Sequence record: PZ386955.1
DNA length: 64,000 nt
Strand: one strand, 5' to 3'
Source: a phage
Shown here: positions 1 to 64,000 of the stretch, piece by piece
Numbering within the stretch: position 1 is the stretch's first letter
Layout of the letters: the number at the start of each line of letters is the position of its first letter
The notes under the pieces: model-generated
Seen by the model: the letters and a program-made list of their open reading frames with translations, nothing else
Databases searched by the model: none
Told to the model about the DNA's origin: nothing
Program-made: the position numbers and the translations under genes

Positions 1-1
1 A

Positions 2-1906
2 AAGCGTAGAAGTTTTGCAAGTGGTTTTACCTTAAGAGATGCTCGTGAAGCATTGCTCTTTGAAACTGACGGTAACTACTATCAGTGGAAAGGTTCTCTA
101 CCTAAAGTTGTACCTGCTAACTCTACTCCTACATCTACTGGAGGGATTTCAGATACAGCTTGGAAAAATGTGGGTAATGCAGATGACATTGCTCAAATAG
201 AATCAGAATTAGATGCTATTGAAGCTGAAATTGAAGATCTTAGAGAATCCATCCCAGAAGCTGGTAAATCAGCTTACCAGATTGCCGTAGACAATGGTTT
301 CCAAGGTACTGAGACACAGTGGTTGGCTTCTTTAAAAGGTGATCCAGGTGCTCCATTAAAGCTACTAGGGACGCTATCTAATACCAACCAATTACCTACA
401 ACTGGAAACAATGCAGGGGATGCATGGATTGTAGGCGAGAATATGTATGCTTGGGATGGTACTGCTTGGAGAAAAGTAAACTCACAGGGGCCAGAAGGTA
501 AATCAGCTTATCAAGTTTGGCTTGCAGCAGGAAACCAAGGTACAGAACTAGACTATCTTGCTGCAATTAAAGGTGATAAAGGGGAGCCTGGCCCAGAGGG
601 GCCACAAGGTGTGCCAGGTAACAATGCTAATGGTTTTGATTACCAAGGTGCAGCTAATTCCGTTTCAGATCTTCCTTCTGCATCTCATGGAAACACATCT
701 CAAGCATGGAGTATTGGTACATATCTATACGTGTCAAACGGTGTAGAATGGATCAATATGGGTGCTATAGTGGGGCCAAAAGGAGATAAAGGCGACAAAG
801 GAGATAAGGGTAACACTGGTGATTCAGCTTATCAAGTCTGGTTAAACGCTGGTAACGTTGGTACTATTGACGAATATATTGCCTCTCTGAAAGGAGAAAA
901 AGGTGATAAGGGAGACAAGGGTGATCAAGGTGAACAGGGTATACAAGGCTTGACGGGGCCAACTGGTGCAGGGTTGACCATTATTGATATTCTGACTAAC
1001 ACTTCTGAACTACCACAAACTGGAGAAGATGGTGATGGTTATCTAATCAATAATGAACTTTGGGTCTGGTTGCAAGGAGCCACAGAGTGGACAAATGTTG
1101 GTCGTTTAGCTGGTACTCCAATCACTGCAAAAGGACACGTTGCGTCTGCAAGTGCGCTTCCTCCTACAGCCAATTACGGTGATGCTTATCTGACGGAAGA
1201 TACAGGTCATCTTTACATTTACACCTATAATGAACAAACTCAAACTGCTGAATATGTAGATATGGGTAGTTTGAAAGGTGATAAGGGTGAAAAAGGTGAC
1301 GCTGGTACTAACGGTACAGACGGTGCAACTTGGATTGTTAAAACAACAGATCCAATCTCTAGTGATGGTAAACAAGGGGATTATGCCTTTAATATCTCCA
1401 CTGGCGAGGTGTTCTTAAAAACATCTGCAACTGTCTGGACTTCTCAAGGTACACTACCTAGCATTACAGATGCACCTAGTGATGGTAAAATTTATGCTCG
1501 TAAAGATGGAGCATGGGAAGAACTAACTAGTTCTGTAGATGGTCAAGATATAGTTCCAACAAAAGTAACAACTAATTTTATAGAGGTTACAGCATATACC
1601 AACAACTCTGTTACAGGTGACTGGACACCTCCAGGAACACATAACATGAATGTGTTGAATCTTACTGGTAACTCTACTATAAAAGCATGGCCTGGTGTCG
1701 AAGATAGCACAAAACCTAAACCATTCTCTGCAATAGTTTATCTTATCCAAGATGCCACTGGAGGTCGTACTGTTACTTTAGATCCATCTTACAAAGTAAT
1801 TGGTTCTAGTGATATTAATACAGATCCTAACGGAGTAACAATACTACAACTAACATATTGTGGTGTTGGCGATTACGTGGATGCTATTGTTGCTAAACGC
1901 ACATAA
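2..1906 (+). CDS. tail fibre protein with collagen-like Gly-X-Y repeats (5' end lies upstream of window)
   Basis: Reading frame open from window edge (track start at 53 is TTG); GDKGDKGDKG and GEKGDKGDKGDQGEQGIQGLTGPTG triplet runs; hairpin terminator follows. Confidence 0.7.
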   Translation, partial: KRRSFASGFTLRDAREALLFETDGNYYQWKGSLPKVVPANSTPTSTGGISDTAWKNVGNADDIAQIESELDAIEAEIEDLRESIPEAGKSAYQIAVDNGFQGTETQWLASLKGDPGAPLKLLGTLSNTNQLPTTGNNAGDAWIVGENMYAWDGTAWRKVNSQGPEGKSAYQVWLAAGNQGTELDYLAAIKGDKGEPGPEGPQGVPGNNANGFDYQGAANSVSDLPSASHGNTSQAWSIGTYLYVSNGVEWINMGAIVGPKGDKGDKGDKGNTGDSAYQVWLNAGNVGTIDEYIASLKGEKGDKGDKGDQGEQGIQGLTGPTGAGLTIIDILTNTSELPQTGEDGDGYLINNELWVWLQGATEWTNVGRLAGTPITAKGHVASASALPPTANYGDAYLTEDTGHLYIYTYNEQTQTAEYVDMGSLKGDKGEKGDAGTNGTDGATWIVKTTDPISSDGKQGDYAFNISTGEVFLKTSATVWTSQGTLPSITDAPSDGKIYARKDGAWEELTSSVDGQDIVPTKVTTNFIEVTAYTNNSVTGDWTPPGTHNMNVLNLTGNSTIKAWPGVEDSTKPKPFSAIVYLIQDATGGRTVTLDPSYKVIGSSDINTDPNGVTILQLTYCGVGDYVDAIVAKRT

Positions 1907-1908
1907 TC

Positions 1909-1934
1909 AAAGCCCCTTCGGGGGCTTATTATTT
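1909..1934 (+). terminator. rho-independent terminator
   Basis: Hairpin AGCCCCTTCGGGGGCT followed by TATTATTT. Confidence 0.7.
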
Positions 1935-1945
1935 AAGGAGATTAA

Positions 1946-4765
1946 ATGTATCCTATTCCTTTATTTATGTCAACAACATCAGCTTCAGTAGTAACAGCTA
2001 CATCTATAACCACTTCCTCTATTGGTATTGCAATAGTTGGTAGTAAAAAGCAACTGACATACACAGTTTCACCGGAAGATGGTGCGTTATTTGATATAGC
2101 TTTTTCATCTTCAGATAATACCAAAATGGTTATAGATAATAGTGGTATGATGGAGTTTGTTGCCGAAGGTGGTTTTGATGCAATAATGACAGCTAAAAAT
2201 AATTTAGGTGCTGTCTTAACTGATCAATCTGGTGGTTATGCTTCAGAATTAAGCGTGTACACTGAAAGTCTATCAGCTATGGATGTAGGCACTACTCAAC
2301 AGTTGGTTGCTACAATCAGTCCAGAAGGTGCTAAAGATCTTCCAGACATGGTAATTACGTACACCACAACAGATCCAGAAGTAGCTACTGTAAGCCCTAC
2401 AGGATTAATAACTGCTCTTAAAGATGGTAATTGCCGTATAGGTTGTACTGCAACGTATCAAGGAACAGTGGTGGCCTCTGATAGTTCTTATTTAGGTGTT
2501 AATGCTATTCCTGTCATTTCTAATGTAACAGCCGTGGCAAACAGCTATGGAGACGTTCGTGTTGCTTGGGATGTAGCTGATCCGCTAGATGGTGATACTT
2601 ATACTGTAGAAGTATTAGATTTAAGTAATAATAGTGTCCAGTGGACTACAACAACCACGAATACTTACGCTTACTTTGATATCTCTGACTCTATTCCTCT
2701 TTATGGGTTTGCTCCAACATACCTTAAAATTAGCGTTAAGAGCACCAAAGCAGCAGCCGTTATCTTTAATAACTCAATAGCTACAGATGATTCATTCATT
2801 AAAGAAGTTATTGTCTTTGCTGGACAAGATAACGTAAATGCACACTTTACAGAATTATCTGGTGCAAATAAAGCAGCAATGAGTAGCACAACAGTCCGTA
2901 ATGCATATGCTACGCAACGTGGTTTAGCAAATGCTGAAGTTCTTCCGTTAAATACAGCTTCTGGATCATCAGCAGCAGATAAATATGCTGACGATAAAGC
3001 TGGAACAGGTACACCAGACAACTACTGGTATGATCTGGATAACACAGCAGATGGGCCATGCTTAACTAACTTTATCACTAAAGTCACACCTTATGCAAGT
3101 AAGGTTAAAGCAATTGTTTGGGGACAAGGTGAAAATGATGCTGTATCAGCATCTTCAACTGTTGCAGGTAGGTACAGTAACACTACACGTTACCATGATG
3201 CTACGATAGCTATCTTTGATAAGATGCGTACAATAGTTCCTGCTTCTCAAGCAAAAATTGTTTGGCAGATCCTAGGACGTTCTTATTTATATGGTGTAGA
3301 AGTTAATGGTGTGGATTGGCAGAAGTACAGAAATGTACAAAGAACCATCTCTACAGCACGTGATGATGTTATCATTGGTTCTTGGGTAGATGGTGCTGAA
3401 CGTTACAGTGGCTATGTTTATGAAGAAGGTATTGATGGTCGTATCCATTATGTTTCTTCTGTATACCAAACAGCAGCTACAAAACTTGCTAAATCGGCAG
3501 CAGACGGTACAGACTTAACATCAACGTCACCTGTTTGGGTTGATATGGCTGTTCCAACTGGAGCAACAGCTACTTCCCAATCTAATCAAGATACAATTTT
3601 AGCATGGGATGCTCAAGGCTATAGTAAACACTACTTCCGTAATATTAACGTCTTAACAGCATCTGTATTAACGGAACAAACGCTTAATACGAACAGCTAT
3701 ACGTTTACCTATGCAGATCAAGTAGCACAATATGGTTTTGCAGCAGGAACTACTATATTTGATGTTGCATATTATGACGAAGCAAATGATGTGTTATCTC
3801 CTTTAGTACGTTTTAATGTTAACGTTACAGCAGGAACCGAAGAAGATAAACCTGTCGTGATGGACTATGATTTGACGCAAGAAACTCTCCCATCAGATGT
3901 TAAGGTTAATGGTGGGAACTCTTTTGCTCGTGCTTCTGGAGATAAACTTGTAGCCACTAACACCTTGGTTGCTCCGTTGGAGTATGTTGGTACTACCCCT
4001 GTAGGTAGACGTGTAACAGCTAACACAGCTACACAAATTTTTGTCAACAACGCCTTAACAAGTGCAAGCCCGTGGGTAAAGACCAACTTAACTGTTGCAG
4101 CTTCATCTGATAACTCTCCGGCTGGAACTACTGCTAATGTATTCAAATTAACTCCGACTACAACCTCTAGTAGTCATATCTTAACTGCGACATATACTAA
4201 CGCGTACAACATATCTGCCGGACGTAACTGGTCTGCCTCTGTTTTCTTGAAAGCGAATGGGATTACTAAGGCCAAACTAAGATTAAAAGCAGGAACTGAA
4301 GTTAATGAGGGTACTTTTGATTTAGCAGCAGGTACATTCACAGGAAGTGAAGCTAATATTATATCTATGGGCAACGGTTGGTATCGTGCTATTCTGCATA
4401 AAACAGGGATAGCCAAACAGTCCTCCATAAGTTTTGAAATAATTGCCTTGGATGCAACTGGTGCGGAGATTTTCGCTGGAGATGGTACTAGTAACCTTGC
4501 AGTTTGGTTGCCACAGCTTGAAGGTGCTTCTACAGGAGAAACATCAAAAGCTGGATCGCCTTATGTCTGCACATATCCTGGAAATTTAGGAGGAGTATCC
4601 TTCACTATACCAAGGAACGGACATACTGGTGTGGATGTTTACTATTCCAACGGAGACGTTGTTCGTGACGTATTCTCTGGTACGGCATCTACTTGGACAA
4701 TAAACTACTCCAGCTTGTATGATTGGGGATCAGTCTTTATTACAGGTTTGAAATATTACGACTAA
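1946..4765 (+). CDS. tail fibre / receptor-binding protein with Ig-like (Big_2-type) domain and possible SGNH/SASA-like esterase segment
   Basis: 939 aa; segment VGTTQQLVATISPEG...VATVSPTGLITALKDGNCRIGCTATYQG resembles Big_2; FAGQDNVNAHF and IVWGQGENDA resemble sialate-O-acetylesterase blocks (nucleophile position uncertain). Confidence 0.55.
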   Translation: MYPIPLFMSTTSASVVTATSITTSSIGIAIVGSKKQLTYTVSPEDGALFDIAFSSSDNTKMVIDNSGMMEFVAEGGFDAIMTAKNNLGAVLTDQSGGYASELSVYTESLSAMDVGTTQQLVATISPEGAKDLPDMVITYTTTDPEVATVSPTGLITALKDGNCRIGCTATYQGTVVASDSSYLGVNAIPVISNVTAVANSYGDVRVAWDVADPLDGDTYTVEVLDLSNNSVQWTTTTTNTYAYFDISDSIPLYGFAPTYLKISVKSTKAAAVIFNNSIATDDSFIKEVIVFAGQDNVNAHFTELSGANKAAMSSTTVRNAYATQRGLANAEVLPLNTASGSSAADKYADDKAGTGTPDNYWYDLDNTADGPCLTNFITKVTPYASKVKAIVWGQGENDAVSASSTVAGRYSNTTRYHDATIAIFDKMRTIVPASQAKIVWQILGRSYLYGVEVNGVDWQKYRNVQRTISTARDDVIIGSWVDGAERYSGYVYEEGIDGRIHYVSSVYQTAATKLAKSAADGTDLTSTSPVWVDMAVPTGATATSQSNQDTILAWDAQGYSKHYFRNINVLTASVLTEQTLNTNSYTFTYADQVAQYGFAAGTTIFDVAYYDEANDVLSPLVRFNVNVTAGTEEDKPVVMDYDLTQETLPSDVKVNGGNSFARASGDKLVATNTLVAPLEYVGTTPVGRRVTANTATQIFVNNALTSASPWVKTNLTVAASSDNSPAGTTANVFKLTPTTTSSSHILTATYTNAYNISAGRNWSASVFLKANGITKAKLRLKAGTEVNEGTFDLAAGTFTGSEANIISMGNGWYRAILHKTGIAKQSSISFEIIALDATGAEIFAGDGTSNLAVWLPQLEGASTGETSKAGSPYVCTYPGNLGGVSFTIPRNGHTGVDVYYSNGDVVRDVFSGTASTWTINYSSLYDWGSVFITGLKYYD

Positions 4766-4770
4766 TAAAA

Positions 4771-4797
4771 AAGGAGCCATTAGGCTCCTTTTCTTTT
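4771..4797. terminator. bidirectional rho-independent terminator between convergent genes
   Basis: Hairpin AAGGAGCCATTAGGCTCCTT flanked by A-run upstream and TTCTTTT downstream. Confidence 0.7.
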
Positions 4798-4800
4798 ATC

Positions 4801-5232
4801 TTAATCAGTGAAAATTACACTTACATCTTCTTTAGAAAAGAGTTTATGATCTTCACCTTTTGTCTCAAGAGTTTCATACAGGTTAAGAAGTTCTGAAACA
4901 TCTTTCTCTACCAGTTTCTTCAATGTTGCAATTTTCTGTTTGCGACTCTTAATACGTTCAGCTACAACCTTACGTTGGTATCCAGCAGTACGATAACCTG
5001 AGAAAGTTACACCAGTGAGACTTGCAGTTACAGGATCGTAATGACGTTCAATCTGAAATTTATTAAAAGGTACAGCGTCATCACGAATAATCTTCCCACC
5101 ATTACTTACTTGACGAAGACCAGTAACTTGTTCTAGTCGTGCCATAGAAATCTTTGGAGACAGACCAGAGTCCAGGTTCATACCATTGTTAATCAGTGCT
5201 TTCAGGGTGATTTTGCTGTTCAGTGTACTCAT
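4801..5232 (-). CDS. hypothetical protein
   Basis: 143-aa ORF; GGAGGA SD upstream of ATG at 5232; 3' overlap with methyltransferase gene. Confidence 0.5.
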   Translation of the reverse strand: MSTLNSKITLKALINNGMNLDSGLSPKISMARLEQVTGLRQVSNGGKIIRDDAVPFNKFQIERHYDPVTASLTGVTFSGYRTAGYQRKVVAERIKSRKQKIATLKKLVEKDVSELLNLYETLETKGEDHKLFSKEDVSVIFTD

Positions 5233-5920
5233 TTAGTCGTTCCTCCGCTTGCTTAAAAATATTTACATCGGCTTCACAGCCTAAGTATTCTCTACCTGTT
5301 AAAAGTGCCGCAACTTGTGTTGTTGCACTTCCAGAGAAGAAGTCTAAGACTACATCTCCTTCGTTGGTGTGTATATTAATAAGGTCACAAAACAAAGTCA
5401 AGTGTTTTTGTGTTGGATGAAAACGATCTGCTCCTTGATAGATAGGATACTCAAACACACCCTTATGGTAGGAAGCATTGAAGGTTGGCTTAGAACCTTT
5501 AACACAAACAATAGCCATTTCTTTAGCGTTACTAAGGTAGTTAACACCACTGTTGATGGGTACAGGGTTTGTTTTAATCCATTCAATAGTACGGAACATA
5601 CGAAAACCAAGCGGTTCAAGGATTTCACGTAGCTCCTGGATCTTCCACATATCATACCAAACTATGCAAGTACCACCTTTTCTAAGCACCCTGTAGGCTT
5701 CTTTGAATACTTCTTTAAAGTAAGGAATATCTACAACATCCCAATCACCAAAGTTGTAAGATACACGGAATCTATCCGTATCTTTTCCAGTAGGCTCTCC
5801 AGACTGAAAATTTGTGTCACGAGAAATAGCATATGGTGGGTCAGTAAGAATCAAATCTACACTATTGCTTTCGAGGGTTTGCAGGTAGTTTAATGCAGTG
5901 TTGTTTACAAATTCGCTCAT
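5189..5920 (-). CDS. DNA N6-adenine (amino) methyltransferase, beta-class
   Basis: N-terminal DPPY motif (LILTDPPYAI) preceding FxGSGxT-type AdoMet motif (LDFFSGSATT); GAAGGAG SD. Confidence 0.85.
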   Translation of the reverse strand: MSEFVNNTALNYLQTLESNSVDLILTDPPYAISRDTNFQSGEPTGKDTDRFRVSYNFGDWDVVDIPYFKEVFKEAYRVLRKGGTCIVWYDMWKIQELREILEPLGFRMFRTIEWIKTNPVPINSGVNYLSNAKEMAIVCVKGSKPTFNASYHKGVFEYPIYQGADRFHPTQKHLTLFCDLINIHTNEGDVVLDFFSGSATTQVAALLTGREYLGCEADVNIFKQAEERLNEYTEQQNHPESTD

Positions 5921-5936
5921 TATATCTCCTTCAAAG

Positions 5937-5962
5937 AAAAGGAGCCGTTAGGCTCCTTATAT
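5937..5962 (-). terminator. rho-independent terminator
   Basis: Hairpin AAGGAGCC(TAAC)GGCTCCTT followed by TTTTCTTT on minus strand. Confidence 0.65.
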
Positions 5963-5980
5963 TCACACAATATTTAACTA

Positions 5981-6928
5981 TTAGAAACAGTGCAGGAAGT
6001 TTCGACCATACTGCAAACCAATAGGAGCAAATGGGATATCATCATCGAAATCTTGAACAACAGGTTCTGGTTCTTTCGGTGCTGGCTCTTTCTTCTCTAC
6101 TTTTTTAGTTTCTTTCTTAACTTCTTGTACTGGGGTAGACATTCCACGGATAGCAGCAGCTACTTTATCAGACAAAGCAAGAACTTCACGAGCAGCTTCA
6201 ATAATCTCTTCTGCCGTTACAGTTTTACCTGTATGATCACGACAAGCGTTAAGAATTGCGTGTCCAACTGAAGCACCAAGATCATAGTCAGTCACATCAA
6301 CGCCACGATCTTTAGCAATTTCAGCTTTCAGAGTAACAGTTGCAGATTGTACCACACCAGCCAAGTCGAAAGCATCACCTTTCACACCAGCACGTAGAAG
6401 CTCCAGAGCGCCGTTTACAGCGTGTCCTGTTTCAATCCCTACGGTATCACGTTTTTTGTAGTTAGGCTTGCTACCTTCGTTATTAGATGGCTTATTTCCA
6501 CCTTTTGAAGAAGATTGCGCTTGCTGAACACCTTCTGTTGAAAGAACAGTGATTTTACCTTTAGAGGAGTTGTAGTATGTTTTGCCATTCCATTCGGAAG
6601 GTTTAACATCCATAGTTAGTTCTACACCTTTTTCGATAGTAACCCACTTGTCACCATCTTTAACTTGCAGGTTTTCATGTTCTGGATGCAGTTTAACTTC
6701 ACCTAGGCTAACCCAAACACCTTTATCATCAGCACCAGCACCTTTCTCTTTAATAAGCAGAGATGCTTTGTGAGTTGATTCAATTTTCTTATCTGGCTGA
6801 CCTGCAACCTTAATATAAGAGACTTTCATTTCATCAAACTTATCCAGTTTGACATATTCAACGATACCTTCAGCCCAGAATGCTTCTTTTTTAGTACGAC
6901 GGTCGATTTCAGAATTAATTACTGGCAT
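5981..6928 (-). CDS. putative ssDNA-binding / replication accessory protein with SSB-like acidic DDDIPF motif
   Basis: 315 aa; Lys/Glu-rich linker then DFDDDIPF near C-terminus (SSB-tail hallmark, but 15 aa from the end). Confidence 0.35.
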   Translation of the reverse strand: MPVINSEIDRRTKKEAFWAEGIVEYVKLDKFDEMKVSYIKVAGQPDKKIESTHKASLLIKEKGAGADDKGVWVSLGEVKLHPEHENLQVKDGDKWVTIEKGVELTMDVKPSEWNGKTYYNSSKGKITVLSTEGVQQAQSSSKGGNKPSNNEGSKPNYKKRDTVGIETGHAVNGALELLRAGVKGDAFDLAGVVQSATVTLKAEIAKDRGVDVTDYDLGASVGHAILNACRDHTGKTVTAEEIIEAAREVLALSDKVAAAIRGMSTPVQEVKKETKKVEKKEPAPKEPEPVVQDFDDDIPFAPIGLQYGRNFLHCF

Positions 6929-6944
6929 AAATTCTCCTCTATAA

Positions 6945-7343
6945 TTACATTACTTTAACACAAAACTCTCGTAAAAGAGTAGCGTCAGTTTCTTCCAACA
7001 GGTATTTACCAAGACCAATACCAAATCCTATTTCACCACTTTCGAAATGGAGGATTTGTATCTTTTCTCCACCAAGGTTAATTACTTTTGCTTTTCCAGG
7101 ATTATCCAAAACATCTCGTATTGTATCCTGTAGTAGCATTAGTTCACGTTTTGTGATAGTGGTTTCAGATATCTCTTTGTTTTCTACTCTCACTGTTAAA
7201 CGATTGTATCCACCAAAGAGACATAGTATTTGAATAAAAAAGGTATTATCTTGAGGTTCAACATCTTTTTTAGTTAGCTCAAGACGATTAGTTTCTCTAC
7301 TATAGAACGTCTCGACTAAGATTTTAGAACGATTATCTGTCAT
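6945..7343 (-). CDS. hypothetical protein
   Basis: 132-aa ORF in co-directional gene block. Confidence 0.5.
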   Translation of the reverse strand: MTDNRSKILVETFYSRETNRLELTKKDVEPQDNTFFIQILCLFGGYNRLTVRVENKEISETTITKRELMLLQDTIRDVLDNPGKAKVINLGGEKIQILHFESGEIGFGIGLGKYLLEETDATLLREFCVKVM

Positions 7344-7386
7344 TCAAGTCCTCATAATAACACATAATTATAATGTTTGTCAACAC

Positions 7387-7980
7387 TTAAATTTTAAATT
7401 CTTCATTGTTAAATGAATCCAGTGTACGTACTTCTGGCTCTTTGGGAATGAAAACGTCTTTTACAAAGCGGAACATAGGGAAACGTTCTGCCATTTTACG
7501 GACGTGTGCTTCTTTACCTGTGTATCGGTGATTAATAGTACAAATATTAGTTTTCAGTGCAAATTCAAAATCTGGATGATATACATAATTTTGACCATCC
7601 CAGTAACACAAGCAAATAGCTACATCAAAGTTCCATACGATTTCACTGCGTACACCTTCTTCCATGATCATAAAGTTAAACTTAAGATCTTTATAGTATG
7701 CTTCAAATACCCATTTCAAATGTGGTAGTTCGGCATAAGTGTGTTCTGTTTGCTTAGTAAGTTGTTTAACATTACGTGCACCAACACCCAACATCAAAAA
7801 CTTCTCTACTAGCACGAGTGTATTGTGGTTAGGCATACGCAAGTAAATGTCAATGTCTTGTGCAGGTTTCTCTAATCGCCAATCACGTACAGCGCCGCCA
7901 GCTACAATTGCAAACGGATCTACCAGTTGGCACATACGTAATACTTCTAAAGCGCGTACTTTTTGATCTTCAATATTCAT
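7387..7980 (-). CDS. nucleotidyltransferase, pol-beta superfamily (CCA-adding / poly(A) polymerase head-domain type)
   Basis: GGAVRD...DIDI motif (hG[GS]-x12-DxD) at residues ~27-45; only 197 aa. Confidence 0.55.
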   Translation of the reverse strand: MNIEDQKVRALEVLRMCQLVDPFAIVAGGAVRDWRLEKPAQDIDIYLRMPNHNTLVLVEKFLMLGVGARNVKQLTKQTEHTYAELPHLKWVFEAYYKDLKFNFMIMEEGVRSEIVWNFDVAICLCYWDGQNYVYHPDFEFALKTNICTINHRYTGKEAHVRKMAERFPMFRFVKDVFIPKEPEVRTLDSFNNEEFKI

Positions 7981-8117
7981 ATTTTCTCCTATCTCTTATG
8001 GTCTTTGCGTTATTCTAGATGTTCAAACATCTAATTATGAAATGGTTTAAAAGTGTGGAACAACCTTGGCAATAACAGATTGTCCCACATAAAAACTCCT
8101 TTAAAATCAAATAGATA

Positions 8118-10697
8118 CTAGTGACAACTGGCCCATGAGTTACCAACATCGTAACCAGCAGTGAGAGGTACATTAAGATTGTAATACTCACCAGCTTTAT
8201 TAACAGCAATAGATGCTAATTCTCCAGCACGACTGTAGGCTGTAAACCAACCACCTTTCGGAGATTCATGTACGTTAGCCCAAATCTTGCCAGTACGTTT
8301 CTCTTCCTCTTCTTTCCAGGCATTAACTTTATCCAAACATTCTTTATCAATTTTCTTTTGTTCTTCTGGATCATCAACTTGAGTCCAACCTAAAGATTCT
8401 TTAGAGAACCATTTAAAATGCACCAGATCACGAGTTACTTCAAGCTGTGCTTCATCGTGGTATGCAATCATTTGTTGAACGAATGACTTATTTTTCCAGT
8501 CATCAACAAAAAAGTCAACAGCTAATCCTTCTTCTTCGATAAGATCGTCGTAGATAACCATTGCTCTTTTTGCACAAATAACACCACCACTCTGGAACAG
8601 AGAGTTAAGTATTGCGTGTGCAGATCGTGTAGGTACTTTTCTACCATCAATACCGAGAATGTATTTCTTACCTGTTTTAACCCAAAAATCATGCAGACGT
8701 TCTTTAAGAAGCGCAAGAGGTTTTGCAGCTTCCCAGAAAGCATCGTATACAAGCTGTCCTGTATACATATCACTACCAATAGTTTTTGCTACTTTTGCAG
8801 CTTGAGCACCATAAGTAATACCATACTTAACAGATTTAGCAGGGCTTCGTTCAAACTTACGACCAATAGTATCAGAAATACGTCGAGCCATCATTGTATG
8901 AACATCATTAGGTTTTTCCAACAATAGAGCATTACAATATTCGTGTGGTTCCTGCTCGTACCGCCAACAGTAGTGTGATTCTATTTTTGCCTCAAGAGAA
9001 TCAAAGTCATAACCAATTTGGAAGTATTTTGGAACTTCTACACCAAATAAGTTACGCATTTCATACCCGTACAAAGATGTTACACGTGGGATGTTTGCTA
9101 CTAACCTATGTTTCATACGAGACGTAGCTGCATCACACGTTGCAGCAGGAGTTGGTATACGACCATCAGCCCTTACTGCCGCCAGATACCCTTTATCATA
9201 ATCCTCTTCATCTTCTTCCCAATCAGCACCACCACCTAGAATAGAGTTTCTACGATGTTTATACGTAAGATACTGCACAATCTGCGTAGCATAAGGAAAC
9301 TTTTCACCTAGTGCTTCCAAGTTAGGACAAATATCCTTCTCTTGCCCTTTTGTAAAGGAAGGGTTAGTAAGCACTTTAACACCACGACCTTTAGCTTTAG
9401 CAATACGATCTCTTAGTTTCCATTCCAAAGTTTCTGGTGTGCACTCCAGATGATCACATCTATCCTGGCAGAAGTTAGATGCTAATGTTTGATCAACATA
9501 GTCACGAATAGCTTTCTCCATTTGTGCTTCATCTTTCTTAATCTTAGTGCCAGATTTAAGAGTGATATCTTTATCTTTATATTCAGATGGACTCCAACCT
9601 AAACCAACTAACCAATTTTTAATATGTGTAGTGTCATCTAAAGTAGCAGGTACTGTAGGATCACAAATAGGTTCTTCTGCTGGAATAGGTAGTTTAAACT
9701 CTTTACCTAATGCAAATAACCACCAACCATCTTCTTTTTGTACAAGTTCACCAGAATGTTTCTCTGCAAACTTTATCATGTTACTTGAAGGTTCACCATT
9801 CTTTTTAAACTGTAGTTTAGGTGGAATGAATGATTTCAAATAACCTTTAGTAGCAGGTTTAGGAGGTAGCACAGGTTCTGCCTCTAAACGACATGCTTCC
9901 ATTCGAGCATCCAGATCACGAATATTATCTTCTGCTTGTTTCATATTGAAAGCAAAGCCACGGTGCTCTTGACGTGTAATAATATCAGCTACACGTTGTT
10001 CTAAGTTAAATGGTTCAGACCACTTATTATAATCACCCCACTCTTCCATCAAATAACGGAACACTGCGGTGTTAGCTTTGTTATCGTAAATACAGTAATA
10101 CAGCATATCTGCTGCAAATGTTTTAAATCTTTCAGTTTCAGGAATGTTTTTTCTAAAATCAATTTTAACATCCCCTCCAGCTTTCTTAGATAACTCTGCC
10201 AGACTATGACCACCGAAGCGATCAGGGTTTAGTGTCTTACTTAAGATCATAGTATCACAAATTTCAATGTTACTATTACCCCAAGTATTGTACTTAATAC
10301 TGTAGTTGAGTTTAAAAAATAATTTAATTGCCAGTAAGTCGAAGTTAATGATGTTGTGTCCAACTACTTTGGTAATTTTATAGTTTGAATTACCTTTAAA
10401 TTTACCTGTTCCATTTACAAAATCAGGAAAATCTTTAAGAGGGAAATGGGTATATTCTAAATGCTCATATTCCTCCAGTCGGTATTCATACTTTCCGTCA
10501 GTCTCAATATACGGACGACCATCGAAAAGATATTTATCACCATCATGGAAAGCAATAATCTCTCCAGTATCATGACTTTCGCACACAATACAGTGCATTG
10601 CAAAACTATCTTTTAAACGATATGGACTTGCCAAGTAATCTACACTTTCGTCATTAAGCAAGTTGTTACTTTCAATGTCGAAAGTAAAAGCTCCCAT
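8118..10697 (-). CDS. DNA polymerase, family A, with 3'-5' exonuclease domain
   Basis: 859 aa; Exo I FDIES; motif A YDFDSLEAKI; motif B RSPAKSVKYGITYG; motif C YHDE. Confidence 0.9.
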   Translation of the reverse strand: MGAFTFDIESNNLLNDESVDYLASPYRLKDSFAMHCIVCESHDTGEIIAFHDGDKYLFDGRPYIETDGKYEYRLEEYEHLEYTHFPLKDFPDFVNGTGKFKGNSNYKITKVVGHNIINFDLLAIKLFFKLNYSIKYNTWGNSNIEICDTMILSKTLNPDRFGGHSLAELSKKAGGDVKIDFRKNIPETERFKTFAADMLYYCIYDNKANTAVFRYLMEEWGDYNKWSEPFNLEQRVADIITRQEHRGFAFNMKQAEDNIRDLDARMEACRLEAEPVLPPKPATKGYLKSFIPPKLQFKKNGEPSSNMIKFAEKHSGELVQKEDGWWLFALGKEFKLPIPAEEPICDPTVPATLDDTTHIKNWLVGLGWSPSEYKDKDITLKSGTKIKKDEAQMEKAIRDYVDQTLASNFCQDRCDHLECTPETLEWKLRDRIAKAKGRGVKVLTNPSFTKGQEKDICPNLEALGEKFPYATQIVQYLTYKHRRNSILGGGADWEEDEEDYDKGYLAAVRADGRIPTPAATCDAATSRMKHRLVANIPRVTSLYGYEMRNLFGVEVPKYFQIGYDFDSLEAKIESHYCWRYEQEPHEYCNALLLEKPNDVHTMMARRISDTIGRKFERSPAKSVKYGITYGAQAAKVAKTIGSDMYTGQLVYDAFWEAAKPLALLKERLHDFWVKTGKKYILGIDGRKVPTRSAHAILNSLFQSGGVICAKRAMVIYDDLIEEEGLAVDFFVDDWKNKSFVQQMIAYHDEAQLEVTRDLVHFKWFSKESLGWTQVDDPEEQKKIDKECLDKVNAWKEEEEKRTGKIWANVHESPKGGWFTAYSRAGELASIAVNKAGEYYNLNVPLTAGYDVGNSWASCH

Positions 10698-10787
10698 TCT
10701 CCCTCCTTAAAATATTTCTAAAGTCTTAATTTGTTAATACTGTACCATAAATTAATTGTTTTGTAAAGGGGCTTTCGCCCCTTCTTG

Positions 10788-11183
10788 TTATTTATTGTCA
10801 GCACTTAATTGTACTTTAATAAGGCAATTAGGGACACCATTGGTATTTCTCAAGCCTACACGTTCAATTTTAACTGTCCCTGTTAAGCCACTAAAAGTGG
10901 AAACAATGTTGTTAATGTTTTCATCCTTACTAGCGATATCAAGAACAACTTTATCACTAACATTTTTCAACATACGATCTACAAGCTCTCCCACAAAACC
11001 ACTGGTAGTTTGAATGAGAAGGTATAGGCAACCATCCTCAAACCACAAATGTTCACCATAAGCATAACCGTATGGTTCTAACTCCGATCCATCTTGAAAT
11101 TTAAACTTAGCAATAGTTTTCGTATAATCATACCCTAACGCATAAGGGGATACCCCATAGAGGATATTTTCGTTGTCTTTCAT
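10788..11183 (-). CDS. hypothetical protein
   Basis: Start reassigned to internal ATG at 11183 (AAGGAGAG SD) to remove overlap with primase-helicase. Confidence 0.5.
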   Translation of the reverse strand: MKDNENILYGVSPYALGYDYTKTIAKFKFQDGSELEPYGYAYGEHLWFEDGCLYLLIQTTSGFVGELVDRMLKNVSDKVVLDIASKDENINNIVSTFSGLTGTVKIERVGLRNTNGVPNCLIKVQLSADNK

Positions 11184-11193
11184 ATTTCTCTCC

Positions 11194-12966
11194 TTAATAA
11201 GAACCATCAGGAATATTCTCTGGGTTACTTGTGTATTGATCGTAATCGTGAAGTGTAGCTGTTTTAATCTCATAGAAGAAACTACCTGCTGCACCAGTCT
11301 CTGAGAACTCACGGTTCTTTAGAATGTAGCAATATGTGCGGTTACGTTCCATAGGATCTTCAGCTTGTTTATCACGCTCCAGCGCAATTGTGATACCAGC
11401 ACCTTTAGCAAGGAAGCTACTACCCATTGCATCATCTTCTACAATATGTTCATTACTATTGTTAGAAGACTTTTTAACGTGTGAAATTACAACAATGGTA
11501 ATTGCGTACTCTTTCATAATGCGTTTGAGCCACGTCGCAAGTTCCTCTTGTTGTGACACGTCCATACCAGAAAGCAAATCAGAATAAGGGTCGATAACAA
11601 GAATGGTTACTCCGAAATAAATAATCATTTCCAGAACCTTCTCTTTAATCACATCTACGTTAGCTCCACGATCATCACAAACATAGAAACGTGGTGTTCC
11701 ATCTTCCCGTTCGTAAAAATCACGAATCTTTTCTTCATTATCTTTTAAAATCTTTTCCTTCTCTTCTTTCGTTTTACGGTGAAGAGGGATATGCAAGAAT
11801 GAAGACAGTAAGTTACGAGAATACTTCTTATACGTTGCCTCCAAAGATAAAATACCAAGAGTATGTTCTGGGTGTGCAAGAATAATGTGCTTCGTAATCT
11901 CGTTAACCAACAGTGTTTTACCGATACTTGTTTTTGCAAGTATAACAGTAATTTCTTCTTCTACCAAGCCTCCACCTAACATATTAGAAGCAACACGCAT
12001 GAATGGAGGAAGGGTGATCATTTTAGCTTCCAGGCATTCCAAGGCTGCTTCATACAGTACGTTAGAAGCATAAACACCAGCAGGTGTGTACAGTTTAGCT
12101 TTGAAAAAGCGATCAAGAAAGTGATCAATTTTTCCTTCTACTAGTGCCTGGTTAGGATCTTTAACATCTGTTAGTTCCATCACGTAAACTTTATTACGTG
12201 GTAAGATTTTAACACATTTCTCAACTGCTGCACGTCCAGCTTCATCATTATCCATACATAGAACAATCTTTTTAAATTGATCTAAGAATTTATAACGATG
12301 TTGAAGCTGCTTATGCAGAGATGTTTCGCCACAAGTGCCAGATACTACAGCAGGAACAGGATATTTACCACCCTTGTTATAATCTTTTAGCATCTGTGTT
12401 GCAGCCAGCATATCGTGTTCACCACCAACGATTAGAATAGTACCGCTGTGGTTACGATATTTAAACTCCCCAAAAAGATCACAATCCTTTCCTGTTTCAC
12501 CGATAGGATGTGAGAAATCTTTTGGATCGATACGTTGTTTATACCCAGCAATATTGTAATCTTTAGTTGTAGGGTATAGTGTTGAAATTACTTCGCCAGT
12601 AGCTTCATCGTACATATAACGTACACCGAAAGGCTTAGAGATATCTTCACGAATACCGCGATAACCTTTTGGATTAGTTCCAGTGCTGGCTTTCAGTTTA
12701 TCATGTACTTCTGGATTAAACTCACTACCCAAGATATCCTCCTCTTCAATTTCTTCGCCGTGTGCATTTAACCATTTTTGATCAGGGATAGTAAAGCCAC
12801 AAGAAAAACAATGTGCGCCTCGATGGTCTTCATCGGCATCTAAGCCATATACCATCAAATTGTTTTGTGATCGATCACGCCCTCCTTTCATACAACGAGG
12901 ACACCCAGTATGTCCTTCTTGACTTAGATCAATATTATACCCATATTTATTTACAACATAAGACAC
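11194..12966 (-). CDS. DNA primase-helicase (T7 gp4-like: zinc ribbon, primase and DnaB-family helicase)
   Basis: N-terminal CPRC...CFSCG zinc ribbon; Walker A AKTSIGKT in C-terminal helicase half; 590 aa. Confidence 0.8.
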   Translation of the reverse strand: MSYVVNKYGYNIDLSQEGHTGCPRCMKGGRDRSQNNLMVYGLDADEDHRGAHCFSCGFTIPDQKWLNAHGEEIEEEDILGSEFNPEVHDKLKASTGTNPKGYRGIREDISKPFGVRYMYDEATGEVISTLYPTTKDYNIAGYKQRIDPKDFSHPIGETGKDCDLFGEFKYRNHSGTILIVGGEHDMLAATQMLKDYNKGGKYPVPAVVSGTCGETSLHKQLQHRYKFLDQFKKIVLCMDNDEAGRAAVEKCVKILPRNKVYVMELTDVKDPNQALVEGKIDHFLDRFFKAKLYTPAGVYASNVLYEAALECLEAKMITLPPFMRVASNMLGGGLVEEEITVILAKTSIGKTLLVNEITKHIILAHPEHTLGILSLEATYKKYSRNLLSSFLHIPLHRKTKEEKEKILKDNEEKIRDFYEREDGTPRFYVCDDRGANVDVIKEKVLEMIIYFGVTILVIDPYSDLLSGMDVSQQEELATWLKRIMKEYAITIVVISHVKKSSNNSNEHIVEDDAMGSSFLAKGAGITIALERDKQAEDPMERNRTYCYILKNREFSETGAAGSFFYEIKTATLHDYDQYTSNPENIPDGSY

Positions 12967-12978
12967 ATGATTCTCCTA

Positions 12979-13248
12979 CTAAAATGATTCGTTTGTCTCC
13001 ATAATATATTGCATTTCCAAATCTTCCATATGTTTCTTAAATTGGTAAACAATTTCCGATGGGGAAATATCTATATCAAAAAGTTCTTTTGTACCAGAAT
13101 AAAATCTAATACCATCAACAATAAGACCACCATAATAATCCCAATCACTTTCTCGTGAGAAAGGGTTAGGTTCTTCATAATAGTAATCTACTTCAACAAT
13201 AATAGGTTCTTTATTATCTTGTTTATACTCAAAATCAAAAGTGTTCAT
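12979..13248 (-). CDS. hypothetical protein
   Basis: 89-aa acidic ORF. Confidence 0.45.
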   Translation of the reverse strand: MNTFDFEYKQDNKEPIIVEVDYYYEEPNPFSRESDWDYYGGLIVDGIRFYSGTKELFDIDISPSEIVYQFKKHMEDLEMQYIMETNESF

Positions 13249-14192
13249 TATAAATCCTCGATAAGCAGTCTGCGGGTTTCATTTAAATCATCAATATTGT
13301 AGTTATCTCTTACATACTTAGCAAGAGCCAATCCTTTCTCAATACAAACATCAGGAGATTCGATTAAGTATTCTACAATATCTTTCCACTCTTTAACTGA
13401 ATCAGCAAAGAAGATTAGATCTTTAAACTCTTCAGTATAATAGTTCTCTCGTGGTGAACAAACGAGTGGCAAACCTTTAGCACCAGCTTCAAGAATTTTT
13501 AAATTACTTTTGGCATTATTAAAATGATTATTTACTAATGGAGCTATGGAGATTTGATGACCATCGTATGCTTCCATATAACACTCATAAGGACGAATAC
13601 CCTCATAAACACAATCTGGTTGAATATCTTCTTTAATTTGCAACCATTGAGCACTACTTAACTCTTCGTGATCTCTACGAAATCCACATAAAGTTAAATC
13701 TTTACCAAAACTAGGAAGAATAGCTAAATCATGTTTATGTGTTTCACTTCCCGCCCAAACCAGTGGACTTTTAGAATAACGATCTTTAGTAAGAACAAAC
13801 TGTCCTTCATCAAAAGGTAGTCCGTTAGGCACAATATGTACATTATCATTGTATTGGCTTAATTCAACCTTTAATGCTGGAGTTGTTGTAGTTACAAGAT
13901 CGCTTCTTTCAAGGAACCATTTTAGATCATCTCGGATTTGATTTTCAAATAATCCTTCAAGCATATGTCCTTCAGGAATAATTAAAGAATCATCCAGATC
14001 CATTACCAATTTAAACCCAAGTTGTTTAAGAGCCAGGAAACCTGGCTTTCCACGGGTTGGTACTCCATTGAACACAAAAATATTATGCTTAGGATTAATG
14101 GTCAGTTTGCGTTTATATGGCAAAATGATTCTATGAAAATCACATACACTATACTTTTCATTTTCGCGTGTGTCAAGAATAATGTTAGGCAT
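13248..14192 (-). CDS. putative glycosyltransferase (GT-B-like), paralogue 1
   Basis: C-terminal KILEAGAKGLPLVCSP resembles GT-B nucleotide-sugar motif; paralogous to 14204-15178. Confidence 0.4.
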   Translation of the reverse strand: MPNIILDTRENEKYSVCDFHRIILPYKRKLTINPKHNIFVFNGVPTRGKPGFLALKQLGFKLVMDLDDSLIIPEGHMLEGLFENQIRDDLKWFLERSDLVTTTTPALKVELSQYNDNVHIVPNGLPFDEGQFVLTKDRYSKSPLVWAGSETHKHDLAILPSFGKDLTLCGFRRDHEELSSAQWLQIKEDIQPDCVYEGIRPYECYMEAYDGHQISIAPLVNNHFNNAKSNLKILEAGAKGLPLVCSPRENYYTEEFKDLIFFADSVKEWKDIVEYLIESPDVCIEKGLALAKYVRDNYNIDDLNETRRLLIEDL

Positions 14193-14203
14193 ATCGCTCC
14201 TTA

Positions 14204-15178
14204 TTAAAGACTTTCAATAACTTGACGACGCAGTTCATTGGCATCTGCAAGATTATAATTAAGACGAACGTGTTCTGCAAGCATCATACCACGATCTTCT
14301 GTGTATCTAGGGTTCCTCATTAGCTTGACAACTTCATAATGCCAAGATGCTTTAGAGTCTGCATAAATAACAGCCTTTGCATCTACTGGATTGAAGTACG
14401 GCAGCACAGGAGAACAGATAATAGGAAGACCCTTTGCACCTGCTTCCAAAATCTTCAAATTGCTTTTACAGTTGTTGAAGTCATTATCTACCAGAGGAGC
14501 AATTGCAATACTGTGACCGTCATACACAGACATATACTCACCTAGATTTTTAATAGCTGGTTTATACTGTGCATTTGGAATTTTACGTTTTATTTTAACC
14601 CACTCCGCAGTAGTTAGATACTGACTATTATTTCCAACAGGTGCAGAAGGATACACTTCGTACCCTGCAATTGTCAATAGTGTATCATCAAATGTATTAG
14701 CTACAAGAGATAAATCAGGTTCATGGCTTGCTCCTCCAGCCCAAACAATAGGTGTGTCAGAATAACGGTCTTTTGTTAAAGTAAATTGACCTTCATCGTA
14801 AGGCAGTGCGTTTCTAATAACGACAACATTACGATTTAAATGACGAATTTTGTAAGCTAGGTATTCTGTTGTTACAGTAACCACATCTGCTAACTTAATC
14901 ATCTCTACAATAGTCTTTGAGTGATTAGTAAATACGCCAGCCATATAATGTTCAGGATTAAGCGAATAAAAATCATCTAAATCAACAATAATCTTAACAC
15001 CTTGTGCCTTCAGGCGTTTAACTTCGTCTGATCCACGAGAATACACTCTATTAAAAACTAAAACGTCTTTCTTAGGTTTAAACGTATTTCCAGCAAATGG
15101 CATTACAATACGATGGTAATCACAACCACTGCCTAACTTATTATCACACTTAAGTACAGGAGTATTAGGATTTACCAT
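14204..15178 (-). CDS. putative glycosyltransferase (GT-B-like), paralogue 2
   Basis: Shares VWAG...DGH(S/Q)I(A/S)IAPLV.N.FNN.KSNLKILEAGAKGLP blocks with 13248-14192; start at 15178 with AGGAGG SD. Confidence 0.4.
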   Translation of the reverse strand: MVNPNTPVLKCDNKLGSGCDYHRIVMPFAGNTFKPKKDVLVFNRVYSRGSDEVKRLKAQGVKIIVDLDDFYSLNPEHYMAGVFTNHSKTIVEMIKLADVVTVTTEYLAYKIRHLNRNVVVIRNALPYDEGQFTLTKDRYSDTPIVWAGGASHEPDLSLVANTFDDTLLTIAGYEVYPSAPVGNNSQYLTTAEWVKIKRKIPNAQYKPAIKNLGEYMSVYDGHSIAIAPLVDNDFNNCKSNLKILEAGAKGLPIICSPVLPYFNPVDAKAVIYADSKASWHYEVVKLMRNPRYTEDRGMMLAEHVRLNYNLADANELRRQVIESL

Positions 15179-15851
15179 ATTTTTGAGCCTCCTCATAAGA
15201 GATAAAAGTTTTACCATTGCGAAGATCCTCCAGTGATTGTTTATATTGTTCCCAGTTTACACCAATCCCCTGTTCTTTCTCTTCTTTTGACAGATTCGCA
15301 AAAGGTAAAGGATTGTCTCCAAACACATCGTCAGGATGGATAAACGCCATAATTCGAATAGGACATGGTACGCCGTGAATACCTCGGTTCAAACCTGCCA
15401 GTGGAACGCGCTGAATCCACTCTGCATCTTCATATCCATAACCGTGGGTGTATGAGCGGAAATAGCCAGCTTTCTCAATAACTGCACGGGAATACATACC
15501 AAACTGGCACATGCCTAGCTCCCAAATAACCACTTCTCCTTCAATACCTTTTACTTTATCTTTAAAGTATTCAGGCATACCAAAGAAATCCCAACCATTT
15601 TCCTTCGCCTGTTTTACAAAATATGTTTCCCAACCTGGAACAACAGGATAACAATCATCATCAAAAATAAACCAGTAGTCATACCCTTCATCATAAAACT
15701 TTTTCATCAGTTCATTACGGGCATATGCAACACCTTTTCGTTCACGATCATACTGTACAACAAAAGTAGCATTAGGATCAGTTACAAGATAATCTTTAAG
15801 AGGACGCTTACCTACAGTAATAACACCAACACCAATTTTTGTATTTTCCAA
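15165..15851 (-). CDS. putative glycosyltransferase (GT-A-like, DxD motif)
   Basis: YDYWFIFDDDCYP block typical of DxD nucleotide-sugar transferases. Confidence 0.45.
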   Translation of the reverse strand: MENTKIGVGVITVGKRPLKDYLVTDPNATFVVQYDRERKGVAYARNELMKKFYDEGYDYWFIFDDDCYPVVPGWETYFVKQAKENGWDFFGMPEYFKDKVKGIEGEVVIWELGMCQFGMYSRAVIEKAGYFRSYTHGYGYEDAEWIQRVPLAGLNRGIHGVPCPIRIMAFIHPDDVFGDNPLPFANLSKEEKEQGIGVNWEQYKQSLEDLRNGKTFISYEEAQKYGKS

Positions 15852-15860
15852 AATAACTCC

Positions 15861-16424
15861 TTAAATAATTTTATTCATGTCTTGACAATGTAAAAGGTGT
15901 GAAACAGCTTTTCTAGGATCATCATTACCTAAACGGTATGTGTGAAATAAATATAACCCACGTAGTAAACCTAGCCTTTTATTGTTAGCGTGCAATGCTT
16001 TAGAGAAAATTATATCAAACTGTATTGATCTTTCCTCAAAAGGAATTTCATTCCACAGACTCTTACGAAAGAGAAGAAAGAATCCTGCTAAGATAGCATC
16101 TGTAGGTACTTCCTCTATTGAGTTTCCCCATTCTAGATGTGCTCTTTTTGCAATCTCAATGTGGTGTAATATATTCGGATCTTCACTTCTTTCATTATTA
16201 AATAATTGATATGTTGATCCCAATCTGTTACAAGATGCACCAAGAACATCAAAATCAGGATTTGAACGGACAATTGATTCCAGCCAAGCAGGTTGTTCTG
16301 GAAGAAGAAACATTGTATCAATGTCTCTTAGGCAAATCCAACTATCTTCTGGTAAGACACTTATTGTGTCATTGATACCTTTTCCAATATCTCCAGAAAG
16401 ATAGGGAGTTATGTGAAATATCAT
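15861..16424 (-). CDS. hypothetical protein (possible nucleotide-sugar transferase)
   Basis: 187 aa, ICLRDIDTMF acidic motif; adjacent to glycosyltransferase genes. Confidence 0.35.
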   Translation of the reverse strand: MIFHITPYLSGDIGKGINDTISVLPEDSWICLRDIDTMFLLPEQPAWLESIVRSNPDFDVLGASCNRLGSTYQLFNNERSEDPNILHHIEIAKRAHLEWGNSIEEVPTDAILAGFFLLFRKSLWNEIPFEERSIQFDIIFSKALHANNKRLGLLRGLYLFHTYRLGNDDPRKAVSHLLHCQDMNKII

Positions 16425-16481
16425 ACTCCCTCCGTATTATTACTTTAGCATTTTTAGACTAAAAAGTCCAAATGGTTTTAC

Positions 16482-16676
16482 CTATTGATTACGTTTTGCG
16501 AGTTCCATTTGGATAGCTAAACTGTGATCTCGTGCTTCCATATACTCTTTATATGTTTCATTAAGATGATCACGACAAACATCACGCAGTTTAATCAGTT
16601 TATCTGTAGGGATACCACTAAGATCATCCCAAGATTTTACAACTTCACCAGTATCATTGATCCCAATGGTTTTCAT
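16482..16676 (-). CDS. hypothetical protein
   Basis: 64-aa ORF. Confidence 0.4.
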   Translation of the reverse strand: MKTIGINDTGEVVKSWDDLSGIPTDKLIKLRDVCRDHLNETYKEYMEARDHSLAIQMELAKRNQ

Positions 16677-16884
16677 CTACAACCTCCTTAATTGCTACAG
16701 CACAGTTTTTGCAGATACACTGCCCTTTACCTTTAGAAATCTGGATGTAAGGTTCATTTTCATTTTCGCCCTTACGTGAGTCATATATTACAGAATTGAA
16801 GCACACAACGCAAATATTTTTTAAGATTGTATACTTATCAACTTTCTTTTTTGTTTTAAAGTTAACTTCAATAACATCAGCCAT
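16654..16884 (-). CDS. Cys-rich zinc-ribbon protein
   Basis: CVVCF...CICKNC motifs; start set at ATG 16884 overlapping upstream stop. Confidence 0.4.
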   Translation of the reverse strand: MADVIEVNFKTKKKVDKYTILKNICVVCFNSVIYDSRKGENENEPYIQISKGKGQCICKNCAVAIKEVVDENHWDQ

Positions 16885-17162
16885 CAGTGTAACACTCCCA
16901 GTATGTTGCTTTGTGACATAACCATAGAACATTCAACATTATCGTGACTACGTGAAAAACGTTCCCAAACATCTTCATCGACTCGTAAAGCTATACAAGG
17001 ATAGACGTTATCATTGATCATTTCAATTGAATAAACATCCACATTGTCTTCGTCTTCGATGAACATCATTGCAAACTGTTCTAAATGTTTCCTAATGTAA
17101 TGTACATCCTCTTCTGTAAGACCAATAACAAGATAACTTGCAACGATAATGCCATCTTTCAT
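16884..17162 (-). CDS. hypothetical protein
   Basis: 92-aa ORF. Confidence 0.4.
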   Translation of the reverse strand: MKDGIIVASYLVIGLTEEDVHYIRKHLEQFAMMFIEDEDNVDVYSIEMINDNVYPCIALRVDEDVWERFSRSHDNVECSMVMSQSNILGVLH

Positions 17163-17172
17163 CTATATCTCC

Positions 17173-17682
17173 TTAGCGATAGAATTGATGTTCTTTGTAG
17201 CGGTACACTAGAACCATATCTTTTTCCCAGTGTGCTCTTATTGTAGATTTTTTAAAGTATAATGCTCCTTTTGTAATATCTAATGCAATTCGTAATTCTG
17301 GAAAATGCGTATCGAGATAAAGTAGACGTTCTGCTATAGCCTTAGCTTCCTTCCACTTATCACGTTCCATAACGTTGAATGTCTTTGTGTAAGAGAATTG
17401 TCCTTTTTGAAACAAAACTTCTTTTATAGTATCAGGGAAATATGAATCTCTAGCCCTATTCAATACTACATTACCAACAGCAGACATACCGCGCTTTCCT
17501 TGATTACGACTTTCTGCATAGATTGCACAAGCTAATAGATTTTCTTTACTATCACGCTTTGTACACTTGTGAACTACTTTAGCAGTTTTTACGTTTGCAG
17601 CTTCGGCTTGCGCCACAACAGGTGTAAATGTAAAAGCAGTTAAGGATAGTAACGCAATTGCGACAAAGGTTTTTATTGACAA
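17173..17682 (-). CDS. secreted cell-wall hydrolase, SleB/Hydrolase_2 family (candidate lysis enzyme)
   Basis: N-terminal signal peptide (LLSLTAFTFTPVVAQA); AIYAESRNQG...VGNVVLNRARDSYFPDTIKEVLFQKGQFS matches SleB-type block. Confidence 0.65.
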   Translation of the reverse strand: MSIKTFVAIALLSLTAFTFTPVVAQAEAANVKTAKVVHKCTKRDSKENLLACAIYAESRNQGKRGMSAVGNVVLNRARDSYFPDTIKEVLFQKGQFSYTKTFNVMERDKWKEAKAIAERLLYLDTHFPELRIALDITKGALYFKKSTIRAHWEKDMVLVYRYKEHQFYR

Positions 17683-17774
17683 ACTTGCCTCCTATTTTGT
17701 TAAACGAACTTTTATTGTAACACAGAAGAGGCTGTTTTGCAAGTGGAGGGGGATTATCCCCCTCTTACACTCTG

Positions 17775-18377
17775 TTAGATATTGTAAACCTTCGTATGAG
17801 TTACTACACCATCTTCTACAAAATCAATACGTTCTTGATCCGTAACTAGTGCAGACAACACTTTAAATTTAATTTTTACACGTTCAAAAGCTGGTTGACC
17901 ATCTTTAAGATAATTATGTTCGGTTGTCACTGTCTTGTTTACAAAATCAACTTTCGCTTTACCGTTTTCGCGTAGGTGGAATGTTTTTCCTGCTTTGTAC
18001 ACAATTTCAACATTACCTTCGAGAATAATTCCTTCAAAAAGTTCACCCTCTTCTTCATTTTCTTCACTTTTGAACAGACGACGAAACTCTTCCATATCAA
18101 GATAAACAACATCTTCAGAATAACTATCAGTAAGGTATGTCTTACCATCCATTAACCCGAAATATTGCCAGATCGCAGAATAAACATCACTAGTTGATCC
18201 AAGGGTTTCTCTGAGTTTAGTTCCACGGATTACTTCATAAACTTCAAAATTGAAACCAGACTGCAAAGCATCAAACAGTACATCACTAACTTCTACAGCA
18301 TAATCTTGATTGTTGTCAACATCCACAAGAAAATTGCCGCTACGAATAAGTTTTTGACCTTCTAAAGTAATACCCAT
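17775..18377 (-). CDS. hypothetical protein
   Basis: 200-aa ORF. Confidence 0.5.
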   Translation of the reverse strand: MGITLEGQKLIRSGNFLVDVDNNQDYAVEVSDVLFDALQSGFNFEVYEVIRGTKLRETLGSTSDVYSAIWQYFGLMDGKTYLTDSYSEDVVYLDMEEFRRLFKSEENEEEGELFEGIILEGNVEIVYKAGKTFHLRENGKAKVDFVNKTVTTEHNYLKDGQPAFERVKIKFKVLSALVTDQERIDFVEDGVVTHTKVYNI

Positions 18378-18400
18378 TGTTTTCTCCTCTTTTATTTAAA

Positions 18401-18425
18401 ATATGCGCCCCGAAGGGCGCTATGA
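18401..18425 (-). terminator. rho-independent terminator
   Basis: Hairpin GCGCCCCGAAGGGCGC immediately downstream of TerD-family gene. Confidence 0.6.
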
Positions 18426-18429
18426 TTTA

Positions 18430-19026
18430 TTACTCGAACCAATCGTCGCCAGCGCCAAACGCTTTAACTACATCGTAAATGTCAAGCCCAGCTTTACCCA
18501 CACCATACGCTTTCAGTTTCCATTCGCTATCTTCTCGCACCAGGGAGGCAACGTGGCAAATGGTGTTACCTGCAAGTTCTGGAGCCAAGAAGTCAAAGTC
18601 CAGCAGTTCAACATTACGTTCATCATCGAAGATTTTAAGGAAACCTTCGGTAGCGTGACCAAGGCGTTTCTTACCCGTTTCGTCATCAATAGTAATTACG
18701 AATGCAATTTCCTGTGCTTCAGCAGAGATATTATCCAGTGTAACATCAATCTGCTCCATCTGTCCTACACCATCACGAACATCTTCACCTGCAAAAGTAG
18801 AACGTTCAGGATCAAATTTCTGCGCGTAGCACACCAGGTGACGAGGAGACAACAGTTCCGGCAGACCAGATGCATTGTGTCGGCAAATCAGAGCACTAAC
18901 ATCCAGATCCAGTTTTTCGTTAGATTTCCAAGAGAATTCCAGACGAATGCGTTTCAGTGCTGGTGCAATCTTTTTCAGAGAAACTTTTTCGCTAGAACCT
19001 TTTTTCAGGGAAATTTTCTGAGTCAT
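18430..19026 (-). CDS. TerD-family protein
   Basis: Blocks ISLKKGSSEKVSLKK, LDLDVSALIC, AGEDVRDGVGQMEQIDVTL, IAFVITIDD, SEWKLKAYGVGKAGL align with E. coli TerD blocks. Confidence 0.85.
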   Translation of the reverse strand: MTQKISLKKGSSEKVSLKKIAPALKRIRLEFSWKSNEKLDLDVSALICRHNASGLPELLSPRHLVCYAQKFDPERSTFAGEDVRDGVGQMEQIDVTLDNISAEAQEIAFVITIDDETGKKRLGHATEGFLKIFDDERNVELLDFDFLAPELAGNTICHVASLVREDSEWKLKAYGVGKAGLDIYDVVKAFGAGDDWFE

Positions 19027-19098
19027 AATTTATTATCTCCTTTGTTGTTAATTTACGTTGTCTATTTTACTAATCTTTTCTACAAAGTCAAGCGTTTT

Positions 19099-19893
19099 TT
19101 ACGCTTTTGCTCCAAATTTTTTAACCCACTCACCAAACTCTTCGGATAGCAGTTTATCGTAAAGTTCTTCGTCAGACAAGGACAAATCTGCAATACCGAT
19201 AAAATCAACATTATCGTATTCTTTTGCCAAGTCTTTCAGGAATTTAAAGTTTGCATTACCTACACCAACCATAAACCAGTAAACAGGCGTATTGCGGTGT
19301 TTGTTCAGTAAGCTACGTACTGCTGAAGTATCCATGTTCTCCCCGTCAGTTTGGAAGAAAATCATTGCAGGAGTACGATCAACTTGTGCATCAGTATCTA
19401 CAACCTGTTCTACAACAGTACGTGTTACTTCTACAAGTTCTTTTTTACCAGTTAGTTTAGCAAGGAAACCTTTAGCCGGAACTTCTTCATACTCAACGAC
19501 TTCGCGTGTAATATTTTTCATAGGTACACTACCGAAGTATGTATCATAGATCTCTTGCATTACTGGAGCATAAGCAGTACCACCGTTGATGCAAACATTA
19601 GACATGCAAGAGCCGACATAATCATCATACACATCAGCCGTTGCAGGAGGCAGTTCAAAAGAAGAACTATTGAAAGCCCACATGTCAATCTGTGCATTAT
19701 CATCAAACTTCATACCAAACGGCAGCAGTTTACCTACAAAATCGCTAACAGTGCCATCACGATACAGCTCACACATACTACCCGAAATATCTAAGGCGCT
19801 ACCTACACGAAGAACAACATCGTTAATCTTTTTCTTACGCAGGGATACAGTAAGAGTTTCTTGACGTTTTTTAAGACTGATTTTATTGGACAT
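19099..19893 (-). CDS. von Willebrand factor A (vWA) domain protein, TerY-like
   Basis: MIDAS-type DISGSM motif. Confidence 0.5.
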   Translation of the reverse strand: MSNKISLKKRQETLTVSLRKKKINDVVLRVGSALDISGSMCELYRDGTVSDFVGKLLPFGMKFDDNAQIDMWAFNSSSFELPPATADVYDDYVGSCMSNVCINGGTAYAPVMQEIYDTYFGSVPMKNITREVVEYEEVPAKGFLAKLTGKKELVEVTRTVVEQVVDTDAQVDRTPAMIFFQTDGENMDTSAVRSLLNKHRNTPVYWFMVGVGNANFKFLKDLAKEYDNVDFIGIADLSLSDEELYDKLLSEEFGEWVKKFGAKA

Positions 19894-19894
19894 A

Positions 19895-20164
19895 TTATTT
19901 CTCCTTTCTGACTGTAATGTTAGTAACTTCTAAATCCACTTCTACCACTTCTGTATCATATAAAATACAGTTAAGTTGACCTCTTTGTGAACCGTTAAGA
20001 CACATTGCTTGGTTTGTATTAACCTTAATAAACACTAAGTTTCTGAACGTATCTAAACCAGCATCTTGATAGGCAACATAATATACGAATGTATCACCTG
20101 TGTCAAGTTCTCCAAAACATTTAGGTTCATCTGATTTGTCGTCTTTGATATTAAATTTAAGCAC
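19895..20164 (-). CDS. hypothetical protein
   Basis: 89-aa ORF. Confidence 0.45.
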   Translation of the reverse strand: MLKFNIKDDKSDEPKCFGELDTGDTFVYYVAYQDAGLDTFRNLVFIKVNTNQAMCLNGSQRGQLNCILYDTEVVEVDLEVTNITVRKEK

Positions 20165-20720
20165 TGTCTTCTCCTTTACCTGCTCTCAAGCCTAAATAGA
20201 AAGCCTCTCTAGTGATTTTTTGCAACTCGTTTAAAGAGATAGTTACAACTAAATCATCTTCAATTTCTAGCTTTGAGTCTTCTTCTGTCTCAATGCAAGT
20301 ATTATGCACTTTGTGGTAAGGATTGTCAACACGTTTAAATTTATTATTTTCAGTGCTGAAGAAGCAATCTGGATCTTCTTCTCCATCACCCCAACCCTGG
20401 TTAGGGTCTTCTTCAGATCTTTCTGTTGGGATCTCACCTGTAAAGTGTTCTTCTAATACCAGAGCAATCCCATCTCCAAGATCGGAAGAGAACATCAAAT
20501 TACAAACTTCTTCCCAAGGCATAGACCACTTGAATCTTTTACGATTGCCATGTTTATCTTCTTCGTTAGAGAAAACACTACCATAGCTATCATAATTCCC
20601 ATACATCTCTTCGACAACCTTACCACCTTTCAAAAGAAATAGGTAGCAAGGAGAGCCATCGAAAGAGGTAGAAAGAGCAGCATTACCAGACTCTTTGCAC
20701 AAGAAACTAAAACACCCCAT
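20157..20720 (-). CDS. hypothetical acidic protein
   Basis: 187-aa ORF. Confidence 0.45.
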   Translation of the reverse strand: MGCFSFLCKESGNAALSTSFDGSPCYLFLLKGGKVVEEMYGNYDSYGSVFSNEEDKHGNRKRFKWSMPWEEVCNLMFSSDLGDGIALVLEEHFTGEIPTERSEEDPNQGWGDGEEDPDCFFSTENNKFKRVDNPYHKVHNTCIETEEDSKLEIEDDLVVTISLNELQKITREAFYLGLRAGKGEDSA

Positions 20721-20920
20721 TATACACCAGCCTTAAGATCAATTAAAGCCAAAGTTGTTTCAGAGTGTGTTTGCTCGTCTACAGGTGCAGTCATATGATA
20801 ATACAAAAAATCTTCGGCATCATACCAATCTGATTCTTGACCTTGTTTCCAACCATCAATGAAAGCATCTTCCATAATGGTTTGCAATTCTTCACGAGTT
20901 AAGTGAATATCTTTACTCAT
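20720..20920 (-). CDS. hypothetical protein
   Basis: 66-aa ORF. Confidence 0.4.
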   Translation of the reverse strand: MSKDIHLTREELQTIMEDAFIDGWKQGQESDWYDAEDFLYYHMTAPVDEQTHSETTLALIDLKAGV

Positions 20921-21126
20921 TACACATTCTCCTCTTTTACCAATTCCATCGTTGAACTATCAAAACCATCTTTAGAAGAATAGGTATAGACAGAACGTAG
21001 TTCTCGCAGGACAGTGAATACATTGGGATCATCTAACCAAGCATCCTGGAGGAGAACATAACGATCTTCATTGTCGTACTGGACAGCAATCATAGAACCA
21101 GACAGTTTGTAAATTTTAATATTCAT
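20920..21126 (-). CDS. hypothetical protein
   Basis: Start set at ATG 21126 with AAGGAG SD. Confidence 0.4.
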   Translation of the reverse strand: MNIKIYKLSGSMIAVQYDNEDRYVLLQDAWLDDPNVFTVLRELRSVYTYSSKDGFDSSTMELVKEENV

Positions 21127-21139
21127 AATATATTTCTCC

Positions 21140-22243
21140 TTAAAGTAGACCACGTTTAACAGTTTGAATCATACCATCTTCAAGAGATTGCACTTCTTGA
21201 ATGTAATCAATACGCGCAGCACGGGCTTCAGTGTTGATTCGGTTAGTTTCTTCCAACATTTTAACTAAGTTTTCTTGATCGCGACGTAATGTTTCAATAT
21301 CCAATACTTGACGATTAGCAAGTTGTGTAGCTTCAATTTGGTTTTGTGCAGCCAGATCACTACCCATTGCAATAGCAGCATTAAATTCATTCAGCACATT
21401 GTTCTGTGTATCGGCTGCTTTCTTCTGGCGTAGACTTTCAATATACATAGAAAAGTTTGCAGAGTAAGCAGGGATAACATTATTCACAATATTACGGGCT
21501 GATCGCATCAAACTTGCAGATACTTTCTGCATACTTTGTACCCGTGGCCCCATCTGAACACACAGTAAACGCAAGGCTTTCAGGTCTGCAATACGAATTT
21601 CAAGCAGATCCATAGTATCACGAGTACGTTGACGCTCTTCTACTTCATTTTCAGGTAGTGTATTAAGGCGAACTTCTTCTTTTTCATAAGTAGCTGTTAG
21701 AAGCTCTATATCCCTGTTTAAGCTAAGAGCATATTTTGCAATAGCCTCTTCTAAACGTTGCAGATATCGTAAAGAATCTTCTTCTTTTTTCAAGTCTGTT
21801 TGTAGTGTCTTTACCAAACCTTCAATACGGTTATTGATGGTGTCAAATTCTCCAAACAAATCTTCTTTCATACCTAATACTTTCTTAACTAGTTTACCTA
21901 AGCCTTTAGATTGTTTAATAGAGTTAGGATCAAGTTGCTTTGCTTGCTTAATAAGTGCAGTTAAACGTTCACTCATTTCATCCCCCTGAGATGAACGCTG
22001 GTGTTTAAGCACTTCAGCATTAAGGTTACGAAGAGTAAGTCCTGCATCAGCACCAACTTGTTCAATCTCTTCACGAGACATTGGAGGCAGCATTTGTACA
22101 GGTCGTGCAACAGCAGGGGCATATACAGGGCTTGCATCCATAGCACTTGGAGCAAACAAAGACTTACTTTTTTCTGTTGTTGCCGTGAATACACTCATTT
22201 CAGACGGTTTGCTTTTTACGGCACTGATAAAAGGACTGGACAT
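21140..22243 (-). CDS. coiled-coil protein, possibly TelA-like (toxic anion resistance family)
   Basis: 367 aa, helical/coiled-coil composition, size and Ter-gene context; no diagnostic motif confirmed. Confidence 0.35.
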   Translation of the reverse strand: MSSPFISAVKSKPSEMSVFTATTEKSKSLFAPSAMDASPVYAPAVARPVQMLPPMSREEIEQVGADAGLTLRNLNAEVLKHQRSSQGDEMSERLTALIKQAKQLDPNSIKQSKGLGKLVKKVLGMKEDLFGEFDTINNRIEGLVKTLQTDLKKEEDSLRYLQRLEEAIAKYALSLNRDIELLTATYEKEEVRLNTLPENEVEERQRTRDTMDLLEIRIADLKALRLLCVQMGPRVQSMQKVSASLMRSARNIVNNVIPAYSANFSMYIESLRQKKAADTQNNVLNEFNAAIAMGSDLAAQNQIEATQLANRQVLDIETLRRDQENLVKMLEETNRINTEARAARIDYIQEVQSLEDGMIQTVKRGLL

Positions 22244-22311
22244 TCAATTTCCTCCATATTCTTTAGTAGATGGTGATACCTCTGTACCACCATCATAACA
22301 CAAATTAAGTA

Positions 22312-23163
22312 TTAAACAAACATATCTAAATAATTTGTAGTAATAAATGCTCCATCTGCTTCCAGATTAACATAACCAGTAGCATTAGTGGTTAAGAAAT
22401 CCAGATCGAAGGACTCTTTAACACCCCGTACCTCAACACGAGAGATATCGAATACAGGTAGTGTAACAGCCTCTTCGTGCAATACCGTACCTTTGTAGGT
22501 TGCCTTAATGATAAACTTGATATTACCCGTTCCAGCATCATACAAAACACTTTCAAACCCTTTGAGAGTATACTTATCACCAGAAGTGAAGTGCAAAGTT
22601 GCTTTGTTTACAGTACGTTTCTTACGAGGAGTTCCTTTCACACGTTTATGATCACTACGTTTTTTGTATTTAGGAATGAATACAAACGATACATTGTGAA
22701 GAAAGGTATCAACATCAAGGATTTTAATATCCTCTGTTGCAGCAAATTTTGAAGTTGTTGCATCAAAATGCTTTTCCCTGCGATCATACATAAAGATATC
22801 AAACCGATCTTCTAAATCAAACAAATTATGTATTTTAATTTCAGAATGCTTGCGCATTGCAGCAACCTTGAACTCTTCAAAACGTGGGTGTTCTACAAGT
22901 TCTTCAAGTTTTACACCAAAGACAGTATATTGCTTCGGAGTTTTTTCTGGTGTTGGCATTACAGAAGCATAATCCCCGATTGCGCTCTTAAAGCAAAATT
23001 GTTCTTGACCTGTATTTTTACCAACGAATTTACAGTATTCGTCATCGTGCATACTTTCCTGGGTAGTACCAACAAACTCAAAACCATCTTTATTCTTCTC
23101 AAGAATTTCTTGATTAAAGATCCAACCTTCCAGGCGATACACTTTACCAACTTCTAGTTTCAT
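22312..23163 (-). CDS. hypothetical protein
   Basis: 283-aa ORF. Confidence 0.5.
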   Translation of the reverse strand: MKLEVGKVYRLEGWIFNQEILEKNKDGFEFVGTTQESMHDDEYCKFVGKNTGQEQFCFKSAIGDYASVMPTPEKTPKQYTVFGVKLEELVEHPRFEEFKVAAMRKHSEIKIHNLFDLEDRFDIFMYDRREKHFDATTSKFAATEDIKILDVDTFLHNVSFVFIPKYKKRSDHKRVKGTPRKKRTVNKATLHFTSGDKYTLKGFESVLYDAGTGNIKFIIKATYKGTVLHEEAVTLPVFDISRVEVRGVKESFDLDFLTTNATGYVNLEADGAFITTNYLDMFV

Positions 23164-23198
23164 CTGTTTCTCCTTCTTATTTAATCTGTATTAAATTA

Positions 23199-23789
23199 TT
23201 AACGACGACGTGAGCTACTAAAACTACGTTTCGACGAAGAATAACTTTTCGAAGACTTACTATAAGAGCTAATAGGGCTTGAGTAAGACTTACGAGCAGA
23301 GTAATTACTATTCACTTTTGTTGTTGATGGGCGTGAATACGTTTGTACACTTTGCTGCTTAATTGTGTTTTGTTTAGTGGTTGTATATGTATTCCCTTGT
23401 TTATCATAAAAACTATGCTTTTGTGTTGTATATGCTTTACTGTTAGTTATAGGAGCAGCGTTGTTATTAATAATTGTTGTGCTGCTACCACCATCCCTAT
23501 AACCACCACCGCCACTATTACCACTCAACATATGACCAAGAAGCATACCTGTAGCGAACTCACCTACGCCAGAAGAACCACTGCCGCCTCCTTGAACAAC
23601 AACTGTTGAAGGTTGTGCAGGTGCTGCTTGAACAACTTGAGGTGCAGGTTGATTTACATATTGCTCATCTACCATCTGATTTGGTGTTTGTTGGTAACGT
23701 TGATTTTGTACATTTTCAGAATCATCACAACCTACCAGCAATACACTACCTAAAACAACTGCAACAATAAAAGATTTAATGTTTTTCAT
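23199..23789 (-). CDS. putative lipoprotein with Gly-rich and Ser/Tyr/Lys-rich regions
   Basis: Signal peptide ending LLVGC (lipobox-like); start at ATG 23789 with SD. Confidence 0.5.
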   Translation of the reverse strand: MKNIKSFIVAVVLGSVLLVGCDDSENVQNQRYQQTPNQMVDEQYVNQPAPQVVQAAPAQPSTVVVQGGGSGSSGVGEFATGMLLGHMLSGNSGGGGYRDGGSSTTIINNNAAPITNSKAYTTQKHSFYDKQGNTYTTTKQNTIKQQSVQTYSRPSTTKVNSNYSARKSYSSPISSYSKSSKSYSSSKRSFSSSRRR

Positions 23790-23995
23790 TTGTAACCCTC
23801 TCATTTAAAGTCTCAACACAATTTTTAAAATCCCTAGAGAAACAATACATCTGTTCTCCGTTCCTGTTGATAGTAATTGTATGGTTATCAATATATGTTG
23901 TCAAGATAAAAATCAAACAAAACAACCCTAGAGCAAAACAAATATTTTCAAACAGAATCCAAAGAACACGTAAAACCACCATCAGATCACCTCAA

Positions 23996-24018
23996 CAAAG
24001 CCCCCGAAGGGGCTTAAT
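23996..24018 (-). terminator. rho-independent terminator
   Basis: Hairpin AAGCCCCTTCGGGGGCTT followed by TTTGTT on minus strand, downstream of TerC-family gene. Confidence 0.6.
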
Positions 24019-24021
24019 GAA

Positions 24022-24999
24022 TTAAGCAACAGTCTGGTCTTCTTTTTCAGGGAAGATTAAACTTGCAATAACACCCAACCCAAGAGTACCTAACACGATA
24101 TACATACTGATCGTCGGGTCAATGTGTGCTGGCAGGAAACTCATTTTTGCGTGCAGAGTTTCTGCAAACGGATGATACATCAGTTTTACACCCACAAACA
24201 CCAAGACTACGATAACTGCTTTCTCCAGATGAACCAAATACTTCAGTGCAACACTAAGAACAAAGAACAGAGCACGTAAACCTAAGATTGCACAGAGCAT
24301 CGAAGAGAACACCAGCAGAGGTTCTTGTGTCACTGCAATTACTGCTGGAACAGAGTCTACTGCAAAGATTACGTCAACCATTTCCATTACAAACACACAA
24401 ACCAGAGCCGGAGTTGCTACACGAACACCATTTTTGATTGTGAAGAACTTCTCACCATCCATCTGATCAGATACAGGGAACAGCTTACGAACAATGCGAG
24501 TAGCCCAGTGTTTAGAGTAATCAACTTCTGCATCATTATCTCCAGCGAATACCATTTTAGCCGCACAGAAAAGGATGACAGCACCGAAGAAGATATTAAC
24601 ATACCAGCCCAAACTCAACAAGTAAGTGCCTACTGCTACAAACACACCTCGGAAGACAATCGCACCTGCAATACCCCAAAGTAGAATCTTGTGTTGTAAG
24701 TGTGTGCTTTTAATACCAAAACTTGCGAATACTGCCACAAATACTACTAAGTTATCTACAGAAAGAGATTTCTCCAACACATACCCACTCAAGAACAAGC
24801 TCGCAAAATCAGCACCGTGTTGGAAGTATACAAAACCATAGTAGGCTAATGATACTCCAATCCAGAAAATTGACCAGCCAATTGCAGATTTAAATGAAAT
24901 TTCTTTGTTTTCTCTGTGTCCAAAGAAGTCAATACAAATCGACAAGACTAAAATACCCACTAAAACAACCACATCAATAATTGGGAAACCCAGTTGCAT
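24022..24999 (-). CDS. TerC-family integral membrane protein
   Basis: Multi-pass hydrophobic; YVLEKSLSVDNLVVF matches TerC signature. Confidence 0.75.
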   Translation of the reverse strand: MQLGFPIIDVVVLVGILVLSICIDFFGHRENKEISFKSAIGWSIFWIGVSLAYYGFVYFQHGADFASLFLSGYVLEKSLSVDNLVVFVAVFASFGIKSTHLQHKILLWGIAGAIVFRGVFVAVGTYLLSLGWYVNIFFGAVILFCAAKMVFAGDNDAEVDYSKHWATRIVRKLFPVSDQMDGEKFFTIKNGVRVATPALVCVFVMEMVDVIFAVDSVPAVIAVTQEPLLVFSSMLCAILGLRALFFVLSVALKYLVHLEKAVIVVLVFVGVKLMYHPFAETLHAKMSFLPAHIDPTISMYIVLGTLGLGVIASLIFPEKEDQTVA

Positions 25000-25076
25000 T
25001 CTTTTCTCCTCTTTAATGCGGAGGACAATCCTCCGCTCTATGTCTTATACTATAAACTGTTTTTAAAGAAAGTCAA

Positions 25077-25325
25077 CTAGTTCAGTTCTGTAATTTTAAG
25101 TTTATCTTCTTTGTTAATGATAGGGAAAGCTACAGCATCACCTACATCATCAATAAAGCAAATAGCAAGACCACCTTCCACTTTGCTAACCTGACCATTA
25201 AAGGCATGATACGGGGCAGGAACTTCATCTCCATCTTCAATGAGAATAGCCTCGTAAACCTTGCCGATAGTACAATCACGGGTGTTTATAAATTTTTCAA
25301 GCACTTCAACATTTACTTTACGCAT
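25077..25325 (-). CDS. hypothetical protein
   Basis: 82-aa ORF. Confidence 0.45.
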   Translation of the reverse strand: MRKVNVEVLEKFINTRDCTIGKVYEAILIEDGDEVPAPYHAFNGQVSKVEGGLAICFIDDVGDAVAFPIINKEDKLKITELN

Positions 25326-25339
25326 ATAAAGATCCTCTC

Positions 25340-25546
25340 TTATTTGTTAGATTGAAAGATACCACGGAGTACCGCAAGAATGAACGTCACACAGACTACA
25401 CTCCAAAACGTTACAGGAACATGATGCCAGTCTAAGCCGATAATGTCAATCATATAATTGTATGCTAAAAGCAGTAGCCAACTAGGGATTAACACAATCA
25501 AGAACACAACAATAAAACAACCTAATACTGCTAAAACACCTGCCAT
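25340..25546 (-). CDS. small membrane protein
   Basis: 68 aa, two hydrophobic segments. Confidence 0.4.
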   Translation of the reverse strand: MAGVLAVLGCFIVVFLIVLIPSWLLLLAYNYMIDIIGLDWHHVPVTFWSVVCVTFILAVLRGIFQSNK

Positions 25547-25555
25547 ACTTTCTCC

Positions 25556-26272
25556 TTATTTCAGTTTGTAAACAATTACATTTAAACCTTTGTTTACTAG
25601 AGTTTCTTCGATCATAAGTTTTACAATATTCCAAGAACCTCCAGCCAAACCACAACCAAGCATTGGTAAACCTACAATTTTACCGCCTGAAGATACAACA
25701 TCGTCTCCCATACTATCTAGCGCATTGTAGATAGCTTCATAATTCAGGTCACGCTTACCTTCCTCACGACGACTATAACCATATTGTCCATATAAATTAT
25801 AAATTGTCAAATTGTTTTCTGTATATTTGGTAAACGTACCTAATTTTTTATAATCACCACGTTTAGTGGCACAATCTGCTTTAAACGCACCAGGCCACTT
25901 GCTTTTAATTTTTGGTGCAATACCACTACCCATAGTGCAAAAACAGTTACAGCAGTGTGCTATAGCGTCTATATCGCCTCTCTCGGCTGCTGCTAAAAGA
26001 TCACCGTATACCTCAATGATACCTGCTGGATAACTTGTTACAATTTCATCTTCCCAGTACATTTTCTCTACACCACCGATCAGTGCAAAGTTTTGTGTAA
26101 TGCGATCATCAATATAGTTAAGACCTGAAACATACACAGCGTATTCATCCTGTGCTGTAATACCTTGCACACGAATTCTTAAGACACCATCTTTATCTGT
26201 TGCTACACGCCCAAAATCTTTTTCTGTAATATTGGTGATAGGATCTCCGAAAGTCATTACTTTATTAGACAT
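25556..26272 (-). CDS. macro-domain protein (ADP-ribose binding/processing)
   Basis: DIDAIAHCCNCFCTMGSGIAPKI and IVGLPMLGCGLAGGSW resemble macro blocks; start at ATG 26272 with SD. Confidence 0.55.
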   Translation of the reverse strand: MSNKVMTFGDPITNITEKDFGRVATDKDGVLRIRVQGITAQDEYAVYVSGLNYIDDRITQNFALIGGVEKMYWEDEIVTSYPAGIIEVYGDLLAAAERGDIDAIAHCCNCFCTMGSGIAPKIKSKWPGAFKADCATKRGDYKKLGTFTKYTENNLTIYNLYGQYGYSRREEGKRDLNYEAIYNALDSMGDDVVSSGGKIVGLPMLGCGLAGGSWNIVKLMIEETLVNKGLNVIVYKLK

Positions 26273-27122
26273 AATAATCCCCTTTAACATTAGATTTGTT
26301 GATAATGTTGCTTTCAAAAAATTGACGTAGGAAATCAAAGTTCTCTTTGTATTTTTCAATGTTATTGTAACCTTCTGCAAGGCAACCAAAGAACAGTTGT
26401 TCTACATAATACAAAGGAAGTTGTGAAAGTGCAATTTTAAAATCAACTTCGCTTTGACTCATTAGATACTTAATAGGACGAACCAAACATTTAGCATCAG
26501 TTTCTTGCTTAATCATTTTAATAAAAGCTGCCAGATTATTGATATAGTTGAAGTTAAGTGCAGCTTCGGTATTGGCTTCTGTACCTTCATACTTTGCAAA
26601 GTACAGGAAAAACGTATCGTTTTCAACACCTTCTTTGTCTAAAATTTCAATAAGTTTTTCTTCGTGCGTTCCTGTAATATTAACATCATCAATGAAAATC
26701 AGAGTTTTATTACCCCAGAAATCACGATTGATAGAGAAAGTGTCACCATCGATCAAAGCCTTACGATCTTCTTTGCTAAGAAATCCATAATCATTGATAT
26801 AGCTCACTTTACGATGAACGATATCCCACTCCACTGGTTTACCACCTTTGATAGAGATTAGGTAGTTGAGGTGATCTACAAAATGTTCAGATAACACTGT
26901 AGCTGCATTTTTCACATAGTTATATGGAGATGGAATAACAACAAAACTTTCATTTACCAGTCGTTCTTCATACTTAGAAAAGAAACTTTCAGCCAGAATG
27001 CGCCCCATTCTTTTTGCTGCCTGGTTACTACCAAACTTTAGCTTGGAATAATCTGCAATGTTAAATTTTGCTTCCTTCAGGTTAGTAAAAGTATTAGCAA
27101 AATGTTGAATTTGATTACGCAT
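26265..27122 (-). CDS. phosphoribosyltransferase-like protein
   Basis: KTLIFIDDVNITGT resembles type I PRTase PRPP-binding motif. Confidence 0.4.
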   Translation of the reverse strand: MRNQIQHFANTFTNLKEAKFNIADYSKLKFGSNQAAKRMGRILAESFFSKYEERLVNESFVVIPSPYNYVKNAATVLSEHFVDHLNYLISIKGGKPVEWDIVHRKVSYINDYGFLSKEDRKALIDGDTFSINRDFWGNKTLIFIDDVNITGTHEEKLIEILDKEGVENDTFFLYFAKYEGTEANTEAALNFNYINNLAAFIKMIKQETDAKCLVRPIKYLMSQSEVDFKIALSQLPLYYVEQLFFGCLAEGYNNIEKYKENFDFLRQFFESNIINKSNVKGDYYV

Positions 27123-27771
27123 TAATAAGTTCCTCTTTTTTAAGTTTAGCCAACAAGTCTTCTGGATTAATAATATGACAGAACTTCATCCCTATGTCAA
27201 CAGCTTTTCCATCATAAATCAAACTATCTCCAACGTGTAAAATCTCCTCTGGTGCAAGATCAAACGTCACCATTTCATCAAAAGAGAGTTTAAAAAACCT
27301 AGGATCTGGTTTACACAAGCAAAACTCGTCAGAAAAATGCATAAAGTCGAATGGTAATTTTGTTAAACCAGAATATACAGCTAAGAAACTACCTGGTACA
27401 AAATTAGTATTGCTCTTAATACTCAAAGAATAGGTTGAACTTAGCTCTTCCAACTTCTTGCAAAGTTCAGGATTCAATGTTGGAGGATGTTTTATAAACA
27501 TTGCTAAACAGTCTCTTTTTAACCCATCCACTTTATCAAGATCAATGTTCAAACGAGTAGAAAGTGTAACCCAAGCATCCTTAGACGTTCCACAAATGCC
27601 TTTTTCTGCTTTTAAATCCAAGAGGGTTTTTACCTCTTTATATACGGTAGCTGCTTCTACCTCAGAACAAGAGGCATACTCGGCAATGACCTTGTTGCGC
27701 TCTTCTGCATACAAAGGGTTAGCAGTAATAAGAGTATTCCATACATCAAAAGAAATATGCTTAACAGTCAT
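27115..27771 (-). CDS. HAD-superfamily hydrolase
   Basis: FDVWNTLI (motif I-like), CKPDPRFF (motif III), HVGDSLIYDG (motif IV); GGAGGA SD before ATG 27771. Confidence 0.5.
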   Translation of the reverse strand: MTVKHISFDVWNTLITANPLYAEERNKVIAEYASCSEVEAATVYKEVKTLLDLKAEKGICGTSKDAWVTLSTRLNIDLDKVDGLKRDCLAMFIKHPPTLNPELCKKLEELSSTYSLSIKSNTNFVPGSFLAVYSGLTKLPFDFMHFSDEFCLCKPDPRFFKLSFDEMVTFDLAPEEILHVGDSLIYDGKAVDIGMKFCHIINPEDLLAKLKKEELINA

Positions 27772-27940
27772 TTTTAATCCTCCGTCCAAAAGAATATCAT
27801 CTGCTTAATTTTATTGATCTCTTGATGTAGTAACTTTCCAGCATGTGATTGATCTTTAATATTGACAGCAAGAATTTCAAGTTCCGTTAGTTTTTCTTGG
27901 ATAGCTTTATATTCATCATCTGTAAGCATTTTCTTCCCCT

Positions 27941-28144
27941 TTAGAATGGTAATCTTTGTATGTCACTTATACCCACACCAAGAAGTCTAGCAATATCCTT
28001 ATCTAAAAGCAACTCTTTTTGTTCTAAAATGTTAATCAGATCTCCTAATACTTCTTTAATGTCACGATCATTTTTAGCAACGTGACCACCTGCCGTATCA
28101 ACTTTATCTTTAAAAACAAAGTAATGATCCATAATACCCTCCAT
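27941..28144 (-). CDS. hypothetical protein
   Basis: 67-aa ORF. Confidence 0.4.
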   Translation of the reverse strand: MEGIMDHYFVFKDKVDTAGGHVAKNDRDIKEVLGDLINILEQKELLLDKDIARLLGVGISDIQRLPF

Positions 28145-28149
28145 ATAAA

Positions 28150-28175
28150 TAAAGGAGGCTTTCGCCTCCTTTTAT
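28150..28175 (-). terminator. rho-independent terminator
   Basis: Hairpin AAAGGAGGC(TTTC)GCCTCCTTT. Confidence 0.6.
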
Positions 28176-28178
28176 CAC

Positions 28179-29339
28179 TTAGTAAGAACGACCACCAAAC
28201 ACATACTCTGTGTAGTTTTTACGTTCTTTGTTTTTAATAACAACTTCAATGTTGTTGCCTTTATCATCGGTGAACACAAAGTGATAACCGTCACCACCCA
28301 TTGTACGGATGTGTTTTTCATCATACGTCAGCAAGATACGGTCTACACCCCAGTAGTAGTCACCTTCTTCATCTTTATCTTCTACGGTAACGACTCCTTC
28401 CATTTCAGGAAGATGCTCTTCTCCTAGCTTATGGTCTACAGCTACAACATAACGATTACCGCTAAACAAACCCTGTGCTGTCATACCGTCAATATCGGTA
28501 TCTGCCGAAACATCTCCTGTACGGTCTACACCGTTGACTTTCAGAAGTTTAACTTCTTTTGCAGCATAGCGGTGTTCAGTAATACTGATACCCATTAATG
28601 CAAGTGCATCAGAGAATTTGTCATTAGGGTAACGGTTAAGTTCTTCTACTAAGGACTGAACAATATCAAAGTTCAAATCCACGGAAAGATTATAAAGCGT
28701 TTCAAAATCTGGTAAAAAGGCTTTGTTCTCCAGATTTTTAGCCAGATAGTCATCCATAGTAGCTTTAGGTAGTTTCTTATAGCTAAAGCTGTAGAAAATA
28801 CGGCTAGGACGATTACGCAAAAATTCTGATACATAACCATCATTTTTAGTCAATACAAACAGCTTGTCATAGCCACCAACACCATCCAGCAGGGTAAGCA
28901 AACCATCCTGTGCATCTTTTTCAGCATACAGTTTATCAAATTCATCGATCATAATCATCACAGGTTGTGTGATTTTAGACATAAAATTGATAAAGCCTTC
29001 ACCATTAAAAGCACTACCGATAGAAATAGTAGGAATACCCATTTCACGAAGAGCAGAAGACAGCATTTTAGCTTGCAAAGTTTTACCGCTACCCTTCGTA
29101 CCCTCAAGGAGAACACCTGTGTTTTTACCTTTGCGGCTAAGGAACGTCTTGATAATACGTTCTGATTTATCATCAGTATCACCGTATGTTACTGAAGGGA
29201 CTTCCATATCGTTTTTAGGATACAGGAAGAACTCACCACTTTGAGTAACACCTACACCAAAAGTTCCTGCTGGAATTTCTTCGATATCTGTACCAGACTT
29301 CTGACGCAGGAAGATTTGATTGCCGAATACTGTAAACAT
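28179..29339 (-). CDS. AAA+ ATPase, paralogue A
   Basis: Walker A GTKGSGKT, Walker B IMIDEFDK, LLTLLDG; N-terminal 250 aa paralogous to 43581-45191. Confidence 0.6.
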   Translation of the reverse strand: MFTVFGNQIFLRQKSGTDIEEIPAGTFGVGVTQSGEFFLYPKNDMEVPSVTYGDTDDKSERIIKTFLSRKGKNTGVLLEGTKGSGKTLQAKMLSSALREMGIPTISIGSAFNGEGFINFMSKITQPVMIMIDEFDKLYAEKDAQDGLLTLLDGVGGYDKLFVLTKNDGYVSEFLRNRPSRIFYSFSYKKLPKATMDDYLAKNLENKAFLPDFETLYNLSVDLNFDIVQSLVEELNRYPNDKFSDALALMGISITEHRYAAKEVKLLKVNGVDRTGDVSADTDIDGMTAQGLFSGNRYVVAVDHKLGEEHLPEMEGVVTVEDKDEEGDYYWGVDRILLTYDEKHIRTMGGDGYHFVFTDDKGNNIEVVIKNKERKNYTEYVFGGRSY

Positions 29340-29359
29340 AGTTTTCTCCTCTATTTAAT

Positions 29360-29830
29360 TTAGTCAGATTCCCAAATGTTGTCTTTCTTAATCCACATTC
29401 GTTGATTATCTGAACCTCTATAACGTTTCGTTGTTGGTTGATTCATATCATACTTACCATCTATCACTATGTCAACCAGTTTTTTAATTTTTTCTGGAAT
29501 TTCCTCAAAAAGATATCCTGTATATAAGACAATATCTTTTTTGTTTCCAAAACAATCTCTTACCTTCTCAAGAACATACTCTACAGTGTCAATGTTCTCT
29601 TTGTCAAGAGGTTCACCACCTAAAACTGTTAATCCTTTAATGAAAGGTCGAGATAAATCTTTCAAGATAAGACCTAATGTTTCAGTAGTGAACTCTTGTC
29701 CGTAGTTATACGACCAGGCTTTCTGGTTAAAGCAGCCACGGCAACCGTGGCTACAACCGCTCACCCACAAAGAGCATCTTACACCGTCACCGTTGAGCAT
29801 GTCAACAGGTTCATATCCGGCGTAATTCAA
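29360..29830 (-). CDS. nrdG: anaerobic ribonucleotide reductase activating protein (radical SAM)
   Basis: CSHGCRGC cluster near N-terminus; 156 aa; immediately downstream of nrdD. Confidence 0.85.
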   Translation of the reverse strand: MNYAGYEPVDMLNGDGVRCSLWVSGCSHGCRGCFNQKAWSYNYGQEFTTETLGLILKDLSRPFIKGLTVLGGEPLDKENIDTVEYVLEKVRDCFGNKKDIVLYTGYLFEEIPEKIKKLVDIVIDGKYDMNQPTTKRYRGSDNQRMWIKKDNIWESD

Positions 29831-31626
29831 AAATGTTTCTCCCTTTCTAGTACCTCTTGCATTTTACCTTTATTATAAGGGCGAGAGTTAGGGGCAGACA
29901 GGTATCCTGACACTCTTCTGATTACAGATATAGATTCTTCCTCATGATTGCCACAACTTGGACACTCGAAGCCTTTAGCTGTTGCCTTAAATTCACCATG
30001 AAAACCACATTTGAAACACTGATCTACAGGTTGGTTCACGCCAAAATAAGGAATTTTGTTGTAGGCATAATCTACAAGGGTTTCCAGTGCTTGCAAGTTA
30101 TTTTTAAGGTTTGGTGTTTCTACATAACCTATGTTCCCACCATTACTGATTTGTGCAAAACCTTCCTCATAATCCCACTTTTGGAACGGGGTAGTGTGCA
30201 TCCATACAGGTTGATGGAAAGAGTTTGTCAAGTAGTCACGATCAATAGAACCAGGATAGCGATCATTTAATGCTTTGGCAAATTTATAGCACAAGGATTC
30301 TGCTGGTGTTCCATACAAACTAAAAGCTAAACCAGAACGTTCTTTAAATGTGCCACAGATATCCTTCATATATTGAAGGATGTTTTTACCCATTGCTTTT
30401 GGATTGGTGTTACCTGGGTATAAAATCTCCATAGCTTCTGCTAAACCTACATAACCGATACTAATAGAGGCATAACCACCTTCGAATAGTTTACCAATCT
30501 CTTCATTAGCTTCTAGTCGAGCTAAAGCCCCTTCCATAAACAATGTAGGGTTTTGAGATGCTTTGGTATGTCTAATACGGTTAACACGTAGCATATGTGC
30601 CTTATACGCCATCTCCATATGTTGTTCCAACAGTTCAGTAAATAAGATGCCCTTTTCACGGGACTCTGCTGCAATGATAGGTAAGTTTAAAGAAACTACG
30701 CCTAAGTTGAAACGACCATCATATTTTTCACCCTGCTCTGTTGCATAGTATGACAAGAAGCTACGGCAACCCATGCTTGTGACGCGACCATCTGAAGATC
30801 CTGTAACTTCTTTGTTTAAAGGTACAGAGATAAAATCAGGATAAATGCGTTCAGCACAACACTCCATTGCCAGTTGCTTCAAATCATAATTTGGATCGCC
30901 AGCTTTCATGTTAACACCATCTTCCAAGAAGAAGATAACTTTAGGAAACACAGGAGTTACCCTATCTTTTCCCAACCCTTGTTTGTGCACCATTAGGTAG
31001 TTTTTAGTGATCATTCTACCAAAAGCAGAGGTATCCAAACCTAAACTAATTGTTATAAAAGGTGACTGACCATTTACACTCATTAGAGTGTTCACCTGGT
31101 AGATTAAAGTTTGCATTGCATCATAGACCTGTTTATCTACCATACGCATAGCAATATCATAATCGCCAACATCGGCATATATTTTATTAAAACTTGCTTT
31201 AACGTATTGACTAAGCCCAGTATCAACATGTGCACAAGTTTGTCCACCATATTGGCTAGAAGCTACTGCTTGAATAATTTGAGTTAGGACAGTAGTCGCT
31301 ACACCGATAGATTTTGGTTTTTCAATATGTGCATTACCAATACGGAAACCGTTCTCAAGCATATCTTGGTAATTTACCAGGCAACAATTAGTTAAAGGTG
31401 AGAGTAAATAATCTAAATCGTGAATGTGACCATACCCACTTTTATGCCATTCTGCCAGATCTTCCGGTAAAATATGGGTCATTGCCATGTGCTTGCTTAG
31501 GATACCTGCTAGTAAGTCTCGGTGAGTATTAACAATCATTGCAGGTTTGTTTGCATTTTCACGAGTAAATTCTTCGGATGTTTGTTCGAGGAATCCGATT
31601 ACATCCTCATATAGTTTTTGGGTCAT
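29827..31626 (-). CDS. nrdD: anaerobic ribonucleoside-triphosphate reductase
   Basis: C-terminal glycyl-radical motif RRVSGYL and CxxC...CxxC zinc site; start reassigned to ATG 31626 (GGAGGA SD). Confidence 0.9.
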   Translation of the reverse strand: MTQKLYEDVIGFLEQTSEEFTRENANKPAMIVNTHRDLLAGILSKHMAMTHILPEDLAEWHKSGYGHIHDLDYLLSPLTNCCLVNYQDMLENGFRIGNAHIEKPKSIGVATTVLTQIIQAVASSQYGGQTCAHVDTGLSQYVKASFNKIYADVGDYDIAMRMVDKQVYDAMQTLIYQVNTLMSVNGQSPFITISLGLDTSAFGRMITKNYLMVHKQGLGKDRVTPVFPKVIFFLEDGVNMKAGDPNYDLKQLAMECCAERIYPDFISVPLNKEVTGSSDGRVTSMGCRSFLSYYATEQGEKYDGRFNLGVVSLNLPIIAAESREKGILFTELLEQHMEMAYKAHMLRVNRIRHTKASQNPTLFMEGALARLEANEEIGKLFEGGYASISIGYVGLAEAMEILYPGNTNPKAMGKNILQYMKDICGTFKERSGLAFSLYGTPAESLCYKFAKALNDRYPGSIDRDYLTNSFHQPVWMHTTPFQKWDYEEGFAQISNGGNIGYVETPNLKNNLQALETLVDYAYNKIPYFGVNQPVDQCFKCGFHGEFKATAKGFECPSCGNHEEESISVIRRVSGYLSAPNSRPYNKGKMQEVLEREKHF

Positions 31627-31642
31627 TAATCCTCCGTGGAAA

Positions 31643-31670
31643 ATAAAAGCCAGCATTAAGCTGGCTTTAG
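31643..31670 (-). terminator. rho-independent terminator / attenuator upstream of nrdD
   Basis: Hairpin AAAGCCAGC(ATTA)GCTGGCTTT. Confidence 0.5.
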
Positions 31671-31715
31671 GGTGGATCTTTATTTTAAATCTTTTTCGTA
31701 AGATTGTCCTTGATC

Positions 31716-32666
31716 TTAGTCAAGGTTTTTGGTAATACGTGTACAACCATCAGAAGTCAAACCGTCAACTTGAGTTTCCCAAGTGCCATGAATATTTCGG
31801 AACAATGTTGTTACACCTTTTGGTTCATTAATAATGATTGCCATAACAAGTTTAGGATCGATAACAGACATAATCTTTTCCTCAATACCCTCTGTAATAA
31901 CATTATTACGCACAATATTAATTACATCTTCTTGTACAGAAAGGGTACTTACGTTCTTAAGAGTATATACCTGCTGCGTAGTGTAAATGATACGAACATA
32001 ACTTACAGAACGAGTAGGCACAGGTTTACGCGGTCGGCGAAAACGTGGTTTTGGTGAAGATTCAGTCTTACTTTCATTTTTTGAATAATACTCCTCAAAC
32101 AGTTTAGTAAATGTTTTTACATCAACTACAAACCGATCTTTCCTATATGGAGAATTCTTATGTGCACCATTAATACCACTGTTTTCATCGAAGAAAGTAA
32201 TGTTTTCTTCAGTTGAATACATTAGATAATGATCTGCATTTTTCCAATGTGGTTGTGGACAACGAGGATTACAAACGGAAAGCAGATAATTAATATTTTC
32301 TTCCGTAGCCTCAGTATCCAGGAAACACGTATTATGCACAGTCAGTTGTACTTTTTCAGTCATATCTTTTTCTTTATCCTCTTTAGCAAGATATTCAGTA
32401 CGAATAATCTCCAGAAAACCTTCAGGTGTTACTTCCATAAATTTATATTCAGGATGAAGCTCCATATATTCAAATCCACAACCATCTAATTGCTGTAGGA
32501 AGTTAGGGTAGAAGAACAAATCATTAACACTGTGAATCAGATCATTGATTTCTGCTTCAGTTGTGTAACCAAAACTCTTGTGAATTGCTTCGTTAAGAAT
32601 ATGCAGGATACCCATCTCTTCTGCTGCTTTTTTAACTTCCAGTTTATTAGCGTAAAATGCAATCAT
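31716..32666 (-). CDS. hypothetical protein
   Basis: 316-aa ORF. Confidence 0.5.
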   Translation of the reverse strand: MIAFYANKLEVKKAAEEMGILHILNEAIHKSFGYTTEAEINDLIHSVNDLFFYPNFLQQLDGCGFEYMELHPEYKFMEVTPEGFLEIIRTEYLAKEDKEKDMTEKVQLTVHNTCFLDTEATEENINYLLSVCNPRCPQPHWKNADHYLMYSTEENITFFDENSGINGAHKNSPYRKDRFVVDVKTFTKLFEEYYSKNESKTESSPKPRFRRPRKPVPTRSVSYVRIIYTTQQVYTLKNVSTLSVQEDVINIVRNNVITEGIEEKIMSVIDPKLVMAIIINEPKGVTTLFRNIHGTWETQVDGLTSDGCTRITKNLD

Positions 32667-32683
32667 TATGTTCTCCTTCTAAA

Positions 32684-33118
32684 TTAGTTTAAAATTTCTT
32701 TTGCAATGGTAGAAGCAAGTTTTCCATCATATTGATTCGGATACTCTGCTTTAAGGTGTTTCATCATATCTGGCATTTTCTTGCCTGTCAAGGCAAATTC
32801 TTCAGCAATAGCTCGAAGATCATCTTCAGATAGCATTTCTGGCAAATATTTTTCCAGAGTGGTGATATCACGCATAGCTCGCTCACACTTGCTAATGGAG
32901 GCATTAACTTTCTTAAGCGAGTCTAGTTCCTCTTTAGCGTGTGCAATACCAATCTTAACAATGTTAATCATAATATCGTCTTCTGATTTATTCAGATTTG
33001 CCTTTTGAGTACGAGCAAGGTCAAACTCACCAATAATATTAGTTAACAAAGCAAAAGCACCCTTATCGGTTGTACGTGCTAAGATACGATCTGCTTTCAT
33101 TTGTGTCACAATAGACAT
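32684..33118 (-). CDS. GatB/YqeY-domain protein
   Basis: EKYLPEMLSEDDLRAIAEE and YDGKLASTIAKEIL resemble YqeY blocks. Confidence 0.45.
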   Translation of the reverse strand: MSIVTQMKADRILARTTDKGAFALLTNIIGEFDLARTQKANLNKSEDDIMINIVKIGIAHAKEELDSLKKVNASISKCERAMRDITTLEKYLPEMLSEDDLRAIAEEFALTGKKMPDMMKHLKAEYPNQYDGKLASTIAKEILN

Positions 33119-33130
33119 TCTATTCTCCTC

Positions 33131-33703
33131 TTATTTGCTAATGCTTTGAATCTTATTTACAACACGGTTTATTGCCAGTGAAGCCCTAGGTTCCGCAATA
33201 CCTGTTGCATAGATATAAGGATGACCTTTTGGAGACTCCCTCATACCGAATGAACCTAATTCTAAACCATATTCATCCTCTACGTCAACCCCAATATTAG
33301 TGGGTACTAAATATGTTTTAACTCCATAATAAGTAGAGAAGAAACAGCGCATAGAGTTAGCATACTCTTCAATTGTAGCATCAGGGTAGAACTCAATCAA
33401 CTCCAATTTCAAGAAAATATTAAAATGGGTATCATCTAAATTTTCTTCTGTGCGGTAACATGGTGTTAGTGCCATATACGGATTACCTACTGCAAATTCA
33501 AAACCATCCTTCTCCATTTGCAGGAAAGATTGTTCTGCACTAGCTACATAGTATTTACCGTTAGGATGCCCTAATGGGCGATCCTCTTTATTTTCTGGTA
33601 GTGTGTACGCCAGTATATCAGCATCCACGAGATATGGAACTTCCAACATTTGTGCAAACCGACCATAGTAATCAATAGCTTGAGCTATTACTGCAACATT
33701 CAT
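33131..33703 (-). CDS. hypothetical protein
   Basis: 190-aa ORF; weak resemblance to class II aaRS-like core (CYRTEE, GIAEPRASLAINR) not verifiable here. Confidence 0.5.
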   Translation of the reverse strand: MNVAVIAQAIDYYGRFAQMLEVPYLVDADILAYTLPENKEDRPLGHPNGKYYVASAEQSFLQMEKDGFEFAVGNPYMALTPCYRTEENLDDTHFNIFLKLELIEFYPDATIEEYANSMRCFFSTYYGVKTYLVPTNIGVDVEDEYGLELGSFGMRESPKGHPYIYATGIAEPRASLAINRVVNKIQSISK

Positions 33704-33951
33704 GATCGACCTCCATTGCGGAATGCACGTTTAGTAATGTTTGACATAGTGATCAAATCTTGAAGCGTCATACCAGGAAAATGCTGTTCAAGAACACCTT
33801 CAACAGCGCCTACAATATCTGATAACTCAATAAGTTGCATCAGCTTGCAATCTTGATCAATAGCATCTTGAAGTTCATAAAGCTCTTCTTGAATCTTAGC
33901 AACAGAACCATATTCCTCTTTGCTAATCTCCTTCAAATGATACCCTGCCAC
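33700..33951 (-). CDS. small helical protein, possibly MazG-like nucleotide pyrophosphohydrolase
   Basis: EELYELQDAI...ELSDIVGAVEGVL pattern. Confidence 0.35.
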   Translation of the reverse strand: MAGYHLKEISKEEYGSVAKIQEELYELQDAIDQDCKLMQLIELSDIVGAVEGVLEQHFPGMTLQDLITMSNITKRAFRNGGRS

Positions 33952-33961
33952 TTTAACCCCC

Positions 33962-35698
33962 TTAGTTTACCAGTTTATTTATATCTGGTAAAAGATTTAT
34001 TTCACCTAAAAAATCACCTTCACCTTCCTCTAACCAACTCTCATATGCTTGTGCATGATTATAGTTACCATCAAAAGAATCTGCAACAAATTTTTCTACA
34101 GCTTTTCGAGATGTGCCAGCGCCAAATACACCAAGTTTAATACCATTGATCGGTAAAGTGGTACTTGTGGGTACTTTCTCTGTTGCAACACGGTTGATAT
34201 CTATAATCTCCTGTACGGTTGTGTTCCATTGTAAGCATTTAACACAACGGGTATGCGCTACATACAGTAGGTTTCGCTCTGCCTCTTCCAGTCCTACCCA
34301 TTCACCAGTCTTTTTATCATAGTTGGAAGGAAAATCATTAGCAACAATAACCTGATCCCACTCCAAACCTTTAGACTTGTGTGCTGTAGTAAGTGTGACT
34401 TTTGCTGTAGGAGAATTTCTGTGCGTTCTAAGTGTATGTGCTATGGTGTTCGCCTTACCAGAAACTACGATGTTTAACAAGCGTTTAGCATCTGGATCAG
34501 CCTCTGCACACTCAACAAATTCATCCCAGTCTGCGTAAGGTAATACAGTTTCATGTTTTACTTTCTCAATATCTCCTCTACGAAGAGCATTAACACTATC
34601 TACCATAGAGATAAAATCCCTGGTATCTACGTTAATAATAATTTCTTCCCCATCTGCAATACGATCCATTGCCTCCATAAGCAAGGTTAAATTCTTGCGA
34701 AAGATGATAGTGTAAGGTTTTGTATAGTCTACAACATCTGATTTGTAGCTACCTACTACAGTATCAAAGCCTTTACCAACCAAAGGGTGACGCAAAGGTT
34801 CTTTATCGCTTAAAATCATATTGGCAATGTTTGCCACTTTTGGGCCAAAACGGAAGCAAGCAGTTAATGGAAGCTCTGCCCCATATGTAGATGTTTCCTT
34901 CATCATATTTTGGCTTCCACGGAACTGGTAGATGCTCTGATATTCGTCACCCACCACTACTACTTGTTTTGCAGATTTAGCATTTCGCAGAATAGACAAG
35001 AATGCAGGGTTAACATCCTGGAATTCATCACCAAAAATAATATCATAACCAAGATCAGCACCAGACAATTCAAACAATTTTACATAGGTGTCATGCGTCA
35101 TCAAAGTATCTGTGTTAGGATCGATGCGCTCTCGCCACAATTGTTTTGCATACTTAACTACTTCTGTAATTAGTTTGTGTTCGTTAATACCTTTTCTTTT
35201 AATATCTGCAAGATGTACACTAGGAAAATGTTTACGGCTGATAAAAGGATCATCCGAAAATTCAAACTTACCTACGGTTTGTTTGATCATTAAACCAATC
35301 ATAGCACGAGTTAAAAGTGTTTTCCCTCGTTTATCAATAAGATTATTAATCTTAAATTTCTTTGCTATTTCGCTACCTGTACCTGCAACGTTAACATACT
35401 GTCCTTCTGGTCGTGACAGTTTTGCACGTAAACGATGATCCAGGAATTGATAGCAAATAGAATGCAATGTACGGCATTCTACATTTAGTGGCATCTTACG
35501 TCGTGCTTCTTCTGCCATGCTTTTATTGAAAGCTAAGTAAAGAATGCGATCTTCTGTACTGTTAGCCAGCAAATAAAGTGTTGACGTTTTGCCTGATCCA
35601 GATTTAGCTTGGATAGTTAAAAAGCGATGGTCTGGAAAAGCCTCCTTAATAGCTGTTTGCTCTTCTGTTGGAGTGAAGCTCAACTCTTTCTTAGCCAT
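33962..35698 (-). CDS. superfamily 1 DNA helicase (UvrD/Rep-like)
   Basis: Motif I AKSGSGKT, motif II GDEFQDVN, motif III VVVGDEYQSIYQFRGS; start at ATG 35698. Confidence 0.8.
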   Translation of the reverse strand: MAKKELSFTPTEEQTAIKEAFPDHRFLTIQAKSGSGKTSTLYLLANSTEDRILYLAFNKSMAEEARRKMPLNVECRTLHSICYQFLDHRLRAKLSRPEGQYVNVAGTGSEIAKKFKINNLIDKRGKTLLTRAMIGLMIKQTVGKFEFSDDPFISRKHFPSVHLADIKRKGINEHKLITEVVKYAKQLWRERIDPNTDTLMTHDTYVKLFELSGADLGYDIIFGDEFQDVNPAFLSILRNAKSAKQVVVVGDEYQSIYQFRGSQNMMKETSTYGAELPLTACFRFGPKVANIANMILSDKEPLRHPLVGKGFDTVVGSYKSDVVDYTKPYTIIFRKNLTLLMEAMDRIADGEEIIINVDTRDFISMVDSVNALRRGDIEKVKHETVLPYADWDEFVECAEADPDAKRLLNIVVSGKANTIAHTLRTHRNSPTAKVTLTTAHKSKGLEWDQVIVANDFPSNYDKKTGEWVGLEEAERNLLYVAHTRCVKCLQWNTTVQEIIDINRVATEKVPTSTTLPINGIKLGVFGAGTSRKAVEKFVADSFDGNYNHAQAYESWLEEGEGDFLGEINLLPDINKLVN

Positions 35699-35699
35699 T

Positions 35700-36176
35700 T
35701 CAACCTCTCTTAATTTGTTTAACAAGCATAGGAACAAAATCTCGTTTTAAAATTTGTTCAATAATATGATCAGGTAGCTGTTGGAAATTATAATTAAAAG
35801 CTACTGTCTCACCTTTAGGTGTTTCTACCCGCACATATAACATGTTACGAAGTTTATCCACTTGTGCTGTATATTCTAAACCATGTAATTGATGCATTGC
35901 AAACATCAAATCATCAGTTTCAGTTTGGAATCTATCATTTGCTTGCATTAAAGACAAGGTAAAAGGTAGATTTTCCCTAAGAGCCACCTTCTTAGGAACT
36001 AGTGAAGGAAAATACTCACCAATAACTTCCTGTGTAAGCTGGATACACTCTTTTTCAAGTTGGTTTTGTTCCTTAAGTTCACAAACACTTTTTTGTAAAG
36101 TGTTAACCTCTTTTTGCAAAGCTGCTAGTTGAGCACTTAACTTTCTTTTTTGATTACGACCAAAACGTTTAGACAT
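35700..36176 (-). CDS. hypothetical coiled-coil protein
   Basis: 158-aa ORF. Confidence 0.5.
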   Translation of the reverse strand: MSKRFGRNQKRKLSAQLAALQKEVNTLQKSVCELKEQNQLEKECIQLTQEVIGEYFPSLVPKKVALRENLPFTLSLMQANDRFQTETDDLMFAMHQLHGLEYTAQVDKLRNMLYVRVETPKGETVAFNYNFQQLPDHIIEQILKRDFVPMLVKQIKRG

Positions 36177-36184
36177 ATTTCCCC

Positions 36185-36700
36185 CTAGTAAAACCCTTTA
36201 ACAATCTGTATTAACTCGGCACAACGGTTGACCAACTTTTCCTCATACAATACACGTTGTGGCATATGTTGTATAATATACTCCATTTGCTCATGCCATG
36301 TCCACTTTTCTTTTTTGTCCGGGATAACATCACTAGCACGAGAATTATCTTTTAATGTTTGTATAATCCAATTGCTTGGAAAGTGCTCTCCACCTTTCTT
36401 AAATGGTTTATAGTGGCCTAGAGTGAATTGAGAATCCCCTGTTAGAGCACCCAATTTATTTAGATGGATAATCAAACTACGAAACACATAGTATTCATAG
36501 ATGTTATCCACCGTATAGCAAGCATAATATTTCAAGATGCCCTTATCTCGCGGATACTTACCAACATCCAGATTGCACCAGTTGACATTTTCTGGATCAT
36601 AGTGGTGTTCCTTAAGCCATATTTCTCTTTCATCAAAGTCTGGATATATTACCGCTCTGCTTACAGAGTCAACAAGTGGAGATTGAGCATCAAAAAACAT
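36185..36700 (-). CDS. hypothetical protein
   Basis: 171-aa ORF. Confidence 0.5.
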   Translation of the reverse strand: MFFDAQSPLVDSVSRAVIYPDFDEREIWLKEHHYDPENVNWCNLDVGKYPRDKGILKYYACYTVDNIYEYYVFRSLIIHLNKLGALTGDSQFTLGHYKPFKKGGEHFPSNWIIQTLKDNSRASDVIPDKKEKWTWHEQMEYIIQHMPQRVLYEEKLVNRCAELIQIVKGFY

Positions 36701-36721
36701 TATATTTTCCTTATTGGTTTG

Positions 36722-37087
36722 TTAAACGTTTTCTAAATCTTTTAAGGCATTACCCAACGTTAGAACAATAACATCGTTTGCTGCCTCTTCCCCATTGATA
36801 TTGGTGAAATTTGGTGTTACAAAAGTAACCATATAAAACTCGTCCACCTGGAAGATAGCAATAACACCATCCATCTTAACATCTTGACGAAAGGAAAAAC
36901 CAATCATCTTCTCTTGCAAAGGCATATCCCCTTCCTTCATTACCGCTAGGGAGTTTTCAGGAATGTTATATTTATCTGCTCCAATGTAGATGTACGTAAT
37001 GTTATCTTTATCGTGATGATACAGGGTTGCTTTTTCCATATCTAAACCTGACAGATCAAATACGTTAATTTCTTGTGTAGTCTTCAT
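36722..37087 (-). CDS. hypothetical protein
   Basis: Start at ATG 37087 with GGGAGGA SD. Confidence 0.45.
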   Translation of the reverse strand: MKTTQEINVFDLSGLDMEKATLYHHDKDNITYIYIGADKYNIPENSLAVMKEGDMPLQEKMIGFSFRQDVKMDGVIAIFQVDEFYMVTFVTPNFTNINGEEAANDVIVLTLGNALKDLENV

Positions 37088-37451
37088 AAATATCCTCCCA
37101 AATCCAATAATCATCTGTGTAAGTAGGATGCCTTTTATCCCACTCTGTTCTAGCCCAAGCAACCGCTGCTACCAACACATCACCATGACAAGGTTGAGGT
37201 GAGCAGAAGCAAACTAAGTCTTTCCCTTCTAATTCTAACAAATCCTCAAGAGTGATTTTACCACAACGAATTTGTTCCCACAACCACTCTTTATATCTTT
37301 GTATAGTTGACCCTCGTGGTTCATCATCCTTTAACTTAAAAGGATTTGCAAACTTTGAGGCTTTTAACCCCATATGAGGCATAGCTCTGCCAATGTAAAC
37401 TGCACCTTCAGGTATTACTTTACCTAAGTGGTAGAAATTCAATACTCTCAT
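37065..37451 (-). CDS. hypothetical protein with C-x-C...CHGD motif
   Basis: YIGR...NPF and CFCSPQPCHGDVL blocks; start at ATG 37451. Confidence 0.45.
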   Translation of the reverse strand: MRVLNFYHLGKVIPEGAVYIGRAMPHMGLKASKFANPFKLKDDEPRGSTIQRYKEWLWEQIRCGKITLEDLLELEGKDLVCFCSPQPCHGDVLVAAVAWARTEWDKRHPTYTDDYWIWEDIYEDYTRN

Positions 37452-37452
37452 A

Positions 37453-37803
37453 TTAACCCAAACACATTTGTGCAATCAAGCCCTGTATAAATTTATTAGC
37501 TTCTTTACTGTCGTAGTCAGTTTCTTCTGGATATCCATCTTCATCGTACACAACTGTACCTTCAATATACCCTGCCTCAATTAAGGCGCGGATCATATCA
37601 AATTGCCAGCATGAGTTACCAAATGGACGTTTACCATTAAAACACTCTTCTTCTCTCCATAACGTAGAGAGTAGTTGTCGGAAATATTCCCGTACAGTGA
37701 CAGTACCAAGATCTGAATCCTCAAACATAACATCCAGGGCATCAGGATTGCTTTTCTCTACATAAGGGATATATTTAACACCATTAATAGTTACATCAAG
37801 CAC
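37453..37803 (-). CDS. hypothetical protein
   Basis: 116-aa ORF. Confidence 0.45.
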   Translation of the reverse strand: MLDVTINGVKYIPYVEKSNPDALDVMFEDSDLGTVTVREYFRQLLSTLWREEECFNGKRPFGNSCWQFDMIRALIEAGYIEGTVVYDEDGYPEETDYDSKEANKFIQGLIAQMCLG

Positions 37804-38166
37804 TTATTTCTCCTTATCATCATATTCTAGGAACATATCTGCACGATATGCTTTACGCTCTTCAAACTTAGCAGGATCTACAACAATAAGCAATACAAGG
37901 TTAACATCTAAATACTTCTTAACAAATAGAAATAAATCTTTTCCACAGTTAAAACCTATACCAGTATAGGCATCCCCATATTGATCTACTGATTTGATCT
38001 TCTTACTAACCGTACACTCTATGCTATTCTTTTCTTCTTGGTATAAGGCTTTCCCACCCCAATATGTAAAGAATTTAGTACCGTCAGCACCAAGTTTAAA
38101 ACCCTCTGTTGCATGTCCCGCAAATGAAAGTAAGCATAACCAAGTGATCATCAGGTACTTTAGCAT
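37804..38166 (-). CDS. putative secreted protein
   Basis: Signal peptide MLKYLMITWLCLLSFAGHA. Confidence 0.45.
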   Translation of the reverse strand: MLKYLMITWLCLLSFAGHATEGFKLGADGTKFFTYWGGKALYQEEKNSIECTVSKKIKSVDQYGDAYTGIGFNCGKDLFLFVKKYLDVNLVLLIVVDPAKFEERKAYRADMFLEYDDKEK

Positions 38167-38167
38167 T

Positions 38168-38650
38168 TTAACCACCCAATTGCAAATGTTTAGAAAGAAC
38201 AATATCCCACTGATCACCACAACCGTTATCTATGCGGAACATAATGTACGTATCATCTTCTTCTACGACATATAATACTTCATAGGAATTACAACAGCCT
38301 TCCCAATTTTTAACAGCCTCTGGTGTATCATGTGTAAAAATTTCATTACCATCATATGACCAAAACAAAGGGGTAAGGTTTTCGAAGGTCAGTGAAGTAG
38401 GGTTTACTTCATCTTTAACTGCTTCCTCATATTCTTTATGCGTTTGTACTGCTTTAGTTAGTGTACTCATGTCTATCTCCTTTTCTCCTTCTTGACTATG
38501 GAGGATAGCAAACTCTCTAAACTCCACTTCACGCCACGTTTTTAGGTAGTGCTTTATAATTTTATCAACATCTGCCTGTTCAACATTACTTTTCAAGCAA
38601 TAGTAATCATGGTCTTCGCCCATTCTACCCCATATGCTATACATTGTCAT
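38168..38650 (-). CDS. hypothetical protein
   Basis: 160-aa ORF. Confidence 0.45.
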   Translation of the reverse strand: MTMYSIWGRMGEDHDYYCLKSNVEQADVDKIIKHYLKTWREVEFREFAILHSQEGEKEIDMSTLTKAVQTHKEYEEAVKDEVNPTSLTFENLTPLFWSYDGNEIFTHDTPEAVKNWEGCCNSYEVLYVVEEDDTYIMFRIDNGCGDQWDIVLSKHLQLGG

Positions 38651-38918
38651 CTGATTGATCCTTTACATTGTTCTTGGCATACACAGGAATAACATCATTA
38701 TGATCTTTATTACTTTCATCTGTTAAAGCCCAAAACAACTTACCTGCTGGATGTTTAAAGATGTAAGCAATAGGTTCCTCTTCCTGGGCTTCTTTGCTAC
38801 GGATACCATCCCGCCAGGCAAGCCAAGTGTAGATCATCACTTCTTGACGTTCTTCTTCGTTAGGCCACATATGTGATGGAAAGTTTTTATCAAACCATTG
38901 CTTAAATTCTTCAGTCAT
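38637..38918 (-). CDS. hypothetical protein
   Basis: 93-aa ORF. Confidence 0.45.
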   Translation of the reverse strand: MTEEFKQWFDKNFPSHMWPNEEERQEVMIYTWLAWRDGIRSKEAQEEEPIAYIFKHPAGKLFWALTDESNKDHNDVIPVYAKNNVKDQSDDNV

Positions 38919-39153
38919 AGTCTACTCCTTAGCGTACAAAGTTAACTTCTGCTTCTTTCAGCTTTGACACTTCTACATAACCACCATGATCATCTTTAAT
39001 CCATTCTTTTCCTTTACGGATGATAACAGGATATGTAGAGTGAGTAAGTTTAGGTACAGATCTTTTTGTTTTAGTGATAGAAATGTTTTGCATAGTAGTC
39101 TCCTTAGTAAATTTTACATAGAGTCTAGATTATTTAGTAGATAGAGTCAATAA

Positions 39154-39420
39154 CTAATTACTGTTAGATCTGTATTCTGTCTTCCATTCACAATGGTAAA
39201 CTTCAACAGGTTCTAACTTCCAATGTTCAGGAACTAATTCAGGGCAATATCTACAAAAGAGAAATAGATAGATAACTAAGACAGGTATTAAATAGTAAAA
39301 TGGTATACGATCATAACCATACTTACGAGATAACATGTAGACATATAGATAGGGTATAACAATTAATCCTATAACTATAAGTAAGAAGAGAAGTATAAAC
39401 CTTAGTGTAGTAACATCCAT
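39154..39420 (-). CDS. small membrane protein
   Basis: Two hydrophobic helices. Confidence 0.45.
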   Translation of the reverse strand: MDVTTLRFILLFLLIVIGLIVIPYLYVYMLSRKYGYDRIPFYYLIPVLVIYLFLFCRYCPELVPEHWKLEPVEVYHCEWKTEYRSNSN

Positions 39421-39583
39421 AGTATTCTCCTATACAGTAATATACTCTGTTCCTGCCCCTCCATGAGTGACAGGAACAATATCTATAGAGAATACTAACT
39501 CGCTTCGCTCGTCACCTTTCAGGTTTAGGGTAGCATGTTTTTCTGAAAAAGTCAATACTCTCCACAAAACTTTACAAAATACT

Positions 39584-39856
39584 TTACATAGGTACAACAG
39601 AGTCTGTTTTGAAGTCGTACATATGATTTACACCTGTGATTTTTGACATAGAGATTGCACGTTTAGCACCTGCAATTACCTGGTCTGTCTTCTTAATCTC
39701 TTCACGGAACTTACGTACAGTTAAAGAGAAGAAACGATGATCCATCCATTGACGATTCACACGATCACGCTTGAAGTGACGGAAATCTTCAATCTGTTTA
39801 TTGCGCAATCGGCGCAGTACATGCAATAGTTGATAGTAAGGGTGTTTATTTTTCAT
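39584..39856 (-). CDS. hypothetical basic protein
   Basis: 90-aa ORF. Confidence 0.45.
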   Translation of the reverse strand: MKNKHPYYQLLHVLRRLRNKQIEDFRHFKRDRVNRQWMDHRFFSLTVRKFREEIKKTDQVIAGAKRAISMSKITGVNHMYDFKTDSVVPM

Positions 39857-39859
39857 AAT

Positions 39860-40288
39860 TTATTCTCCAAATCGAAAATCGTCAATATCATCAAACCATA
39901 CACAATGGCGAGTCCTTTCTTTTTCTGTTGCAGACATTGTTTCAACAGCTTTAGGACTAAGCACAACAGGAATGTAACGAACAGGTCGTTCATAATAGTA
40001 GCCATACTTTTCTGTATTAGCTGCCTCAAAGACTTTACGGCGTTCTTCAAGATCTTCTATGGTGAATCCTACCATATAACCATCATGTTTGCTACCCCAT
40101 CCTTCCTCACTTTCAACAATCGGGATATAAAAGCCGTTACGCGTCCCTGACGCTGGTTTTTCTTGAGCCTGAAGGCAAGCCTCCCATCCTGCTTTAAAGA
40201 CGTTATAGAGCGATTTACGCACGTTATGAGTGCCGCTTTCGCTTGCTGGATAGAGTTCATTAAATTTGTCTTGAATTTGTTGTGTCAT
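39860..40288 (-). CDS. hypothetical protein
   Basis: 142-aa ORF. Confidence 0.45.
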   Translation of the reverse strand: MTQQIQDKFNELYPASESGTHNVRKSLYNVFKAGWEACLQAQEKPASGTRNGFYIPIVESEEGWGSKHDGYMVGFTIEDLEERRKVFEAANTEKYGYYYERPVRYIPVVLSPKAVETMSATEKERTRHCVWFDDIDDFRFGE

Positions 40289-40431
40289 ACTCGCCCCTTA
40301 GTGATTATTTGACCAACTAAACAAATAGCTTGTAGTACAATAAAGAAGTAGCCTAATTTTACACTACCCAATACCCAGAATGCAATGTTTGCAAACAAAC
40401 AAAAAGCAATATTAAGTCTAAAGAATAACAT

Positions 40432-40632
40432 TTAATCCCCTTCATATTTAGGTAAAGGCATATATGCCACAATAGGAGGGTAATCAAAGTGAAAATGATG
40501 GTTCACCACAATAATCTTACCAGACATACTTTTATGCACTTCACAATACCCTTTTTCACCATCTTCCATTACCACCACATACTCACCTAGTGGGATATCG
40601 TATGGATCTTCTACTTTTACCCATTCTGTCAT
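40432..40632 (-). CDS. hypothetical protein
   Basis: 66-aa ORF. Confidence 0.4.
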   Translation of the reverse strand: MTEWVKVEDPYDIPLGEYVVVMEDGEKGYCEVHKSMSGKIIVVNHHFHFDYPPIVAYMPLPKYEGD

Positions 40633-40898
40633 TTTGGAAACACCTCTTGTCCATCTTCATGCATTTGTAGTAAAGTTTCACAGATTTCATACACATCTTG
40701 GTATGTTACAACTGAGAGATCAGAGTCTTGATCTTCGACAAGCATAGCACAAAGAGCTTTAATATCAATACCTTTACAATGTTCCGTAGCTATACGGTAC
40801 ATTTCACCATCCTCCCAAACAATTGGTTGCGGAAGCAAAACGTCTGTACCATCTTCACAAGTTACAATGTAATCTGCAATATTATCACGAATTTTCAT
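40629..40898 (-). CDS. hypothetical protein
   Basis: 89-aa ORF, overlapping stop/start with neighbours. Confidence 0.4.
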   Translation of the reverse strand: MKIRDNIADYIVTCEDGTDVLLPQPIVWEDGEMYRIATEHCKGIDIKALCAMLVEDQDSDLSVVTYQDVYEICETLLQMHEDGQEVFPK

Positions 40899-41152
40899 TG
40901 TACTACCCCCTTAAATCCAGATGTGCTGCCAGTTTTAACTTTTGCTTTAAGATGTTCCAACTCTACCATAGGTGTTGCTACTTGTATAGGATTTTCCTCA
41001 ACCTGATGAATATAATATTCATAATAAGCATACTTACCAATAGAGTGCAGATACTTAATTGCATGTTCAGGCGAATCTGCTTCGACATACCCTAAATCTT
41101 TTGTGGTACGACCTTCGCAATCACCTTCGGTAGTTACATGATAAAGTGTCAT
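40895..41152 (-). CDS. hypothetical protein
   Basis: 85-aa ORF. Confidence 0.4.
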   Translation of the reverse strand: MTLYHVTTEGDCEGRTTKDLGYVEADSPEHAIKYLHSIGKYAYYEYYIHQVEENPIQVATPMVELEHLKAKVKTGSTSGFKGVVQ

Positions 41153-41281
41153 AAAACCTCCTCATAGTAGGGTAAAGCCTTAATCAGTTGTTCTGAAGTG
41201 CCATTTTGCACCCACGTAACACCATTGTCAACAGAAACATACCCTTTTTTGTCAATAAATTTACGCAGACAGCCAGTGAAC

Positions 41282-41461
41282 TTATTTTTGTAGATCATTT
41301 CTTCTTTCCTTTTTGATTACAGCCCCATCACTCCCTTGCCAAACTTCCGATCTGAATTCCATCTCAAACCACTCACCACCGCAAAAACGGTTATGTTCAA
41401 CACGTCTATCTTCCTTCATTGCTTCTTTAGCTTCGATAGAAGTTAGTTCGATGTTTTGCAT
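41282..41461 (-). CDS. hypothetical protein (first gene of leftward block)
   Basis: Start reassigned to ATG 41461 with GGAGAAAAACAAA SD. Confidence 0.35.
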   Translation of the reverse strand: MQNIELTSIEAKEAMKEDRRVEHNRFCGGEWFEMEFRSEVWQGSDGAVIKKERRNDLQK

Positions 41462-41579
41462 TTGTTTTTCTCCTTTCATTTGGTATGCGCTAATCTTAAC
41501 AAAATAAAAATGTATGTCAATACTTGATTTGAAATTAGTTTCTGGTACTCTGTGGGTATCGTAACAAAAGAGGTTAGAT

Positions 41580-41870
41580 ATGAACATCACACTAGCAACT
41601 AAGAATATTACAGAAACTTTTGATGGTTTTGGCATTATTATTGCTGTTCATGGGCATAACGAAAAATGGTTAGCCTCTTTTGAAGAGGACAAAGAACGCA
41701 ATGTACGTTTGAATGCACCAATCAAAGTTTTACACCAGGTAGGTGAGAATAAGAAACAATGGAGATCATACAAAGAGTGGAACATTACGAACGAGTTAAT
41801 ACACAAACTTGACAAAGTGATAAACATGTTCGACAATGCACCAAGCAGTGCAAAACGTGTTTTACTATAA
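41580..41870 (+). CDS. hypothetical protein
   Basis: AAAGAGG SD. Confidence 0.45.
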   Translation: MNITLATKNITETFDGFGIIIAVHGHNEKWLASFEEDKERNVRLNAPIKVLHQVGENKKQWRSYKEWNITNELIHKLDKVINMFDNAPSSAKRVLL

Positions 41871-41881
41871 AGGAGAGTGAT

Positions 41882-42235
41882 ATGAAAATTGTACACGATG
41901 AAATTCAATTTGAAGAGAGTGATCTTCTTGATCTGGATGTGACACTAAGTAAACTGATCTACAACGCACTTTCTGCATATCGTGCAAAAGTGATAGCCAC
42001 AAACAATGTTAAAATTCCTAGTGGGTTACTTCGTCGGATGTACCCACACGCTAAAGGTGACTATCTACCTTATATGGAAGAACGAGCAGCAGAACACTGG
42101 TTAGAAATTCTTGAAAAAATGGAGTCCTCTTTTAAAGATTCAACTCCACCTGAAGAAGTTAATGAAAAACAACGGCAAGAGCGTTTAGAAGGTCGTATTT
42201 TGTTTGCTAAGTATTTCCATAATTTGTGGAGCTAA
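41882..42235 (+). CDS. hypothetical protein
   Basis: AAAGGAGAG SD. Confidence 0.45.
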   Translation: MKIVHDEIQFEESDLLDLDVTLSKLIYNALSAYRAKVIATNNVKIPSGLLRRMYPHAKGDYLPYMEERAAEHWLEILEKMESSFKDSTPPEEVNEKQRQERLEGRILFAKYFHNLWS

Positions 42236-42333
42236 ACATATCTGGTAAAATCACTTATATGTTCTTAGTATACTTGTGTAAAGAAGTTATCTAACAGGTG
42301 TTGAGTGGACTATTAAATTAGGAGGGCTTTAAT

Positions 42334-42672
42334 ATGTTTAGTAAAGAAATGAGAGAAGTAATTGCCACTTTGGTAGTTGATCATGGTGTTGAAGTTGAGC
42401 GTCACGTTTGGAACGATGAACCTCCTTTCTTCGATTTGGCATCACGAGCTAAAAGTCATATGCACCTGCTGGAAGACGGTAATGAGTTTGTTCTCCGTAT
42501 GCGTTATGATCGAGAGTTTCGAATTCCGCTTGACACTGAACCAGATGGTGTAGTAATGTGGTTGGCAGAACATTTCGCATACGATGCACTACATGGAAGA
42601 AGTTTTGGTAATGAGCGTTGGGATGCCATTTGTCGTAAGCATAATATTGAACCAGAGTACGGGAGTATGTAA
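42334..42672 (+). CDS. hypothetical protein
   Basis: AGGAGGG SD. Confidence 0.45.
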   Translation: MFSKEMREVIATLVVDHGVEVERHVWNDEPPFFDLASRAKSHMHLLEDGNEFVLRMRYDREFRIPLDTEPDGVVMWLAEHFAYDALHGRSFGNERWDAICRKHNIEPEYGSM

Positions 42673-42923
42673 TGTTAAGTATCAAACCTAAAATGATAAC
42701 AGAAGACGAAGCAGACTTTATTTTCAAATGTGGACGTGTATGGAGAGAATTCACAAAAGGAAATGAAGTGGTGGTTGTTGTTGAACACAAGATATCTATC
42801 CAGGATCTGTTTGGACAATATATTGATGTTATTAAATTAGGTATTGACAAGGGTTTAGTTGAGGTGTTAACATTAGATCAAGTTGAAGCAGAGCACCTCG
42901 ATAAAGTGGTGGTTGAATTTTAA
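42672..42923 (+). CDS. hypothetical protein
   Basis: GGGAG SD; start overlaps upstream stop. Confidence 0.45.
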   Translation: MLSIKPKMITEDEADFIFKCGRVWREFTKGNEVVVVVEHKISIQDLFGQYIDVIKLGIDKGLVEVLTLDQVEAEHLDKVVVEF

Positions 42924-42943
42924 AATACAGACGGGAGAAAGGT

Positions 42944-43117
42944 ATGAGTTTCTTTGTTACAGTATTTATGGCTATCTGGATTGTAGTCTCACTCGTTCTT
43001 TTCCTGGTGGGTTGTCTGGAAGAGATTAAGAAAGCGGTTATTTGCGGTTTCTTTGGCTTTATTATCTCTCCTGCCTGGATGTGGTTCTTCATTATGATTG
43101 GTTTCCTTAAAAGGTAA
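42944..43117 (+). CDS. small membrane protein
   Basis: 57 aa, two hydrophobic segments, GGGAGAAAGG SD; below ORF-track size cut-off. Confidence 0.35.
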   Translation: MSFFVTVFMAIWIVVSLVLFLVGCLEEIKKAVICGFFGFIISPAWMWFFIMIGFLKR

Positions 43118-43131
43118 GTGAGGAATAAAGA

Positions 43132-43569
43132 ATGAGTAAAACAAACGTAATCGCAGATAAAGCAACGGATGTACTTCTGAACATGGTTAACGTCACTATT
43201 CAAACAATGAGTGATGTTGTAGAGTTTGGAAAACAACAAATTCCAGAAGTAATCCATCAATTATTAGTGTGGAAAGCAGTATCCGCAGGTTTATGGCAAC
43301 TTTTTAGTATTTGCTTTATGTTTATTACTTTTATTGCTGTGCGGAACCTCGTAAAAGCAATTAAAGATAAAGAATGCCTGTGGTCACGAGATCGCTATGG
43401 TGAAGTATCTGCTTTACCTATTGTTGGTCTTGTTGTCTGTGCTTTCTTTTTCTTTTTAGGATTTGTTATTTTCTTTTCGAATTTTGATTGGCTAAAAATC
43501 ATTATTGCACCAAAAGTGTATCTGATTGAATTTGCTGCTGATTTAATTCGTTCATCTCAACAAAAATAA
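43132..43569 (+). CDS. membrane protein
   Basis: 145 aa, multiple hydrophobic segments. Confidence 0.45.
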   Translation: MSKTNVIADKATDVLLNMVNVTIQTMSDVVEFGKQQIPEVIHQLLVWKAVSAGLWQLFSICFMFITFIAVRNLVKAIKDKECLWSRDRYGEVSALPIVGLVVCAFFFFLGFVIFFSNFDWLKIIIAPKVYLIEFAADLIRSSQQK

Positions 43570-43580
43570 AAGGGGTTAAA

Positions 43581-45191
43581 ATGAAATACACGATTTATGG
43601 TGATATTGTAAGTGTAAATAAAGATATGGGCGTGGAATCTAACTATCTTCCACCTGGATTCTATACTGTTAGTCGTGATCCCCTTGGCAATTATTTTTTA
43701 AGCCGTGGTAATCTAACAGGTGTACCGGATGTTCTGTATGGTGAAACAGAAAAACGAGCAAATCACGTTATCCGTACATTCCATCGCCGGAGTGCACAAG
43801 GTAAAAATACAGGCTTGCTTCTGACAGGAACTAAGGGTAGTGGTAAAACTATGTTAGCCAAACTCATTAGTCGTGATCTTGTAGAAGAAGGTATTCCAAC
43901 TATTATGGTTACTCAAGCCTACAGTGATGCTAATTTCATTGAACTTATTAGCAAGATCACCGACAAAGCAGTGATTATTTTTGACGAGTTTGATAAAGTA
44001 TATGAGAAGAAACAAGATCAAGAAGCACTTCTCACTTTGTTAGATGGTACTGGCAGTGGTAATAAACTGTTTATTCTAACTAAAAACAGTGGCTTTATCT
44101 CTGAATTCTTTCTAAATCGTCCTAGTCGTGTGTTTTATAATTTTAATTATGATAAAATCTCACTAGAAACTATGATTGACTATTTAGATAAAAACCTGGA
44201 TAACAAAGCACACTTTGATAATTTCCAAAGACTTTGGGATGTAAGTTTAGAGTTGTCCTTTGATGTGATCCAAGGTATAGTAGAAGAACTTAATTTCTAC
44301 CCTGATTTATCCTTTAAAGAATGCATCTCTATGATGGGCGTTTCTTTGGGTGGTGGTAATAAATGGGATACTACAAGTATTAACAATTTTAAACGTGGTA
44401 GCGGTTGTCCACAATGTAAGAGGGAGAGACAAACAATGTCCGACGATCAACATATTGCAGATTTCTTTTCTACAGGGGAATTTAAGGAAGGCACTATCTT
44501 CACCAATACAGGGAAACGTAACAAGCGTGATGCAGTATGGATGGTTGAGTGTCCTGTTTGCTCCCATGATGAATATGTTCAAGCAGGTGTTTGTGATGGT
44601 AAATTTTACTCTGCAGGACATAACCTTAAACAAGGGTATATTCCGTGTCGTTGTGGGAACTATCAGTATACAGAAGACCAGATCACCTATAGGGTAAAAA
44701 AGGAAGTAGAAGGGAAAGGGTATGTCTGGGTAGATTGGATTACCAAACCCTCTTCTATAGGTAAGTTTAAATATCTTTGTCTTGTGCATGGTGAGCAGAT
44801 AGGGAGTGCTCGTAATTTATTAAGCCTCGGTCAAGGTTGTCCACAGTGTGCTGGTCATAATCAACAGCAATTATATATTAATATTGTTAAAGATAATGAT
44901 ATTATAGTTGCTCTTAAGTTTGGTATATCTAAAGATAGCGATAGACGATTAAACGGTCAAAATAGCCGTAATCTGTTTTTTATGGAGCGTATTTGTTTAT
45001 ATGATTTTAGCACAGTGAAACAATGTAGGGCTGCTGAAAGAGCTATAAAGAAAAAATTAAAAACTGGTATTTTAACGGCAAGAGAGTTGAAAGATGGTTA
45101 TACAGAAACAGTAAGTGTTTCTGATTTGGAAAATCTTCAAAAAATTATTACACAATATGGTGGCAAATTAGTATACAGTAAGGAGATGTAA
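43581..45191 (+). CDS. AAA+ ATPase fused to zinc-ribbon repeats and a C-terminal GIY-YIG/T5orf172-like domain, paralogue B
   Basis: Walker A GTKGSGKT, Walker B IIFDEFDK, LLTLLDG; then GCPQC, CPVCSHDE, CRCG, GCPQCAGH; C-terminus IVALKFGISKDSDRRL. Confidence 0.6.
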   Translation: MKYTIYGDIVSVNKDMGVESNYLPPGFYTVSRDPLGNYFLSRGNLTGVPDVLYGETEKRANHVIRTFHRRSAQGKNTGLLLTGTKGSGKTMLAKLISRDLVEEGIPTIMVTQAYSDANFIELISKITDKAVIIFDEFDKVYEKKQDQEALLTLLDGTGSGNKLFILTKNSGFISEFFLNRPSRVFYNFNYDKISLETMIDYLDKNLDNKAHFDNFQRLWDVSLELSFDVIQGIVEELNFYPDLSFKECISMMGVSLGGGNKWDTTSINNFKRGSGCPQCKRERQTMSDDQHIADFFSTGEFKEGTIFTNTGKRNKRDAVWMVECPVCSHDEYVQAGVCDGKFYSAGHNLKQGYIPCRCGNYQYTEDQITYRVKKEVEGKGYVWVDWITKPSSIGKFKYLCLVHGEQIGSARNLLSLGQGCPQCAGHNQQQLYINIVKDNDIIVALKFGISKDSDRRLNGQNSRNLFFMERICLYDFSTVKQCRAAERAIKKKLKTGILTARELKDGYTETVSVSDLENLQKIITQYGGKLVYSKEM

Positions 45192-45743
45192 ATGCGGATT
45201 ACTGATAAGTATGTGTTCTTCTTCTCGGCAAAAGATGAATTTAGCAACTGGTATCTATCATCTTTTATTGAACCTTTAGCTCCCAAGTATAATAATTCTA
45301 TTACAAGTTCTGTTGAATTTACTTGTGTGGAACAATATATGATGTGGAGAAAAGCATGTTTGTTTTATGATTACAACATTGCATCTTCTATTTTAACCGG
45401 AGATCTAAGATATACAGGAGAAAAAGAACAGGCATATTATAAGCGACTAGGCAGATTAGTTAAAGATTATGATGAAGATACCTGGGCTTCTTTACGGGAG
45501 AAGATTGTCAAGCGTGGTTTGTATCTTAAATACACACAAAATGAAGATCTCAAAAATAAACTTATAGCTTACGCAGATAAGGAGTTTGTAGAGGCAAGTC
45601 CTTATGATTCTATTTATGGTATCAAAATGGGGATGTGGGATCGGGACGTGGAAAATAAGGATTGTTGGAAAGGACAAAATCTTTTAGGAAAATGGCATAC
45701 AGACCTTGCTGTTTATCTAAAATCACAATCTGATATTTCCTGA
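45192..45743 (+). CDS. NADAR-family protein (YbiA-like ADP-ribose N-glycosidase fold)
   Basis: Blocks FFFSAKDEFSNW, FTCVEQYMMWRKACLFYD, EASPYDSIYGIKMG match E. coli YbiA/NADAR blocks; start overlaps stop of upstream ATPase gene. Confidence 0.8.
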   Translation: MRITDKYVFFFSAKDEFSNWYLSSFIEPLAPKYNNSITSSVEFTCVEQYMMWRKACLFYDYNIASSILTGDLRYTGEKEQAYYKRLGRLVKDYDEDTWASLREKIVKRGLYLKYTQNEDLKNKLIAYADKEFVEASPYDSIYGIKMGMWDRDVENKDCWKGQNLLGKWHTDLAVYLKSQSDIS

Positions 45744-45960
45744 TATTTTGAAAATTTTTACTTTTATAAAAAGGGGTGTGGGTTTCATGTACGGAAATCC
45801 ACCCTCTGAATAATATATCCAGAGTAAATATTATTCTGTACTCTGTTAATAAAGTATTTAATTTGTTTGTTGGACTATGGTATCTGATCTTTAAAAGGCA
45901 TACTATCTCTTAACTACTATTTATAACAGAACAGTAAAATCATTTTTATAAAAAGGACAA

Positions 45961-46160
45961 AATTATTTAAAGTTTTTACAGATTTTTGGATACAAATTTT
46001 GAAAATGAAAAGTTCAAGTTTGGTCAAAATTATTTAAAGTTTTTGTACGTATTTCTATCCAGATTTTGAAAATGAAAACTTCAATTTTTTAAAAATTCCC
46101 CAGTTTATTTAAAGTTTTTTTGCCTTTTTCCGTAGAAAAATCAAAAATGAAAAGTTCAAT
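45961..46160. repeat. three tandem ~65-75-bp direct repeats
   Basis: Each unit has ATTATTTAAAGTTTTT then TTTGAAAATGAAAAGTTCAA (internal TTGAA/TTCAA inverted repeat). Confidence 0.7.
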
Positions 46161-46183
46161 TTCGTGTTTTTATAGGTGTGTGT

Positions 46184-46198
46184 ATGATAATCATTCTC
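46184..46198. promoter_or_regulatory. Fur-box-like palindrome within palindromic cluster
   Basis: ATGATAATCATTCTC vs Fur consensus ATGATAATCATTATC; followed by TCATTCTCAGTAAGAGAATGA and GAGAATTTTTCTC palindromes to 46250. Confidence 0.4.
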
Positions 46199-46477
46199 AG
46201 TAAGAGAATGAGAATCGTTAGCAAATGAGAATTTTTCTCATTTAGAGAATAACGCGCAGGGGTGGTGTTTGTCTCGCGCTCCCGTGTCCCCTCGCCATAC
46301 AATAAGAATAGCATAACCAACAACAAAAGCAAGCGATTATTTCTATCTTTACATTTCTTTACAAATTTATTTTAGACGAGCTACCGGCGATCAACCTTCC
46401 AACCAGTAGTGCCCTGGTATGTTAGCCCCGCCTTTACGCCGTGGGGGTGGCGCTTCCTCTTCTGTATGTAAAACAGT

Positions 46478-46500
46478 ATAAGCCCGATCCCTGGGCTTGT
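46478..46500 (-). terminator. possible rho-independent terminator
   Basis: Hairpin AAGCCCAGGGATCGGGCTT downstream of minus-strand ORF. Confidence 0.4.
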
Positions 46501-46505
46501 CAAGA

Positions 46506-46772
46506 TTATTTTTTGTTTTCTTGCCAGGATAGGACACCTAACCAAAAATACATGTCGCCCCGCGCCCCTGGCGGGATCTTGCTTTCCCCGCCGCCACTGC
46601 AAGCCCATAGATAACCATTTGCGAACGTATCAAAATGATCTATCTCTTCCACCTTATGATCGCCCAGGTTGAGAACGGTTTCAACCTTTAAGCCCGTTGC
46701 GCTTGCTACCTGGTGCACCGTGCCGCCTTGCCAGCCCAATGAGTGCATAAGGTGTAAAGTAGTATTTGTCAT
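46506..46772 (-). CDS. hypothetical protein encoded in GC-rich island
   Basis: 88-aa ORF with AAGGG SD, own promoter and terminator; GC-rich codon usage. Confidence 0.4.
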   Translation of the reverse strand: MTNTTLHLMHSLGWQGGTVHQVASATGLKVETVLNLGDHKVEEIDHFDTFANGYLWACSGGGESKIPPGARGDMYFWLGVLSWQENKK

Positions 46773-46819
46773 GGTATCGCCCTTTCTTTGATGTGCGCCC
46801 TGGTTGGCGCGGTAGAAAG

Positions 46820-46848
46820 ATAATAGCCCTTTCCTTTATAGATAGCAA
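46820..46848 (-). promoter_or_regulatory. sigma70-type promoter (leftward)
   Basis: TTGCTA-N17-TATTAT on minus strand. Confidence 0.5.
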
Positions 46849-46883
46849 GCAAAAAAGAAATGAAAAAAGATTAAAAAAGGGGG

Positions 46884-46912
46884 TTGACGTTCCTCACCTG
46901 GTAGCGTATTAT
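46884..46912 (+). promoter_or_regulatory. sigma70-type promoter (rightward), divergent from previous
   Basis: TTGACG-N17-TATTAT; leader contains start-stop minicistron AAGGAGGGCGCA-ATG-TAG. Confidence 0.55.
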
Positions 46913-47039
46913 TCATCTTGTCGAGGGGGGCGAGGCACAACGACAATAAACAAAAGGAGGGCGCAATGTAGGACGGGCAAAGGTGAGGATCTCCATAATC
47001 CACCGTCACAATAACATTACTTATAAAAGGTTGATAACG

Positions 47040-47135
47040 ATGATCAAGAAAGAAAACAGCTTGACGGTTGGAACGATTAACGCTATCATTCTAGCCGTTC
47101 CATTTTGGATTGTAGTAGCGGTTATTATCTTTTAA
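47040..47135 (+). CDS. 31-aa hydrophobic peptide (type I toxin-like / small membrane protein)
   Basis: MIKKENSLTVGTINAIILAVPFWIVVAVIIF; SD AAAAGG; downstream of long leader. Confidence 0.3.
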   Translation: MIKKENSLTVGTINAIILAVPFWIVVAVIIF

Positions 47136-47143
47136 AAATATTC

Positions 47144-47201
47144 TTGACAACGTTTTTTAATCTGATAAGATGTATCACATAGGGCGGCAATAGTGCCGCT
47201 C
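47144..47201 (+). promoter_or_regulatory. early promoter + GC hairpin cassette
   Basis: TTGACA-N16-TAAGAT then GGGCGGCAATAGTGCCGC hairpin, ~25 nt before ATG. Confidence 0.6.
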
Positions 47202-47223
47202 ATAACAGAAGAGAGAAATAATC

Positions 47224-47496
47224 ATGGCATCATATAGCGCATCAATGATCGTAGCTGGCATCACTGGTAAACCTATGCGCGGTGGCGGATCTTTCGCTAA
47301 TATTAATATTGATGGGCGTTTATCCCTGGACGCAGCGATCACCGTGGCACGGGAAACATTTAAAAAAGAATGTAATTTCAATAAACAAGATTATCTCGGC
47401 TTCGTTATTGAAAAAACCGCGCGCTTTGTTGATTATAAAAGCCCGAAAATGGTTGATACTACACTAAAAGCGCAAGATGTAGCATTTTTGCTTTAA
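47224..47496 (+). CDS. hypothetical early protein
   Basis: AGAGAGAAA SD; follows cassette. Confidence 0.5.
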   Translation: MASYSASMIVAGITGKPMRGGGSFANINIDGRLSLDAAITVARETFKKECNFNKQDYLGFVIEKTARFVDYKSPKMVDTTLKAQDVAFLL

Positions 47497-47499
47497 GGC

Positions 47500-47559
47500 T
47501 TGACACTGAAAAATAATTTGGTAATATCTACTACATAGGGCGGGAAATGGTTTCCCGCC
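47500..47559 (+). promoter_or_regulatory. early promoter + GC hairpin cassette
   Basis: TTGACA-N16-TAATAT; hairpin GGGCGGGAAATGGTTTCCCGCC. Confidence 0.65.
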
Positions 47560-47581
47560 AAATCAAAGAAAGGGTAACACA

Positions 47582-47944
47582 ATGAGCAAGCAAATCAATA
47601 CTATCATGTTAAACCTGGTATCTTTCCGCGATGACGTGAAAAATCTTTCGCGTGATGCAGTAGATGCACGGATCGAAAGCTATCGCTCACAGATCGCAAC
47701 ATTACCGCTAAAACGTGATCAACATGCCGCTAATATGATGCTTAATGCTATGCTTAAAAAGATGATTCAATGTGATCTTACCCTGGCTTATGAATATGCT
47801 GGCGATCTCTTTGTAACATACAATAAGCCCGTTCCAGGTATGAGCACAACCAAAGAATTGCATGCCTTAAATCTGCGACAAGATGCATGGGATAATATGC
47901 GCCGCGTTATGGTATGGGTAGAAAGCGGCAAAATTTACGCATAA
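47582..47944 (+). CDS. hypothetical early protein
   Basis: AAAGAAAGGG SD; follows cassette. Confidence 0.5.
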   Translation: MSKQINTIMLNLVSFRDDVKNLSRDAVDARIESYRSQIATLPLKRDQHAANMMLNAMLKKMIQCDLTLAYEYAGDLFVTYNKPVPGMSTTKELHALNLRQDAWDNMRRVMVWVESGKIYA

Positions 47945-47948
47945 AGGC

Positions 47949-48004
47949 TTTACATTACACGAAAACCTGATAAGCTATCTTAAAGCGGGAATAGTTCCCG
48001 CTTT
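47949..48004 (+). promoter_or_regulatory. early promoter + GC hairpin cassette
   Basis: TTTACA-N16-TAAGCT; hairpin AAAGCGGGAATAGTTCCCGCTTT. Confidence 0.55.
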
Positions 48005-48020
48005 CATAGGATAAAACTTT

Positions 48021-48167
48021 ATGAAACAATATGTAATGAGTATTCACACCAAAAACGGCGCTACTGTTACGACTCCGGCACGGTTTGCACTTGTAAACCG
48101 TTGCAAGAGACTAAAACGAGAGTTAAAAAATAACCGTGCAACGGGCTTTAAACGCTGGGGAGGATAA
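48021..48167 (+). CDS. hypothetical small basic protein
   Basis: 48 aa; below ORF-track cut-off; follows cassette. Confidence 0.35.
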   Translation: MKQYVMSIHTKNGATVTTPARFALVNRCKRLKRELKNNRATGFKRWGG

Positions 48168-48169
48168 TC

Positions 48170-48442
48170 TTGTTTTTTCTAAAAGTTTTTGATAATGTGA
48201 TCGCTTTTGAACATGCTACAACGTTCAACCTGGCGAGATACGCTATCAGGTTTAAAGATAATGTTTATCCCCGTGCTGGAGGCGGTTACACTATTTTTAA
48301 TCATCGTAACGCTCAATTAACGGATATAACGAATCCAGATCCTGGAGTGTATCGCATAGGCTGGCTACCGTCAAAAGACGCGGCAAGCATGTTTAAGGTG
48401 TGTAAACTACTAACAGAAGAGGCGAACGAACATGGGGCGTGA
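48170..48442 (+). CDS. hypothetical early protein (TTG start)
   Basis: GGGGAGGA SD 6 nt before TTG. Confidence 0.45.
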   Translation: MFFLKVFDNVIAFEHATTFNLARYAIRFKDNVYPRAGGGYTIFNHRNAQLTDITNPDPGVYRIGWLPSKDAASMFKVCKLLTEEANEHGA

Positions 48443-48986
48443 ATATGTGATCCAGTCCTGGGTAAAGCATGATGCTGATGATCCGCGCATAATACCAGAT
48501 GACATGATCGATCACATGGTAGGGTATAGCGGGGAGCAGATAGGAAATCGAGCGGCAAAGAGCAACGGTCACACAAAAACGCGATCCGTTCGCCCTGGTT
48601 GGCTGGCAAATGGTAACGCTGACATTGCAAGCGCCGCAGATCCAAGCGATGACGCTAAAAATAATCCCTTATACAGCATTGATCCGGCTTTTAAGGTGTT
48701 AGAAGAGTATCCCGCTAAATTAGCCGCACTAGATAAGGCATACGAAGAAAAGCGCATGGCATGGACGGTATACAACACCGCTAAGATGGTGCTAGATGCA
48801 AAATTGATTAAAGCCCAGGAGAAGATCAATAAACTTGTTACCATAGCGCAAGAGGAAGACCAGGACGACCAGGAGGAAGAGGAAGAAATCATGCCTACCC
48901 TGGAAGAGGAAGAGATCCAGCCATACATGCCGACGGAAGAGGAAAAAAGACAAGCTCTAAAAAATTATGAAAATTGTGTTGTGTAA
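48432..48986 (+). CDS. hypothetical protein with poly-acidic C-terminus
   Basis: C-terminal QEEDQDDQEEEEEIMPTLEEEEIQPYMPTEEE. Confidence 0.5.
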   Translation: MGREYVIQSWVKHDADDPRIIPDDMIDHMVGYSGEQIGNRAAKSNGHTKTRSVRPGWLANGNADIASAADPSDDAKNNPLYSIDPAFKVLEEYPAKLAALDKAYEEKRMAWTVYNTAKMVLDAKLIKAQEKINKLVTIAQEEDQDDQEEEEEIMPTLEEEEIQPYMPTEEEKRQALKNYENCVV

Positions 48987-48989
48987 GGC

Positions 48990-49047
48990 TTGACATATAC
49001 AAACAAGCCCCGTAATATGTACCACATAAAGCGGGGCAACGCCCCAT
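48990..49047 (+). promoter_or_regulatory. early promoter + GC hairpin cassette
   Basis: TTGACA-N17-TAATAT; hairpin GCGGGGCAACGCCCC. Confidence 0.6.
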
Positions 49048-49067
49048 AAGGTGAAATAAAAAATCAC

Positions 49068-49095
49068 TTGACACCTGAAATCAGTAAGCTATAAT
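49068..49095 (+). promoter_or_regulatory. sigma70 consensus promoter
   Basis: TTGACA-N16-TATAAT. Confidence 0.65.
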
Positions 49096-49132
49096 GCTTA
49101 TATAGATTGAAACATTACTAAGGAATAAAAGC

Positions 49133-49312
49133 ATGGCTATTATTGCAAAGACTGAGATCGTAGGTTTAGATTCTATCATCCTGGCATATGAGGAAGCTAT
49201 AGAAATGTATGTGGTTTCCTATGGTGATTATATCCGTGAATATAAATCTATTGATCTAGCTTTTGAATGCTATATTCGCCAGGTCAATAAAGCCTATGAT
49301 GATTATCGTTAA
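49133..49312 (+). CDS. hypothetical small protein
   Basis: 59 aa, AAGGAA SD; below ORF-track cut-off. Confidence 0.4.
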   Translation: MAIIAKTEIVGLDSIILAYEEAIEMYVVSYGDYIREYKSIDLAFECYIRQVNKAYDDYR

Positions 49313-49407
49313 AAGTTTTAGTCTTGTGCTATTGACAACGAACGATAGTACAAGCATAATAACTTTTATCGGGAATACTCCTAACTAATCAAAAGAGATC
49401 AAAGACT

Positions 49408-49773
49408 ATGGCTAAAAATATCAATGTTTCTGCTTATGCTACCCTGGCTAACACTGCTAAAATTGAACTATCCAGCATTGAAGCGGTACATATTAGCGCC
49501 CGTCGCTGGTTTCAAAAGTCTTATGGTAACACTTATTTCTCTTTGATGGTTGACGTTGAGATCGGCGGTAAACTGATTGAAGTCGTTAACGTTCCGTTTC
49601 ACTATGGCTACGGGGATCATTTTGATACCGTCGCCCTGGAAGAATTTAGCAAGGTTATCAACCTGGAAGGTAAAGACTTTTCAAATTATGCTTACCTTTC
49701 CCGTTTTTGCCGTGATAATGGGATCGCTGTATACAGTCATGCAAGCGATGTTAAACGTAAAAAAGATTTATAA
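49408..49773 (+). CDS. hypothetical early protein
   Basis: AAAGAGA SD. Confidence 0.5.
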   Translation: MAKNINVSAYATLANTAKIELSSIEAVHISARRWFQKSYGNTYFSLMVDVEIGGKLIEVVNVPFHYGYGDHFDTVALEEFSKVINLEGKDFSNYAYLSRFCRDNGIAVYSHASDVKRKKDL

Positions 49774-49779
49774 AAAGCA

Positions 49780-49840
49780 TTGACAGCACGAATAAAAAGC
49801 ATATAATACTTATATCGAGAGCGGGAATAGTTCCCGCCTC
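49780..49840 (+). promoter_or_regulatory. early promoter + GC hairpin cassette
   Basis: TTGACA-N16-TATAAT; hairpin GAGCGGGAATAGTTCCCGCCTC. Confidence 0.7.
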
Positions 49841-49862
49841 ACTGAAAAAAGAGATTAACATC

Positions 49863-50102
49863 ATGGCTAAATCTAAAATGTTCTTAGGTCACAAAAACAA
49901 AACTCATTGGAATGTAAGCCTTTGGATCAACAACGATGAAGGTTTTTATAATCTTGCGCGTGAATTTATCGCAGCTAACACCAATAAGAATGACGCAGCG
50001 CGTGATATGATGTTATTTCTTGAAAGTATGGATCAAGATAAAACGCCAGACGGTTACAAGTTCAGTAAAACTGCGATCCGCGCCGCGATGGTTGGAATGT
50101 AA
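49863..50102 (+). CDS. hypothetical early protein
   Basis: AAAAGAGA SD; follows cassette. Confidence 0.5.
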   Translation: MAKSKMFLGHKNKTHWNVSLWINNDEGFYNLAREFIAANTNKNDAARDMMLFLESMDQDKTPDGYKFSKTAIRAAMVGM

Positions 50103-50197
50103 AGGAGACATAAAAATGAAACATCGTTCGACCTATCTCACAAAACGTTTTAGCTTAGATCATAAATTGGGCTATTACGGAAGAAATAGAAAATAAT

Positions 50198-50256
50198 TTG
50201 ACACTGTTTAAAATTCTGGTATAGTTTATCACATAGGGCGGGAAATGGTTTCCCGC
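50198..50256 (+). promoter_or_regulatory. early promoter + GC hairpin cassette
   Basis: TTGACA-N16-TATAGT; hairpin GGGCGGGAAATGGTTTCCCGCC. Confidence 0.7.
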
Positions 50257-50279
50257 CAAATGAAAGAAAGGTTATCATT

Positions 50280-50507
50280 ATGGCTATCGTTATTGTTCGT
50301 GTATCCGGCACGGTTGGAATCTCCCAGGTAGTAGCAGTTATCACCGAGAAGAAAGGGGATGATCTTCACTCTTCCTTGAATAGCTGGGCGGTCGCTAACT
50401 TCGGGCAATGGTCGAGCGTTGAGTACATCGAATCCTACCAGGTGCCAACGATTAGCCTAACCGATCTAAATGTTGATCGCTTGTTGTGCCTGGATGGATT
50501 AAACTAA
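50280..50507 (+). CDS. hypothetical early protein
   Basis: GAAAGAAAGG SD; follows cassette. Confidence 0.5.
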   Translation: MAIVIVRVSGTVGISQVVAVITEKKGDDLHSSLNSWAVANFGQWSSVEYIESYQVPTISLTDLNVDRLLCLDGLN

Positions 50508-50515
50508 AAATAATC

Positions 50516-50573
50516 TTGACAAGATAACTAAAATCAGTAAAATGTAATGCATCGGGCGGCAATAGTGCCGCTC
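50516..50573 (+). promoter_or_regulatory. early promoter + GC hairpin cassette
   Basis: TTGACA-N16-TAAAAT; hairpin GGGCGGCAATAGTGCCGC. Confidence 0.65.
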
Positions 50574-50594
50574 ATAGTAAGAGAGATTATCAAG

Positions 50595-50810
50595 ATGGCT
50601 AATATCCGCACACTGTTAAAAAATGCAAGTCAAGTTTTATTTTCAGATGACGAGTATTTCAACAAAGACATTACAGGCGTGAAAAATTTAAAAGACGTGA
50701 AGGATGTTATCGGTATCCGTGGATCTTTACGTAAAGGTGACATATACGGTAACAAGGTGCAATATAAACTGTCAAAAGATTATGATTTTACTTTGACAAT
50801 TATCAACTAA
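50595..50810 (+). CDS. hypothetical early protein
   Basis: Start moved to ATG 50595 (AGAGAGA SD); track start lies inside the hairpin. Confidence 0.5.
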   Translation: MANIRTLLKNASQVLFSDDEYFNKDITGVKNLKDVKDVIGIRGSLRKGDIYGNKVQYKLSKDYDFTLTIIN

Positions 50811-50821
50811 GGGATCACAAA

Positions 50822-50980
50822 ATGAAAACTTGCCAATGTGGTAAAAAGTCTATCTCTGGTTTAAAACGTGGCGTTGCTCTTTGTCAATATCACTATAACG
50901 CTCAAACGTGGGGTAAGCAGTGGGCGGATCAGGTGGAAGAGGCAAAGAAAGAAAATATAAAAGTAGTTGCAAAGAAATAA
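50822..50980 (+). CDS. small Cys-containing protein
   Basis: 52 aa with CQCG...C motif; below ORF-track cut-off. Confidence 0.4.
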   Translation: MKTCQCGKKSISGLKRGVALCQYHYNAQTWGKQWADQVEEAKKENIKVVAKK

Positions 50981-51005
50981 AAATAGAGTAAACTGTATTC
51001 ATCAA

Positions 51006-51027
51006 GGCGGTGGAATAGCCAACCGCC
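51006..51027 (+). promoter_or_regulatory. GC hairpin (cassette variant)
   Basis: GGCGGTGGAATAGCCAACCGCC imperfect hairpin ~25 nt before ATG; weak TTGCAA/TAAACT upstream. Confidence 0.4.
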
Positions 51028-51051
51028 TAACAAAGAGAAGAGGAAAACACC

Positions 51052-51222
51052 ATGATCACTTTCGCCACCCGTGAAGCCGCTCGCAACGTTGCACGTAAAG
51101 TTAATGCCGCCAACCTGGGCGCTACGCTTAAAGCCCCGGTAAAAGATGAATCAGGAAAATGGATCTTCCCTGGTCTGCGTCACGCTGATAAGCTGGGAAC
51201 ATTAACGTTAAAAAATAAATAA
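51052..51222 (+). CDS. hypothetical small protein
   Basis: 56 aa; GAGAAGAGGAAA SD. Confidence 0.4.
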   Translation: MITFATREAARNVARKVNAANLGATLKAPVKDESGKWIFPGLRHADKLGTLTLKNK

Positions 51223-51229
51223 TATCCGC

Positions 51230-51288
51230 TTGACAGTAGCATGATTTATAAGTAAAGTAACAACAACGGCGGGAAATGGTTTCCCGCC
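51230..51288 (+). promoter_or_regulatory. early promoter + GC hairpin cassette
   Basis: TTGACA-N17-TAAAGT; hairpin CGGCGGGAAATGGTTTCCCGCC. Confidence 0.65.
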
Positions 51289-51308
51289 AACAATAAAGAG
51301 ATAAGATT

Positions 51309-51668
51309 ATGAAATCAGTAAAAGCAATCAAAACTTACATTGTATCGGCTATTTCTTTTGAAGGTACTACAACCGAAAAAGAAAAAATCACCGAACTGAT
51401 GCGCCGTTTTAATTCTGAATACTGGTATCCCGATAATCAAAAACGTTACAATTATAACGTGATCAAGGCGATAGCCTCATGGTTACAAGGTTTACCGTCA
51501 GACATTAACATCGCCTTTGATTATAACGAGATTGATCATTTATTAATTGAATGGAAGTACATAAAAGAAACAAGCAAAGAAACAACCGTTACCCGTGAGC
51601 GGGAAAATTATTGGTTATATATTGCAAGCATGATCGTAATCCTGGCAAAACAGCATAACGTGGCGTAA
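51309..51668 (+). CDS. hypothetical early protein
   Basis: AAAGAGA SD; follows cassette. Confidence 0.5.
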   Translation: MKSVKAIKTYIVSAISFEGTTTEKEKITELMRRFNSEYWYPDNQKRYNYNVIKAIASWLQGLPSDINIAFDYNEIDHLLIEWKYIKETSKETTVTRERENYWLYIASMIVILAKQHNVA

Positions 51669-51683
51669 TTAAGAGGAAGAAAC

Positions 51684-51821
51684 ATGAACGCATCACAGCA
51701 GATCGAAAAATTCAACCGCAGCAAGGCGCGTAAAGATTGGAACGAAGAGATCACCAAAAAAGGCGACAAGCGGAACAAAACAAAGAGAGATCGCAGCACA
51801 AAAAGATACTGGAACGAATAA
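51684..51821 (+). CDS. small basic protein
   Basis: 45 aa, Lys/Arg-rich; AAGAGGAAG SD. Confidence 0.35.
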   Translation: MNASQQIEKFNRSKARKDWNEEITKKGDKRNKTKRDRSTKRYWNE

Positions 51822-51825
51822 CAAA

Positions 51826-51852
51826 AAAGGGCGCAATAAGCGCCCTTTTAGC
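51826..51852 (+). terminator. rho-independent terminator
   Basis: Hairpin AAGGGCGC(AATA)AGCGCCCTT + TTTAG. Confidence 0.7.
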
Positions 51853-51939
51853 TTATATAGAGGCTTGTTACCCATAGGCAATGGTAACGCCAGGATAAGC
51901 CTATAAACCACGTTAGACAGCTTTACAGGAGCTTTAAAA

Positions 51940-52122
51940 ATGAAATTAGACGAAATAAGCAAGGCACTAGCCCAGGGGCAAAGGTTATGCGCCCGATATC
52001 GTGATCAATATGGCTTCATAACTAGCGGCGTGATCCTGGGGATTGAAGGCAATAAGATTTTTATTGACACGTTGAAAAACGTTGTATATAGTGACAATAT
52101 AATCTCAATAAAACATATATGA
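51940..52122 (+). CDS. hypothetical protein
   Basis: AGGAG SD. Confidence 0.4.
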   Translation: MKLDEISKALAQGQRLCARYRDQYGFITSGVILGIEGNKIFIDTLKNVVYSDNIISIKHI

Positions 52123-52130
52123 GGCAAGAA

Positions 52131-52532
52131 ATGAAAAAATTATTGATCGCTGGTTTAATCTCTTTTGGCATGGTTGGAACATCTAGCGCGGCGATATCCT
52201 CCACAGTAGCAGAATTAAGCGCCGTTGATGCAATGGAAAACGTCATGCTTATTAATAATGCGATCCCCGATGAAATCATGGAGGATTCACACATGATCGC
52301 TTATGGTGCTGTTACACAACTAACGGCAAAAATAGATAAATCTATTGTTAATGGCTTAAATGAAGATGTACCATGTGAAATTATTACCAGTGTGCTGACT
52401 ACTCAAAATTTTACGCCGTGGTTAAAAAGTATTCAAAAAGTACACAGTACAGCCGCAGATCGTAGCAATGAAAAACTAGTGTCAGCCCTTGCAACGTATA
52501 CCCTAGCAAAATGCACCGAGATAAAAGATTGA
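52131..52532 (+). CDS. putative secreted/periplasmic protein
   Basis: Signal peptide MKKLLIAGLISFGMVGTSSAA; start at ATG 52131. Confidence 0.5.
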   Translation: MKKLLIAGLISFGMVGTSSAAISSTVAELSAVDAMENVMLINNAIPDEIMEDSHMIAYGAVTQLTAKIDKSIVNGLNEDVPCEIITSVLTTQNFTPWLKSIQKVHSTAADRSNEKLVSALATYTLAKCTEIKD

Positions 52533-52579
52533 CAACATAGAAAGCACGTTATAAGATACACACAACAAAGGAGAACTAC

Positions 52580-52882
52580 ATGAACGGCATAGCTAAAACG
52601 TTTTTTCTTTTTTCTGGTGTAAATGATCCATCAATAAAAGTCGATAGTGTAAAAGAAAACAATACTATCACCGCTAAATTGTTTCAAGATGAAACAAATA
52701 ACGTGCTAATCATTAATCTTAAAGAAATAACGAAAGGTTATTATACTATTGCTTACCATGCGATTTATCATGCTGGTACTAGTGAGGAAGTGCAAACAAG
52801 CAACAACGAAAGCGCGGCGCTACCTGGTGATCTGGTACTGGGCGTTATCAGTTTAATTGTCAATGATTTTTTTAAGGAGTAA
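52580..52882 (+). CDS. hypothetical protein
   Basis: AAAGGAGAA SD. Confidence 0.45.
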   Translation: MNGIAKTFFLFSGVNDPSIKVDSVKENNTITAKLFQDETNNVLIINLKEITKGYYTIAYHAIYHAGTSEEVQTSNNESAALPGDLVLGVISLIVNDFFKE

Positions 52883-53140
52883 AACCATGCCCTATTTACA
52901 TTTATTTTTCGGTATCTTATTGACGGGATCTTTTTTCTTCTGTATGCTTGTTTCTATTGTAAACCACGTTTTAAGACATTAAGGAAACAGCATGAAAATT
53001 ATTCCCGTACAATATAGCGTAATAAATCCAGCATACGAGGAAGGAAGGAAAACAAGCATGGCTTTATGTTGTATTGCTACTATAGCCATGTTGTTATACA
53101 TTGTGTTTTAATAGGTTTTATAGTTGTACGCTTTAAAGGC

Positions 53141-53168
53141 TTGACAATTTTTTGTTATGCTTTAAACT
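53141..53168 (+). promoter_or_regulatory. sigma70-type promoter
   Basis: TTGACA-N16-TAAACT. Confidence 0.45.
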
Positions 53169-53211
53169 ATATCTTGAAAACGGCAAAGGCCGCAAACAAA
53201 AGGGTAAAATT

Positions 53212-53535
53212 ATGAAATCTGTGATCGGTGTTTATTTGGATAACTCTGATTTTTTCTATCATCGCGCTCGTTTCCTTGATGCTATTGATATGATAGAATC
53301 AGGCTTTAAAGAGTATCGCCTTGCACATGATGACCTGGAAGCATTACAGGGCAATAGTGTTTTTACATTGCAAGCTAAAGCACTATGCAAAAGCCGGATC
53401 GACATTGCGAGCAAAAAGATAGAACGCGGCATGTCCTGGTTGCGCACCGCAGAAATCAACATGGGGCAATGGTACGGCGAAAACTTAGAAAATAAACATA
53501 CTTTTGTCAATGTAGAAAATATTGAAGATTATTGA
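53212..53535 (+). CDS. hypothetical early protein
   Basis: Start at ATG 53212 (AAAAGGG SD). Confidence 0.5.
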   Translation: MKSVIGVYLDNSDFFYHRARFLDAIDMIESGFKEYRLAHDDLEALQGNSVFTLQAKALCKSRIDIASKKIERGMSWLRTAEINMGQWYGENLENKHTFVNVENIEDY

Positions 53536-53598
53536 TTGACAGCACACCTAACAGATAGTATATTGTATCTCATAGAGCGGGGAAATGGTTTCCCCGCC
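53536..53598 (+). promoter_or_regulatory. early promoter + GC hairpin cassette
   Basis: TTGACA-N17-TATATT; hairpin GAGCGGGGAAATGGTTTCCCCGCC. Confidence 0.7.
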
Positions 53599-53617
53599 TT
53601 AACAGAAGAGATAAGAT

Positions 53618-53902
53618 ATGAAGATCACAAAAGCACTTTCCAACTATGCAGCACGTCGCGGATTATGTTTAACCGTTGAAAATTTAGGGAAAGAAGATTT
53701 TTTGTGCTTTTGGGAGCTTGAGAATGATAATGAGTGGATCTTCTCTTATTCTATCTGCGAAGATCAAAACGGTTGTTTATTAACCTGGCGCGGTAATATC
53801 TATTTACCGGAAGAAATCAAGGAAGAATTACCAGGCACGATCATGACTGAGAAACAGCTTAAGGAAGTGATTAATTTTGTAGGGCAAAACATTAAAAAAT
53901 AA
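53618..53902 (+). CDS. hypothetical early protein
   Basis: AGAAGAGA SD; follows cassette. Confidence 0.5.
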   Translation: MKITKALSNYAARRGLCLTVENLGKEDFLCFWELENDNEWIFSYSICEDQNGCLLTWRGNIYLPEEIKEELPGTIMTEKQLKEVINFVGQNIKK

Positions 53903-53903
53903 T

Positions 53904-53964
53904 TTGACACCAGGCAAACAACGTAGTAAAGTTTATCACATAGGGCGGGAAATGGTTTCCCGCT
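53904..53964 (+). promoter_or_regulatory. early promoter + GC hairpin cassette
   Basis: TTGACA-N17-TAAAGT; hairpin GGGCGGGAAATGGTTTCCCGC. Confidence 0.65.
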
Positions 53965-53985
53965 CACAACAAAAGAGAACAAATC

Positions 53986-54156
53986 ATGATCCCGACTATG
54001 TTTTACGTATCGCGCAAAGGTCACAATATTTTTTGGTCTGAAGATTTAAATGAAGCCATGACGTTTGCCCGTGATCGTGTTGCTATCGGTGGCGTTAACA
54101 TTACTGTAACCGATGAAAACGGCATTGAATACTATAACGGCGACGATGAAGAGTAA
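53986..54156 (+). CDS. hypothetical small protein
   Basis: 56 aa; AAAGAGAA SD; below ORF-track cut-off. Confidence 0.4.
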   Translation: MIPTMFYVSRKGHNIFWSEDLNEAMTFARDRVAIGGVNITVTDENGIEYYNGDDEE

Positions 54157-54161
54157 TTAAT

Positions 54162-54184
54162 GAGGCGGGGGAGTATTCCCCGCC
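54162..54184 (+). promoter_or_regulatory. GC hairpin (cassette variant without obvious promoter)
   Basis: GAGGCGGGGGAGTATTCCCCGCC. Confidence 0.45.
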
Positions 54185-54203
54185 GTCAATAAAGAGGTAA
54201 ATC

Positions 54204-54473
54204 ATGAAAATATCATTGGACGTTGCAATCAAGGCCATCGAATCCGGTTACACCCTGGTAAAAGATGATAAGGCTAAAATAGTGCATCATGTTAACAAGG
54301 AAACAGGCGAAAGCATGATCACATATAAAGCCGCCTACTTTCTCCAATCAGTAGCAGATCCGCGCGTACAGCGCCAGGTCACGGCGGCTATTGCTAAAAA
54401 ATTATGTGCTTTACAGGGCACAAGTTTTAACGAGATCCCGCCGTGTTTTGACTGGTCGAGCTTGAAAAAATAG
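54204..54473 (+). CDS. hypothetical early protein
   Basis: AAAGAGG SD. Confidence 0.5.
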   Translation: MKISLDVAIKAIESGYTLVKDDKAKIVHHVNKETGESMITYKAAYFLQSVADPRVQRQVTAAIAKKLCALQGTSFNEIPPCFDWSSLKK

Positions 54474-54474
54474 T

Positions 54475-54532
54475 TTGACAAAAATTATAAATCGGGTAGA
54501 ATGTATTTCGTAGGGCGGCAATAGTGCCGCTC
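54475..54532 (+). promoter_or_regulatory. early promoter + GC hairpin cassette
   Basis: TTGACA-N16-TAGAAT; hairpin GGGCGGCAATAGTGCCGC. Confidence 0.65.
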
Positions 54533-54553
54533 GCAACTAAAAGAGAAATCATC

Positions 54554-54748
54554 ATGGCGCTTAAAAAACTAACAAGCAATACTCGTTGGGATGAAATCGA
54601 CGGGGAAGTATACATTTTCGCCCGTAAACCAGGTGATCAAAAATGGTCAAAGGCTTTTACTTGTCACCCTGCAACAATAGATCTAATAAAAAGTAAAGGT
54701 TTACGTGAAGCAGTAGCGAGAAGTTTACTGATTCCTTGTAAAAAATAG
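54554..54748 (+). CDS. hypothetical early protein
   Basis: Start at ATG 54554 (AAAGAGAAA SD). Confidence 0.45.
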   Translation: MALKKLTSNTRWDEIDGEVYIFARKPGDQKWSKAFTCHPATIDLIKSKGLREAVARSLLIPCKK

Positions 54749-54810
54749 TTTGACAATATGCGGTTATCTGGTAAAGTGTACCACGTAGGGCGGGGCAATA
54801 AGGCAACGCC
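54749..54810 (+). promoter_or_regulatory. early promoter + GC hairpin cassette (variant hairpin)
   Basis: TTGACA-N17-TAAAGT; GGGCGGGGCAATAAGGCAACGCCC. Confidence 0.55.
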
Positions 54811-54829
54811 CACTAATGAGGGTAAAATC

Positions 54830-54934
54830 ATGTTAGAGAAAATTTTCACGGTTGTAATAGTGGGCCTGGCGTTATCGGTTGGAGTGATTGCAACTATGGC
54901 TAACATGATCCTATCTTCCCACGGTATTGGATAA
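54830..54934 (+). CDS. 34-aa hydrophobic peptide
   Basis: MLEKIFTVVIVGLALSVGVIATMANMILSSHGIG; GAGGG SD. Confidence 0.3.
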   Translation: MLEKIFTVVIVGLALSVGVIATMANMILSSHGIG

Positions 54935-54944
54935 GGTGAATCAA

Positions 54945-55160
54945 ATGATCACGAATAAGACAGGTAAAACGGAATTTTTACGCGGCTTGCAAATAGGTAA
55001 ACCTGAGATCTGGCATTGCACTAAAAGACCACGTGACGAAATGAAAGATTTCACCGCTACTTTACAACGTGTTAAAATATCTATCACACAGAAAAAAGCC
55101 TTGTTAGTAGTAGAAAATGAGATACCGCAAACCATTATTATTGTCGAGCGTACAGCATGA
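54945..55160 (+). CDS. hypothetical protein
   Basis: Start at ATG 54945. Confidence 0.45.
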   Translation: MITNKTGKTEFLRGLQIGKPEIWHCTKRPRDEMKDFTATLQRVKISITQKKALLVVENEIPQTIIIVERTA

Positions 55161-55543
55161 AAACTGAAATCATTATTGAAATCATCAACGGTTATAAAGA
55201 AGCCTTTATTTTTGCTGAATCAGCCAGGGATCATGAAGGCTATTTTATTGATAACTTAGACGATTATGATTTTTCAGATCAAGCCCATCAGAGGATCATT
55301 CATGACGTAGCGGCTTATTGTGATGCCAATGATGCTGCTATCTCTGAGGCAATGAGCGACGGCGCTACAGCAAACCAGATCGGGAATGATTTACATTTTA
55401 CCCGTAACGGTCACGGCGTAGGCTTTTGGGATCGCCCTGAAATATACACTACTAACACCGCCAACCGCCTAACAAATGCAGCTAAATTAATGCCATCGGT
55501 GCATGCTTACATTGGTGAAGATAATTTGATTTATATTGAATAA
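55157..55543 (+). CDS. hypothetical acidic protein
   Basis: Start overlaps upstream stop (ATGA). Confidence 0.5.
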   Translation: MKTEIIIEIINGYKEAFIFAESARDHEGYFIDNLDDYDFSDQAHQRIIHDVAAYCDANDAAISEAMSDGATANQIGNDLHFTRNGHGVGFWDRPEIYTTNTANRLTNAAKLMPSVHAYIGEDNLIYIE

Positions 55544-55549
55544 AAAGTA

Positions 55550-55608
55550 TTGACACCGATCCCCAGTATGTTATTATTTACCACGTAGGCGGGAAATGGT
55601 TTCCCGCC
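55550..55608 (+). promoter_or_regulatory. early promoter + GC hairpin cassette
   Basis: TTGACA-N16-TATTAT; hairpin GGCGGGAAATGGTTTCCCGCC. Confidence 0.7.
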
Positions 55609-55631
55609 AGGTAATCAAAAAGGTAAATACT

Positions 55632-56021
55632 ATGCGCAACCTGGTTTCTGTTTCTAACGTTGAAAAATTCCAATCCTTGCAGGGTATCGTTAACAACGTA
55701 GCGCCTTTTTTAGTCAATGGCTTGATTGCAAAGATGAAAAATAAACATCATGCGGCATGGTCTGCTTACTGCTTTGATAATGATGAAAAAGCGGCTGAAA
55801 TGATGTTAAATATGCTGTTAGACAGTGTAGAATCATCTTTACCGGAAAACATCGCAGAAGAGATCACCTATCGTTATAATATGGCGATCACTTACCAGGA
55901 AGTGGCGCAGTTTAACATGATGGATGAAGATGACCAACAGGATCAGGAAATGTTTTGGGAGTATGCAGATCGTCAATCGGCTTTTGATGAAAAGTTAGCG
56001 ATGTATTATAACGAATATTAA
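55632..56021 (+). CDS. hypothetical early protein
   Basis: Start at ATG 55632 (AAAAAGG SD). Confidence 0.5.
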   Translation: MRNLVSVSNVEKFQSLQGIVNNVAPFLVNGLIAKMKNKHHAAWSAYCFDNDEKAAEMMLNMLLDSVESSLPENIAEEITYRYNMAITYQEVAQFNMMDEDDQQDQEMFWEYADRQSAFDEKLAMYYNEY

Positions 56022-56035
56022 TACACGGCAAAAGA

Positions 56036-56062
56036 AAGGGGCGCACTAAGCGCCCTTTTTTG
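56036..56062 (+). terminator. rho-independent terminator
   Basis: Hairpin AAAGGGGCGC(ACTA)AGCGCCCTTTTTT. Confidence 0.75.
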
Positions 56063-56406
56063 TATTCTTTTTTCACAATGGAAGCGACACGTAAAGAATA
56101 GGCGTAAAGGTGGCGTAAAACCATCTAAAACCGACTGTAACCGCTTAAACAAGGTAGGAATGATTAATCACCTTACCAGGATGAAAAAGCTGTTATAAAG
56201 CTATCTAGAGCGTTTAAAGCACATAGGAAATAATTTGCTTTTTATCTTGCCTTTTGTCCTACTTTTGATTATTATTATGGAACGGGCGGCACCTGGGAGC
56301 AGGGGAAGATAATCACCGGAAGATCCCGCTATATATTGATAGCTAATATCTATTAAACAACAAAACATCAAAGGAATAAACTATCAAATCTTTACAATCT
56401 TATCTA

Positions 56407-56435
56407 TTGACCAATAAATCACAATAGTTTAATAT
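56407..56435 (+). promoter_or_regulatory. sigma70-type promoter
   Basis: TTGACC-N17-TAATAT. Confidence 0.45.
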
Positions 56436-56483
56436 TGTTTTTAGAGGGTAGAATATTCCCCGAACGAAAACAGGAAAAAGAAA

Positions 56484-56720
56484 ATGAAAGAAGTCATGAT
56501 CCTCAAAAAATCACCTATTTTACGTGGCGGTTTTATCGCTTACTCTGATGATCTGTTAATTGCAACAGTTGCAAAAATACTAAAATCAGAAGATGACAGT
56601 AAAAACGGCGTTTATCGTATCTGTTTCACCCGTGGAAAATTACAAGGCAAGATCGCTTATGCCTTTGATTTACAAGATGTAAACGATAAAATATGCGCTG
56701 TTATTGATTATGCAAAATAA
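56484..56720 (+). CDS. hypothetical protein
   Basis: AGGAAAAAG SD. Confidence 0.45.
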   Translation: MKEVMILKKSPILRGGFIAYSDDLLIATVAKILKSEDDSKNGVYRICFTRGKLQGKIAYAFDLQDVNDKICAVIDYAK

Positions 56721-56732
56721 TTAATTTTCTTA

Positions 56733-56761
56733 TTGACACCGGATCACGCTTACATTATTAT
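56733..56761 (+). promoter_or_regulatory. sigma70-type promoter (cassette with degenerate hairpin)
   Basis: TTGACA-N17-TATTAT. Confidence 0.5.
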
Positions 56762-56807
56762 TTATCACGTAGGGCAAATCATTTTAAACGGTAAACGAGG
56801 AATCACC

Positions 56808-57191
56808 ATGAGCAATATCATCAACCTGGCGGCTACTGTAAACGGTAAAGATTTTAACGGCGCTGTAGATCGTGATCCTATGTGGTGCTTATCAGTGTTT
56901 AAAGGCGATCTGGTTGAAGTTAGAACAACCGAAGGTTATAGCGACGATTATAAATGCGAGATTCATTTACACAACTGGTACACGGGTAAAACTTATGCGC
57001 TGAATCATGCGTTTATCGGGAAAATTGAATATCGCGAGATGATCGACGAGGAAACCGGGCAAGATTTTAGCGAAAACGTTTATATTCGTTCCGAGACATT
57101 AGCCGAACGTTTGATCGAGAAGATGAAAGCAAAAAATAAAATTAATTTAGCTCATTGGATTGATATAACAAACGATCCAGCTTATCAATAA
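56808..57191 (+). CDS. hypothetical protein
   Basis: Start at ATG 56808 (ACGAGGAA SD). Confidence 0.5.
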   Translation: MSNIINLAATVNGKDFNGAVDRDPMWCLSVFKGDLVEVRTTEGYSDDYKCEIHLHNWYTGKTYALNHAFIGKIEYREMIDEETGQDFSENVYIRSETLAERLIEKMKAKNKINLAHWIDITNDPAYQ

Positions 57192-57206
57192 ATAACATTT
57201 CACACC

Positions 57207-57232
57207 AGGGCGCACAAAGCGCCCTTTCTTTT
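57207..57232 (+). terminator. rho-independent terminator
   Basis: Hairpin AGGGCGC(ACAA)AGCGCCCT + TTCTTTT. Confidence 0.7.
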
Positions 57233-57440
57233 ACCTCAATAAAGATGATAGCTTTTACCTATCAAAAACGTTCACCGAAAAAAGTGAATAGATCGCGGTA
57301 TCGAGCTAATCAAGGAGCAGATGAACAACCATACCATGAAGATCATAAGGCGCTTACAACGCGTTTTAGACCGCTTGTTTTTAATTTCTCCATGTAACTA
57401 TCTGGCAAAAACAGCCTTTTTCTTGTCTTTCCTCTTAAAT

Positions 57441-57456
57441 AATAATCATTCTCATT
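57441..57456. promoter_or_regulatory. Fur-box-like half-palindrome
   Basis: AATAATCATTCTCATT. Confidence 0.35.
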
Positions 57457-57492
57457 TGTAGCTGATTATTTATGCAATAAACTGAATAATGC

Positions 57493-57510
57493 AATAATGA
57501 TAATCATTCT
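57493..57510. promoter_or_regulatory. Fur-box-like palindrome
   Basis: AATAATGATAATCATTCT (16/19 to GATAATGATAATCATTATC). Confidence 0.45.
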
Positions 57511-58362
57511 TAACTTAAGACCATCTAACCTATAAAATAATAAGCTATCTAACTAAATTAAAGCTAATTATCTCACCTTTATTTATAACTTACTGTTACT
57601 ATCTCATTGATAACCTTATATTAAACAACAATAACTAATATAAATCATTACCAAGCTAAAGATAAGCTATCTAACCTTTAAAACTATAACTATAATCTAT
57701 CGAATTGTTGCACAAAGTAACTATTAAATTGTTAGTAACATTACTAAATAATTAATATCCTATCTATTTATGATCTAATCTTTACCTTCCTATCTATTAC
57801 CTAAATAATCATTTCATACAATAACTATAACAAGAAATATAATTCGCAAGCGTATCATTAGCAGCCTATGCCGGACACATAGGCGGCTAATAATAACGCA
57901 ACTACACACCCCACATAATAACCATCACCGATAGTTATTATTTGTGCTTATGTAGCTTGCAACAATTGCAAGCGCAACAATATACATGGTATATTGTATC
58001 CCTTACATTGTTGCGGTGCGTTATTATTAGCTAATGTTTAGAACATTGGCTATAATATAAGCTATCCAATAATAATAAGCTATACAATAATAAACATAGT
58101 GAATAATGACCCCCGATGATCATAATGCGCCACCTTCCAGGGGGCGCTATGTGAACACAAAGAAACCTTTCTTGTCAAGAAAAATATTGCCACTATTGCG
58201 CAAAATTATTTATATCTGAATAGATGATTTTTCATACTATTGCCCCCAATACTATCCCTATTTGTTGCCCTAACTATTGTCATTTGTTGAGCCTACTTTC
58301 TTAAAAGCGCAATAAATCAGAATTATCTTGATTTTTAGGGCGTTTTATAGTATAGAAAATAT

Positions 58363-58381
58363 GCAAATGATAATCATTATC
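58363..58381. promoter_or_regulatory. Fur-box-like palindrome
   Basis: GCAAATGATAATCATTATC: 16 contiguous identities to Fur consensus; just downstream of TTGATT...TATAGA promoter-like site. Confidence 0.5.
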
Positions 58382-58548
58382 AGCTATCTTCCACGGGTGG
58401 CACTATTTCACGCAGGATCATTTCATTTGGCAAGGTGTATATAGATGTTTAGACTTGCCAAGCCATTGATTTACTTAGAATTTATCTGTTTTGTTGTGAG
58501 TAGTACCTTTCTTGCTCAGAAAATAATCAAAAGTCTTATAAGTCATTG

Positions 58549-58579
58549 AATGATAATGCAAATGATAATTATTCTCATT
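58549..58579. promoter_or_regulatory. tandem Fur-box-like palindromes
   Basis: GAATGATAATGCAAATGATAATTATTCTCATT. Confidence 0.45.
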
Positions 58580-58950
58580 GATATTTGAGGGGGACGGTCG
58601 GCAGAAATCGGGGGGCGCTGAAAATCGCGTTAAGCACCTCTCGCAAGCGAGCAGTATTTTGCGGCAAGTTATTGATATTATTGACTTTACGCTTATGAAA
58701 AGGGGGTGTGTCGAAATAAATCGGGTATACCGGAAAAATTTTGTGGCATAGATATTTATTTGTCTATATTATGTACAAAGGGGTGTGTTAAAAATAATAG
58801 GTATATATAGAATAATTGATAGGGAATACCTATACTAATTCCTATACTAAATCCTTCATTAATGATGTTTCTATGGTGCTGTTCTTGTAATAGATGAAAA
58901 GACGCTGTATGATGTGTGGCATGAAACGTAAATTTATAAAGGAGTCTGAT

Positions 58951-59310
58951 ATGTGTGTTCCTATTAGCAGTCCACTGCTGTTAGAATTTTACAAAGCATG
59001 GATGGAAGATCATTCCTCAATGCATCGTGAGAATGTTGGTTTGTGTATTTGCCTTATGGATTATCTGGCAACCACTATGTCAAAGAAAAAACCTACGCAA
59101 GAAGATATAGAACATTTCAAGATGGTTCGCAGTAAAACGCTAGAAGAGATGAAATTGCAATTCACGTGTGCTGGGCTATCATCATTCCTGCCCTTTAATG
59201 ATGACCTTCTGTGTTATGAAGATGAAGGTAAGAAACATTCTTGCCATACTAACCCAGGGAGATTGCAGTGGGTGAAAGATCGTATTGCCGATTCATGTAA
59301 GGGTGTGTAG
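58951..59310 (+). CDS. Cys/His-rich small protein, paralogue family member 1
   Basis: Start at ATG 58951 (AAGGAG SD); blocks LL.FYKAW, GLC.CL.DY, QFTCAGL, PFN.D, CHTN, RLQWVKDRI shared with three other ORFs. Confidence 0.5.
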   Translation: MCVPISSPLLLEFYKAWMEDHSSMHRENVGLCICLMDYLATTMSKKKPTQEDIEHFKMVRSKTLEEMKLQFTCAGLSSFLPFNDDLLCYEDEGKKHSCHTNPGRLQWVKDRIADSCKGV

Positions 59311-59311
59311 A

Positions 59312-59467
59312 ATGTGGGAATTGGTTGGAATAGTTTGGTTAATGATAAAAGCAGGTTTTGTCGGTTTCGGACTTCTTATAATTTTGTGTATGTTCCTTAG
59401 TGCAATACAGGCATTCTTTTATCTGCTAGGTAGAATACTTAAGTTAGGAGGTGATCATGAAAAGTAA
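59312..59467 (+). CDS. small membrane protein
   Basis: 51 aa hydrophobic. Confidence 0.35.
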   Translation: MWELVGIVWLMIKAGFVGFGLLIILCMFLSAIQAFFYLLGRILKLGGDHEK

Positions 59468-59825
59468 TATTCCGTTGAGTAGTGCAGCTTTAATACGATT
59501 CTATAAAGCATGGATTGCCAACCATCCGGCAATGAATCGCACAACGAGTGGCTTGTGTGGTTGTCTGGTAGATTATGTAGATGATTTTGTTGGTGAGGTA
59601 ACTAGAGAAGAAGATAAAAGATGGCGTGATCGTTTGTTGGATAGTTTGAAATACGAAATGAGGAAACAATTTACATGTGCAGGACTGGACTACAATCTTC
59701 CGTTCAATGCAGATTGCATGGATTACCTTTCAGAGTGTATAGACTTGGCGTGTCATACCAACACGTTACGTCTTCAATGGGTGAAAGACAGAATCGAAGA
59801 TGCAAATAATGCTTGCATTGAATAG
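59457..59825 (+). CDS. Cys/His-rich small protein, paralogue family member 2
   Basis: AGGAGG SD 5 nt before ATG 59457; LIRFYKAW...GLCGCLVDY...QFTCAGL...CHTNTLRLQWVKDRIED. Confidence 0.5.
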   Translation: MKSNIPLSSAALIRFYKAWIANHPAMNRTTSGLCGCLVDYVDDFVGEVTREEDKRWRDRLLDSLKYEMRKQFTCAGLDYNLPFNADCMDYLSECIDLACHTNTLRLQWVKDRIEDANNACIE

Positions 59826-59895
59826 AAATGTCTGTACACTGTGTTCCATAAGATATGCAATATCGCGCATAACAAACTACTAATGAGAGGTGTAA

Positions 59896-60354
59896 ATGAA
59901 AACTGTATCTTTGTATCTTGCTAACACGGAGCGTGTACATAATCTTGTAAAAGAATGCGGTGTGAGTGTTCAATTTAACATAGGAAAGCCTTCCGTGGTG
60001 ACAGGCAGTGAGATGTGTGTTATTGATTTCCTCAATGAATATTTTCGTGGAAAACCTATTGCTCGTCACTTCATTCAAGAAATGCGAGATGTACTACAGG
60101 CTTATGAATTCTACCCAGAAATTTGTGAACGCTATGAAACTATTCTTAGTTCTGTAGAAGATCCAGATACTAGTGAAACAGGTGTTTCCCACTTACTGTG
60201 GATGTTGAATGAAATTCAGGATGGGTGTAATGGTATGTCTGAAACCAAACGCCATCGTTGGCTAGGCTATATTCAGGGTGTTATGGTTATGAAAAACCTT
60301 ATTACCGTTGATGATGAACGTAATGCTACACGCCCCGTCTTTAATGGAGCATAA
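59896..60354 (+). CDS. hypothetical protein
   Basis: GAGAGGTG SD. Confidence 0.5.
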   Translation: MKTVSLYLANTERVHNLVKECGVSVQFNIGKPSVVTGSEMCVIDFLNEYFRGKPIARHFIQEMRDVLQAYEFYPEICERYETILSSVEDPDTSETGVSHLLWMLNEIQDGCNGMSETKRHRWLGYIQGVMVMKNLITVDDERNATRPVFNGA

Positions 60355-60355
60355 C

Positions 60356-60571
60356 ATGAAAAGCATTCAGGTGTGTATTGAAAATAATTGTGGTTATCTG
60401 GGGTTGACACATGTTGCTTTCCCTCTTATGTTAGATGCTGATATCGCTTACAGCGGAGTTGCTTATGTGTCATTCAAGACAATGAGCCAAGTACCTGGCT
60501 GGAAGTGGGAAGTAGTTGATGTTGTTGAAGGAGAAGATTATGTTTTCCTTCCACACGAATATACTGTTTAA
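60356..60571 (+). CDS. hypothetical protein
   Basis: Start at ATG 60356 (GGAG SD). Confidence 0.45.
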   Translation: MKSIQVCIENNCGYLGLTHVAFPLMLDADIAYSGVAYVSFKTMSQVPGWKWEVVDVVEGEDYVFLPHEYTV

Positions 60572-60586
60572 AGAGAGGAAAAGAAG

Positions 60587-60763
60587 ATGGATAAACAAAC
60601 TACTGTGTACTTAGTAACAAAGAATACCCCAGGCTGGAGCCAATGCAGCACTGTACCTTACAAGATCTGTGCAACATTAGAACTAGCACAACGCGCAGAA
60701 GCAGAAGTGGATGCCATGCAATACAGCTATGGTGAAATCATTCCTTTTACTCTTGAACAATAA
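60587..60763 (+). CDS. hypothetical small protein
   Basis: 58 aa; AGAGAGGAAAAG SD; below ORF-track cut-off. Confidence 0.4.
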   Translation: MDKQTTVYLVTKNTPGWSQCSTVPYKICATLELAQRAEAEVDAMQYSYGEIIPFTLEQ

Positions 60764-60774
60764 GGATTTGTGTA

Positions 60775-61227
60775 ATGTTTGAAATTGGTAAAGTGTATCG
60801 TTTTAAAAACCCATCTTATATCCGTAAGTTTGCTAACATGTCTGAGTGCAATAGCAGGATTGCTTCTTTTTTAGGTGATTCCTATTTTCGTGTATTAGAT
60901 GTGGATGATTGGTATGGTGTCACTGCTTTGCAATCCTTAGCAGGAGAACAAGAAATTATCGCTCAAAATGAAGGAGACTTTCTTCAGTGTTACACGTTGC
61001 TTGCAAAAAGTGAGTTTGAGTATTTTGTAGAAGTCTTAGAGGAAGCACCAAAAAGTAAACACGAAGAGAAATACCTGCTTGTAGTGGATGGAGTTCCGAT
61101 CATGGAAACCATCTCCCGTGAGGAAGTTGAAAAAGAGGCGAAACGTTACAAGCTGGATCGTACACAGAGTGTAGTTGAAGTCTATTCTCTTGTTGGTGTT
61201 GCAGATATTAGTGTGAACATCGTATAA
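60775..61227 (+). CDS. hypothetical protein
   Basis: AAGGA SD. Confidence 0.5.
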   Translation: MFEIGKVYRFKNPSYIRKFANMSECNSRIASFLGDSYFRVLDVDDWYGVTALQSLAGEQEIIAQNEGDFLQCYTLLAKSEFEYFVEVLEEAPKSKHEEKYLLVVDGVPIMETISREEVEKEAKRYKLDRTQSVVEVYSLVGVADISVNIV

Positions 61228-61230
61228 TAT

Positions 61231-61443
61231 ATGTGTAATGACAGATACATTCTTCGTGTATCTGATAAGTCTCCTATGTTTGACTGGCGGGGCTGGTGGC
61301 TACTAGCTCCGATGCAAGGTCTGACAGACGTGGAAAAGGAGGCTTATGTGTATACAAAAGAAGAGATAGAAGATAGCCTTTATTTGACAGATAACATTAA
61401 GAATGGTATCTTTGAGTGTAAATTGAAAGGAGAGGAAGAATGA
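61231..61443 (+). CDS. hypothetical protein
   Basis: 70-aa ORF, weak SD. Confidence 0.4.
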   Translation: MCNDRYILRVSDKSPMFDWRGWWLLAPMQGLTDVEKEAYVYTKEEIEDSLYLTDNIKNGIFECKLKGEEE

Positions 61444-61739
61444 CTATTACAGAAAAACTGCGCTGTATTGCAAAGCAAAGTGGAGAAGGTTTATGGTTTC
61501 CTATTGAGGAAATTATTCAGGACTGTTATGATCAGGCTAAGACTGGCAAATACTCCAAAGCATTTAAACCATCTGTTTTCGGTTTGGATGACTATCCAAA
61601 AAATGAACAAGCAAAGAAACGACAAGTTGATTTGATTGATCTTGCTATGGAAGCACTACGAGAGCATGGGCTTAGTAAGGTGTATGCTTTAAACACCAAA
61701 GAGGGCTTTGTAGATTCAGTGATCGTAGACTGGTATTAA
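61440..61739 (+). CDS. hypothetical protein
   Basis: AAAGGAGAGGAAGA SD; start overlaps upstream stop. Confidence 0.5.
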   Translation: MTITEKLRCIAKQSGEGLWFPIEEIIQDCYDQAKTGKYSKAFKPSVFGLDDYPKNEQAKKRQVDLIDLAMEALREHGLSKVYALNTKEGFVDSVIVDWY

Positions 61740-61748
61740 GGAGAAGTC

Positions 61749-62117
61749 ATGCAAGAGAATAATAAAGTGTGTAACATGAAAAGCAGCCCCTATTTGCTAC
61801 AATTTTATGAATGGTGGTTAGAACAAGAAGATACAAACTTTAGCAAAAAGCACTATGGTCTTTGCACGTGTCTTGTAGACTTCTTATACAATATTGCTTG
61901 GATAAAAGATGTTGAGAATCTAGCAAACCTTCAGTCCTCTGTACGAGAGGAAATGAAGGAACAATTTAAGAAAGCGGGTTTGAACCATTTACATCCGTTT
62001 AATACGGATTTCTCGCACTACTTTACGGAAACAGAGCTAGGCATTGCACACCTTAACAAAGAACGTGTACAATGGGTGATTGATCGTATTCGTGATATGG
62101 AGGAATATAATGGTTAA
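61749..62117 (+). CDS. Cys/His-rich small protein, paralogue family member 3
   Basis: LLQFYEWW...GLCTCLVDF...QFKKAGL...HPFNTD...RVQWVIDRIRD. Confidence 0.5.
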   Translation: MQENNKVCNMKSSPYLLQFYEWWLEQEDTNFSKKHYGLCTCLVDFLYNIAWIKDVENLANLQSSVREEMKEQFKKAGLNHLHPFNTDFSHYFTETELGIAHLNKERVQWVIDRIRDMEEYNG

Positions 62118-62319
62118 GTTTAAAACTTTCTGTGCAATCTCTGTTTGTCTTATTCTTGCATACGTGTTATTCTCTGGTATCATTCGTTTAGGTGAGTATA
62201 TGGCAAGAGAAGCTCGTGAAAGTGAAGCTAAAAAAGAACAGTGCATCGTGTTAAAGCACCAAAGGGATGCTGAAAAATTTCTTGAACAGGATTGTGGGCG
62301 CTATGTGAATTATAATTAG
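62110..62319 (+). CDS. small membrane protein
   Basis: GGAGGA SD; N-terminal hydrophobic helix. Confidence 0.4.
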   Translation: MVKFKTFCAISVCLILAYVLFSGIIRLGEYMAREARESEAKKEQCIVLKHQRDAEKFLEQDCGRYVNYN

Positions 62320-62328
62320 GAGGGAAGT

Positions 62329-62577
62329 ATGTTAGATATTTTTACCTTTGATCGTGTTGGTACACCGATTACCGAAGAAGAACGTACCAAAATTGAACAA
62401 GAATTGGATGCTTTACGTGCGTCTCTTACAGACACAGTCTCACTACAACGTGAAGCTGCACATCTCACAGAGATCACTGGTATTCAGTGGAGCACGGAGT
62501 GGGTTGTAATTACAATTGAAGCGGATATTTGGGGACATGAAGAGACGCTACGTACCGGAGTAGTAACGGTTTGGTGA
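62329..62577 (+). CDS. hypothetical protein
   Basis: AGGAGGGAAG SD. Confidence 0.45.
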   Translation: MLDIFTFDRVGTPITEEERTKIEQELDALRASLTDTVSLQREAAHLTEITGIQWSTEWVVITIEADIWGHEETLRTGVVTVW

Positions 62578-62623
62578 TAGATGTTATTCTTTTGTGTTTC
62601 TTGATATATAAATAGGAGGGTTT

Positions 62624-62848
62624 ATGGTAAAACGTCTGGAATGGGATGCGTGTACTGCTCACGCTTGTCACTGTGATATTGTTGAAGATCCTAATGGAGA
62701 GATGGTGTATTATGAGGATTACGAAGCATTGCACAATGCTGTGATTGCTTTACTGGATGATATTAGCTCACGCTATCCAGGACAACAATTCACGTGTCCA
62801 CATATCCAACTATTAGCCGAACTTACGGAGTATCCAAGTGTTCCATAA
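62624..62848 (+). CDS. hypothetical protein
   Basis: AGGAGGG SD. Confidence 0.45.
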   Translation: MVKRLEWDACTAHACHCDIVEDPNGEMVYYEDYEALHNAVIALLDDISSRYPGQQFTCPHIQLLAELTEYPSVP

Positions 62849-62849
62849 T

Positions 62850-63017
62850 ATGGGTGTCCCTGAACAACTGCTCTTTATTGTAGGATTAGTAGGCTTATTG
62901 GCGGCTGGCGCTAAAGCCGCTTCTCACACGCATCACATAATGTTAAGATTTCTATTCCTACTCCCTTCTATCCTCGTACTATTAGTCATACTGATCGATA
63001 ACATTTTTCACAATTAA
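62850..63017 (+). CDS. small membrane protein
   Basis: 55 aa, two hydrophobic segments; below ORF-track cut-off. Confidence 0.35.
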   Translation: MGVPEQLLFIVGLVGLLAAGAKAASHTHHIMLRFLFLLPSILVLLVILIDNIFHN

Positions 63018-63026
63018 GGAGAGGTT

Positions 63027-63611
63027 ATGAGTAAAATTATACCAAGCAGTTATGAATTATTACAGTTTTATGTATATTATATAGACTGGGTTAGTAGATT
63101 GAATGTTAAAGACAATGCGATGTTTAGTAAAAACATCTGTTTAACAGAAAGTATCTTCCGTTACTGGCACACAGGTAGAAAGTGTACACACAGTGAAGCT
63201 ATGCGCATTGTAGGAGAATATCTGGAGCAATTGCAAAAAGCAGAACTTCCTGTCCTTCACCCATTCAACGAATCTAAAGAAGAATTAGAACAAGAATGTA
63301 GGGAAGGTAAGTGCCATTTGAATGAAAAACGTATCGAATGGGTGAGGCAACGTTTAGCCGATGCAGGGAATCCTCCTAGTGACTCTGACTATACGTGGTA
63401 TGATGTAGAGGGTTTAGTTCAAGGTTTTGAGGCTTGTGCTATAGGTAATACCAACTTTGCCAAAGTTTTATGCGAGGTTTATGATCTGGCAGATAAAATC
63501 CGAAATCACGGATGGAAACAAGAGCATAAAGAATCATATGAACGCCTTGACAAGATTTTCAAACAGATCTATTCTAACCACAAAGAGATGTTCCAAATGG
63601 AGGATGTGTAA
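63027..63611 (+). CDS. Cys/His-rich protein, paralogue family member 4 (extended C-terminus)
   Basis: LLQFYVYY...ICLTE...LPVLHPFNES...CHLNEKRIEWVRQRLAD; AAGGAGAGG SD. Confidence 0.5.
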   Translation: MSKIIPSSYELLQFYVYYIDWVSRLNVKDNAMFSKNICLTESIFRYWHTGRKCTHSEAMRIVGEYLEQLQKAELPVLHPFNESKEELEQECREGKCHLNEKRIEWVRQRLADAGNPPSDSDYTWYDVEGLVQGFEACAIGNTNFAKVLCEVYDLADKIRNHGWKQEHKESYERLDKIFKQIYSNHKEMFQMEDV

Positions 63612-64000
63612 TGAAAGAGATTATGTTTGAAGGGCATCGTTACGAAGTTCCAGACAATGCAAATTTCATGGCTCGTGATATCACTGGAGATGTGTTCTGG
63701 TTTGAAGATGAACCTGTGTTTTCTTCGAACAAACACTGGTTTTCACAACAATCTTCCTCGGAAAATATGACTTTTGGCTACGTAGAGCCTAAAGTGCGCT
63801 GCAAAGCAGCTTCTTCTTTGGTAAAAATTTCCCAAGATGATCAAGAAAATACTCCAGATGTTGTTAGTGCACTACTGAAGTACATTGCAGAACTTGAGAA
63901 GAAAATTAAAGAAGCAGAAACTAAGGTGAAAGCACGATCAGCCATCATTGAAGCTATGTCTGAACGTATCTTAGAGCTAGAAGATTTGTGTGGAGAGGCT
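63610..64000 (+). CDS. hypothetical protein (3' end beyond window)
   Basis: ATG overlaps upstream stop; frame open to window end. Confidence 0.4.

Follow-up and report, generated by a model that had tools for sequence, protein, structure and literature searches.

Reiterated promoter-hairpin cassettes before the small early genes of a Justusliebigvirus, with a hairpin predicted at the start of the transcript

The window (the whole stretch of 64,000 nucleotides analyzed here) comes from a Justusliebigvirus, a phi92-like myovirus infecting Escherichia coli (coliphage), in which most small early genes are preceded by one unit: a strong host-type promoter, a GC-rich hairpin and a ribosome site. 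We confirmed that the promoter-hairpin units between 47.1 and 56.8 kb are real and far beyond chance. The hairpin is predicted to be located at the start of the transcript, and we infer both the start sites and the hairpin function from the anatomy of the unit. It appears reasonably probable that the unit is an early-gene cassette whose transcribed 5' hairpin would shield and insulate the mRNA and whose shared motifs would serve as recombination points. The interpretation offered in the initial annotation was thus partly supported: 5' UTR placement, gene shuffling and conservation stood, a common regulator and antitermination were disfavored, and the analogy with T4-type phages proved inexact.

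When the region of 46-58 kb was scanned for promoter-like sites (at least 10 of 12 consensus matches), 20 out of 22 were on the plus strand. A perfect GC-rich hairpin without a T-run was present 7-16 nt past the -10 element in 11 of these 20 promoters, against a background frequency of 0.5-1.3% (binomial P ~2e-16). The recurring promoter-hairpin-SD sequences reported initially were recovered at their positions, including the dominant hairpin GGGCGGGAAATGGTTTCCCGCC, which occurred five times at no more than one mismatch versus 0 expected (100 shuffles); the hairpin cores GCGGCAATAGTGCCGC and GCGGGAATAGTTCCCGC were found three times and twice, respectively. The SD was of the AAAGAG type as described, both AAAGAG and AAAGG being seen. 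The interval had also been delimited correctly, 47144 being the first -35 and 56761 the end of the last -10. In total, 47.1-56.8 kb contains 13 full cassettes (promoter, hairpin, SD and ATG), including bulged stems and weaker promoters (47949, 50967 and 54750), as well as partial copies, namely a promoter and hairpin without a gene (48990) and a hairpin, SD and ATG without a promoter (54164); therefore, the earlier estimate of at least 14 genes was about right. A single further cassette was found outside this interval (minus strand, 25076-24997). The stable cassette hairpin was absent from the strong promoters at 49068, 52064, 52529 and 56733 in the same region. The cassettes and related elements are as follows.

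47144..47226, plus strand: cassette, TTGACA-N16-TAAGAT, hairpin 47184-47199 (GCGGCAATAGTGCCGC; stem extendable to 8 bp via a G.U pair), SD AGAGAG, ATG 47224; dG -14.4, z -3.96
47500..47584, plus strand: cassette, TTGACA-N16-TAATAT, hairpin 47539-47559 (GGCGGGAAATGGTTTCCCGCC), ATG 47582; dG -15.4, z -3.6
47949..48023, plus strand: cassette with weaker promoter TTTACA-N16-TAAGCT, hairpin 47982-48004 (AAAGCGGGAATAGTTCCCGCTTT), ATG 48021
48990..49045, plus strand: orphan promoter TTGACA-N17-TAATAT and hairpin 49033-49045 (GGGGCAACGCCCC) without an ORF, directly followed by the next promoter; probably the remnant of a deleted module
49068..49135, plus strand: consensus promoter TTGACA-N16-TATAAT, unstructured leader without hairpin, ATG 49133
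49332..49410, plus strand: promoter TTGACA-N17-CATAAT, degenerate hairpin remnant 49371-49381 (GGGAATACTCC), ATG 49408
49780..49865, plus strand: cassette, TTGACA-N16-TATAAT, hairpin 49821-49837 (GCGGGAATAGTTCCCGC), ATG 49863
50198..50282, plus strand: cassette, TTGACA-N16-TATAGT, hairpin 50237-50257, ATG 50280
50516..50597, plus strand: cassette, TTGACA-N16-TAAAAT, hairpin 50556-50571 (GCGGCAATAGTGCCGC), ATG 50595
50967..51054, plus strand: cassette, TTGCAA-N16-TAAACT, bulged hairpin 51006-51027 (GGCGGTGGAATAGCCAACCGCC; muut and KKE7M have a perfect stem here), ATG 51052
51230..51311, plus strand: cassette, TTGACA-N17-TAAAGT, hairpin 51268-51288, ATG 51309
51825..51849, no strand: terminator-type hairpin with A/T-run flanks (AAAAGGGCGCAATAAGCGCCCTTTT), a contrast to the cassette hairpins
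52064..52582, plus strand: two strong promoters without hairpin, 52064 (TTGACA-N17-TATAGT, ATG 52131) and 52529 (TTGACA-N17-TAAGAT, ATG 52580)
53141..53214, plus strand: promoter TTGACA-N16-TAAACT, weak 4-bp hairpin 53181-53192 (CGGCAAAGGCCG), ATG 53212
53536..53620, plus strand: cassette, TTGACA-N17-TATATT, hairpin 53577-53597 (GCGGGGAAATGGTTTCCCCGC), ATG 53618
53904..53988, plus strand: cassette, TTGACA-N17-TAAAGT, hairpin 53945-53963, ATG 53986
54164..54206, plus strand: hairpin (GGCGGGGGAGTATTCCCCGCC), SD and ATG 54204 without promoter, right after the upstream stop codon; kept in ESCO8, muut and Paula
54475..54556, plus strand: cassette, TTGACA-N16-TAGAAT, hairpin 54515-54530, ATG 54554
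54750..54832, plus strand: cassette, TTGACA-N16-TAAAGT, internal-loop hairpin 54788-54811 (GGGCGGGGCAATAAGGCAACGCCC), ATG 54830
55550..55634, plus strand: cassette, TTGACA-N16-TATTAT, hairpin 55588-55608, ATG 55632
56407..56486, plus strand: promoter TTGACC-N17-TAATAT, weak bulged hairpin 56446-56461, ATG 56484
56733..56810, plus strand: promoter TTGACA-N17-TATTAT, TATCACGTAGGGC motif, no hairpin, ATG 56808
24997..25076, minus strand: isolated cassette, TTGACT-N16-TATAGT, hairpin 25036-25018 (GCGGAGGATTGTCCTCCGC, a stem unrelated in sequence), SD AAAGAGGAG, ATG 24999, 325-aa ORF

The geometry of the cassette is rigid. The elements follow the order AT-rich upstream tract, -35, spacer of 16-17 nt, -10, motif, hairpin, A-rich SD spacer and ATG; among 43 distinct cassettes from four genera, the -10 and the stem were separated by 9-15 nt and the stem and the ATG by 18-25 nt, the latter stretch being an A-rich unpaired spacer that carries the SD. 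E. coli RNA polymerase generally initiates some 7-8 nt past the -10, and the start predicted at this distance falls within a conserved CA(Y/R)(R/Y)TAG motif; the GC-rich stem (6-10 bp) begins about 3-6 nt downstream of this predicted 5' end. In every cassette the hairpin was downstream of the predicted start, so it would lie in the 5' UTR, and in terms of geometry this agrees with the placement proposed before. Folding revealed that 12 leaders formed the hairpin alone (dG -14 to -17 kcal/mol, z -3.1 to -4.4). In most folded leaders the SD and AUG were unpaired, a weak second helix touching this region in three.

Among the functions listed in the initial annotation, transcript stabilization appears to fit this anatomy best. 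Each unit would be self-contained and read by the host sigma70 RNA polymerase, and the hairpin would fold in the RNA, at the very beginning of each mRNA. With a ribosome bound just downstream of it, little 5' RNA would remain naked, which would slow 5'-end-dependent decay (by RppH and then RNase E), and the hairpin would also keep the ribosome site clear of the sequence context upstream. Where transcripts read through, it could guard the 3' end of the upstream message as well. If transcription started 1-2 nt further upstream, 5-6 nt would be left unpaired, which may suffice for RppH or RNase E. A 5' stem-loop is found in the T7 gene 10 leader. According to a review (PMC3997798), 5' ends that are base-paired are resistant to RNase E, and the ompA and papA mRNAs are stabilized by 5'-terminal stem-loops (refs 92-95 therein; Emory, Bouvet and Belasco 1992; Arnold et al. 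1998). As in these stabilizers, a stable hairpin a few nucleotides from the 5' end (predicted here) is followed by an accessible ribosome-binding site. However, the ompA and papA elements are single and gene-specific with a measured effect on half-life, whereas the phage hairpin, whose position and effect are predicted, recurs in each genome in front of a dozen or more genes as part of a promoter-coupled module. No measurements of transcription start, RNA half-life or termination for this phage group were found in the literature searched.

It is very unlikely that the hairpins are transcription terminators or attenuators of read-through from upstream cassettes. They do resemble Rho-independent terminators in being GC-rich, stable stem-loops of similar size, the GenBank records of Paula and PATM label them 'terminator', and one stem-loop of the PeSL (promoter-early stem-loop) cassettes of T4-type phages cut lacZ read-through in a reporter (PMC2839356). 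However, the coding strand has no T-run (the U-tract of a terminator) after the stem, and the tail is A-rich, the following 8 nt containing on average 1.7 T and 3.6 A. Unlike a terminator behind a transcription unit, the hairpin lies between a promoter and its SD, and being downstream of its own promoter it would as a terminator also stop the transcript of its own gene. Moreover, the window contains 10 terminator-like hairpins that do have a T-run, and these constitute a separate class; the terminator-type hairpins are a sequence family of their own, including the hairpin with A/T-run flanks at 51825 and its related copies at 56033-56061 and 57207-57225.

Conservation in related genomes, on which the initial annotation had let its proposal depend, was evident in that the hairpin is kept across five genera. 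In a Klebsiella relative, Av-05, PVP-SE1 and rV5, the homologous genes are preceded by the same architecture with other stem sequences, and the hairpin has been retained in at least 7 of 10 distant slots that were compared as orthologous by protein homology. For example, cassette 55550..55634 precedes a gene of the PVP-SE1 gp184 family, and in three other genera the orthologous slots retain the hairpin with changed stems (the different stems of this slot being GGCGGGAAA, GGCGGGAA, GACGGGGA and GCCGGGGAA). Among the stem differences between genera are compensatory changes. In slot 53904..53988, ESCO8 and muut carry the GCGGCAATAGTGCCGC core instead; the slot is otherwise identical, the hairpin core alone differs and self-complementarity is kept. 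On the other hand, the promoters at 52064 and 52529 are strong without a hairpin, which is thus not obligatory, and the strong promoters without it, together with its presence at only ~4 of ~17 promoters in the early region of rV5, indicate that it is not essential.

The suggestions of a common regulator or an antitermination site are disfavored by such variation. The palindrome is unlikely to be a site for a common phage-encoded (or host) regulator giving coordinated early-gene shut-off, whether this worked on the DNA, through an operator at +4 to +25 blocking the early promoters, or on the RNA, with a repressor or nuclease binding the hairpin. A site just past the start is the classical location of an operator, the stems form perfect dyads (in many cases 9-3-9), two or three sequence families account for most copies per genome, and the stem preferred in each genus (CCGGGG in PVP-SE1, GACGGGG in Av-05) could reflect co-evolution with a protein. 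However, a sequence-specific regulator or nut-like site is disfavored because one genome has no fewer than six different stems with several loops (TGG, ATAG, TAG, AAC, TTG and AGTAT) and stems change in a compensatory manner between genera; isolated cassettes have unrelated stems (GCGGAGGA and AGGAGAGC). To judge from these comparisons, pairing and position are conserved rather than sequence. Gene conversion between cassettes, which was seen directly, accounts for the genus-specific stems equally well. No regulator candidate was found, and the small proteins tested are all of unknown function.

It is highly improbable that the hairpins are nut/boxB-like sites at which RNA polymerase is modified, or RNase processing sites at which polycistronic early RNA is cut. 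A conserved linear CAYATAG motif before a short hairpin near early promoters is superficially similar to boxA-boxB, and terminators are present downstream (51825 and 56033), but boxB-type recognition is sequence-specific whereas stem and loop vary within the genome, and there would be little need for antitermination because nearly every gene has its own promoter. RNase III needs ~20 bp, and the 6-10 bp stems are too short for it; an Rfam scan matched no family.

A role of the cassettes in driving modular gene shuffling, as proposed initially, was strongly supported by breakpoint mapping in eight close relatives, where cassettes account for 21% of the region. Among 11 distinct indel events, 15 of the 19 independent breakpoints were within cassettes versus 21% expected (P = 1e-7), and the junctions had 6-17 nt of (micro)homology in the -35, the -10, the initial-transcribed motif, a hairpin arm or ATGGCTA. 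A 156-bp insertion was found at the 54750..54832 site in KKE7M, BME3 and AMO3598, and the module from 56411 to 56731 was missing entirely from BME3, PATM and AMO3598. In the 56733 region, a hairpin and one gene that are present in ESCO8 were lost by deletion between two TATCRYGTAGG motifs; the promoter at 56733, the last of the interval, has lost its hairpin. Comparison of these relatives shows the cassettes to be sites at which genes are deleted, inserted or replaced and hairpin cores are exchanged, because many genes are preceded by the same short motifs; therefore, the early region evolves by module shuffling. The breakpoints at cassette edges could partly reflect survivorship and not only a preference of recombination, because only rearrangements that leave the promoter-gene unit intact persist.

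A hairpin without any role in expression, that is, a selfish or hitch-hiking palindrome promoting recombination and gene conversion, or a by-product of these, appears quite unlikely, although breakpoints and the core swap are in or beside the hairpin and it is dispensable at several promoters. Folding asymmetry also fails to single out the RNA strand, since selection for it over a symmetric DNA palindrome was not seen when sense and antisense folding were compared (P = 0.45 per hairpin class). However, the fixed distances to the -10 and the ATG across genera with diverged stems would be needless for a pure recombination substrate, and the stems are restored by compensatory change instead of decaying. 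REP/BIME elements of enterobacterial chromosomes can protect flanking mRNA and act in recombination, and the cassette hairpins are likewise reiterated intergenic GC-rich palindromes and recombination points. In contrast to REPs, they are phage-borne and stand at fixed distances from a promoter and an SD to which they are coupled.

The likeness to mobile cassettes of T4-type phages held in part. PeSL cassettes have been described in RB49/phi1, T4/PST and KVP40/nt-1 (Arbiol et al. 2010, PMC2839356; Comeau et al. 2014, PMC4122927). In both kinds, a GC-rich stem-loop lies next to a sigma70 early promoter of consensus type with an AT-rich tract upstream, and the unit includes an SD and a start codon. 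Both recur in intergenic positions ahead of small ORFans in a hyperplastic region, and both contain indel or replacement breakpoints between close relatives. However, the lineages differ (Stephanstirmvirinae/Vequintavirinae here versus Straboviridae), and PeSL stem-loops were read as terminators, whereas those described here lack a T-run and would be 5'-UTR structures. When the same script was applied to RB49, the stem-loop was located in the -35/-10 spacer (6 cases) or spanned the -10 (4 cases) and was never found 9-15 nt downstream of the -10, whereas in the present cassettes it is always in the predicted transcribed leader, at a set distance from the ATG.

The 9.7-kb interval containing the cassettes matched 286 phage records. 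The best matches were Escherichia phages ESCO8, Nernie and Paula (97-98% identity), all of the genus Justusliebigvirus (subfamily Stephanstirmvirinae, phi92-like myoviruses). At least 80% of the interval was covered in only 7 of the 286 related records; gene content thus varies greatly in this region. It holds approximately 30 small + strand ORFs. Nine of the ten larger proteins scanned against Pfam and PHROGs matched only PHROGs of unknown function and had no Pfam match. The last gene of the region (56808-57191) belongs to Pfam family Phage_30_8 (T4 gp30.8 family; E = 6e-29), which is also found in hyperplastic regions of T4-type phages. A tRNA scan found none, and searching the whole window with Rfam 15 at the gathering threshold gave 0 matches.

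The sequences described in the initial annotation were found where it had placed them, and motif counting confirmed that their recurrence is beyond chance: the main hairpin occurred in five copies with at most one mismatch, compared with 0 in 100 shuffles. Promoter-like sites with at least 10 of 12 consensus matches numbered 22 between 46 and 58 kb, 20 of them on the + strand, and at 11 of these 20 a perfect GC-rich hairpin lacking a T-run came 7-16 nt past the -10 (background frequency 0.5-1.3%; P ~2e-16). Once bulged stems and two weaker promoters were counted, the complete cassettes came to 13. These weaker promoters, together with other individual sites, are as follows.

Individual promoter and hairpin sites
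47949, + strand: weaker promoter TTTACA, within the 13 complete cassettes
50967, + strand: weaker promoter TTGCAA, within the 13 complete cassettes
48990, + strand: promoter and hairpin, no gene
54164, + strand: hairpin, SD and ATG, no promoter
49332, 53141 and 56407, + strand: promoters with degenerate hairpins (n = 3)
49068, 52064, 52529 and 56733, + strand: strong promoters without hairpin (n = 4)
25076-24997, minus strand: isolated cassette with unrelated stem GCGGAGGATTGTCCTCCGC, before a 325-aa ORF

A census of GC-rich perfect hairpins in the window gave 28, whose classes separated cleanly: 11 were promoter-coupled and had no T-run on the strand of their own promoter, and the remainder comprised 2 cassette-type hairpins without a strong promoter, 10 terminator-type hairpins with T-runs and 5 others.

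The cassettes share a rigid geometry. Each promoter (TTGACA-N16/17-TAnnnT) has an A/T-rich tract upstream of its -35, and the spacers between -35 and -10 differ from cassette to cassette; in orthologous slots (cassette positions ahead of a given gene) of other genera, the hexamers are conserved and the spacers have diverged. A recurrent motif, (T)ATCACATAG or CACGTAG, lies between the -10 and the hairpin, and an A-rich spacer carrying AAAGAG or AAAGG and then the ATG follow on the 3' side. In a set of 43 distinct cassettes drawn from four genera, 9-15 nt (mode 11-12) separate the -10 from the start of the stem, and 18-25 nt (median 22) separate its end from the ATG. Leaders were folded from the 7th-8th nt past the -10, the usual initiation point of E. 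coli RNA polymerase. The predicted folds contained one hairpin preceded by 2-6 unpaired nt, with SD and AUG unpaired in most leaders.

The hairpin might be a terminator or attenuator, and the GenBank records of Paula and PATM do label cassette hairpins (47184-55608 in the window) as 'terminator'. The sequence argues against intrinsic termination: Rho-independent terminators have a U-tract directly after the stem, whereas none follows the 3' side of the cassette stems, and the 10 T-run hairpins of the window form a separate class. Past the stem, the next 8 nt average 1.7 T and 3.6 A, and none of the 10 promoter-coupled + strand hairpins of the region has five or more T there. We thus regard a terminator or attenuator role as very improbable. 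The labels in at least these two records are probably annotation errors, as judged from the sequence, because the hairpins have no T-run and lie between promoter and SD; in Paula, labels and genes are on opposite strands. The region does have three terminator-type hairpins with A/T-run flanks (51825-51849, 56033-56061 and 57207-57225). They form a sequence family of their own with the shared core GGGCGCA(A/C)(T/A)AAGCGCCC, so the terminators of the region are also reiterated. In addition, the possibility of RNase III sites was rejected for the cassette hairpins because the stems are too short.

Conservation of the hairpin in related genomes, on which the initial annotation had made its proposal depend, was then found at the level of geometry. 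In the complete ESCO8 genome, 12 of 18 promoter-hairpin matches fell within the corresponding small-gene region at 63.6-73.3 kb, and two isolated units with unrelated stems were located at 27999 and 96444, ahead of genes elsewhere. We also compared the early region of rV5 (Vequintavirus) and the regions around homologs of the gp184-family gene (55632-56021) in Klebsiella phage KP13-26 (Stephanstirmvirinae), Av-05 (Avunavirus) and PVP-SE1 (Seunavirus). The promoter-hairpin-SD geometry was kept in all four with other stems, in rV5 at only about 4 of approximately 17 early-region promoters. Searching IMG/VR for exact matches to the promoter with the commonest hairpin yielded only 3 loci on 2 contigs, so that this exact variant occurs only within a narrow lineage. 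The composite unit is a real, conserved and well-defined regulatory cassette.

Within this unit the hairpin is kept as a structure whose place, past the predicted start and ahead of the ribosome site, is fixed. In orthologous slots, which were chosen by protein homology and not by hairpin presence, it was retained in at least 7 of the 10 distant slots compared. The 5' arms at the gp184-family slot read GGCGGGAAA, GGCGGGAA, GACGGGGA and GCCGGGGAA, each with a matching 3' arm, so that the second pair of the stem runs G:C, A:T and C:G. At one slot, four close relatives differ in the hairpin core alone (GG[GAAATGGTTTC]CC versus GG[CAATAGTG]CC), and both cores are self-complementary. We placed weight on covariation only in slots defined by orthology. 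For 21 representative hairpins, pair counting gave 85.7% paired versus 66% in shuffles, double changes occurred in 7 of 7 pairs, and the covariation obtained with RNAalifold and pair counting was reached by 0 of 500 shuffles; these values are only supportive because the set was selected for hairpins. A comparison of sense and antisense folding, intended to tell whether selection acts on the RNA strand or on a DNA palindrome that is symmetric, was significant over all copies (P = 0.0095) but not per hairpin class (P = 0.45). The hairpin might also be the site of a common regulator that binds it as DNA or as RNA. This seems unlikely to us; no regulator candidate was present among the ten larger proteins (Pfam and PHROGs).

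The suggestion that cassettes drive modular gene shuffling gained clear support. When the region 46.5-57.5 kb was compared by blastn with eight Justusliebigvirus genomes, 41 of 52 breakpoints were inside cassettes (taken with 10 bp on either side), which occupy 21% of the region. After collapsing to 11 distinct events, 15 of 19 independent indel breakpoints between close relatives were in cassettes versus 21% expected (P = 1e-7), and the hairpin-core swap is a further case. Cassettes act as rearrangement points in this region. Junction microhomologies measured 6-17 nt and fell in sub-elements that cassettes share.

Junction sequences and the cassette sub-elements in which they lie
TATTGAC: -35
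AAAAAATAGTTTGACAA: upstream tract plus -35
GTAAA: -10
TATCRYGTAGG: initial-transcribed motif
GGGCGGC: 5' arm of the hairpin
ATGGCTA: start codon

The strong promoter at 56733 lost its hairpin through such a deletion, together with one gene; both are still present in ESCO8. It should be noted that the breakpoint pattern could in part reflect survivorship of rearrangements that spare the promoter-gene unit. That the palindrome is kept for recombination only, which the junctions in its 5' arm might suggest, appears quite improbable to us.

With regard to function, we lean toward the view that the 5' hairpin shields early mRNA from decay and insulates the ribosome-binding site. Base-paired 5' ends hinder RppH and 5'-end-dependent RNase E, and the 5' stem-loops of ompA and papA act likewise (PMC3997798, refs 92-95). 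The cassettes resemble these stabilizers in that most leaders, as folded by prediction, have an accessible ribosome-binding site close downstream. On this view every early mRNA would carry the hairpin at its 5' end, which together with an initiating ribosome would leave little single-stranded 5' RNA, which would hinder attack by RppH and RNase E; it would also insulate the ribosome-binding site from its context. A nut-like antitermination or processing site might be proposed from the conserved CAYATAG motif upstream of the hairpin, but loops and stems vary within one genome, in contrast with lambda-type nut (boxA/boxB) sites, in which an N-like protein recognizes a conserved loop and stem next to a conserved linear box, and we find this extremely improbable. 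A rather unlikely further idea is that the transcribed hairpin, instead of stabilizing passively, serves as the handle of a dedicated system: either a phage factor reads the shape of the 5' hairpin to time the early-to-middle switch, or a structure-specific nuclease or recombinase mobilizes promoter-hairpin-gene modules in a manner similar to PeSL mini-circles. If true, the cassettes would be a new class of mobile regulatory element, common to Stephanstirmvirinae and Vequintavirinae and independent in origin from T4 PeSLs.

PeSLs, the promoter-early stem-loop cassettes of T4-type phages, are the closest known kind (PMC2839356, PMC4122927), and the likeness to them proposed earlier holds in part. 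In both, an AT-rich tract precedes a consensus sigma70-type early promoter, which a stable GC-rich stem-loop adjoins in one intergenic unit that ends with SD and start codon; both cluster where small ORFans form a hyperplastic region, and in both the indel or replacement junctions between close relatives sit in cassettes. What did not hold is the placement of the stem-loop. PeSL stem-loops lie within, across or upstream of the hexamers, most of them in the -35/-10 interval or on the -10 itself; one minor subclass 'downstream of the -10' is also listed. In the window and its relatives, every cassette has a stem that starts 9-15 nt past the -10. The same scan of the hyperplastic region of RB49, a T4-type phage, identified six stem-loops in the -35/-10 spacer (-24 to -6 relative to the -10 end) and four spanning the -10 (-16/-14 to +5), and none 9-15 nt downstream of the -10. 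Unlike PeSL stem-loops, the present ones are in every case part of the transcript of their own promoter, as judged from predicted starts, and have no terminator features. PeSL leaders of RB49 (114.7-134.6 kb) share a conserved initial-transcribed motif after the -10 (ACACACATC/ACACCCATCGAAACGA) that resembles (T)ATCACATAG; both may reflect an optimal CA start context for the host polymerase.

We found no description of such cassettes in phi92/rV5-like phages in the literature searched, and an earlier mention in the PVP-SE1 or phi92 genome papers is possible. The rV5 paper and its Table S4 give promoters and terminators and leave the hairpins unremarked, and nothing was found on transcriptomics of these genera or on the hairpin sequences. 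Our analysis shows how transcription units are likely organized in the early region that varies most among phi92/rV5-like phages, a group that is widely isolated for therapy and whose early ORFans are candidate host-takeover and anti-defence genes. Module shuffling via cassettes, so far known from T4-type phages, appears to take place also in this unrelated lineage of myoviruses, whose cassette is built differently, and would then represent convergent genome architecture. The rigid geometry of promoter, 5' hairpin and ribosome-binding site is also a natural counterpart of the insulated expression parts of synthetic biology.

Several features were observed in the neighboring sequence. Upstream, three tandem direct repeats of ~70-75 nt (71-73% identical) occupy 45942-46162, within a non-coding gap that extends from the 45192-45743 ORF to a pair of divergent promoters, 46503 (-) and 46884 (+); they resemble iterons and are perhaps an origin or a regulatory array. 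The promoter at 46884 is strong (TTGACG-N17-TATTAT) and is followed by a G-rich leader beginning GAGGGGGGCGAGG and ~150 nt without a convincing ORF, up to the ATG at 47040 and the promoter at 47061. Deletions in phages muut and BME3 (n = 2) begin at 46884-47040, which may yield an early transcript that is non-coding or may represent a decayed cassette. Downstream, ~1.7 kb of AT-rich sequence (57230-58890) has no ORF of at least 60 aa and is equivalent to the 'non-coding' box of rV5. It contains three matches to a Fur-box-like palindrome versus 0.04 expected, at 58363-58381 (GCAAATGATAATCATTATC, 2 mismatches to GATAATGATAATCATTATC), at 57493-57511 (3 mismatches) and as a related copy at 58556-58580, which may indicate iron/Fur-responsive control or titration of host Fur. 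Finally, the next small + strand gene block (59.0-64.0 kb) is tightly packed with many overlaps, and its few strong promoters (60404, 61384 and 63547) have no hairpins; thus, only the 47-57 kb block has the cassette architecture.

Follow-up and report, generated by a model that had tools for sequence, protein, structure and literature searches.

In the concatemer junction of phage T7, short repeats flank a short terminal repeat, and early host promoters lie just inside the left end. A hairpin intermediate has been proposed for the duplication of the T7 repeat (Chung, Nardone and Hinkle 1990, cited in PMC11482910). In the myophage phi92, the left and right terminal repeats are annotated as two identical 343-mers (RefSeq NC_023693, features DTR-L and DTR-R). 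For BME3 and Schickermooser, the respective papers report terminal repeats of 342 bp, determined by PhageTerm (PMC12210895), and of 328 bp (PMC6563267).

We analysed a 64,000-nt stretch of phage DNA (sequence record PZ386955.1; the window), in which a first-pass annotation had marked 57233–58893 as a 1.6-kb, AT-rich, non-coding region with nested palindromes, proposed as a replication origin, a DNA-injection or packaging signal, or a long structured non-coding RNA. The description itself holds. The longest ORFs within 57233–58893 are of 57 aa (58578–58751, TTG start) and 50 aa (57245–57397), with none of 60 aa or more, the G+C content is 32.5% compared with 37.8% in the whole window, and the recurring motifs and nested palindromes are real and lie where they had been placed. 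No tRNA or tmRNA was found in the region. With a probability of about 0.8, we read the gene-free region as the concatemer junction of a phi92-like (Justusliebigvirus) virulent myophage, that is, as its two physical genome ends, with the following parts.

57233–58289: right-end unique DNA
58290–58632: direct terminal repeat of 343 bp, in one copy
58633–58950, + strand: left-end leader

The region is found in 48 phage records (at least 80% of its length, 92–95% identity), and those examined are assigned to Justusliebigvirus. It is flanked by homologues of the last (gp248) and first genes of phi92. Of the functions first proposed, the packaging signal is borne out, as the region contains both genome ends of phi92-like phages together with their direct terminal repeat. 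The nature of the region was known before, because the repeat is part of the phi92 annotation and has been reported in BME3 and in Schickermooser. Four details seem not to have been described before, namely the GTTR^AGC boundaries (^ marks the boundary), a four-way-junction element, Fur-box-like operators and copies in E. coli islands. In the records and paper passages on relatives that we compared, the repeat alone is annotated or mentioned, and the boundary motif, structured element, Fur-like sites and E. coli copy are not described.

The features that define the ends are as follows.

58242–58289: array of (C)TATTTGTTG units, variable in copy number, column identity 57%
58290–58632: direct terminal repeat, 343 bp, with left end TGTTG^AGCC at 58290 and right end CGCGTTA^AGCAC at 58632
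58605–58652: right-boundary core, the most conserved part (99% within-genus identity) and a candidate terminase recognition site

The phi92 repeats map to 58290–58632 at 97.7% identity with both flanks aligned. The record ends of BME3 and VEcB coincide with both repeat boundaries (for BME3, to within one base), and the Schickermooser record contains a 329-nt exact redundancy with the same boundary motifs. Given the 97.7% identity to phi92 over 343 bp and the same flanking genes and boundary sequences, the repeats of phi92, BME3 and Schickermooser are the same element as that in the window. The window has one repeat copy because the assembly collapsed the two, and the boundaries predicted for this phage are transferred from relatives at 97.7% identity. 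Since BME3 ends one base earlier (342 vs 343), neither the end chemistry nor the precise position of the cuts is certain. The PhageMaP data for Bas63 concern a Felix O1-like phage and are irrelevant here.

GTTR^AGC is common to the two boundaries of the repeat across genera. Two genera whose repeats are otherwise only ~70% identical have TGTTG^AGC(C/A) at the left boundary and CGCGTTA^AGCAC at the right boundary, and TGTT(G/A)^AGC and CGCGTTA^AGCAC are present in every clade sampled while the interior diverges. At the right boundary, AAAAT(T)CGCGTTA^AGCAC is invariant across clades. In all clades sampled, the structured element lies 598–724 nt before the right boundary, and the predicted repeat measures 321–412 nt. 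The last copy of the (C)TATTTGTTG array ends exactly at the left boundary of the repeat, and the number of copies ranges from roughly one to six among 11 Justusliebigvirus genomes.

On this reading, the virion DNA would be linear, starting at 58290 and ending at 58632, with the 343-bp segment at both ends. By analogy with T7-type short-repeat phages, replication would produce head-to-tail concatemers with one repeat per junction, the terminase would recognise the strongly conserved site across the right boundary and cut or nick at the two GTTR^AGC boundaries, and the repeat would be duplicated to give two copies per packaged genome. The data show that the locus is homologous to termini mapped in relatives, that it has the boundary motifs, the covariation and an excess of Fur-like sites, and that a part of it is copied in E. 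coli islands, and from these we infer the cutting chemistry and the role of the structured element. The locus resembles the T7 junction in its short exact terminal repeat, the adjacent short-repeat arrays, the single repeat copy per junction and the palindromic DNA to the left of the repeat. Its three tandem promoter-like units directed into the left-end genes recall the early host promoters inside the left end of T7. It differs from T7 in having no sequence homology, in belonging to a 146-kb myophage and in that its palindromes form a covarying four-way junction in place of a single hairpin.

The composition of the region and its dense repeats and palindromes would also suit a T5-style injection-stop signal, which would pause the entry of DNA once a first segment has passed, and a T5-like first-step-transfer region was indeed an initial guess from composition, ruled out by the phi92-like identity. 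The injection signal of the first-pass annotation finds no support in the sequence, and a T5-style stop fits so poorly that we consider it very improbable. In T5, the signal is located within a terminal repeat of ~10 kb (10,219 bp) that carries the pre-early genes. The present phage is not T5-like, its terminal repeat is 343 bp long, and the repeat contains no gene and no pre-early gene block.

The part of the right-end unique DNA that lies outside the structured element, together with the end of the last gene, has the following features.

57207–57225, + strand: intrinsic terminator (7-bp stem with six G-C pairs, then a T run) after the last right-end gene, the phi92 gp248 homologue at 56808–57191
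57233–57434: conserved non-coding block with small hairpins, which aligns across three clades (within-genus identity 94–99.8%)
57521–57855, + strand: G-poor, AT-rich block (5.4% G, 77% A+T, 23% G+C) that carries TAAGCTATCTAAC and CCTATCTATT repeats
58052–58093: 18-nt tandem repeat ATAATAATAAGCTATACA in 2.4 copies

The terminator at 57207–57225 is likewise annotated in phages Paula and ASO2A. A 46-aa ORF at 57321–57461, which has a good ribosome-binding site and is an annotated protein in several records, is not a conserved gene, since its ATG and ribosome-binding site are missing in Phapecoctavirus and in a metagenomic clade. Nowhere else in the window are 300 nt as poor in G as in the block at 57521–57855. 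TAAGCTATCTAAC occurs exactly at 57541 and 57663 and with two mismatches at 58058 (7 matches in the window vs 2.3 expected), and CCTATCTATT occurs exactly at 57759 and 57789. In relatives, the block retains its G-poor composition and not its sequence. The copy number of the 18-nt repeat varies in relatives, and within-genus identity falls there to 79%.

Such features could potentially be explained by a replication origin occupying the region or its AT-rich, G-poor half (57435–58031), where the repeats would bind an initiator, the AT-rich DNA would unwind and the hairpins would prime synthesis. The lowest G+C content and the strongest strand asymmetry of the window are indeed found in the region, 13-mers and 18-mers are repeated in it, and its conserved multi-hairpin element resembles single-strand initiation signals. 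However, no match to the DnaA box TTWTNCACA lies inside 57233–58893, the short repeats are not conserved between genera, composition alone being kept, and no replication-initiator gene is adjacent. Another non-coding region at 45744–47200, with 67-nt tandem units, is an equally plausible candidate. The origin proposed in the first-pass annotation is therefore without positive support and, in our view, unlikely.

The palindromes near the middle of the region belong to one structure.

57856–58031: structured element of ~176 nt, present once in the window, ~260 bp inside the right-end unique DNA
57864–57884: hairpin H1, GCCTATG-CCGGACA-CATAGGC
57886–57900 with 58017–58031: outer stem, 15 bp, perfect
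57902–57955, 57956–57972 and 57973–58015: three arms within the outer stem (P2, P3 and P4, respectively)

Hairpin H1 had been recognised earlier and is confirmed at these positions, as is the inverted repeat in which CGCAACAAT (57973–57981) pairs with ATTGTTGCG (58007–58015) around ATATAC-ATG-GTATAT. The perfect 15-bp outer stem that encloses the palindromes had been overlooked. A 191-nt stretch folds with z scores relative to shuffles of −5.8 as + strand RNA, −8.7 as − strand RNA and −7.6 as DNA. Between genera, the element is the best-conserved block (~80% identity), and RNAalifold applied to relatives finds its pairing kept by compensatory changes. Among 19 distinct sequences, 15 of the 54 base pairs vary on both sides, compared with 9.2 ± 1.3 in shuffles (none of 500 reached 15), and 89% of cells are paired, compared with 24–44% in slid controls. 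The H1 loop CCGGACA is changed in one of the 19 sequences, and the loop CTTACA is kept in 16 of them. A further closing helix, CATTAGC with GCTAATG, is not counted because it is confined to Justusliebigvirus. The covariation indicates that the base pairing of the element, rather than its sequence, is under selection. Its most likely mode of action is either as a cis-acting genome-end element or as a small RNA.

The long structured non-coding RNA of the first-pass annotation is half supported: there is a covarying element, which is ~176 nt long rather than 1.6 kb, and it could also act as DNA in single-stranded or extruded form. Alternatively, the palindrome cluster at 57856–58031 might be a gene for a ~175-nt structured non-coding RNA on either strand that neighbours the genome end by chance. 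Such a gene would deny the element a role in end processing at the DNA level and would be compatible with the terminus reading of the remaining region. The long-range 15-bp outer stem and three arms, all with compensatory changes, are characteristic of RNA and would be extruded from duplex DNA only with difficulty, and the loops are almost invariant. All 19 sequences fold ~20 kcal/mol better as − strand RNA, and A-C cells, which would be G-U wobbles on the − strand, outnumber G-T cells by 13 to 5. The − strand is G+T-rich, though, and would be expected to fold better anyway, so that strand composition confounds the comparison and the better folding does not decide the strand. A perfect TATAAT at 57838–57843 just upstream on the + strand would also suit such a gene, but it is not conserved beyond the genus. 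No conserved promoter or terminator was seen at the element on either strand, and neither strand has a terminator after it. Rfam 15 contains no family for the element (gathering threshold, and E-values up to 5), its sole match being a chance snoRNA hit elsewhere (E = 0.86). The distance from the element to the repeat is fixed in every clade, which suggests a function tied to the end. We give the RNA gene somewhat less than an even chance.

Within and around the repeat, promoter-like units coincide with sites resembling the operators of the host iron regulator Fur.

57435–57453 and 57493–57511: two Fur-box-like sites (14/19 and 16/19), both kept in other clades as boxes of the type TGATAAC-C-ATTATCA
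58361–58397, + strand: promoter-like unit that contains a perfect Fur 7-1-7 operator, TGATAATCATTATCA (58368–58382), 17/19 to the Fur consensus
58556–58592, + strand: second copy of the unit, with operator TGATAATTATTCTCA (58563–58577), then TGATATT and GAGGGGG, 69 nt before the right boundary
58672–58724 and 58743–58801, + strand: two promoter-like units in the left-end leader, each followed by A(A)GGGG(G)TGTGT (repeat family D2)
58825–58855: 12-nt tandem repeat in the leader
58951: ATG, probable start of the first left-end gene, directly after the leader, with ribosome-binding site AAGGAG

The two units in the repeat form repeat family D1. Together with those in the leader, they would read rightward into the small left-end genes and are putative promoters. 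Matches to sigma-70-type promoters number 19 in the region against a background of 15.3 ± 3.4, and a scan for promoters and terminators did not rise above shuffles. Because of this, the promoter assignments draw solely on repeat structure and position.

Fur-like sites are enriched in the region. Two sites of at least 16/19 are observed, where chance would give 0.04 in the window and shuffling of the region alone gives 0.012, and the 17/19 match of the unit at 58361–58397 was reached by no local shuffle. A Fur-like box lies at −69 to −73 from the right boundary in Justusliebigvirus, Phapecoctavirus and metagenomic clades, that is, in most clades and not in all. Compared with E. coli Fur boxes (19-bp consensus GATAATGATAATCATTATC; 7-1-7 motif TGATAATnATTATCA), the sites match at 17/19 and 16/19 with one perfect 7-1-7, and, as in E. 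coli Fur-repressed promoters, the predicted box straddles the spacer of the promoter-like units. The sites differ in being located in the terminal repeat of a virulent phage and not at an iron-uptake gene, and in being predicted from sequence. We infer that Fur would bind them.

Another possibility is that the AATGATAATCATT-type sites bind a phage repressor or are plain promoter elements, their likeness to Fur boxes being a coincidence of AT-rich palindromes. Three of four sites have the variant CATTCTC and not CATTATC of the Fur consensus, although GAGAAT and GATAAT are both usual hexamer variants of authentic Fur boxes. A further cluster of sites at 46184–46245, in another non-coding region of this phage, would fit a phage-wide operator. 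On the other hand, a perfect 15-bp Fur 7-1-7 motif is present at one site, which scores 17/19 to the 19-mer consensus, the enrichment survives shuffling of the region alone, and phages recorded from Escherichia, Klebsiella and Citrobacter hosts, genera that share Fur specificity, retain the sites. Our literature search found no report of Fur control in this phage group, which would also suit a phage repressor. The sole phage-borne case that it turned up is a Fur box upstream of the sitABCD iron/manganese transporter operon in temperate lambda phages (PMC6969025). A repressor or plain promoter origin of the sites is quite conceivable, and we place it appreciably below even odds.

A part of the right-boundary core also occurs outside phages. 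A 46-nt sequence spanning the right boundary (within 58605–58652) is present in 411 of 5426 E. coli genomes (~8% of complete genomes) at 92–96% identity. It lies in integrase-bearing islands of ~13 kb that adjoin tRNA genes and have their own replication initiator and iterons, and it is the only non-coding phage sequence retained in them. A search of species-representative genomes with the right-boundary 20-mer returned two real matches, in island-type contigs binned into metagenome-assembled genomes, and one chance match. The islands encode a Dit-like protein 58–61% identical to Justusliebigvirus proteins, a tape-measure-like protein whose phage homologues, among the matches listed, are all from this phage group, and a capsid protein of their own; no terminase gene was seen in them. 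The island proteins have no homologue in the window, because its 64 kb do not include the tail genes of the phage. E. coli strains M8 and 2014C-3061 are among the carriers of an island. A 24-aa hydrophobic ORF that follows the shared site in M8 was considered as a possible small toxin and rejected, its start codon being lost in other islands.

A stretch of 46 to 78 nt at the right boundary (58605–58652) may be a captured, portable packaging signal, with the islands as possible satellites carrying a copy of the packaging site. The arrangement recalls satellites that mimic packaging sites, such as P4 with the cos site of P2 and the cos- and pac-type phage-inducible chromosomal islands, in combining an integrase, a near-exact copy of a helper-type terminal site and an own replicon. 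It differs in that the putative helper belongs to the virulent myophages with short terminal repeats, in being known here from sequence alone and in the presence of Dit-like and tape-measure homologues and a capsid protein, a gene set that we do not recognise from P4-like elements or phage-inducible chromosomal islands, including those of the capsid-forming kind. We know of no E. coli satellite whose helper is a virulent myophage of the phi92-/phAPEC8-like kind, and no paper on satellites of this phage group was found in our literature search. The structured element at 57856–58031 is absent from the islands; it can therefore be argued that, if the phage packages them, the element is not needed for packaging recognition. 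As a tentative joint proposal, to which we assign a little under half the weight, the core would be a captured portable packaging signal, the islands would be satellites of virulent phi92-/phAPEC8-like myophages, Fur would gate the promoters in the repeat, and end processing would involve the four-way-junction element as a new RNA or DNA cofactor acting in cis.

In this phage group, many of the deposited genomes start at arbitrary positions, and in several of them as many as nine spurious small proteins are annotated across the region. Recognition of the termini by a simple boundary motif would allow the records to be oriented and annotated consistently. The right-boundary core and the covarying element are targets that can be mutated to study DNA recognition and cutting in large short-repeat myophages, and insight into packaging would be useful for engineering such broad-host-range therapeutic phages. 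Should the Fur-like sites prove genuine, this would be a virulent phage that reads the iron status of its host at its first promoters. Mobilisation of the E. coli islands, if it occurs, would make phi92-like therapeutic phages potential vectors of chromosomal islands, which might in turn interfere with the phages.

The genome of a phi92-like phage has its terminus in the ~1.7 kb that separate a terminator at 57207–57225 from the next gene downstream. The first-pass annotation had singled out 57233–58893 as AT-rich, non-coding and rich in nested palindromes; an ORF scan bore out the absence of any ORF of at least 60 aa, and every motif named was found, some a few bases from where they had been placed. 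The G+C content is 32.5% in the region against 37.8% in the window, and nowhere in the window is G scarcer than in a 335-nt block (57521–57855), where it makes up 5.4%. Of 48 phage records that match at least 80% of the region at 92–95% identity, those examined are assigned to Justusliebigvirus (phi92-like myophages, ~146 kb). The region is flanked on one side by a homologue of gp248, the last gene of phi92, and on the other by the first left-end genes. At the equivalent location, relatives in Phapecoctavirus and Citrobacter phage Tr1 also lack genes over a comparable length, with only short sequence blocks in common. Four records named "Campylobacter phage", with Campylobacter jejuni as host (MG065639, MG065645, MG065656, and MG065689), match this genus of E. 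coli phages over the region at 93% identity; a wrong host label or sample is probably responsible.

The RefSeq entry for phi92 annotates left and right direct terminal repeats of 343 bp each, identical to one another, which map to window 58290–58632 at 97.7% identity, with flanks that also align on both sides. The ends of the BME3 record agree with these two positions to within one base, and its repeat is reported as 342 bp by PhageTerm (PMC12210895). The VEcB record starts at this same left end. In the other genus, the record of phage Schickermooser has an exact terminal redundancy of 329 nt; the repeat length published for it is 328 bp (PMC6563267). That a terminal repeat exists, and how long it is, was already known, and homology to the ends of phi92, BME3, and Schickermooser identifies what the first-pass annotation had observed as a genome terminus. 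Given these ends, the window has the concatemer-junction form, in which the order is right-end unique DNA, a single copy of the repeat, and the left-end leader. The BME3 record (PP239276.1) has its annotated "DTR-L" feature displaced by 72 nt, contains N bases, and at one end fuses the equivalent of window ~58705 directly to that of ~57869, all suggestive of an error in assembly or editing. The features of the junction are:

57856–58031, structured element, a cluster of palindromes
58290–58632, terminal repeat
58361–58397 and 58556–58592, a homologous pair of promoter-like units inside the repeat
58633–58950, left-end leader
after the repeat, a further pair of promoter-like units with A(A)GGGG(G)TGTGT behind each, recognised from repeat structure
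after these leader units, a 12-nt tandem repeat
58951, probable start of the first left-end gene

Both repeat boundaries read GTTR^AGC in both genera (^ marks the boundary). The left one is TGTTG^AGCC in the window and TGTTG^AGCA in Schickermooser, and the right one is CGCGTTA^AGCAC in both. A pattern search over all relatives fetched found the right motif invariant in every clade, with the left motif 321–412 nt and the structured element 598–724 nt upstream of it. Conservation reaches 99% over the ~50 nt around the right boundary. It is lowest in the region just outside the left boundary (57% column identity), where Justusliebigvirus has a (C)TATTTGTTG array of ~1–6 copies whose final unit stops precisely at the boundary. 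In relatives from other clades (L017, L032, L034, and L021), a small hairpin replaces this array, with stems that differ by clade (e.g., ATCGCGTAGCGAT, AACCCTGATAAGGGTT, TACCGCATAGCGGTA), and ATGTTG^AGC follows it in each case.

Under the T7 model, the terminal repeat is duplicated for each packaged genome. Here, by analogy, terminase would have its main recognition site at the right boundary and would cut at the two GTTR^AGC sites, one repeat being duplicated per packaged genome. A paper on the T7 hairpin intermediate is cited in PMC11482910.

A copy of the right boundary also occurs outside phages. The segment 58605–58652 has matches in 411 of 5426 complete E. coli genomes at 92–96% identity, always chromosomal and never annotated; the common span is 46 nt across the right end of the repeat (L040, 8001–8046), and the similarity reaches ~78 nt, from TGATATTTGGGG onward. 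In all three genomes whose structure was examined, the site lies inside an island, ~13 kb long where both ends are visible, and tRNA genes (leuX, thrW) adjoin two of the three. Pooled, the islands encode an integrase, a capsid protein, a Dit-like tail protein, a 609-aa tape-measure-like protein, and an O-like replication initiator. They also hold iteron-rich non-coding DNA (~2 kb), and a terminase gene was not seen in any of the three. The Dit-like protein shares 58–61% identity with Justusliebigvirus proteins. For the tape-measure-like protein, 134 phage records gave matches, at 31–37% identity; those listed, like the organism and host tallies, are all of the phi92-like group. The right-boundary site is the only match to phages in 2.9 kb of island non-coding DNA, and neither the structured element nor the Fur-like boxes described below were present in the islands examined. 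These three independent links (boundary site, Dit-like, and tape-measure-like proteins) therefore tie the islands to the phi92-like group. On the simplest reading, the island would be a satellite-like element with a copied helper packaging site, which supports the recognition role assigned to the right boundary; the helpers of these candidate satellites would be virulent phi92-like phages.

The structured element is the block best conserved between genera (~80% identity). Its fold is a hairpin with a CCGGACA loop, then a 15-bp stem closing a junction of three further arms. This stem, a perfect inverted repeat (57886–57900 with 58017–58031) around smaller palindromes, had been overlooked in the first pass, and the ATATAC-ATG-GTATAT inner palindrome is a genus-specific insertion within one arm (P4). 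In an alignment of 19 different versions, drawn from metagenomes and viral contigs as well as phage records, standard pairs occupy 89% of cells, against 24–44% with slid partners. Both sides have changed in 15 of 54 pairs (9.2 ± 1.3 in shuffles, none of 500 reaching this value), with G-C to C-G type swaps in the hairpin and outer stem, and the hairpin loop is altered in one sequence only. Covariation with a near-invariant loop argues that the pairing is functional in single-stranded form, as RNA or DNA, and that the nested palindromes are a selected structure. The G-poor block keeps its composition and not its sequence between genera. The − strand folds better as RNA by ~20 kcal/mol in all versions and has more wobble-type cells (13 against 5), comparisons that are weak because this strand is G+T-rich. 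No Rfam family matches the element, and no conserved promoter or terminator was found on either side. Perfect + strand TATAAT hexamers lie just before (57838–57843, not conserved outside the genus) and just after it (58050–58055).

The 19-bp E. coli Fur consensus is matched at 17/19 positions at 58363–58381 and 16/19 at 57493–57511, with 0.04 expected for the window; 1000 shuffles of the AT-rich region alone gave 0.012 sites of at least 16/19 and none at 17/19. A perfect 7-1-7 motif, TGATAATCATTATCA, lies at 58368–58382. Two boxes fall within the promoter-like units of the repeat, and for that in 58556–58592 the distance to the right boundary stays at 69–73 nt in Justusliebigvirus, Phapecoctavirus, and a metagenomic clade despite divergence of the surrounding repeat. 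Two further boxes (57435–57511) are conserved in three clades, and another cluster (46184–46245) lies in a separate non-coding stretch. No account of Fur regulation in phages of this kind turned up in the literature search. We infer that host Fur binds these boxes; the rival candidate is a phage repressor whose operator is similar.

The motif following each leader unit occurs once more, at 45770. Together with the unit at the repeat end, the leader units form three tandem rightward units, resembling the T7 left end; that they are promoters is only inferred, because sigma-70 scan matches here are not above background. Straight after the leader, the window has ~0.9 kb of extra DNA (58844–59774) relative to phi92, of which 1–556 corresponds to 58290–58843 and 566–641 to 59775–59850; gene content beside the terminus therefore varies among relatives. 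The replication origin suggested earlier gains no support from DnaA boxes, none of which occur in the region, and 45744–47200 is an equally plausible candidate that could serve as an origin or as another centre of regulation. This second gene-free stretch, conserved 97–98% within the genus and without a match in Rfam, holds two copies of a 67-nt tandem unit (45958–46088), a G+C-rich part (46240–46640), a TATAAAAAGGGGTGTG motif at 45765, and, in the cluster at 46184–46245, three adjoining Fur-box-like sites, one an exact ATGATAATCATTCTC.

In the sources searched, we found no description of the shared boundary motif and covarying junction element, or of the Fur-like operators and island-borne copy of the right boundary. 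The mechanisms suggested for all four are proposals drawn from sequence comparison, and these features raise the interest of the region above that of an ordinary intergenic spacer.

Follow-up and report, generated by a model that had tools for sequence, protein, structure and literature searches.

The DNA analysed here is a window of 64,000 nucleotides (PZ386955.1) which, judged by its sequence, is from a phi92-like myovirus of the genus Justusliebigvirus, a strictly lytic (virulent) coliphage. Across 57200-58900 the window shares 92-95% identity with around 50 Escherichia and Salmonella myoviruses of this genus (phi92-like, Stephanstirmvirinae), and this segment is the equivalent of a 1.7-kb gap that is without genes in annotated relatives. 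Small, rightward early genes lie on either side of it: on the left the last gene, a homologue of phi92 gp248 and a member of the T4 gp30.8 family, ends at 57191, and on the right the first small early genes run from phi92 gp001 onward. No tRNA genes were found in the window. The record of Salmonella phage UAB_1 has physical ends with an annotated 343-bp direct terminal repeat (PMC11350853), and a 342-bp repeat has been mapped by PhageTerm in a second member, BME3 (PMC12210895). The UAB_1 repeat aligns ungapped to 58290-58632 of the window, and the 1.7-kb gap is therefore, by homology, the junction of the genome ends. Both repeat boundaries fall before AGC (TGTTG^AGCC on the left and GCGTTA^AGCAC on the right), these motifs being conserved across genera, and from 58290 the sequence at the left genome end is AGCCTAC.... 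The features discussed below, with scores in bits from a Fur weight matrix, are:

46180-46245, no strand assigned: locus A, three adjacent Fur-box-like palindromes centred on 46192, 46216 and 46233, with matrix scores of 15.9, 16.1 and 16.5 bits (46180, 46204, 46221)
57207-57225, plus strand: intrinsic terminator closing the last gene (the phi92 gp248 homologue), context only, before the non-coding junction
57435-57459, no strand assigned: site B1, TTAAATAATAATCATTCTCATTTGT, two overlapping matrix matches 6 bp apart, 19.1 and 21.5 bits (57435, 57441)
57487-57511, no strand assigned: site B2, AATAATGATAATCATTCTT (57493-57511), 22.6 bits, 16/19 identities to the consensus
58290-58632, plus strand: equivalent of the 343-bp direct terminal repeat, the physical genome ends, by homology to the annotated repeat of UAB_1
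58328-58356, plus strand: putative promoter-like element proposed from the sequence, -35 TTGATT (58328-58333), 17-bp spacer, -10-like TATAGA (58351-58356)
58357-58382, no strand assigned: site C1, GCAAATGATAATCATTATC (58363-58381) with the perfect 7-1-7 palindrome TGATAATCATTATCA (58368-58382), 26.4 bits out of a maximum of 27.7
58552-58582, no strand assigned: site C2, GATAATGCAAATGATAATTATTCTCATTGAT, three overlapping matches 6 bp apart, 20.0, 22.6 and 19.7 bits (58552, 58558, 58564)

A preliminary description of this DNA had drawn attention to Fur-box-like palindromes at these five loci, and all of the sequences that it quoted were found where it had placed them. To score them we used a 19-column weight matrix, seeded with the literature consensus and iteratively refined on 16 Fur-repressed promoter regions of E. 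coli K-12 MG1655 only (fepA-fes, fepD-entS, fepB-entC, fhuA, cirA, fecA, fecI, fiu, tonB, exbB, fur, ryhB, fhuE, fhuF, sufA and feoA), the resulting consensus being the textbook Fur box. The 11 top matches in the 64-kb window all fall inside the five reported loci, and the copies noted near 57493, 58549, 57441 and 46184 as relatives of the 58363 site were each recovered as matrix matches. Window sites span 15.9-26.4 bits, compared with 13.9-24.0 for the training sites, with C1 exceeding all 16 of the latter (its reverse strand scores 16.0 bits). The 16 contiguous identities that had been counted at 58363-58381 are indeed present and form part of 17 identities over the 19 positions of the consensus GATAATGATAATCATTATC, to which C2 has 15/19.

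The finer architecture of the sites is also that of a Fur operator. The 7-1-7 inverted repeat TGATAATnATTATCA occurs with 0 mismatches at 58368-58382 and with 1-2 mismatches at 46185, 57440, 57498 and 58563. In the Fur-DNA crystal structure two dimers sit on a 19-bp box, with Arg57 reading a G/C and Tyr56 the thymines (PMC4506495); the G and the C read by Arg57 are both kept in five of the seven window palindromes, the deviations being A for G in B1 and T for C in B2. Matches offset by 6 bp are found at 57435/57441, 58357/58363, 58552/58558/58564 and also in locus A (46180/46186, 46221/46227), and overlapping matches with this spacing are the arrangement seen in natural Fur clusters (PMC2189734). 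Two of the clusters, C1 and C2, lie within the direct terminal repeat, 85 and 65 bp inward of their respective boundaries; C2, some 190 bp downstream of C1, occupies the stretch 50-80 bp inside the right boundary. The preliminary description had not picked up this location, nor that several of the sites are away from obvious promoters. Locus A is set in a non-coding gap (45744-46380) where the small early genes of the right arm begin. On its two sides are three direct repeats of 60 bp and a segment rich in G+C, and a strong promoter-like site pointing leftward is nearby at 46503-46475.

Scoring against shuffled DNA strongly supports the earlier suggestion that these palindromes go beyond what such sequence would throw up by itself. 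At a threshold of at least 18 bits there are 7 positions in the window against 0.34 expected from dinucleotide shuffles of the window. All seven are within 57200-58893, where 0.018 would be expected from AT-matched shuffles of that region; of 2000 such shuffles of the AT-rich gap, not one attained the observed count. As controls, 124 kb of E. coli sequence excluding the training promoters and 50 kb of T4 (34% G+C and rich in early promoters) both lacked any match of at least 18 bits, the maximum in T4 being 15.4. Searching with the literature consensus at up to 3 mismatches gave 3 matches (2 sites) against 0.04 expected, and 8-mer enrichment with no Fur prior recovered AATGAGAA, ATGATAAT and GCAAATGA. 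A de novo expectation-maximisation motif search of two non-coding regions collapsed onto G-rich composition. The probability that the sites arose by chance is, in our estimation, negligible.

The phage consensus extends past the 19-mer, to approximately CAAATGAGAATCATTCTCATTTG. A longer motif of this kind might be expected if the sites were operators of an early regulator encoded by the phage, with a specificity that overlaps the Fur box by coincidence; however, the fepA-fes, cirA, tonB and fhuE operators of E. coli also begin with the hexamer GCAAAT that flanks the phage sites. The extended consensus agrees with the Zur box, GAAATGTTATAWTATAACATTTC, in its flanks AAATG and CATTT. Zur was rejected as a candidate, the central GTTATAWTATAAC core being absent and 8 of the 11 positions between the flanks differing when compared by eye with CAAATGAGAATCATTCTCATTTG.

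Conservation of the sites was examined in the complete genome of UAB_1, assembled for the scan (147,769 bp), in which all matches of at least 19 bits are in three non-coding loci, the same as in the window:

Terminal repeat positions 74-92 and 263-293, at both ends: UAB_1 locus 1, from the matrix scan
146582-146658, after the last gene: UAB_1 locus 2, from the matrix scan
136041-136158, at the head of the right-arm early block: UAB_1 locus 3, from the matrix scan

The last of these comprises five tandem palindromes of 18.7-25.2 bits, where locus A of the window has three, two units fewer. Comparison across genera, with Phapecoctavirus phAPEC8, Klebsiella phage ZCKP1 and ukendt, shows the sites retained within a junction that has otherwise drifted to ~51% identity between the window and phAPEC8. 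The B1 core is kept in Phapecoctavirus as TGCAATGATAACCATTATC (20.1 bits) with diverged flanks, and C1 is kept as AAATAATAATCATTCTCA, whilst the 19-bp core of C2, AATGATAATTATTCTCATT, is identical and displaced by exactly 6 bp relative to conserved flanks. B2 is conserved within Justusliebigvirus and degenerate in Phapecoctavirus. More distant relatives (61-81% identity in a neighbouring protein) also have copies between genes of the early region, at positions that differ. The upstream gene was considered as a marker of the locus in distant phages and discarded, as it belongs to the widespread T4 gp30.8 family (1049 records).

A BLAST search with 40 bases around C1 led to the same palindrome in T5-like phages, in Klebsiella phage Muenster and in lambda; an exact 16-mer scan of viral contigs returned at least 120 scattered matches and was uninformative for a database of that size. 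The T5-like phage DT571/2 carries five palindromes of 20-22 bits at 6966-7584, where its left terminal region is non-coding; one of them is the perfect 25-mer TCAAATGAGAATCATTCTCATTTGA. In T5 itself, palindromes of 17.5-24.3 bits at 9470-9633 coincide with 'direct repeat C' copies 1-4 and with palindromes E, G, H and I. This array is in Repeat Region 3 of the left terminal repeat (the injection stop region), just left of the 7.9% nick, from which it ends 30 bp away, and it spans the calculated first-step-transfer shear point at 9618. The shear point and repeats have been described previously, in a study that discusses DnaA boxes and not Fur (bioRxiv 10.1101/866236). In the jumbo phage Muenster the terminal repeat is 20 kb long, and six palindromes scoring 19.4-25.2 bits lie at 787-2446 in its non-coding leader. 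A single 20-bit site is present in lambda, 35-55 bp from cosN at the right cohesive end and adjoining cosQ/R4; it was found after the fact, with a BLAST E of ~0.6.

The closeness of several of these sites to DNA ends or to repeat boundaries could be taken to mean that bound Fur, or another host factor, bends or bridges the DNA there and so helps the terminase to cut, the two repeats to synapse or the DNA to enter in a controlled way, comparable to IHF at lambda cos or to the proposal for injection stop in T5. The locations of C1 and C2 just inside the repeat boundaries, of the T5 array across the shear point and next to the nick, of the Muenster array in its terminal-repeat leader and of the lambda site beside cosN are all in keeping with such an architectural function. 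We nevertheless consider it unlikely, given that locus A is 12 kb from the end and B1 and B2 ~800 bp from it, that the Muenster array is 0.8-2.4 kb from its end, that the copies in distant relatives sit between early genes and that the lambda site is one post hoc match. The terminases of these phage lineages are, in addition, not known to be related.

More broadly, and more tentatively, several unrelated groups of virulent enterobacterial phage (phi92-like myoviruses, T5-like siphoviruses and RaK2-like jumbo phages) may have convergently acquired arrays of host Fur operators as a conserved cis-element in their terminal repeats. The T5 direct repeat C copies and palindromes E-I would then be Fur boxes, with Fur either serving a structural purpose where the DNA end enters or matures or being soaked up, so that the cell takes in iron for the synthesis of phage DNA.

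The identity of the protein that would recognise these sites can be approached from what the phages do and do not encode. A tblastn search of the entire UAB_1 genome and of the window, with E. coli Fur as the query, found no Fur homologue (best E-value 3.7), and a Pfam scan of ten flanking early proteins found no DNA-binding domain. Capture of a host promoter was considered and dropped, there being no E. coli homologue of the terminal repeat around C1. When the first 50 kb of T5, which includes all of its pre-early genes, was compared with UAB_1, the two phages that this comparison covered, no pre-early or DNA-binding protein was in common and the shared proteins were only of housekeeping type. 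Since the same palindrome is found, with the same host range, in three lineages with different proteins, the partner of the sites is likely to be a host protein, Fur.

The preliminary description had weighed host Fur against a regulator of the phage's own. On these data the host protein is favoured, with the same palindrome in three unrelated lineages and no pre-early or DNA-binding protein shared by T5 and UAB_1, and what it might do there is considered below as a proposal. The early genes around the sites, all of them without assigned function, could conceal a DNA-binding protein, and the longer consensus would suit one, but the recurrence of the motif across lineages that share no such early protein (T5, first 50 kb, and UAB_1), the lack of a Fur homologue and the E. 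coli-like flank make a phage regulator quite improbable. The abundant host Fur would, moreover, occupy a near-optimal box in any case.

Turning to the setting of C1, the promoter-like element is 39-67 bp from the left genome end and directly upstream of the site. The preliminary description had noted TTGATT...TATAGA upstream of 58363, and both hexamers are present. The -35-like sequence CTTGATTT is invariant among 7 genomes of 2 genera; TATAGA is not conserved and is replaced among relatives by TACAGA (inny and UAB_1) or TAATAA, always with the usual final T absent. Given that the -10 has no final T and that a consensus promoter scan did not list the 58328-58356 element, a promoter here is something that we infer only. 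Its placement would put a transcription start near 58363, with C1 covering approximately +1 to +19. The proposed link of this site to the paralogous-family genes is weak, the nearest gene being ~500 bp downstream. A Fur-repressed small RNA in the terminal repeat was looked for and rejected, with no Rfam match, no terminator and a hairpin at 58427-58461 that is not conserved in Phapecoctavirus. The PHIRE 'promoters' annotated in phAPEC8 proved to be a different motif, GTAGGGCGGCAATGGTGCCG.

No promoters were found at B1 or B2, both of which follow the terminator of the last gene (B1 by ~230 bp), and locus A and the T5 array are at no recognisable promoter. For these sites a role other than at a promoter may fit at least as well.

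Our preferred reading, which we hold with moderate confidence and which rests on sequence comparison, is that the palindromes are genuine host Fur operators, forming an iron-responsive switch at a putative promoter in the terminal repeat. Iron-loaded Fur dimers would bind them, at least two to a cluster and from opposite sides of the helix, in the manner of natural operators in E. coli, and the iron status of the host would in this way control the terminal and early non-coding DNA of the phage. C1, which spans the start point of the promoter-like element (39 bp in from the left end), would keep the transcript repressed in iron-replete cells and release it on iron starvation, with C2, B1, B2 and locus A adding further Fur occupancy. 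We infer both the binding and this direction of regulation. Since these phages thrive on K-12 in rich media that are replete with iron, Fur cannot fully block an essential early transcript.

A likely side effect of Fur binding to operators of this kind would be that replicated phage DNA, at hundreds of copies, sequesters a sizeable share of the Fur pool. Each packaged genome carries 9-11 palindromes, or around 16 dimer sites, compared with a pool of ~5,000-10,000 Fur molecules per cell, and a near-consensus 19-mer binds Fur with Fe2+ tightly. Sequestration might itself be the main function, with the arrays soaking up host Fur as phage DNA accumulates and any local effect on a promoter being secondary. 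The Fur regulon would then be derepressed even under iron-replete conditions, bringing iron uptake, RyhB-mediated iron sparing and the Mn-dependent NrdEF, and supplying the iron enzymes of the phage. Multicopy Fur boxes are well known to titrate Fur, this being the basis of the Fur titration assay. The quality of the sites, which are near-consensus and better than natural operators, agrees with such a function, as do the varying copy number of the tandem array (5 units in UAB_1 and 3 in the window), the distance of several sites from promoters and the doubling of C1 and C2 in each genome by the terminal repeat. Ribonucleotide reductases of class Ia and class III, which depend on iron, are encoded by UAB_1, DT571/2 is annotated with both classes and the T5 record lists a class Ia beta chain; phage ribonucleotide reductases that depend on iron would provide a motive for raising the iron supply.

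Sequestration as the main function is, however, somewhat unlikely in our judgement. It needs no fixed positions, whereas C1 and C2 keep both their positions and their ~190-bp spacing across genera. Titration would be ineffective early in infection, when one genome only is present, and in T5-like phages the derepressed outer-membrane iron receptors would act as decoys for the progeny. Irrespective of whether the sites serve as operators, as a sink or in shaping the DNA, each of these roles involves Fur, and for this reason we think it very probable that Fur binds them.

If Fur does bind, then early events of the phage, or the iron economy of its host, would be wired to the iron sensor of the host. 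This may be relevant to phage therapy, given that bacteria in tissue are starved of iron, and it would also provide a concrete candidate protein for the injection-stop repeats of T5, whose function has been sought for decades. What seems to be new here is the presence of candidate high-affinity Fur operators in the terminal repeat and early leader of a strictly lytic phage, and likewise in two other unrelated groups. Searching the full-text literature turned up no description of Fur boxes from virulent phages, from terminal repeats or from T5, and to our knowledge the Fur boxes described on phage DNA all precede cargo genes of bacterial type in temperate phages. The chance is substantial that large lytic phages make a wider, as yet undescribed, use of host Fur.

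The window sites can be compared with four known systems. The Fur titration assay similarly relies on many high-affinity boxes on a replicating element that lowers free Fur; its plasmids are a laboratory artefact, whereas the phage sites are natural and titration by them is a proposal only. A natural parallel is the Fur box that lies before stx1 in Shiga-toxin phages. Another is that before sitABCD in lambdoid coliphages, which are temperate (PMC6969025). Both are likewise host Fur operators on phage DNA, but they control bacterial-type cargo expressed from the prophage, whereas the phage studied here is lytic, has no iron cargo gene and carries arrays in its terminal repeat and early leader.

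With the Fur operators of E. coli (fhuF, fepB-entC, fepD-entS, cirA and ryhB among others), the phage sites share the 19-bp consensus, the 7-1-7 core, the G/C contacts and the 6-bp overlaps, and they score equal or higher. None of the 16 host operators used matches the consensus as closely. Several of the phage sites are off any recognisable promoter, and unlike the E. coli operators they are found in the end DNA of a virulent phage and not upstream of iron-uptake genes. The remaining comparison is with direct repeat C and palindromes E, G, H and I of T5, for which the literature consulted gives no explanation. T5 belongs to another virus family, and its repeat is 10 kb long with the array at the internal end, by the 7.9% nick. 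In both phages, nonetheless, the same palindrome, TTAAATGAGAATCATTATCATTTGC, is arrayed in non-coding DNA of the terminal repeat of a virulent coliphage.

The two boundaries of the terminal repeat, a 343-bp direct repeat (window 58290-58632) assigned by homology to Salmonella phage UAB_1, are each directly followed by AGC: the left boundary reads TGTTG^AGCC (58285-58295) and the right boundary GCGTTA^AGCAC (58627-58637). Both motifs are kept across genera, and we regard them as candidate terminase cutting motifs. The right end of the repeat also contains a 48-bp stretch (58574-58621) with 87.5% identity to 40 E. coli chromosomes, the counterpart of which (L155 2501-2548) immediately follows a recombinase-family gene and adjoins a GmrSD-type restriction gene.

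The junction, the 1.7-kb gene-free gap in which the genome ends meet (57200-58900), harbours a block of three hairpins at 57861-57975 that is likewise kept across genera. Compensatory changes (GCC/GGC to CGC/GCG) are seen in the Phapecoctavirus version of the first hairpin, ATTAGC-A-GCCTATG...CATAGGC-G-GCTAAT, and the block may be an element of the end region that is structured as DNA or as RNA. Elsewhere in the junction, AGATCGCGGTATCGAGCTAATCAA at 57290-57313 is nearly invariant between genera within non-coding DNA that has otherwise diverged, and the AT-rich part carries four to five copies of the short repeat ATAAGCTATCTAAC (57537-57552, 57659-57674 and 58054-58092), at which one relative has an annotated repeat_region. 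Four records labelled 'Campylobacter phage' (MG065639.1, MG065645.1, MG065656.1 and MG065689.1) share 93% identity with this region of the coliphage and are probably mislabelled or contaminant assemblies.

A further non-coding motif, AAAGGGGTGTGT(N)AAATAATnGG, recurs at 45770-45781, 58587-58611, 58700-58724 and 58777-58801, with the last copy kept in Phapecoctavirus; the top-enriched 8-mer of the non-coding regions is GGGGTGTG. The Fur-box-like palindromes at 46180-46245 are abutted on their left by three direct repeats of approximately 60 bp (AAATTATTTAAAGTTTTT...GATTTTGAAAATGAAAAGTTCAA, 45960-46150), which look like iterons. A non-coding, G+C-rich segment is found at 46250-46620, for which a search for an Rfam match returned none, and within it a strong promoter-like site (TTGACA-17-TATACT, 46503-46475) is directed leftward, towards these palindromes.

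Fur-box-like palindromes also occur in other phages, scored here in bits against a weight matrix from 16 E. coli K-12 Fur-regulated promoters (maximum 27.7). In T5 (AY587007.1, 9470-9633), Fur-box-like palindromes of 17.5-24.3 bits correspond to copies 1-4 of the annotated 'direct repeat C' and to palindromes E, G, H and I; they lie in the injection-stop region, adjoining the 7.9% nick. Five copies are present in DT571/2 (6966-7584), and a further 20-bit site is located within the dmp gene (228-252). Klebsiella phage Muenster (MT708547.1), a RaK2-like jumbo phage, has six such palindromes (787-2446, 19.4-25.2 bits) in its 20-kb terminal repeat, where they occupy the non-coding leader and the first gaps between genes. 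In lambda (J02459.1), GTAGATGATAATCATTATCACTTTA at 48447-48471 scores 19.5 and 20.4 bits. The site is separated from the right cohesive end by 35-55 bp and has the R4/cosQ segment immediately to its right. BLAST revealed similar matches near the genome ends of HK630, phi80 and PY54, that in phi80 falling within the annotated cosQ/R4 region.
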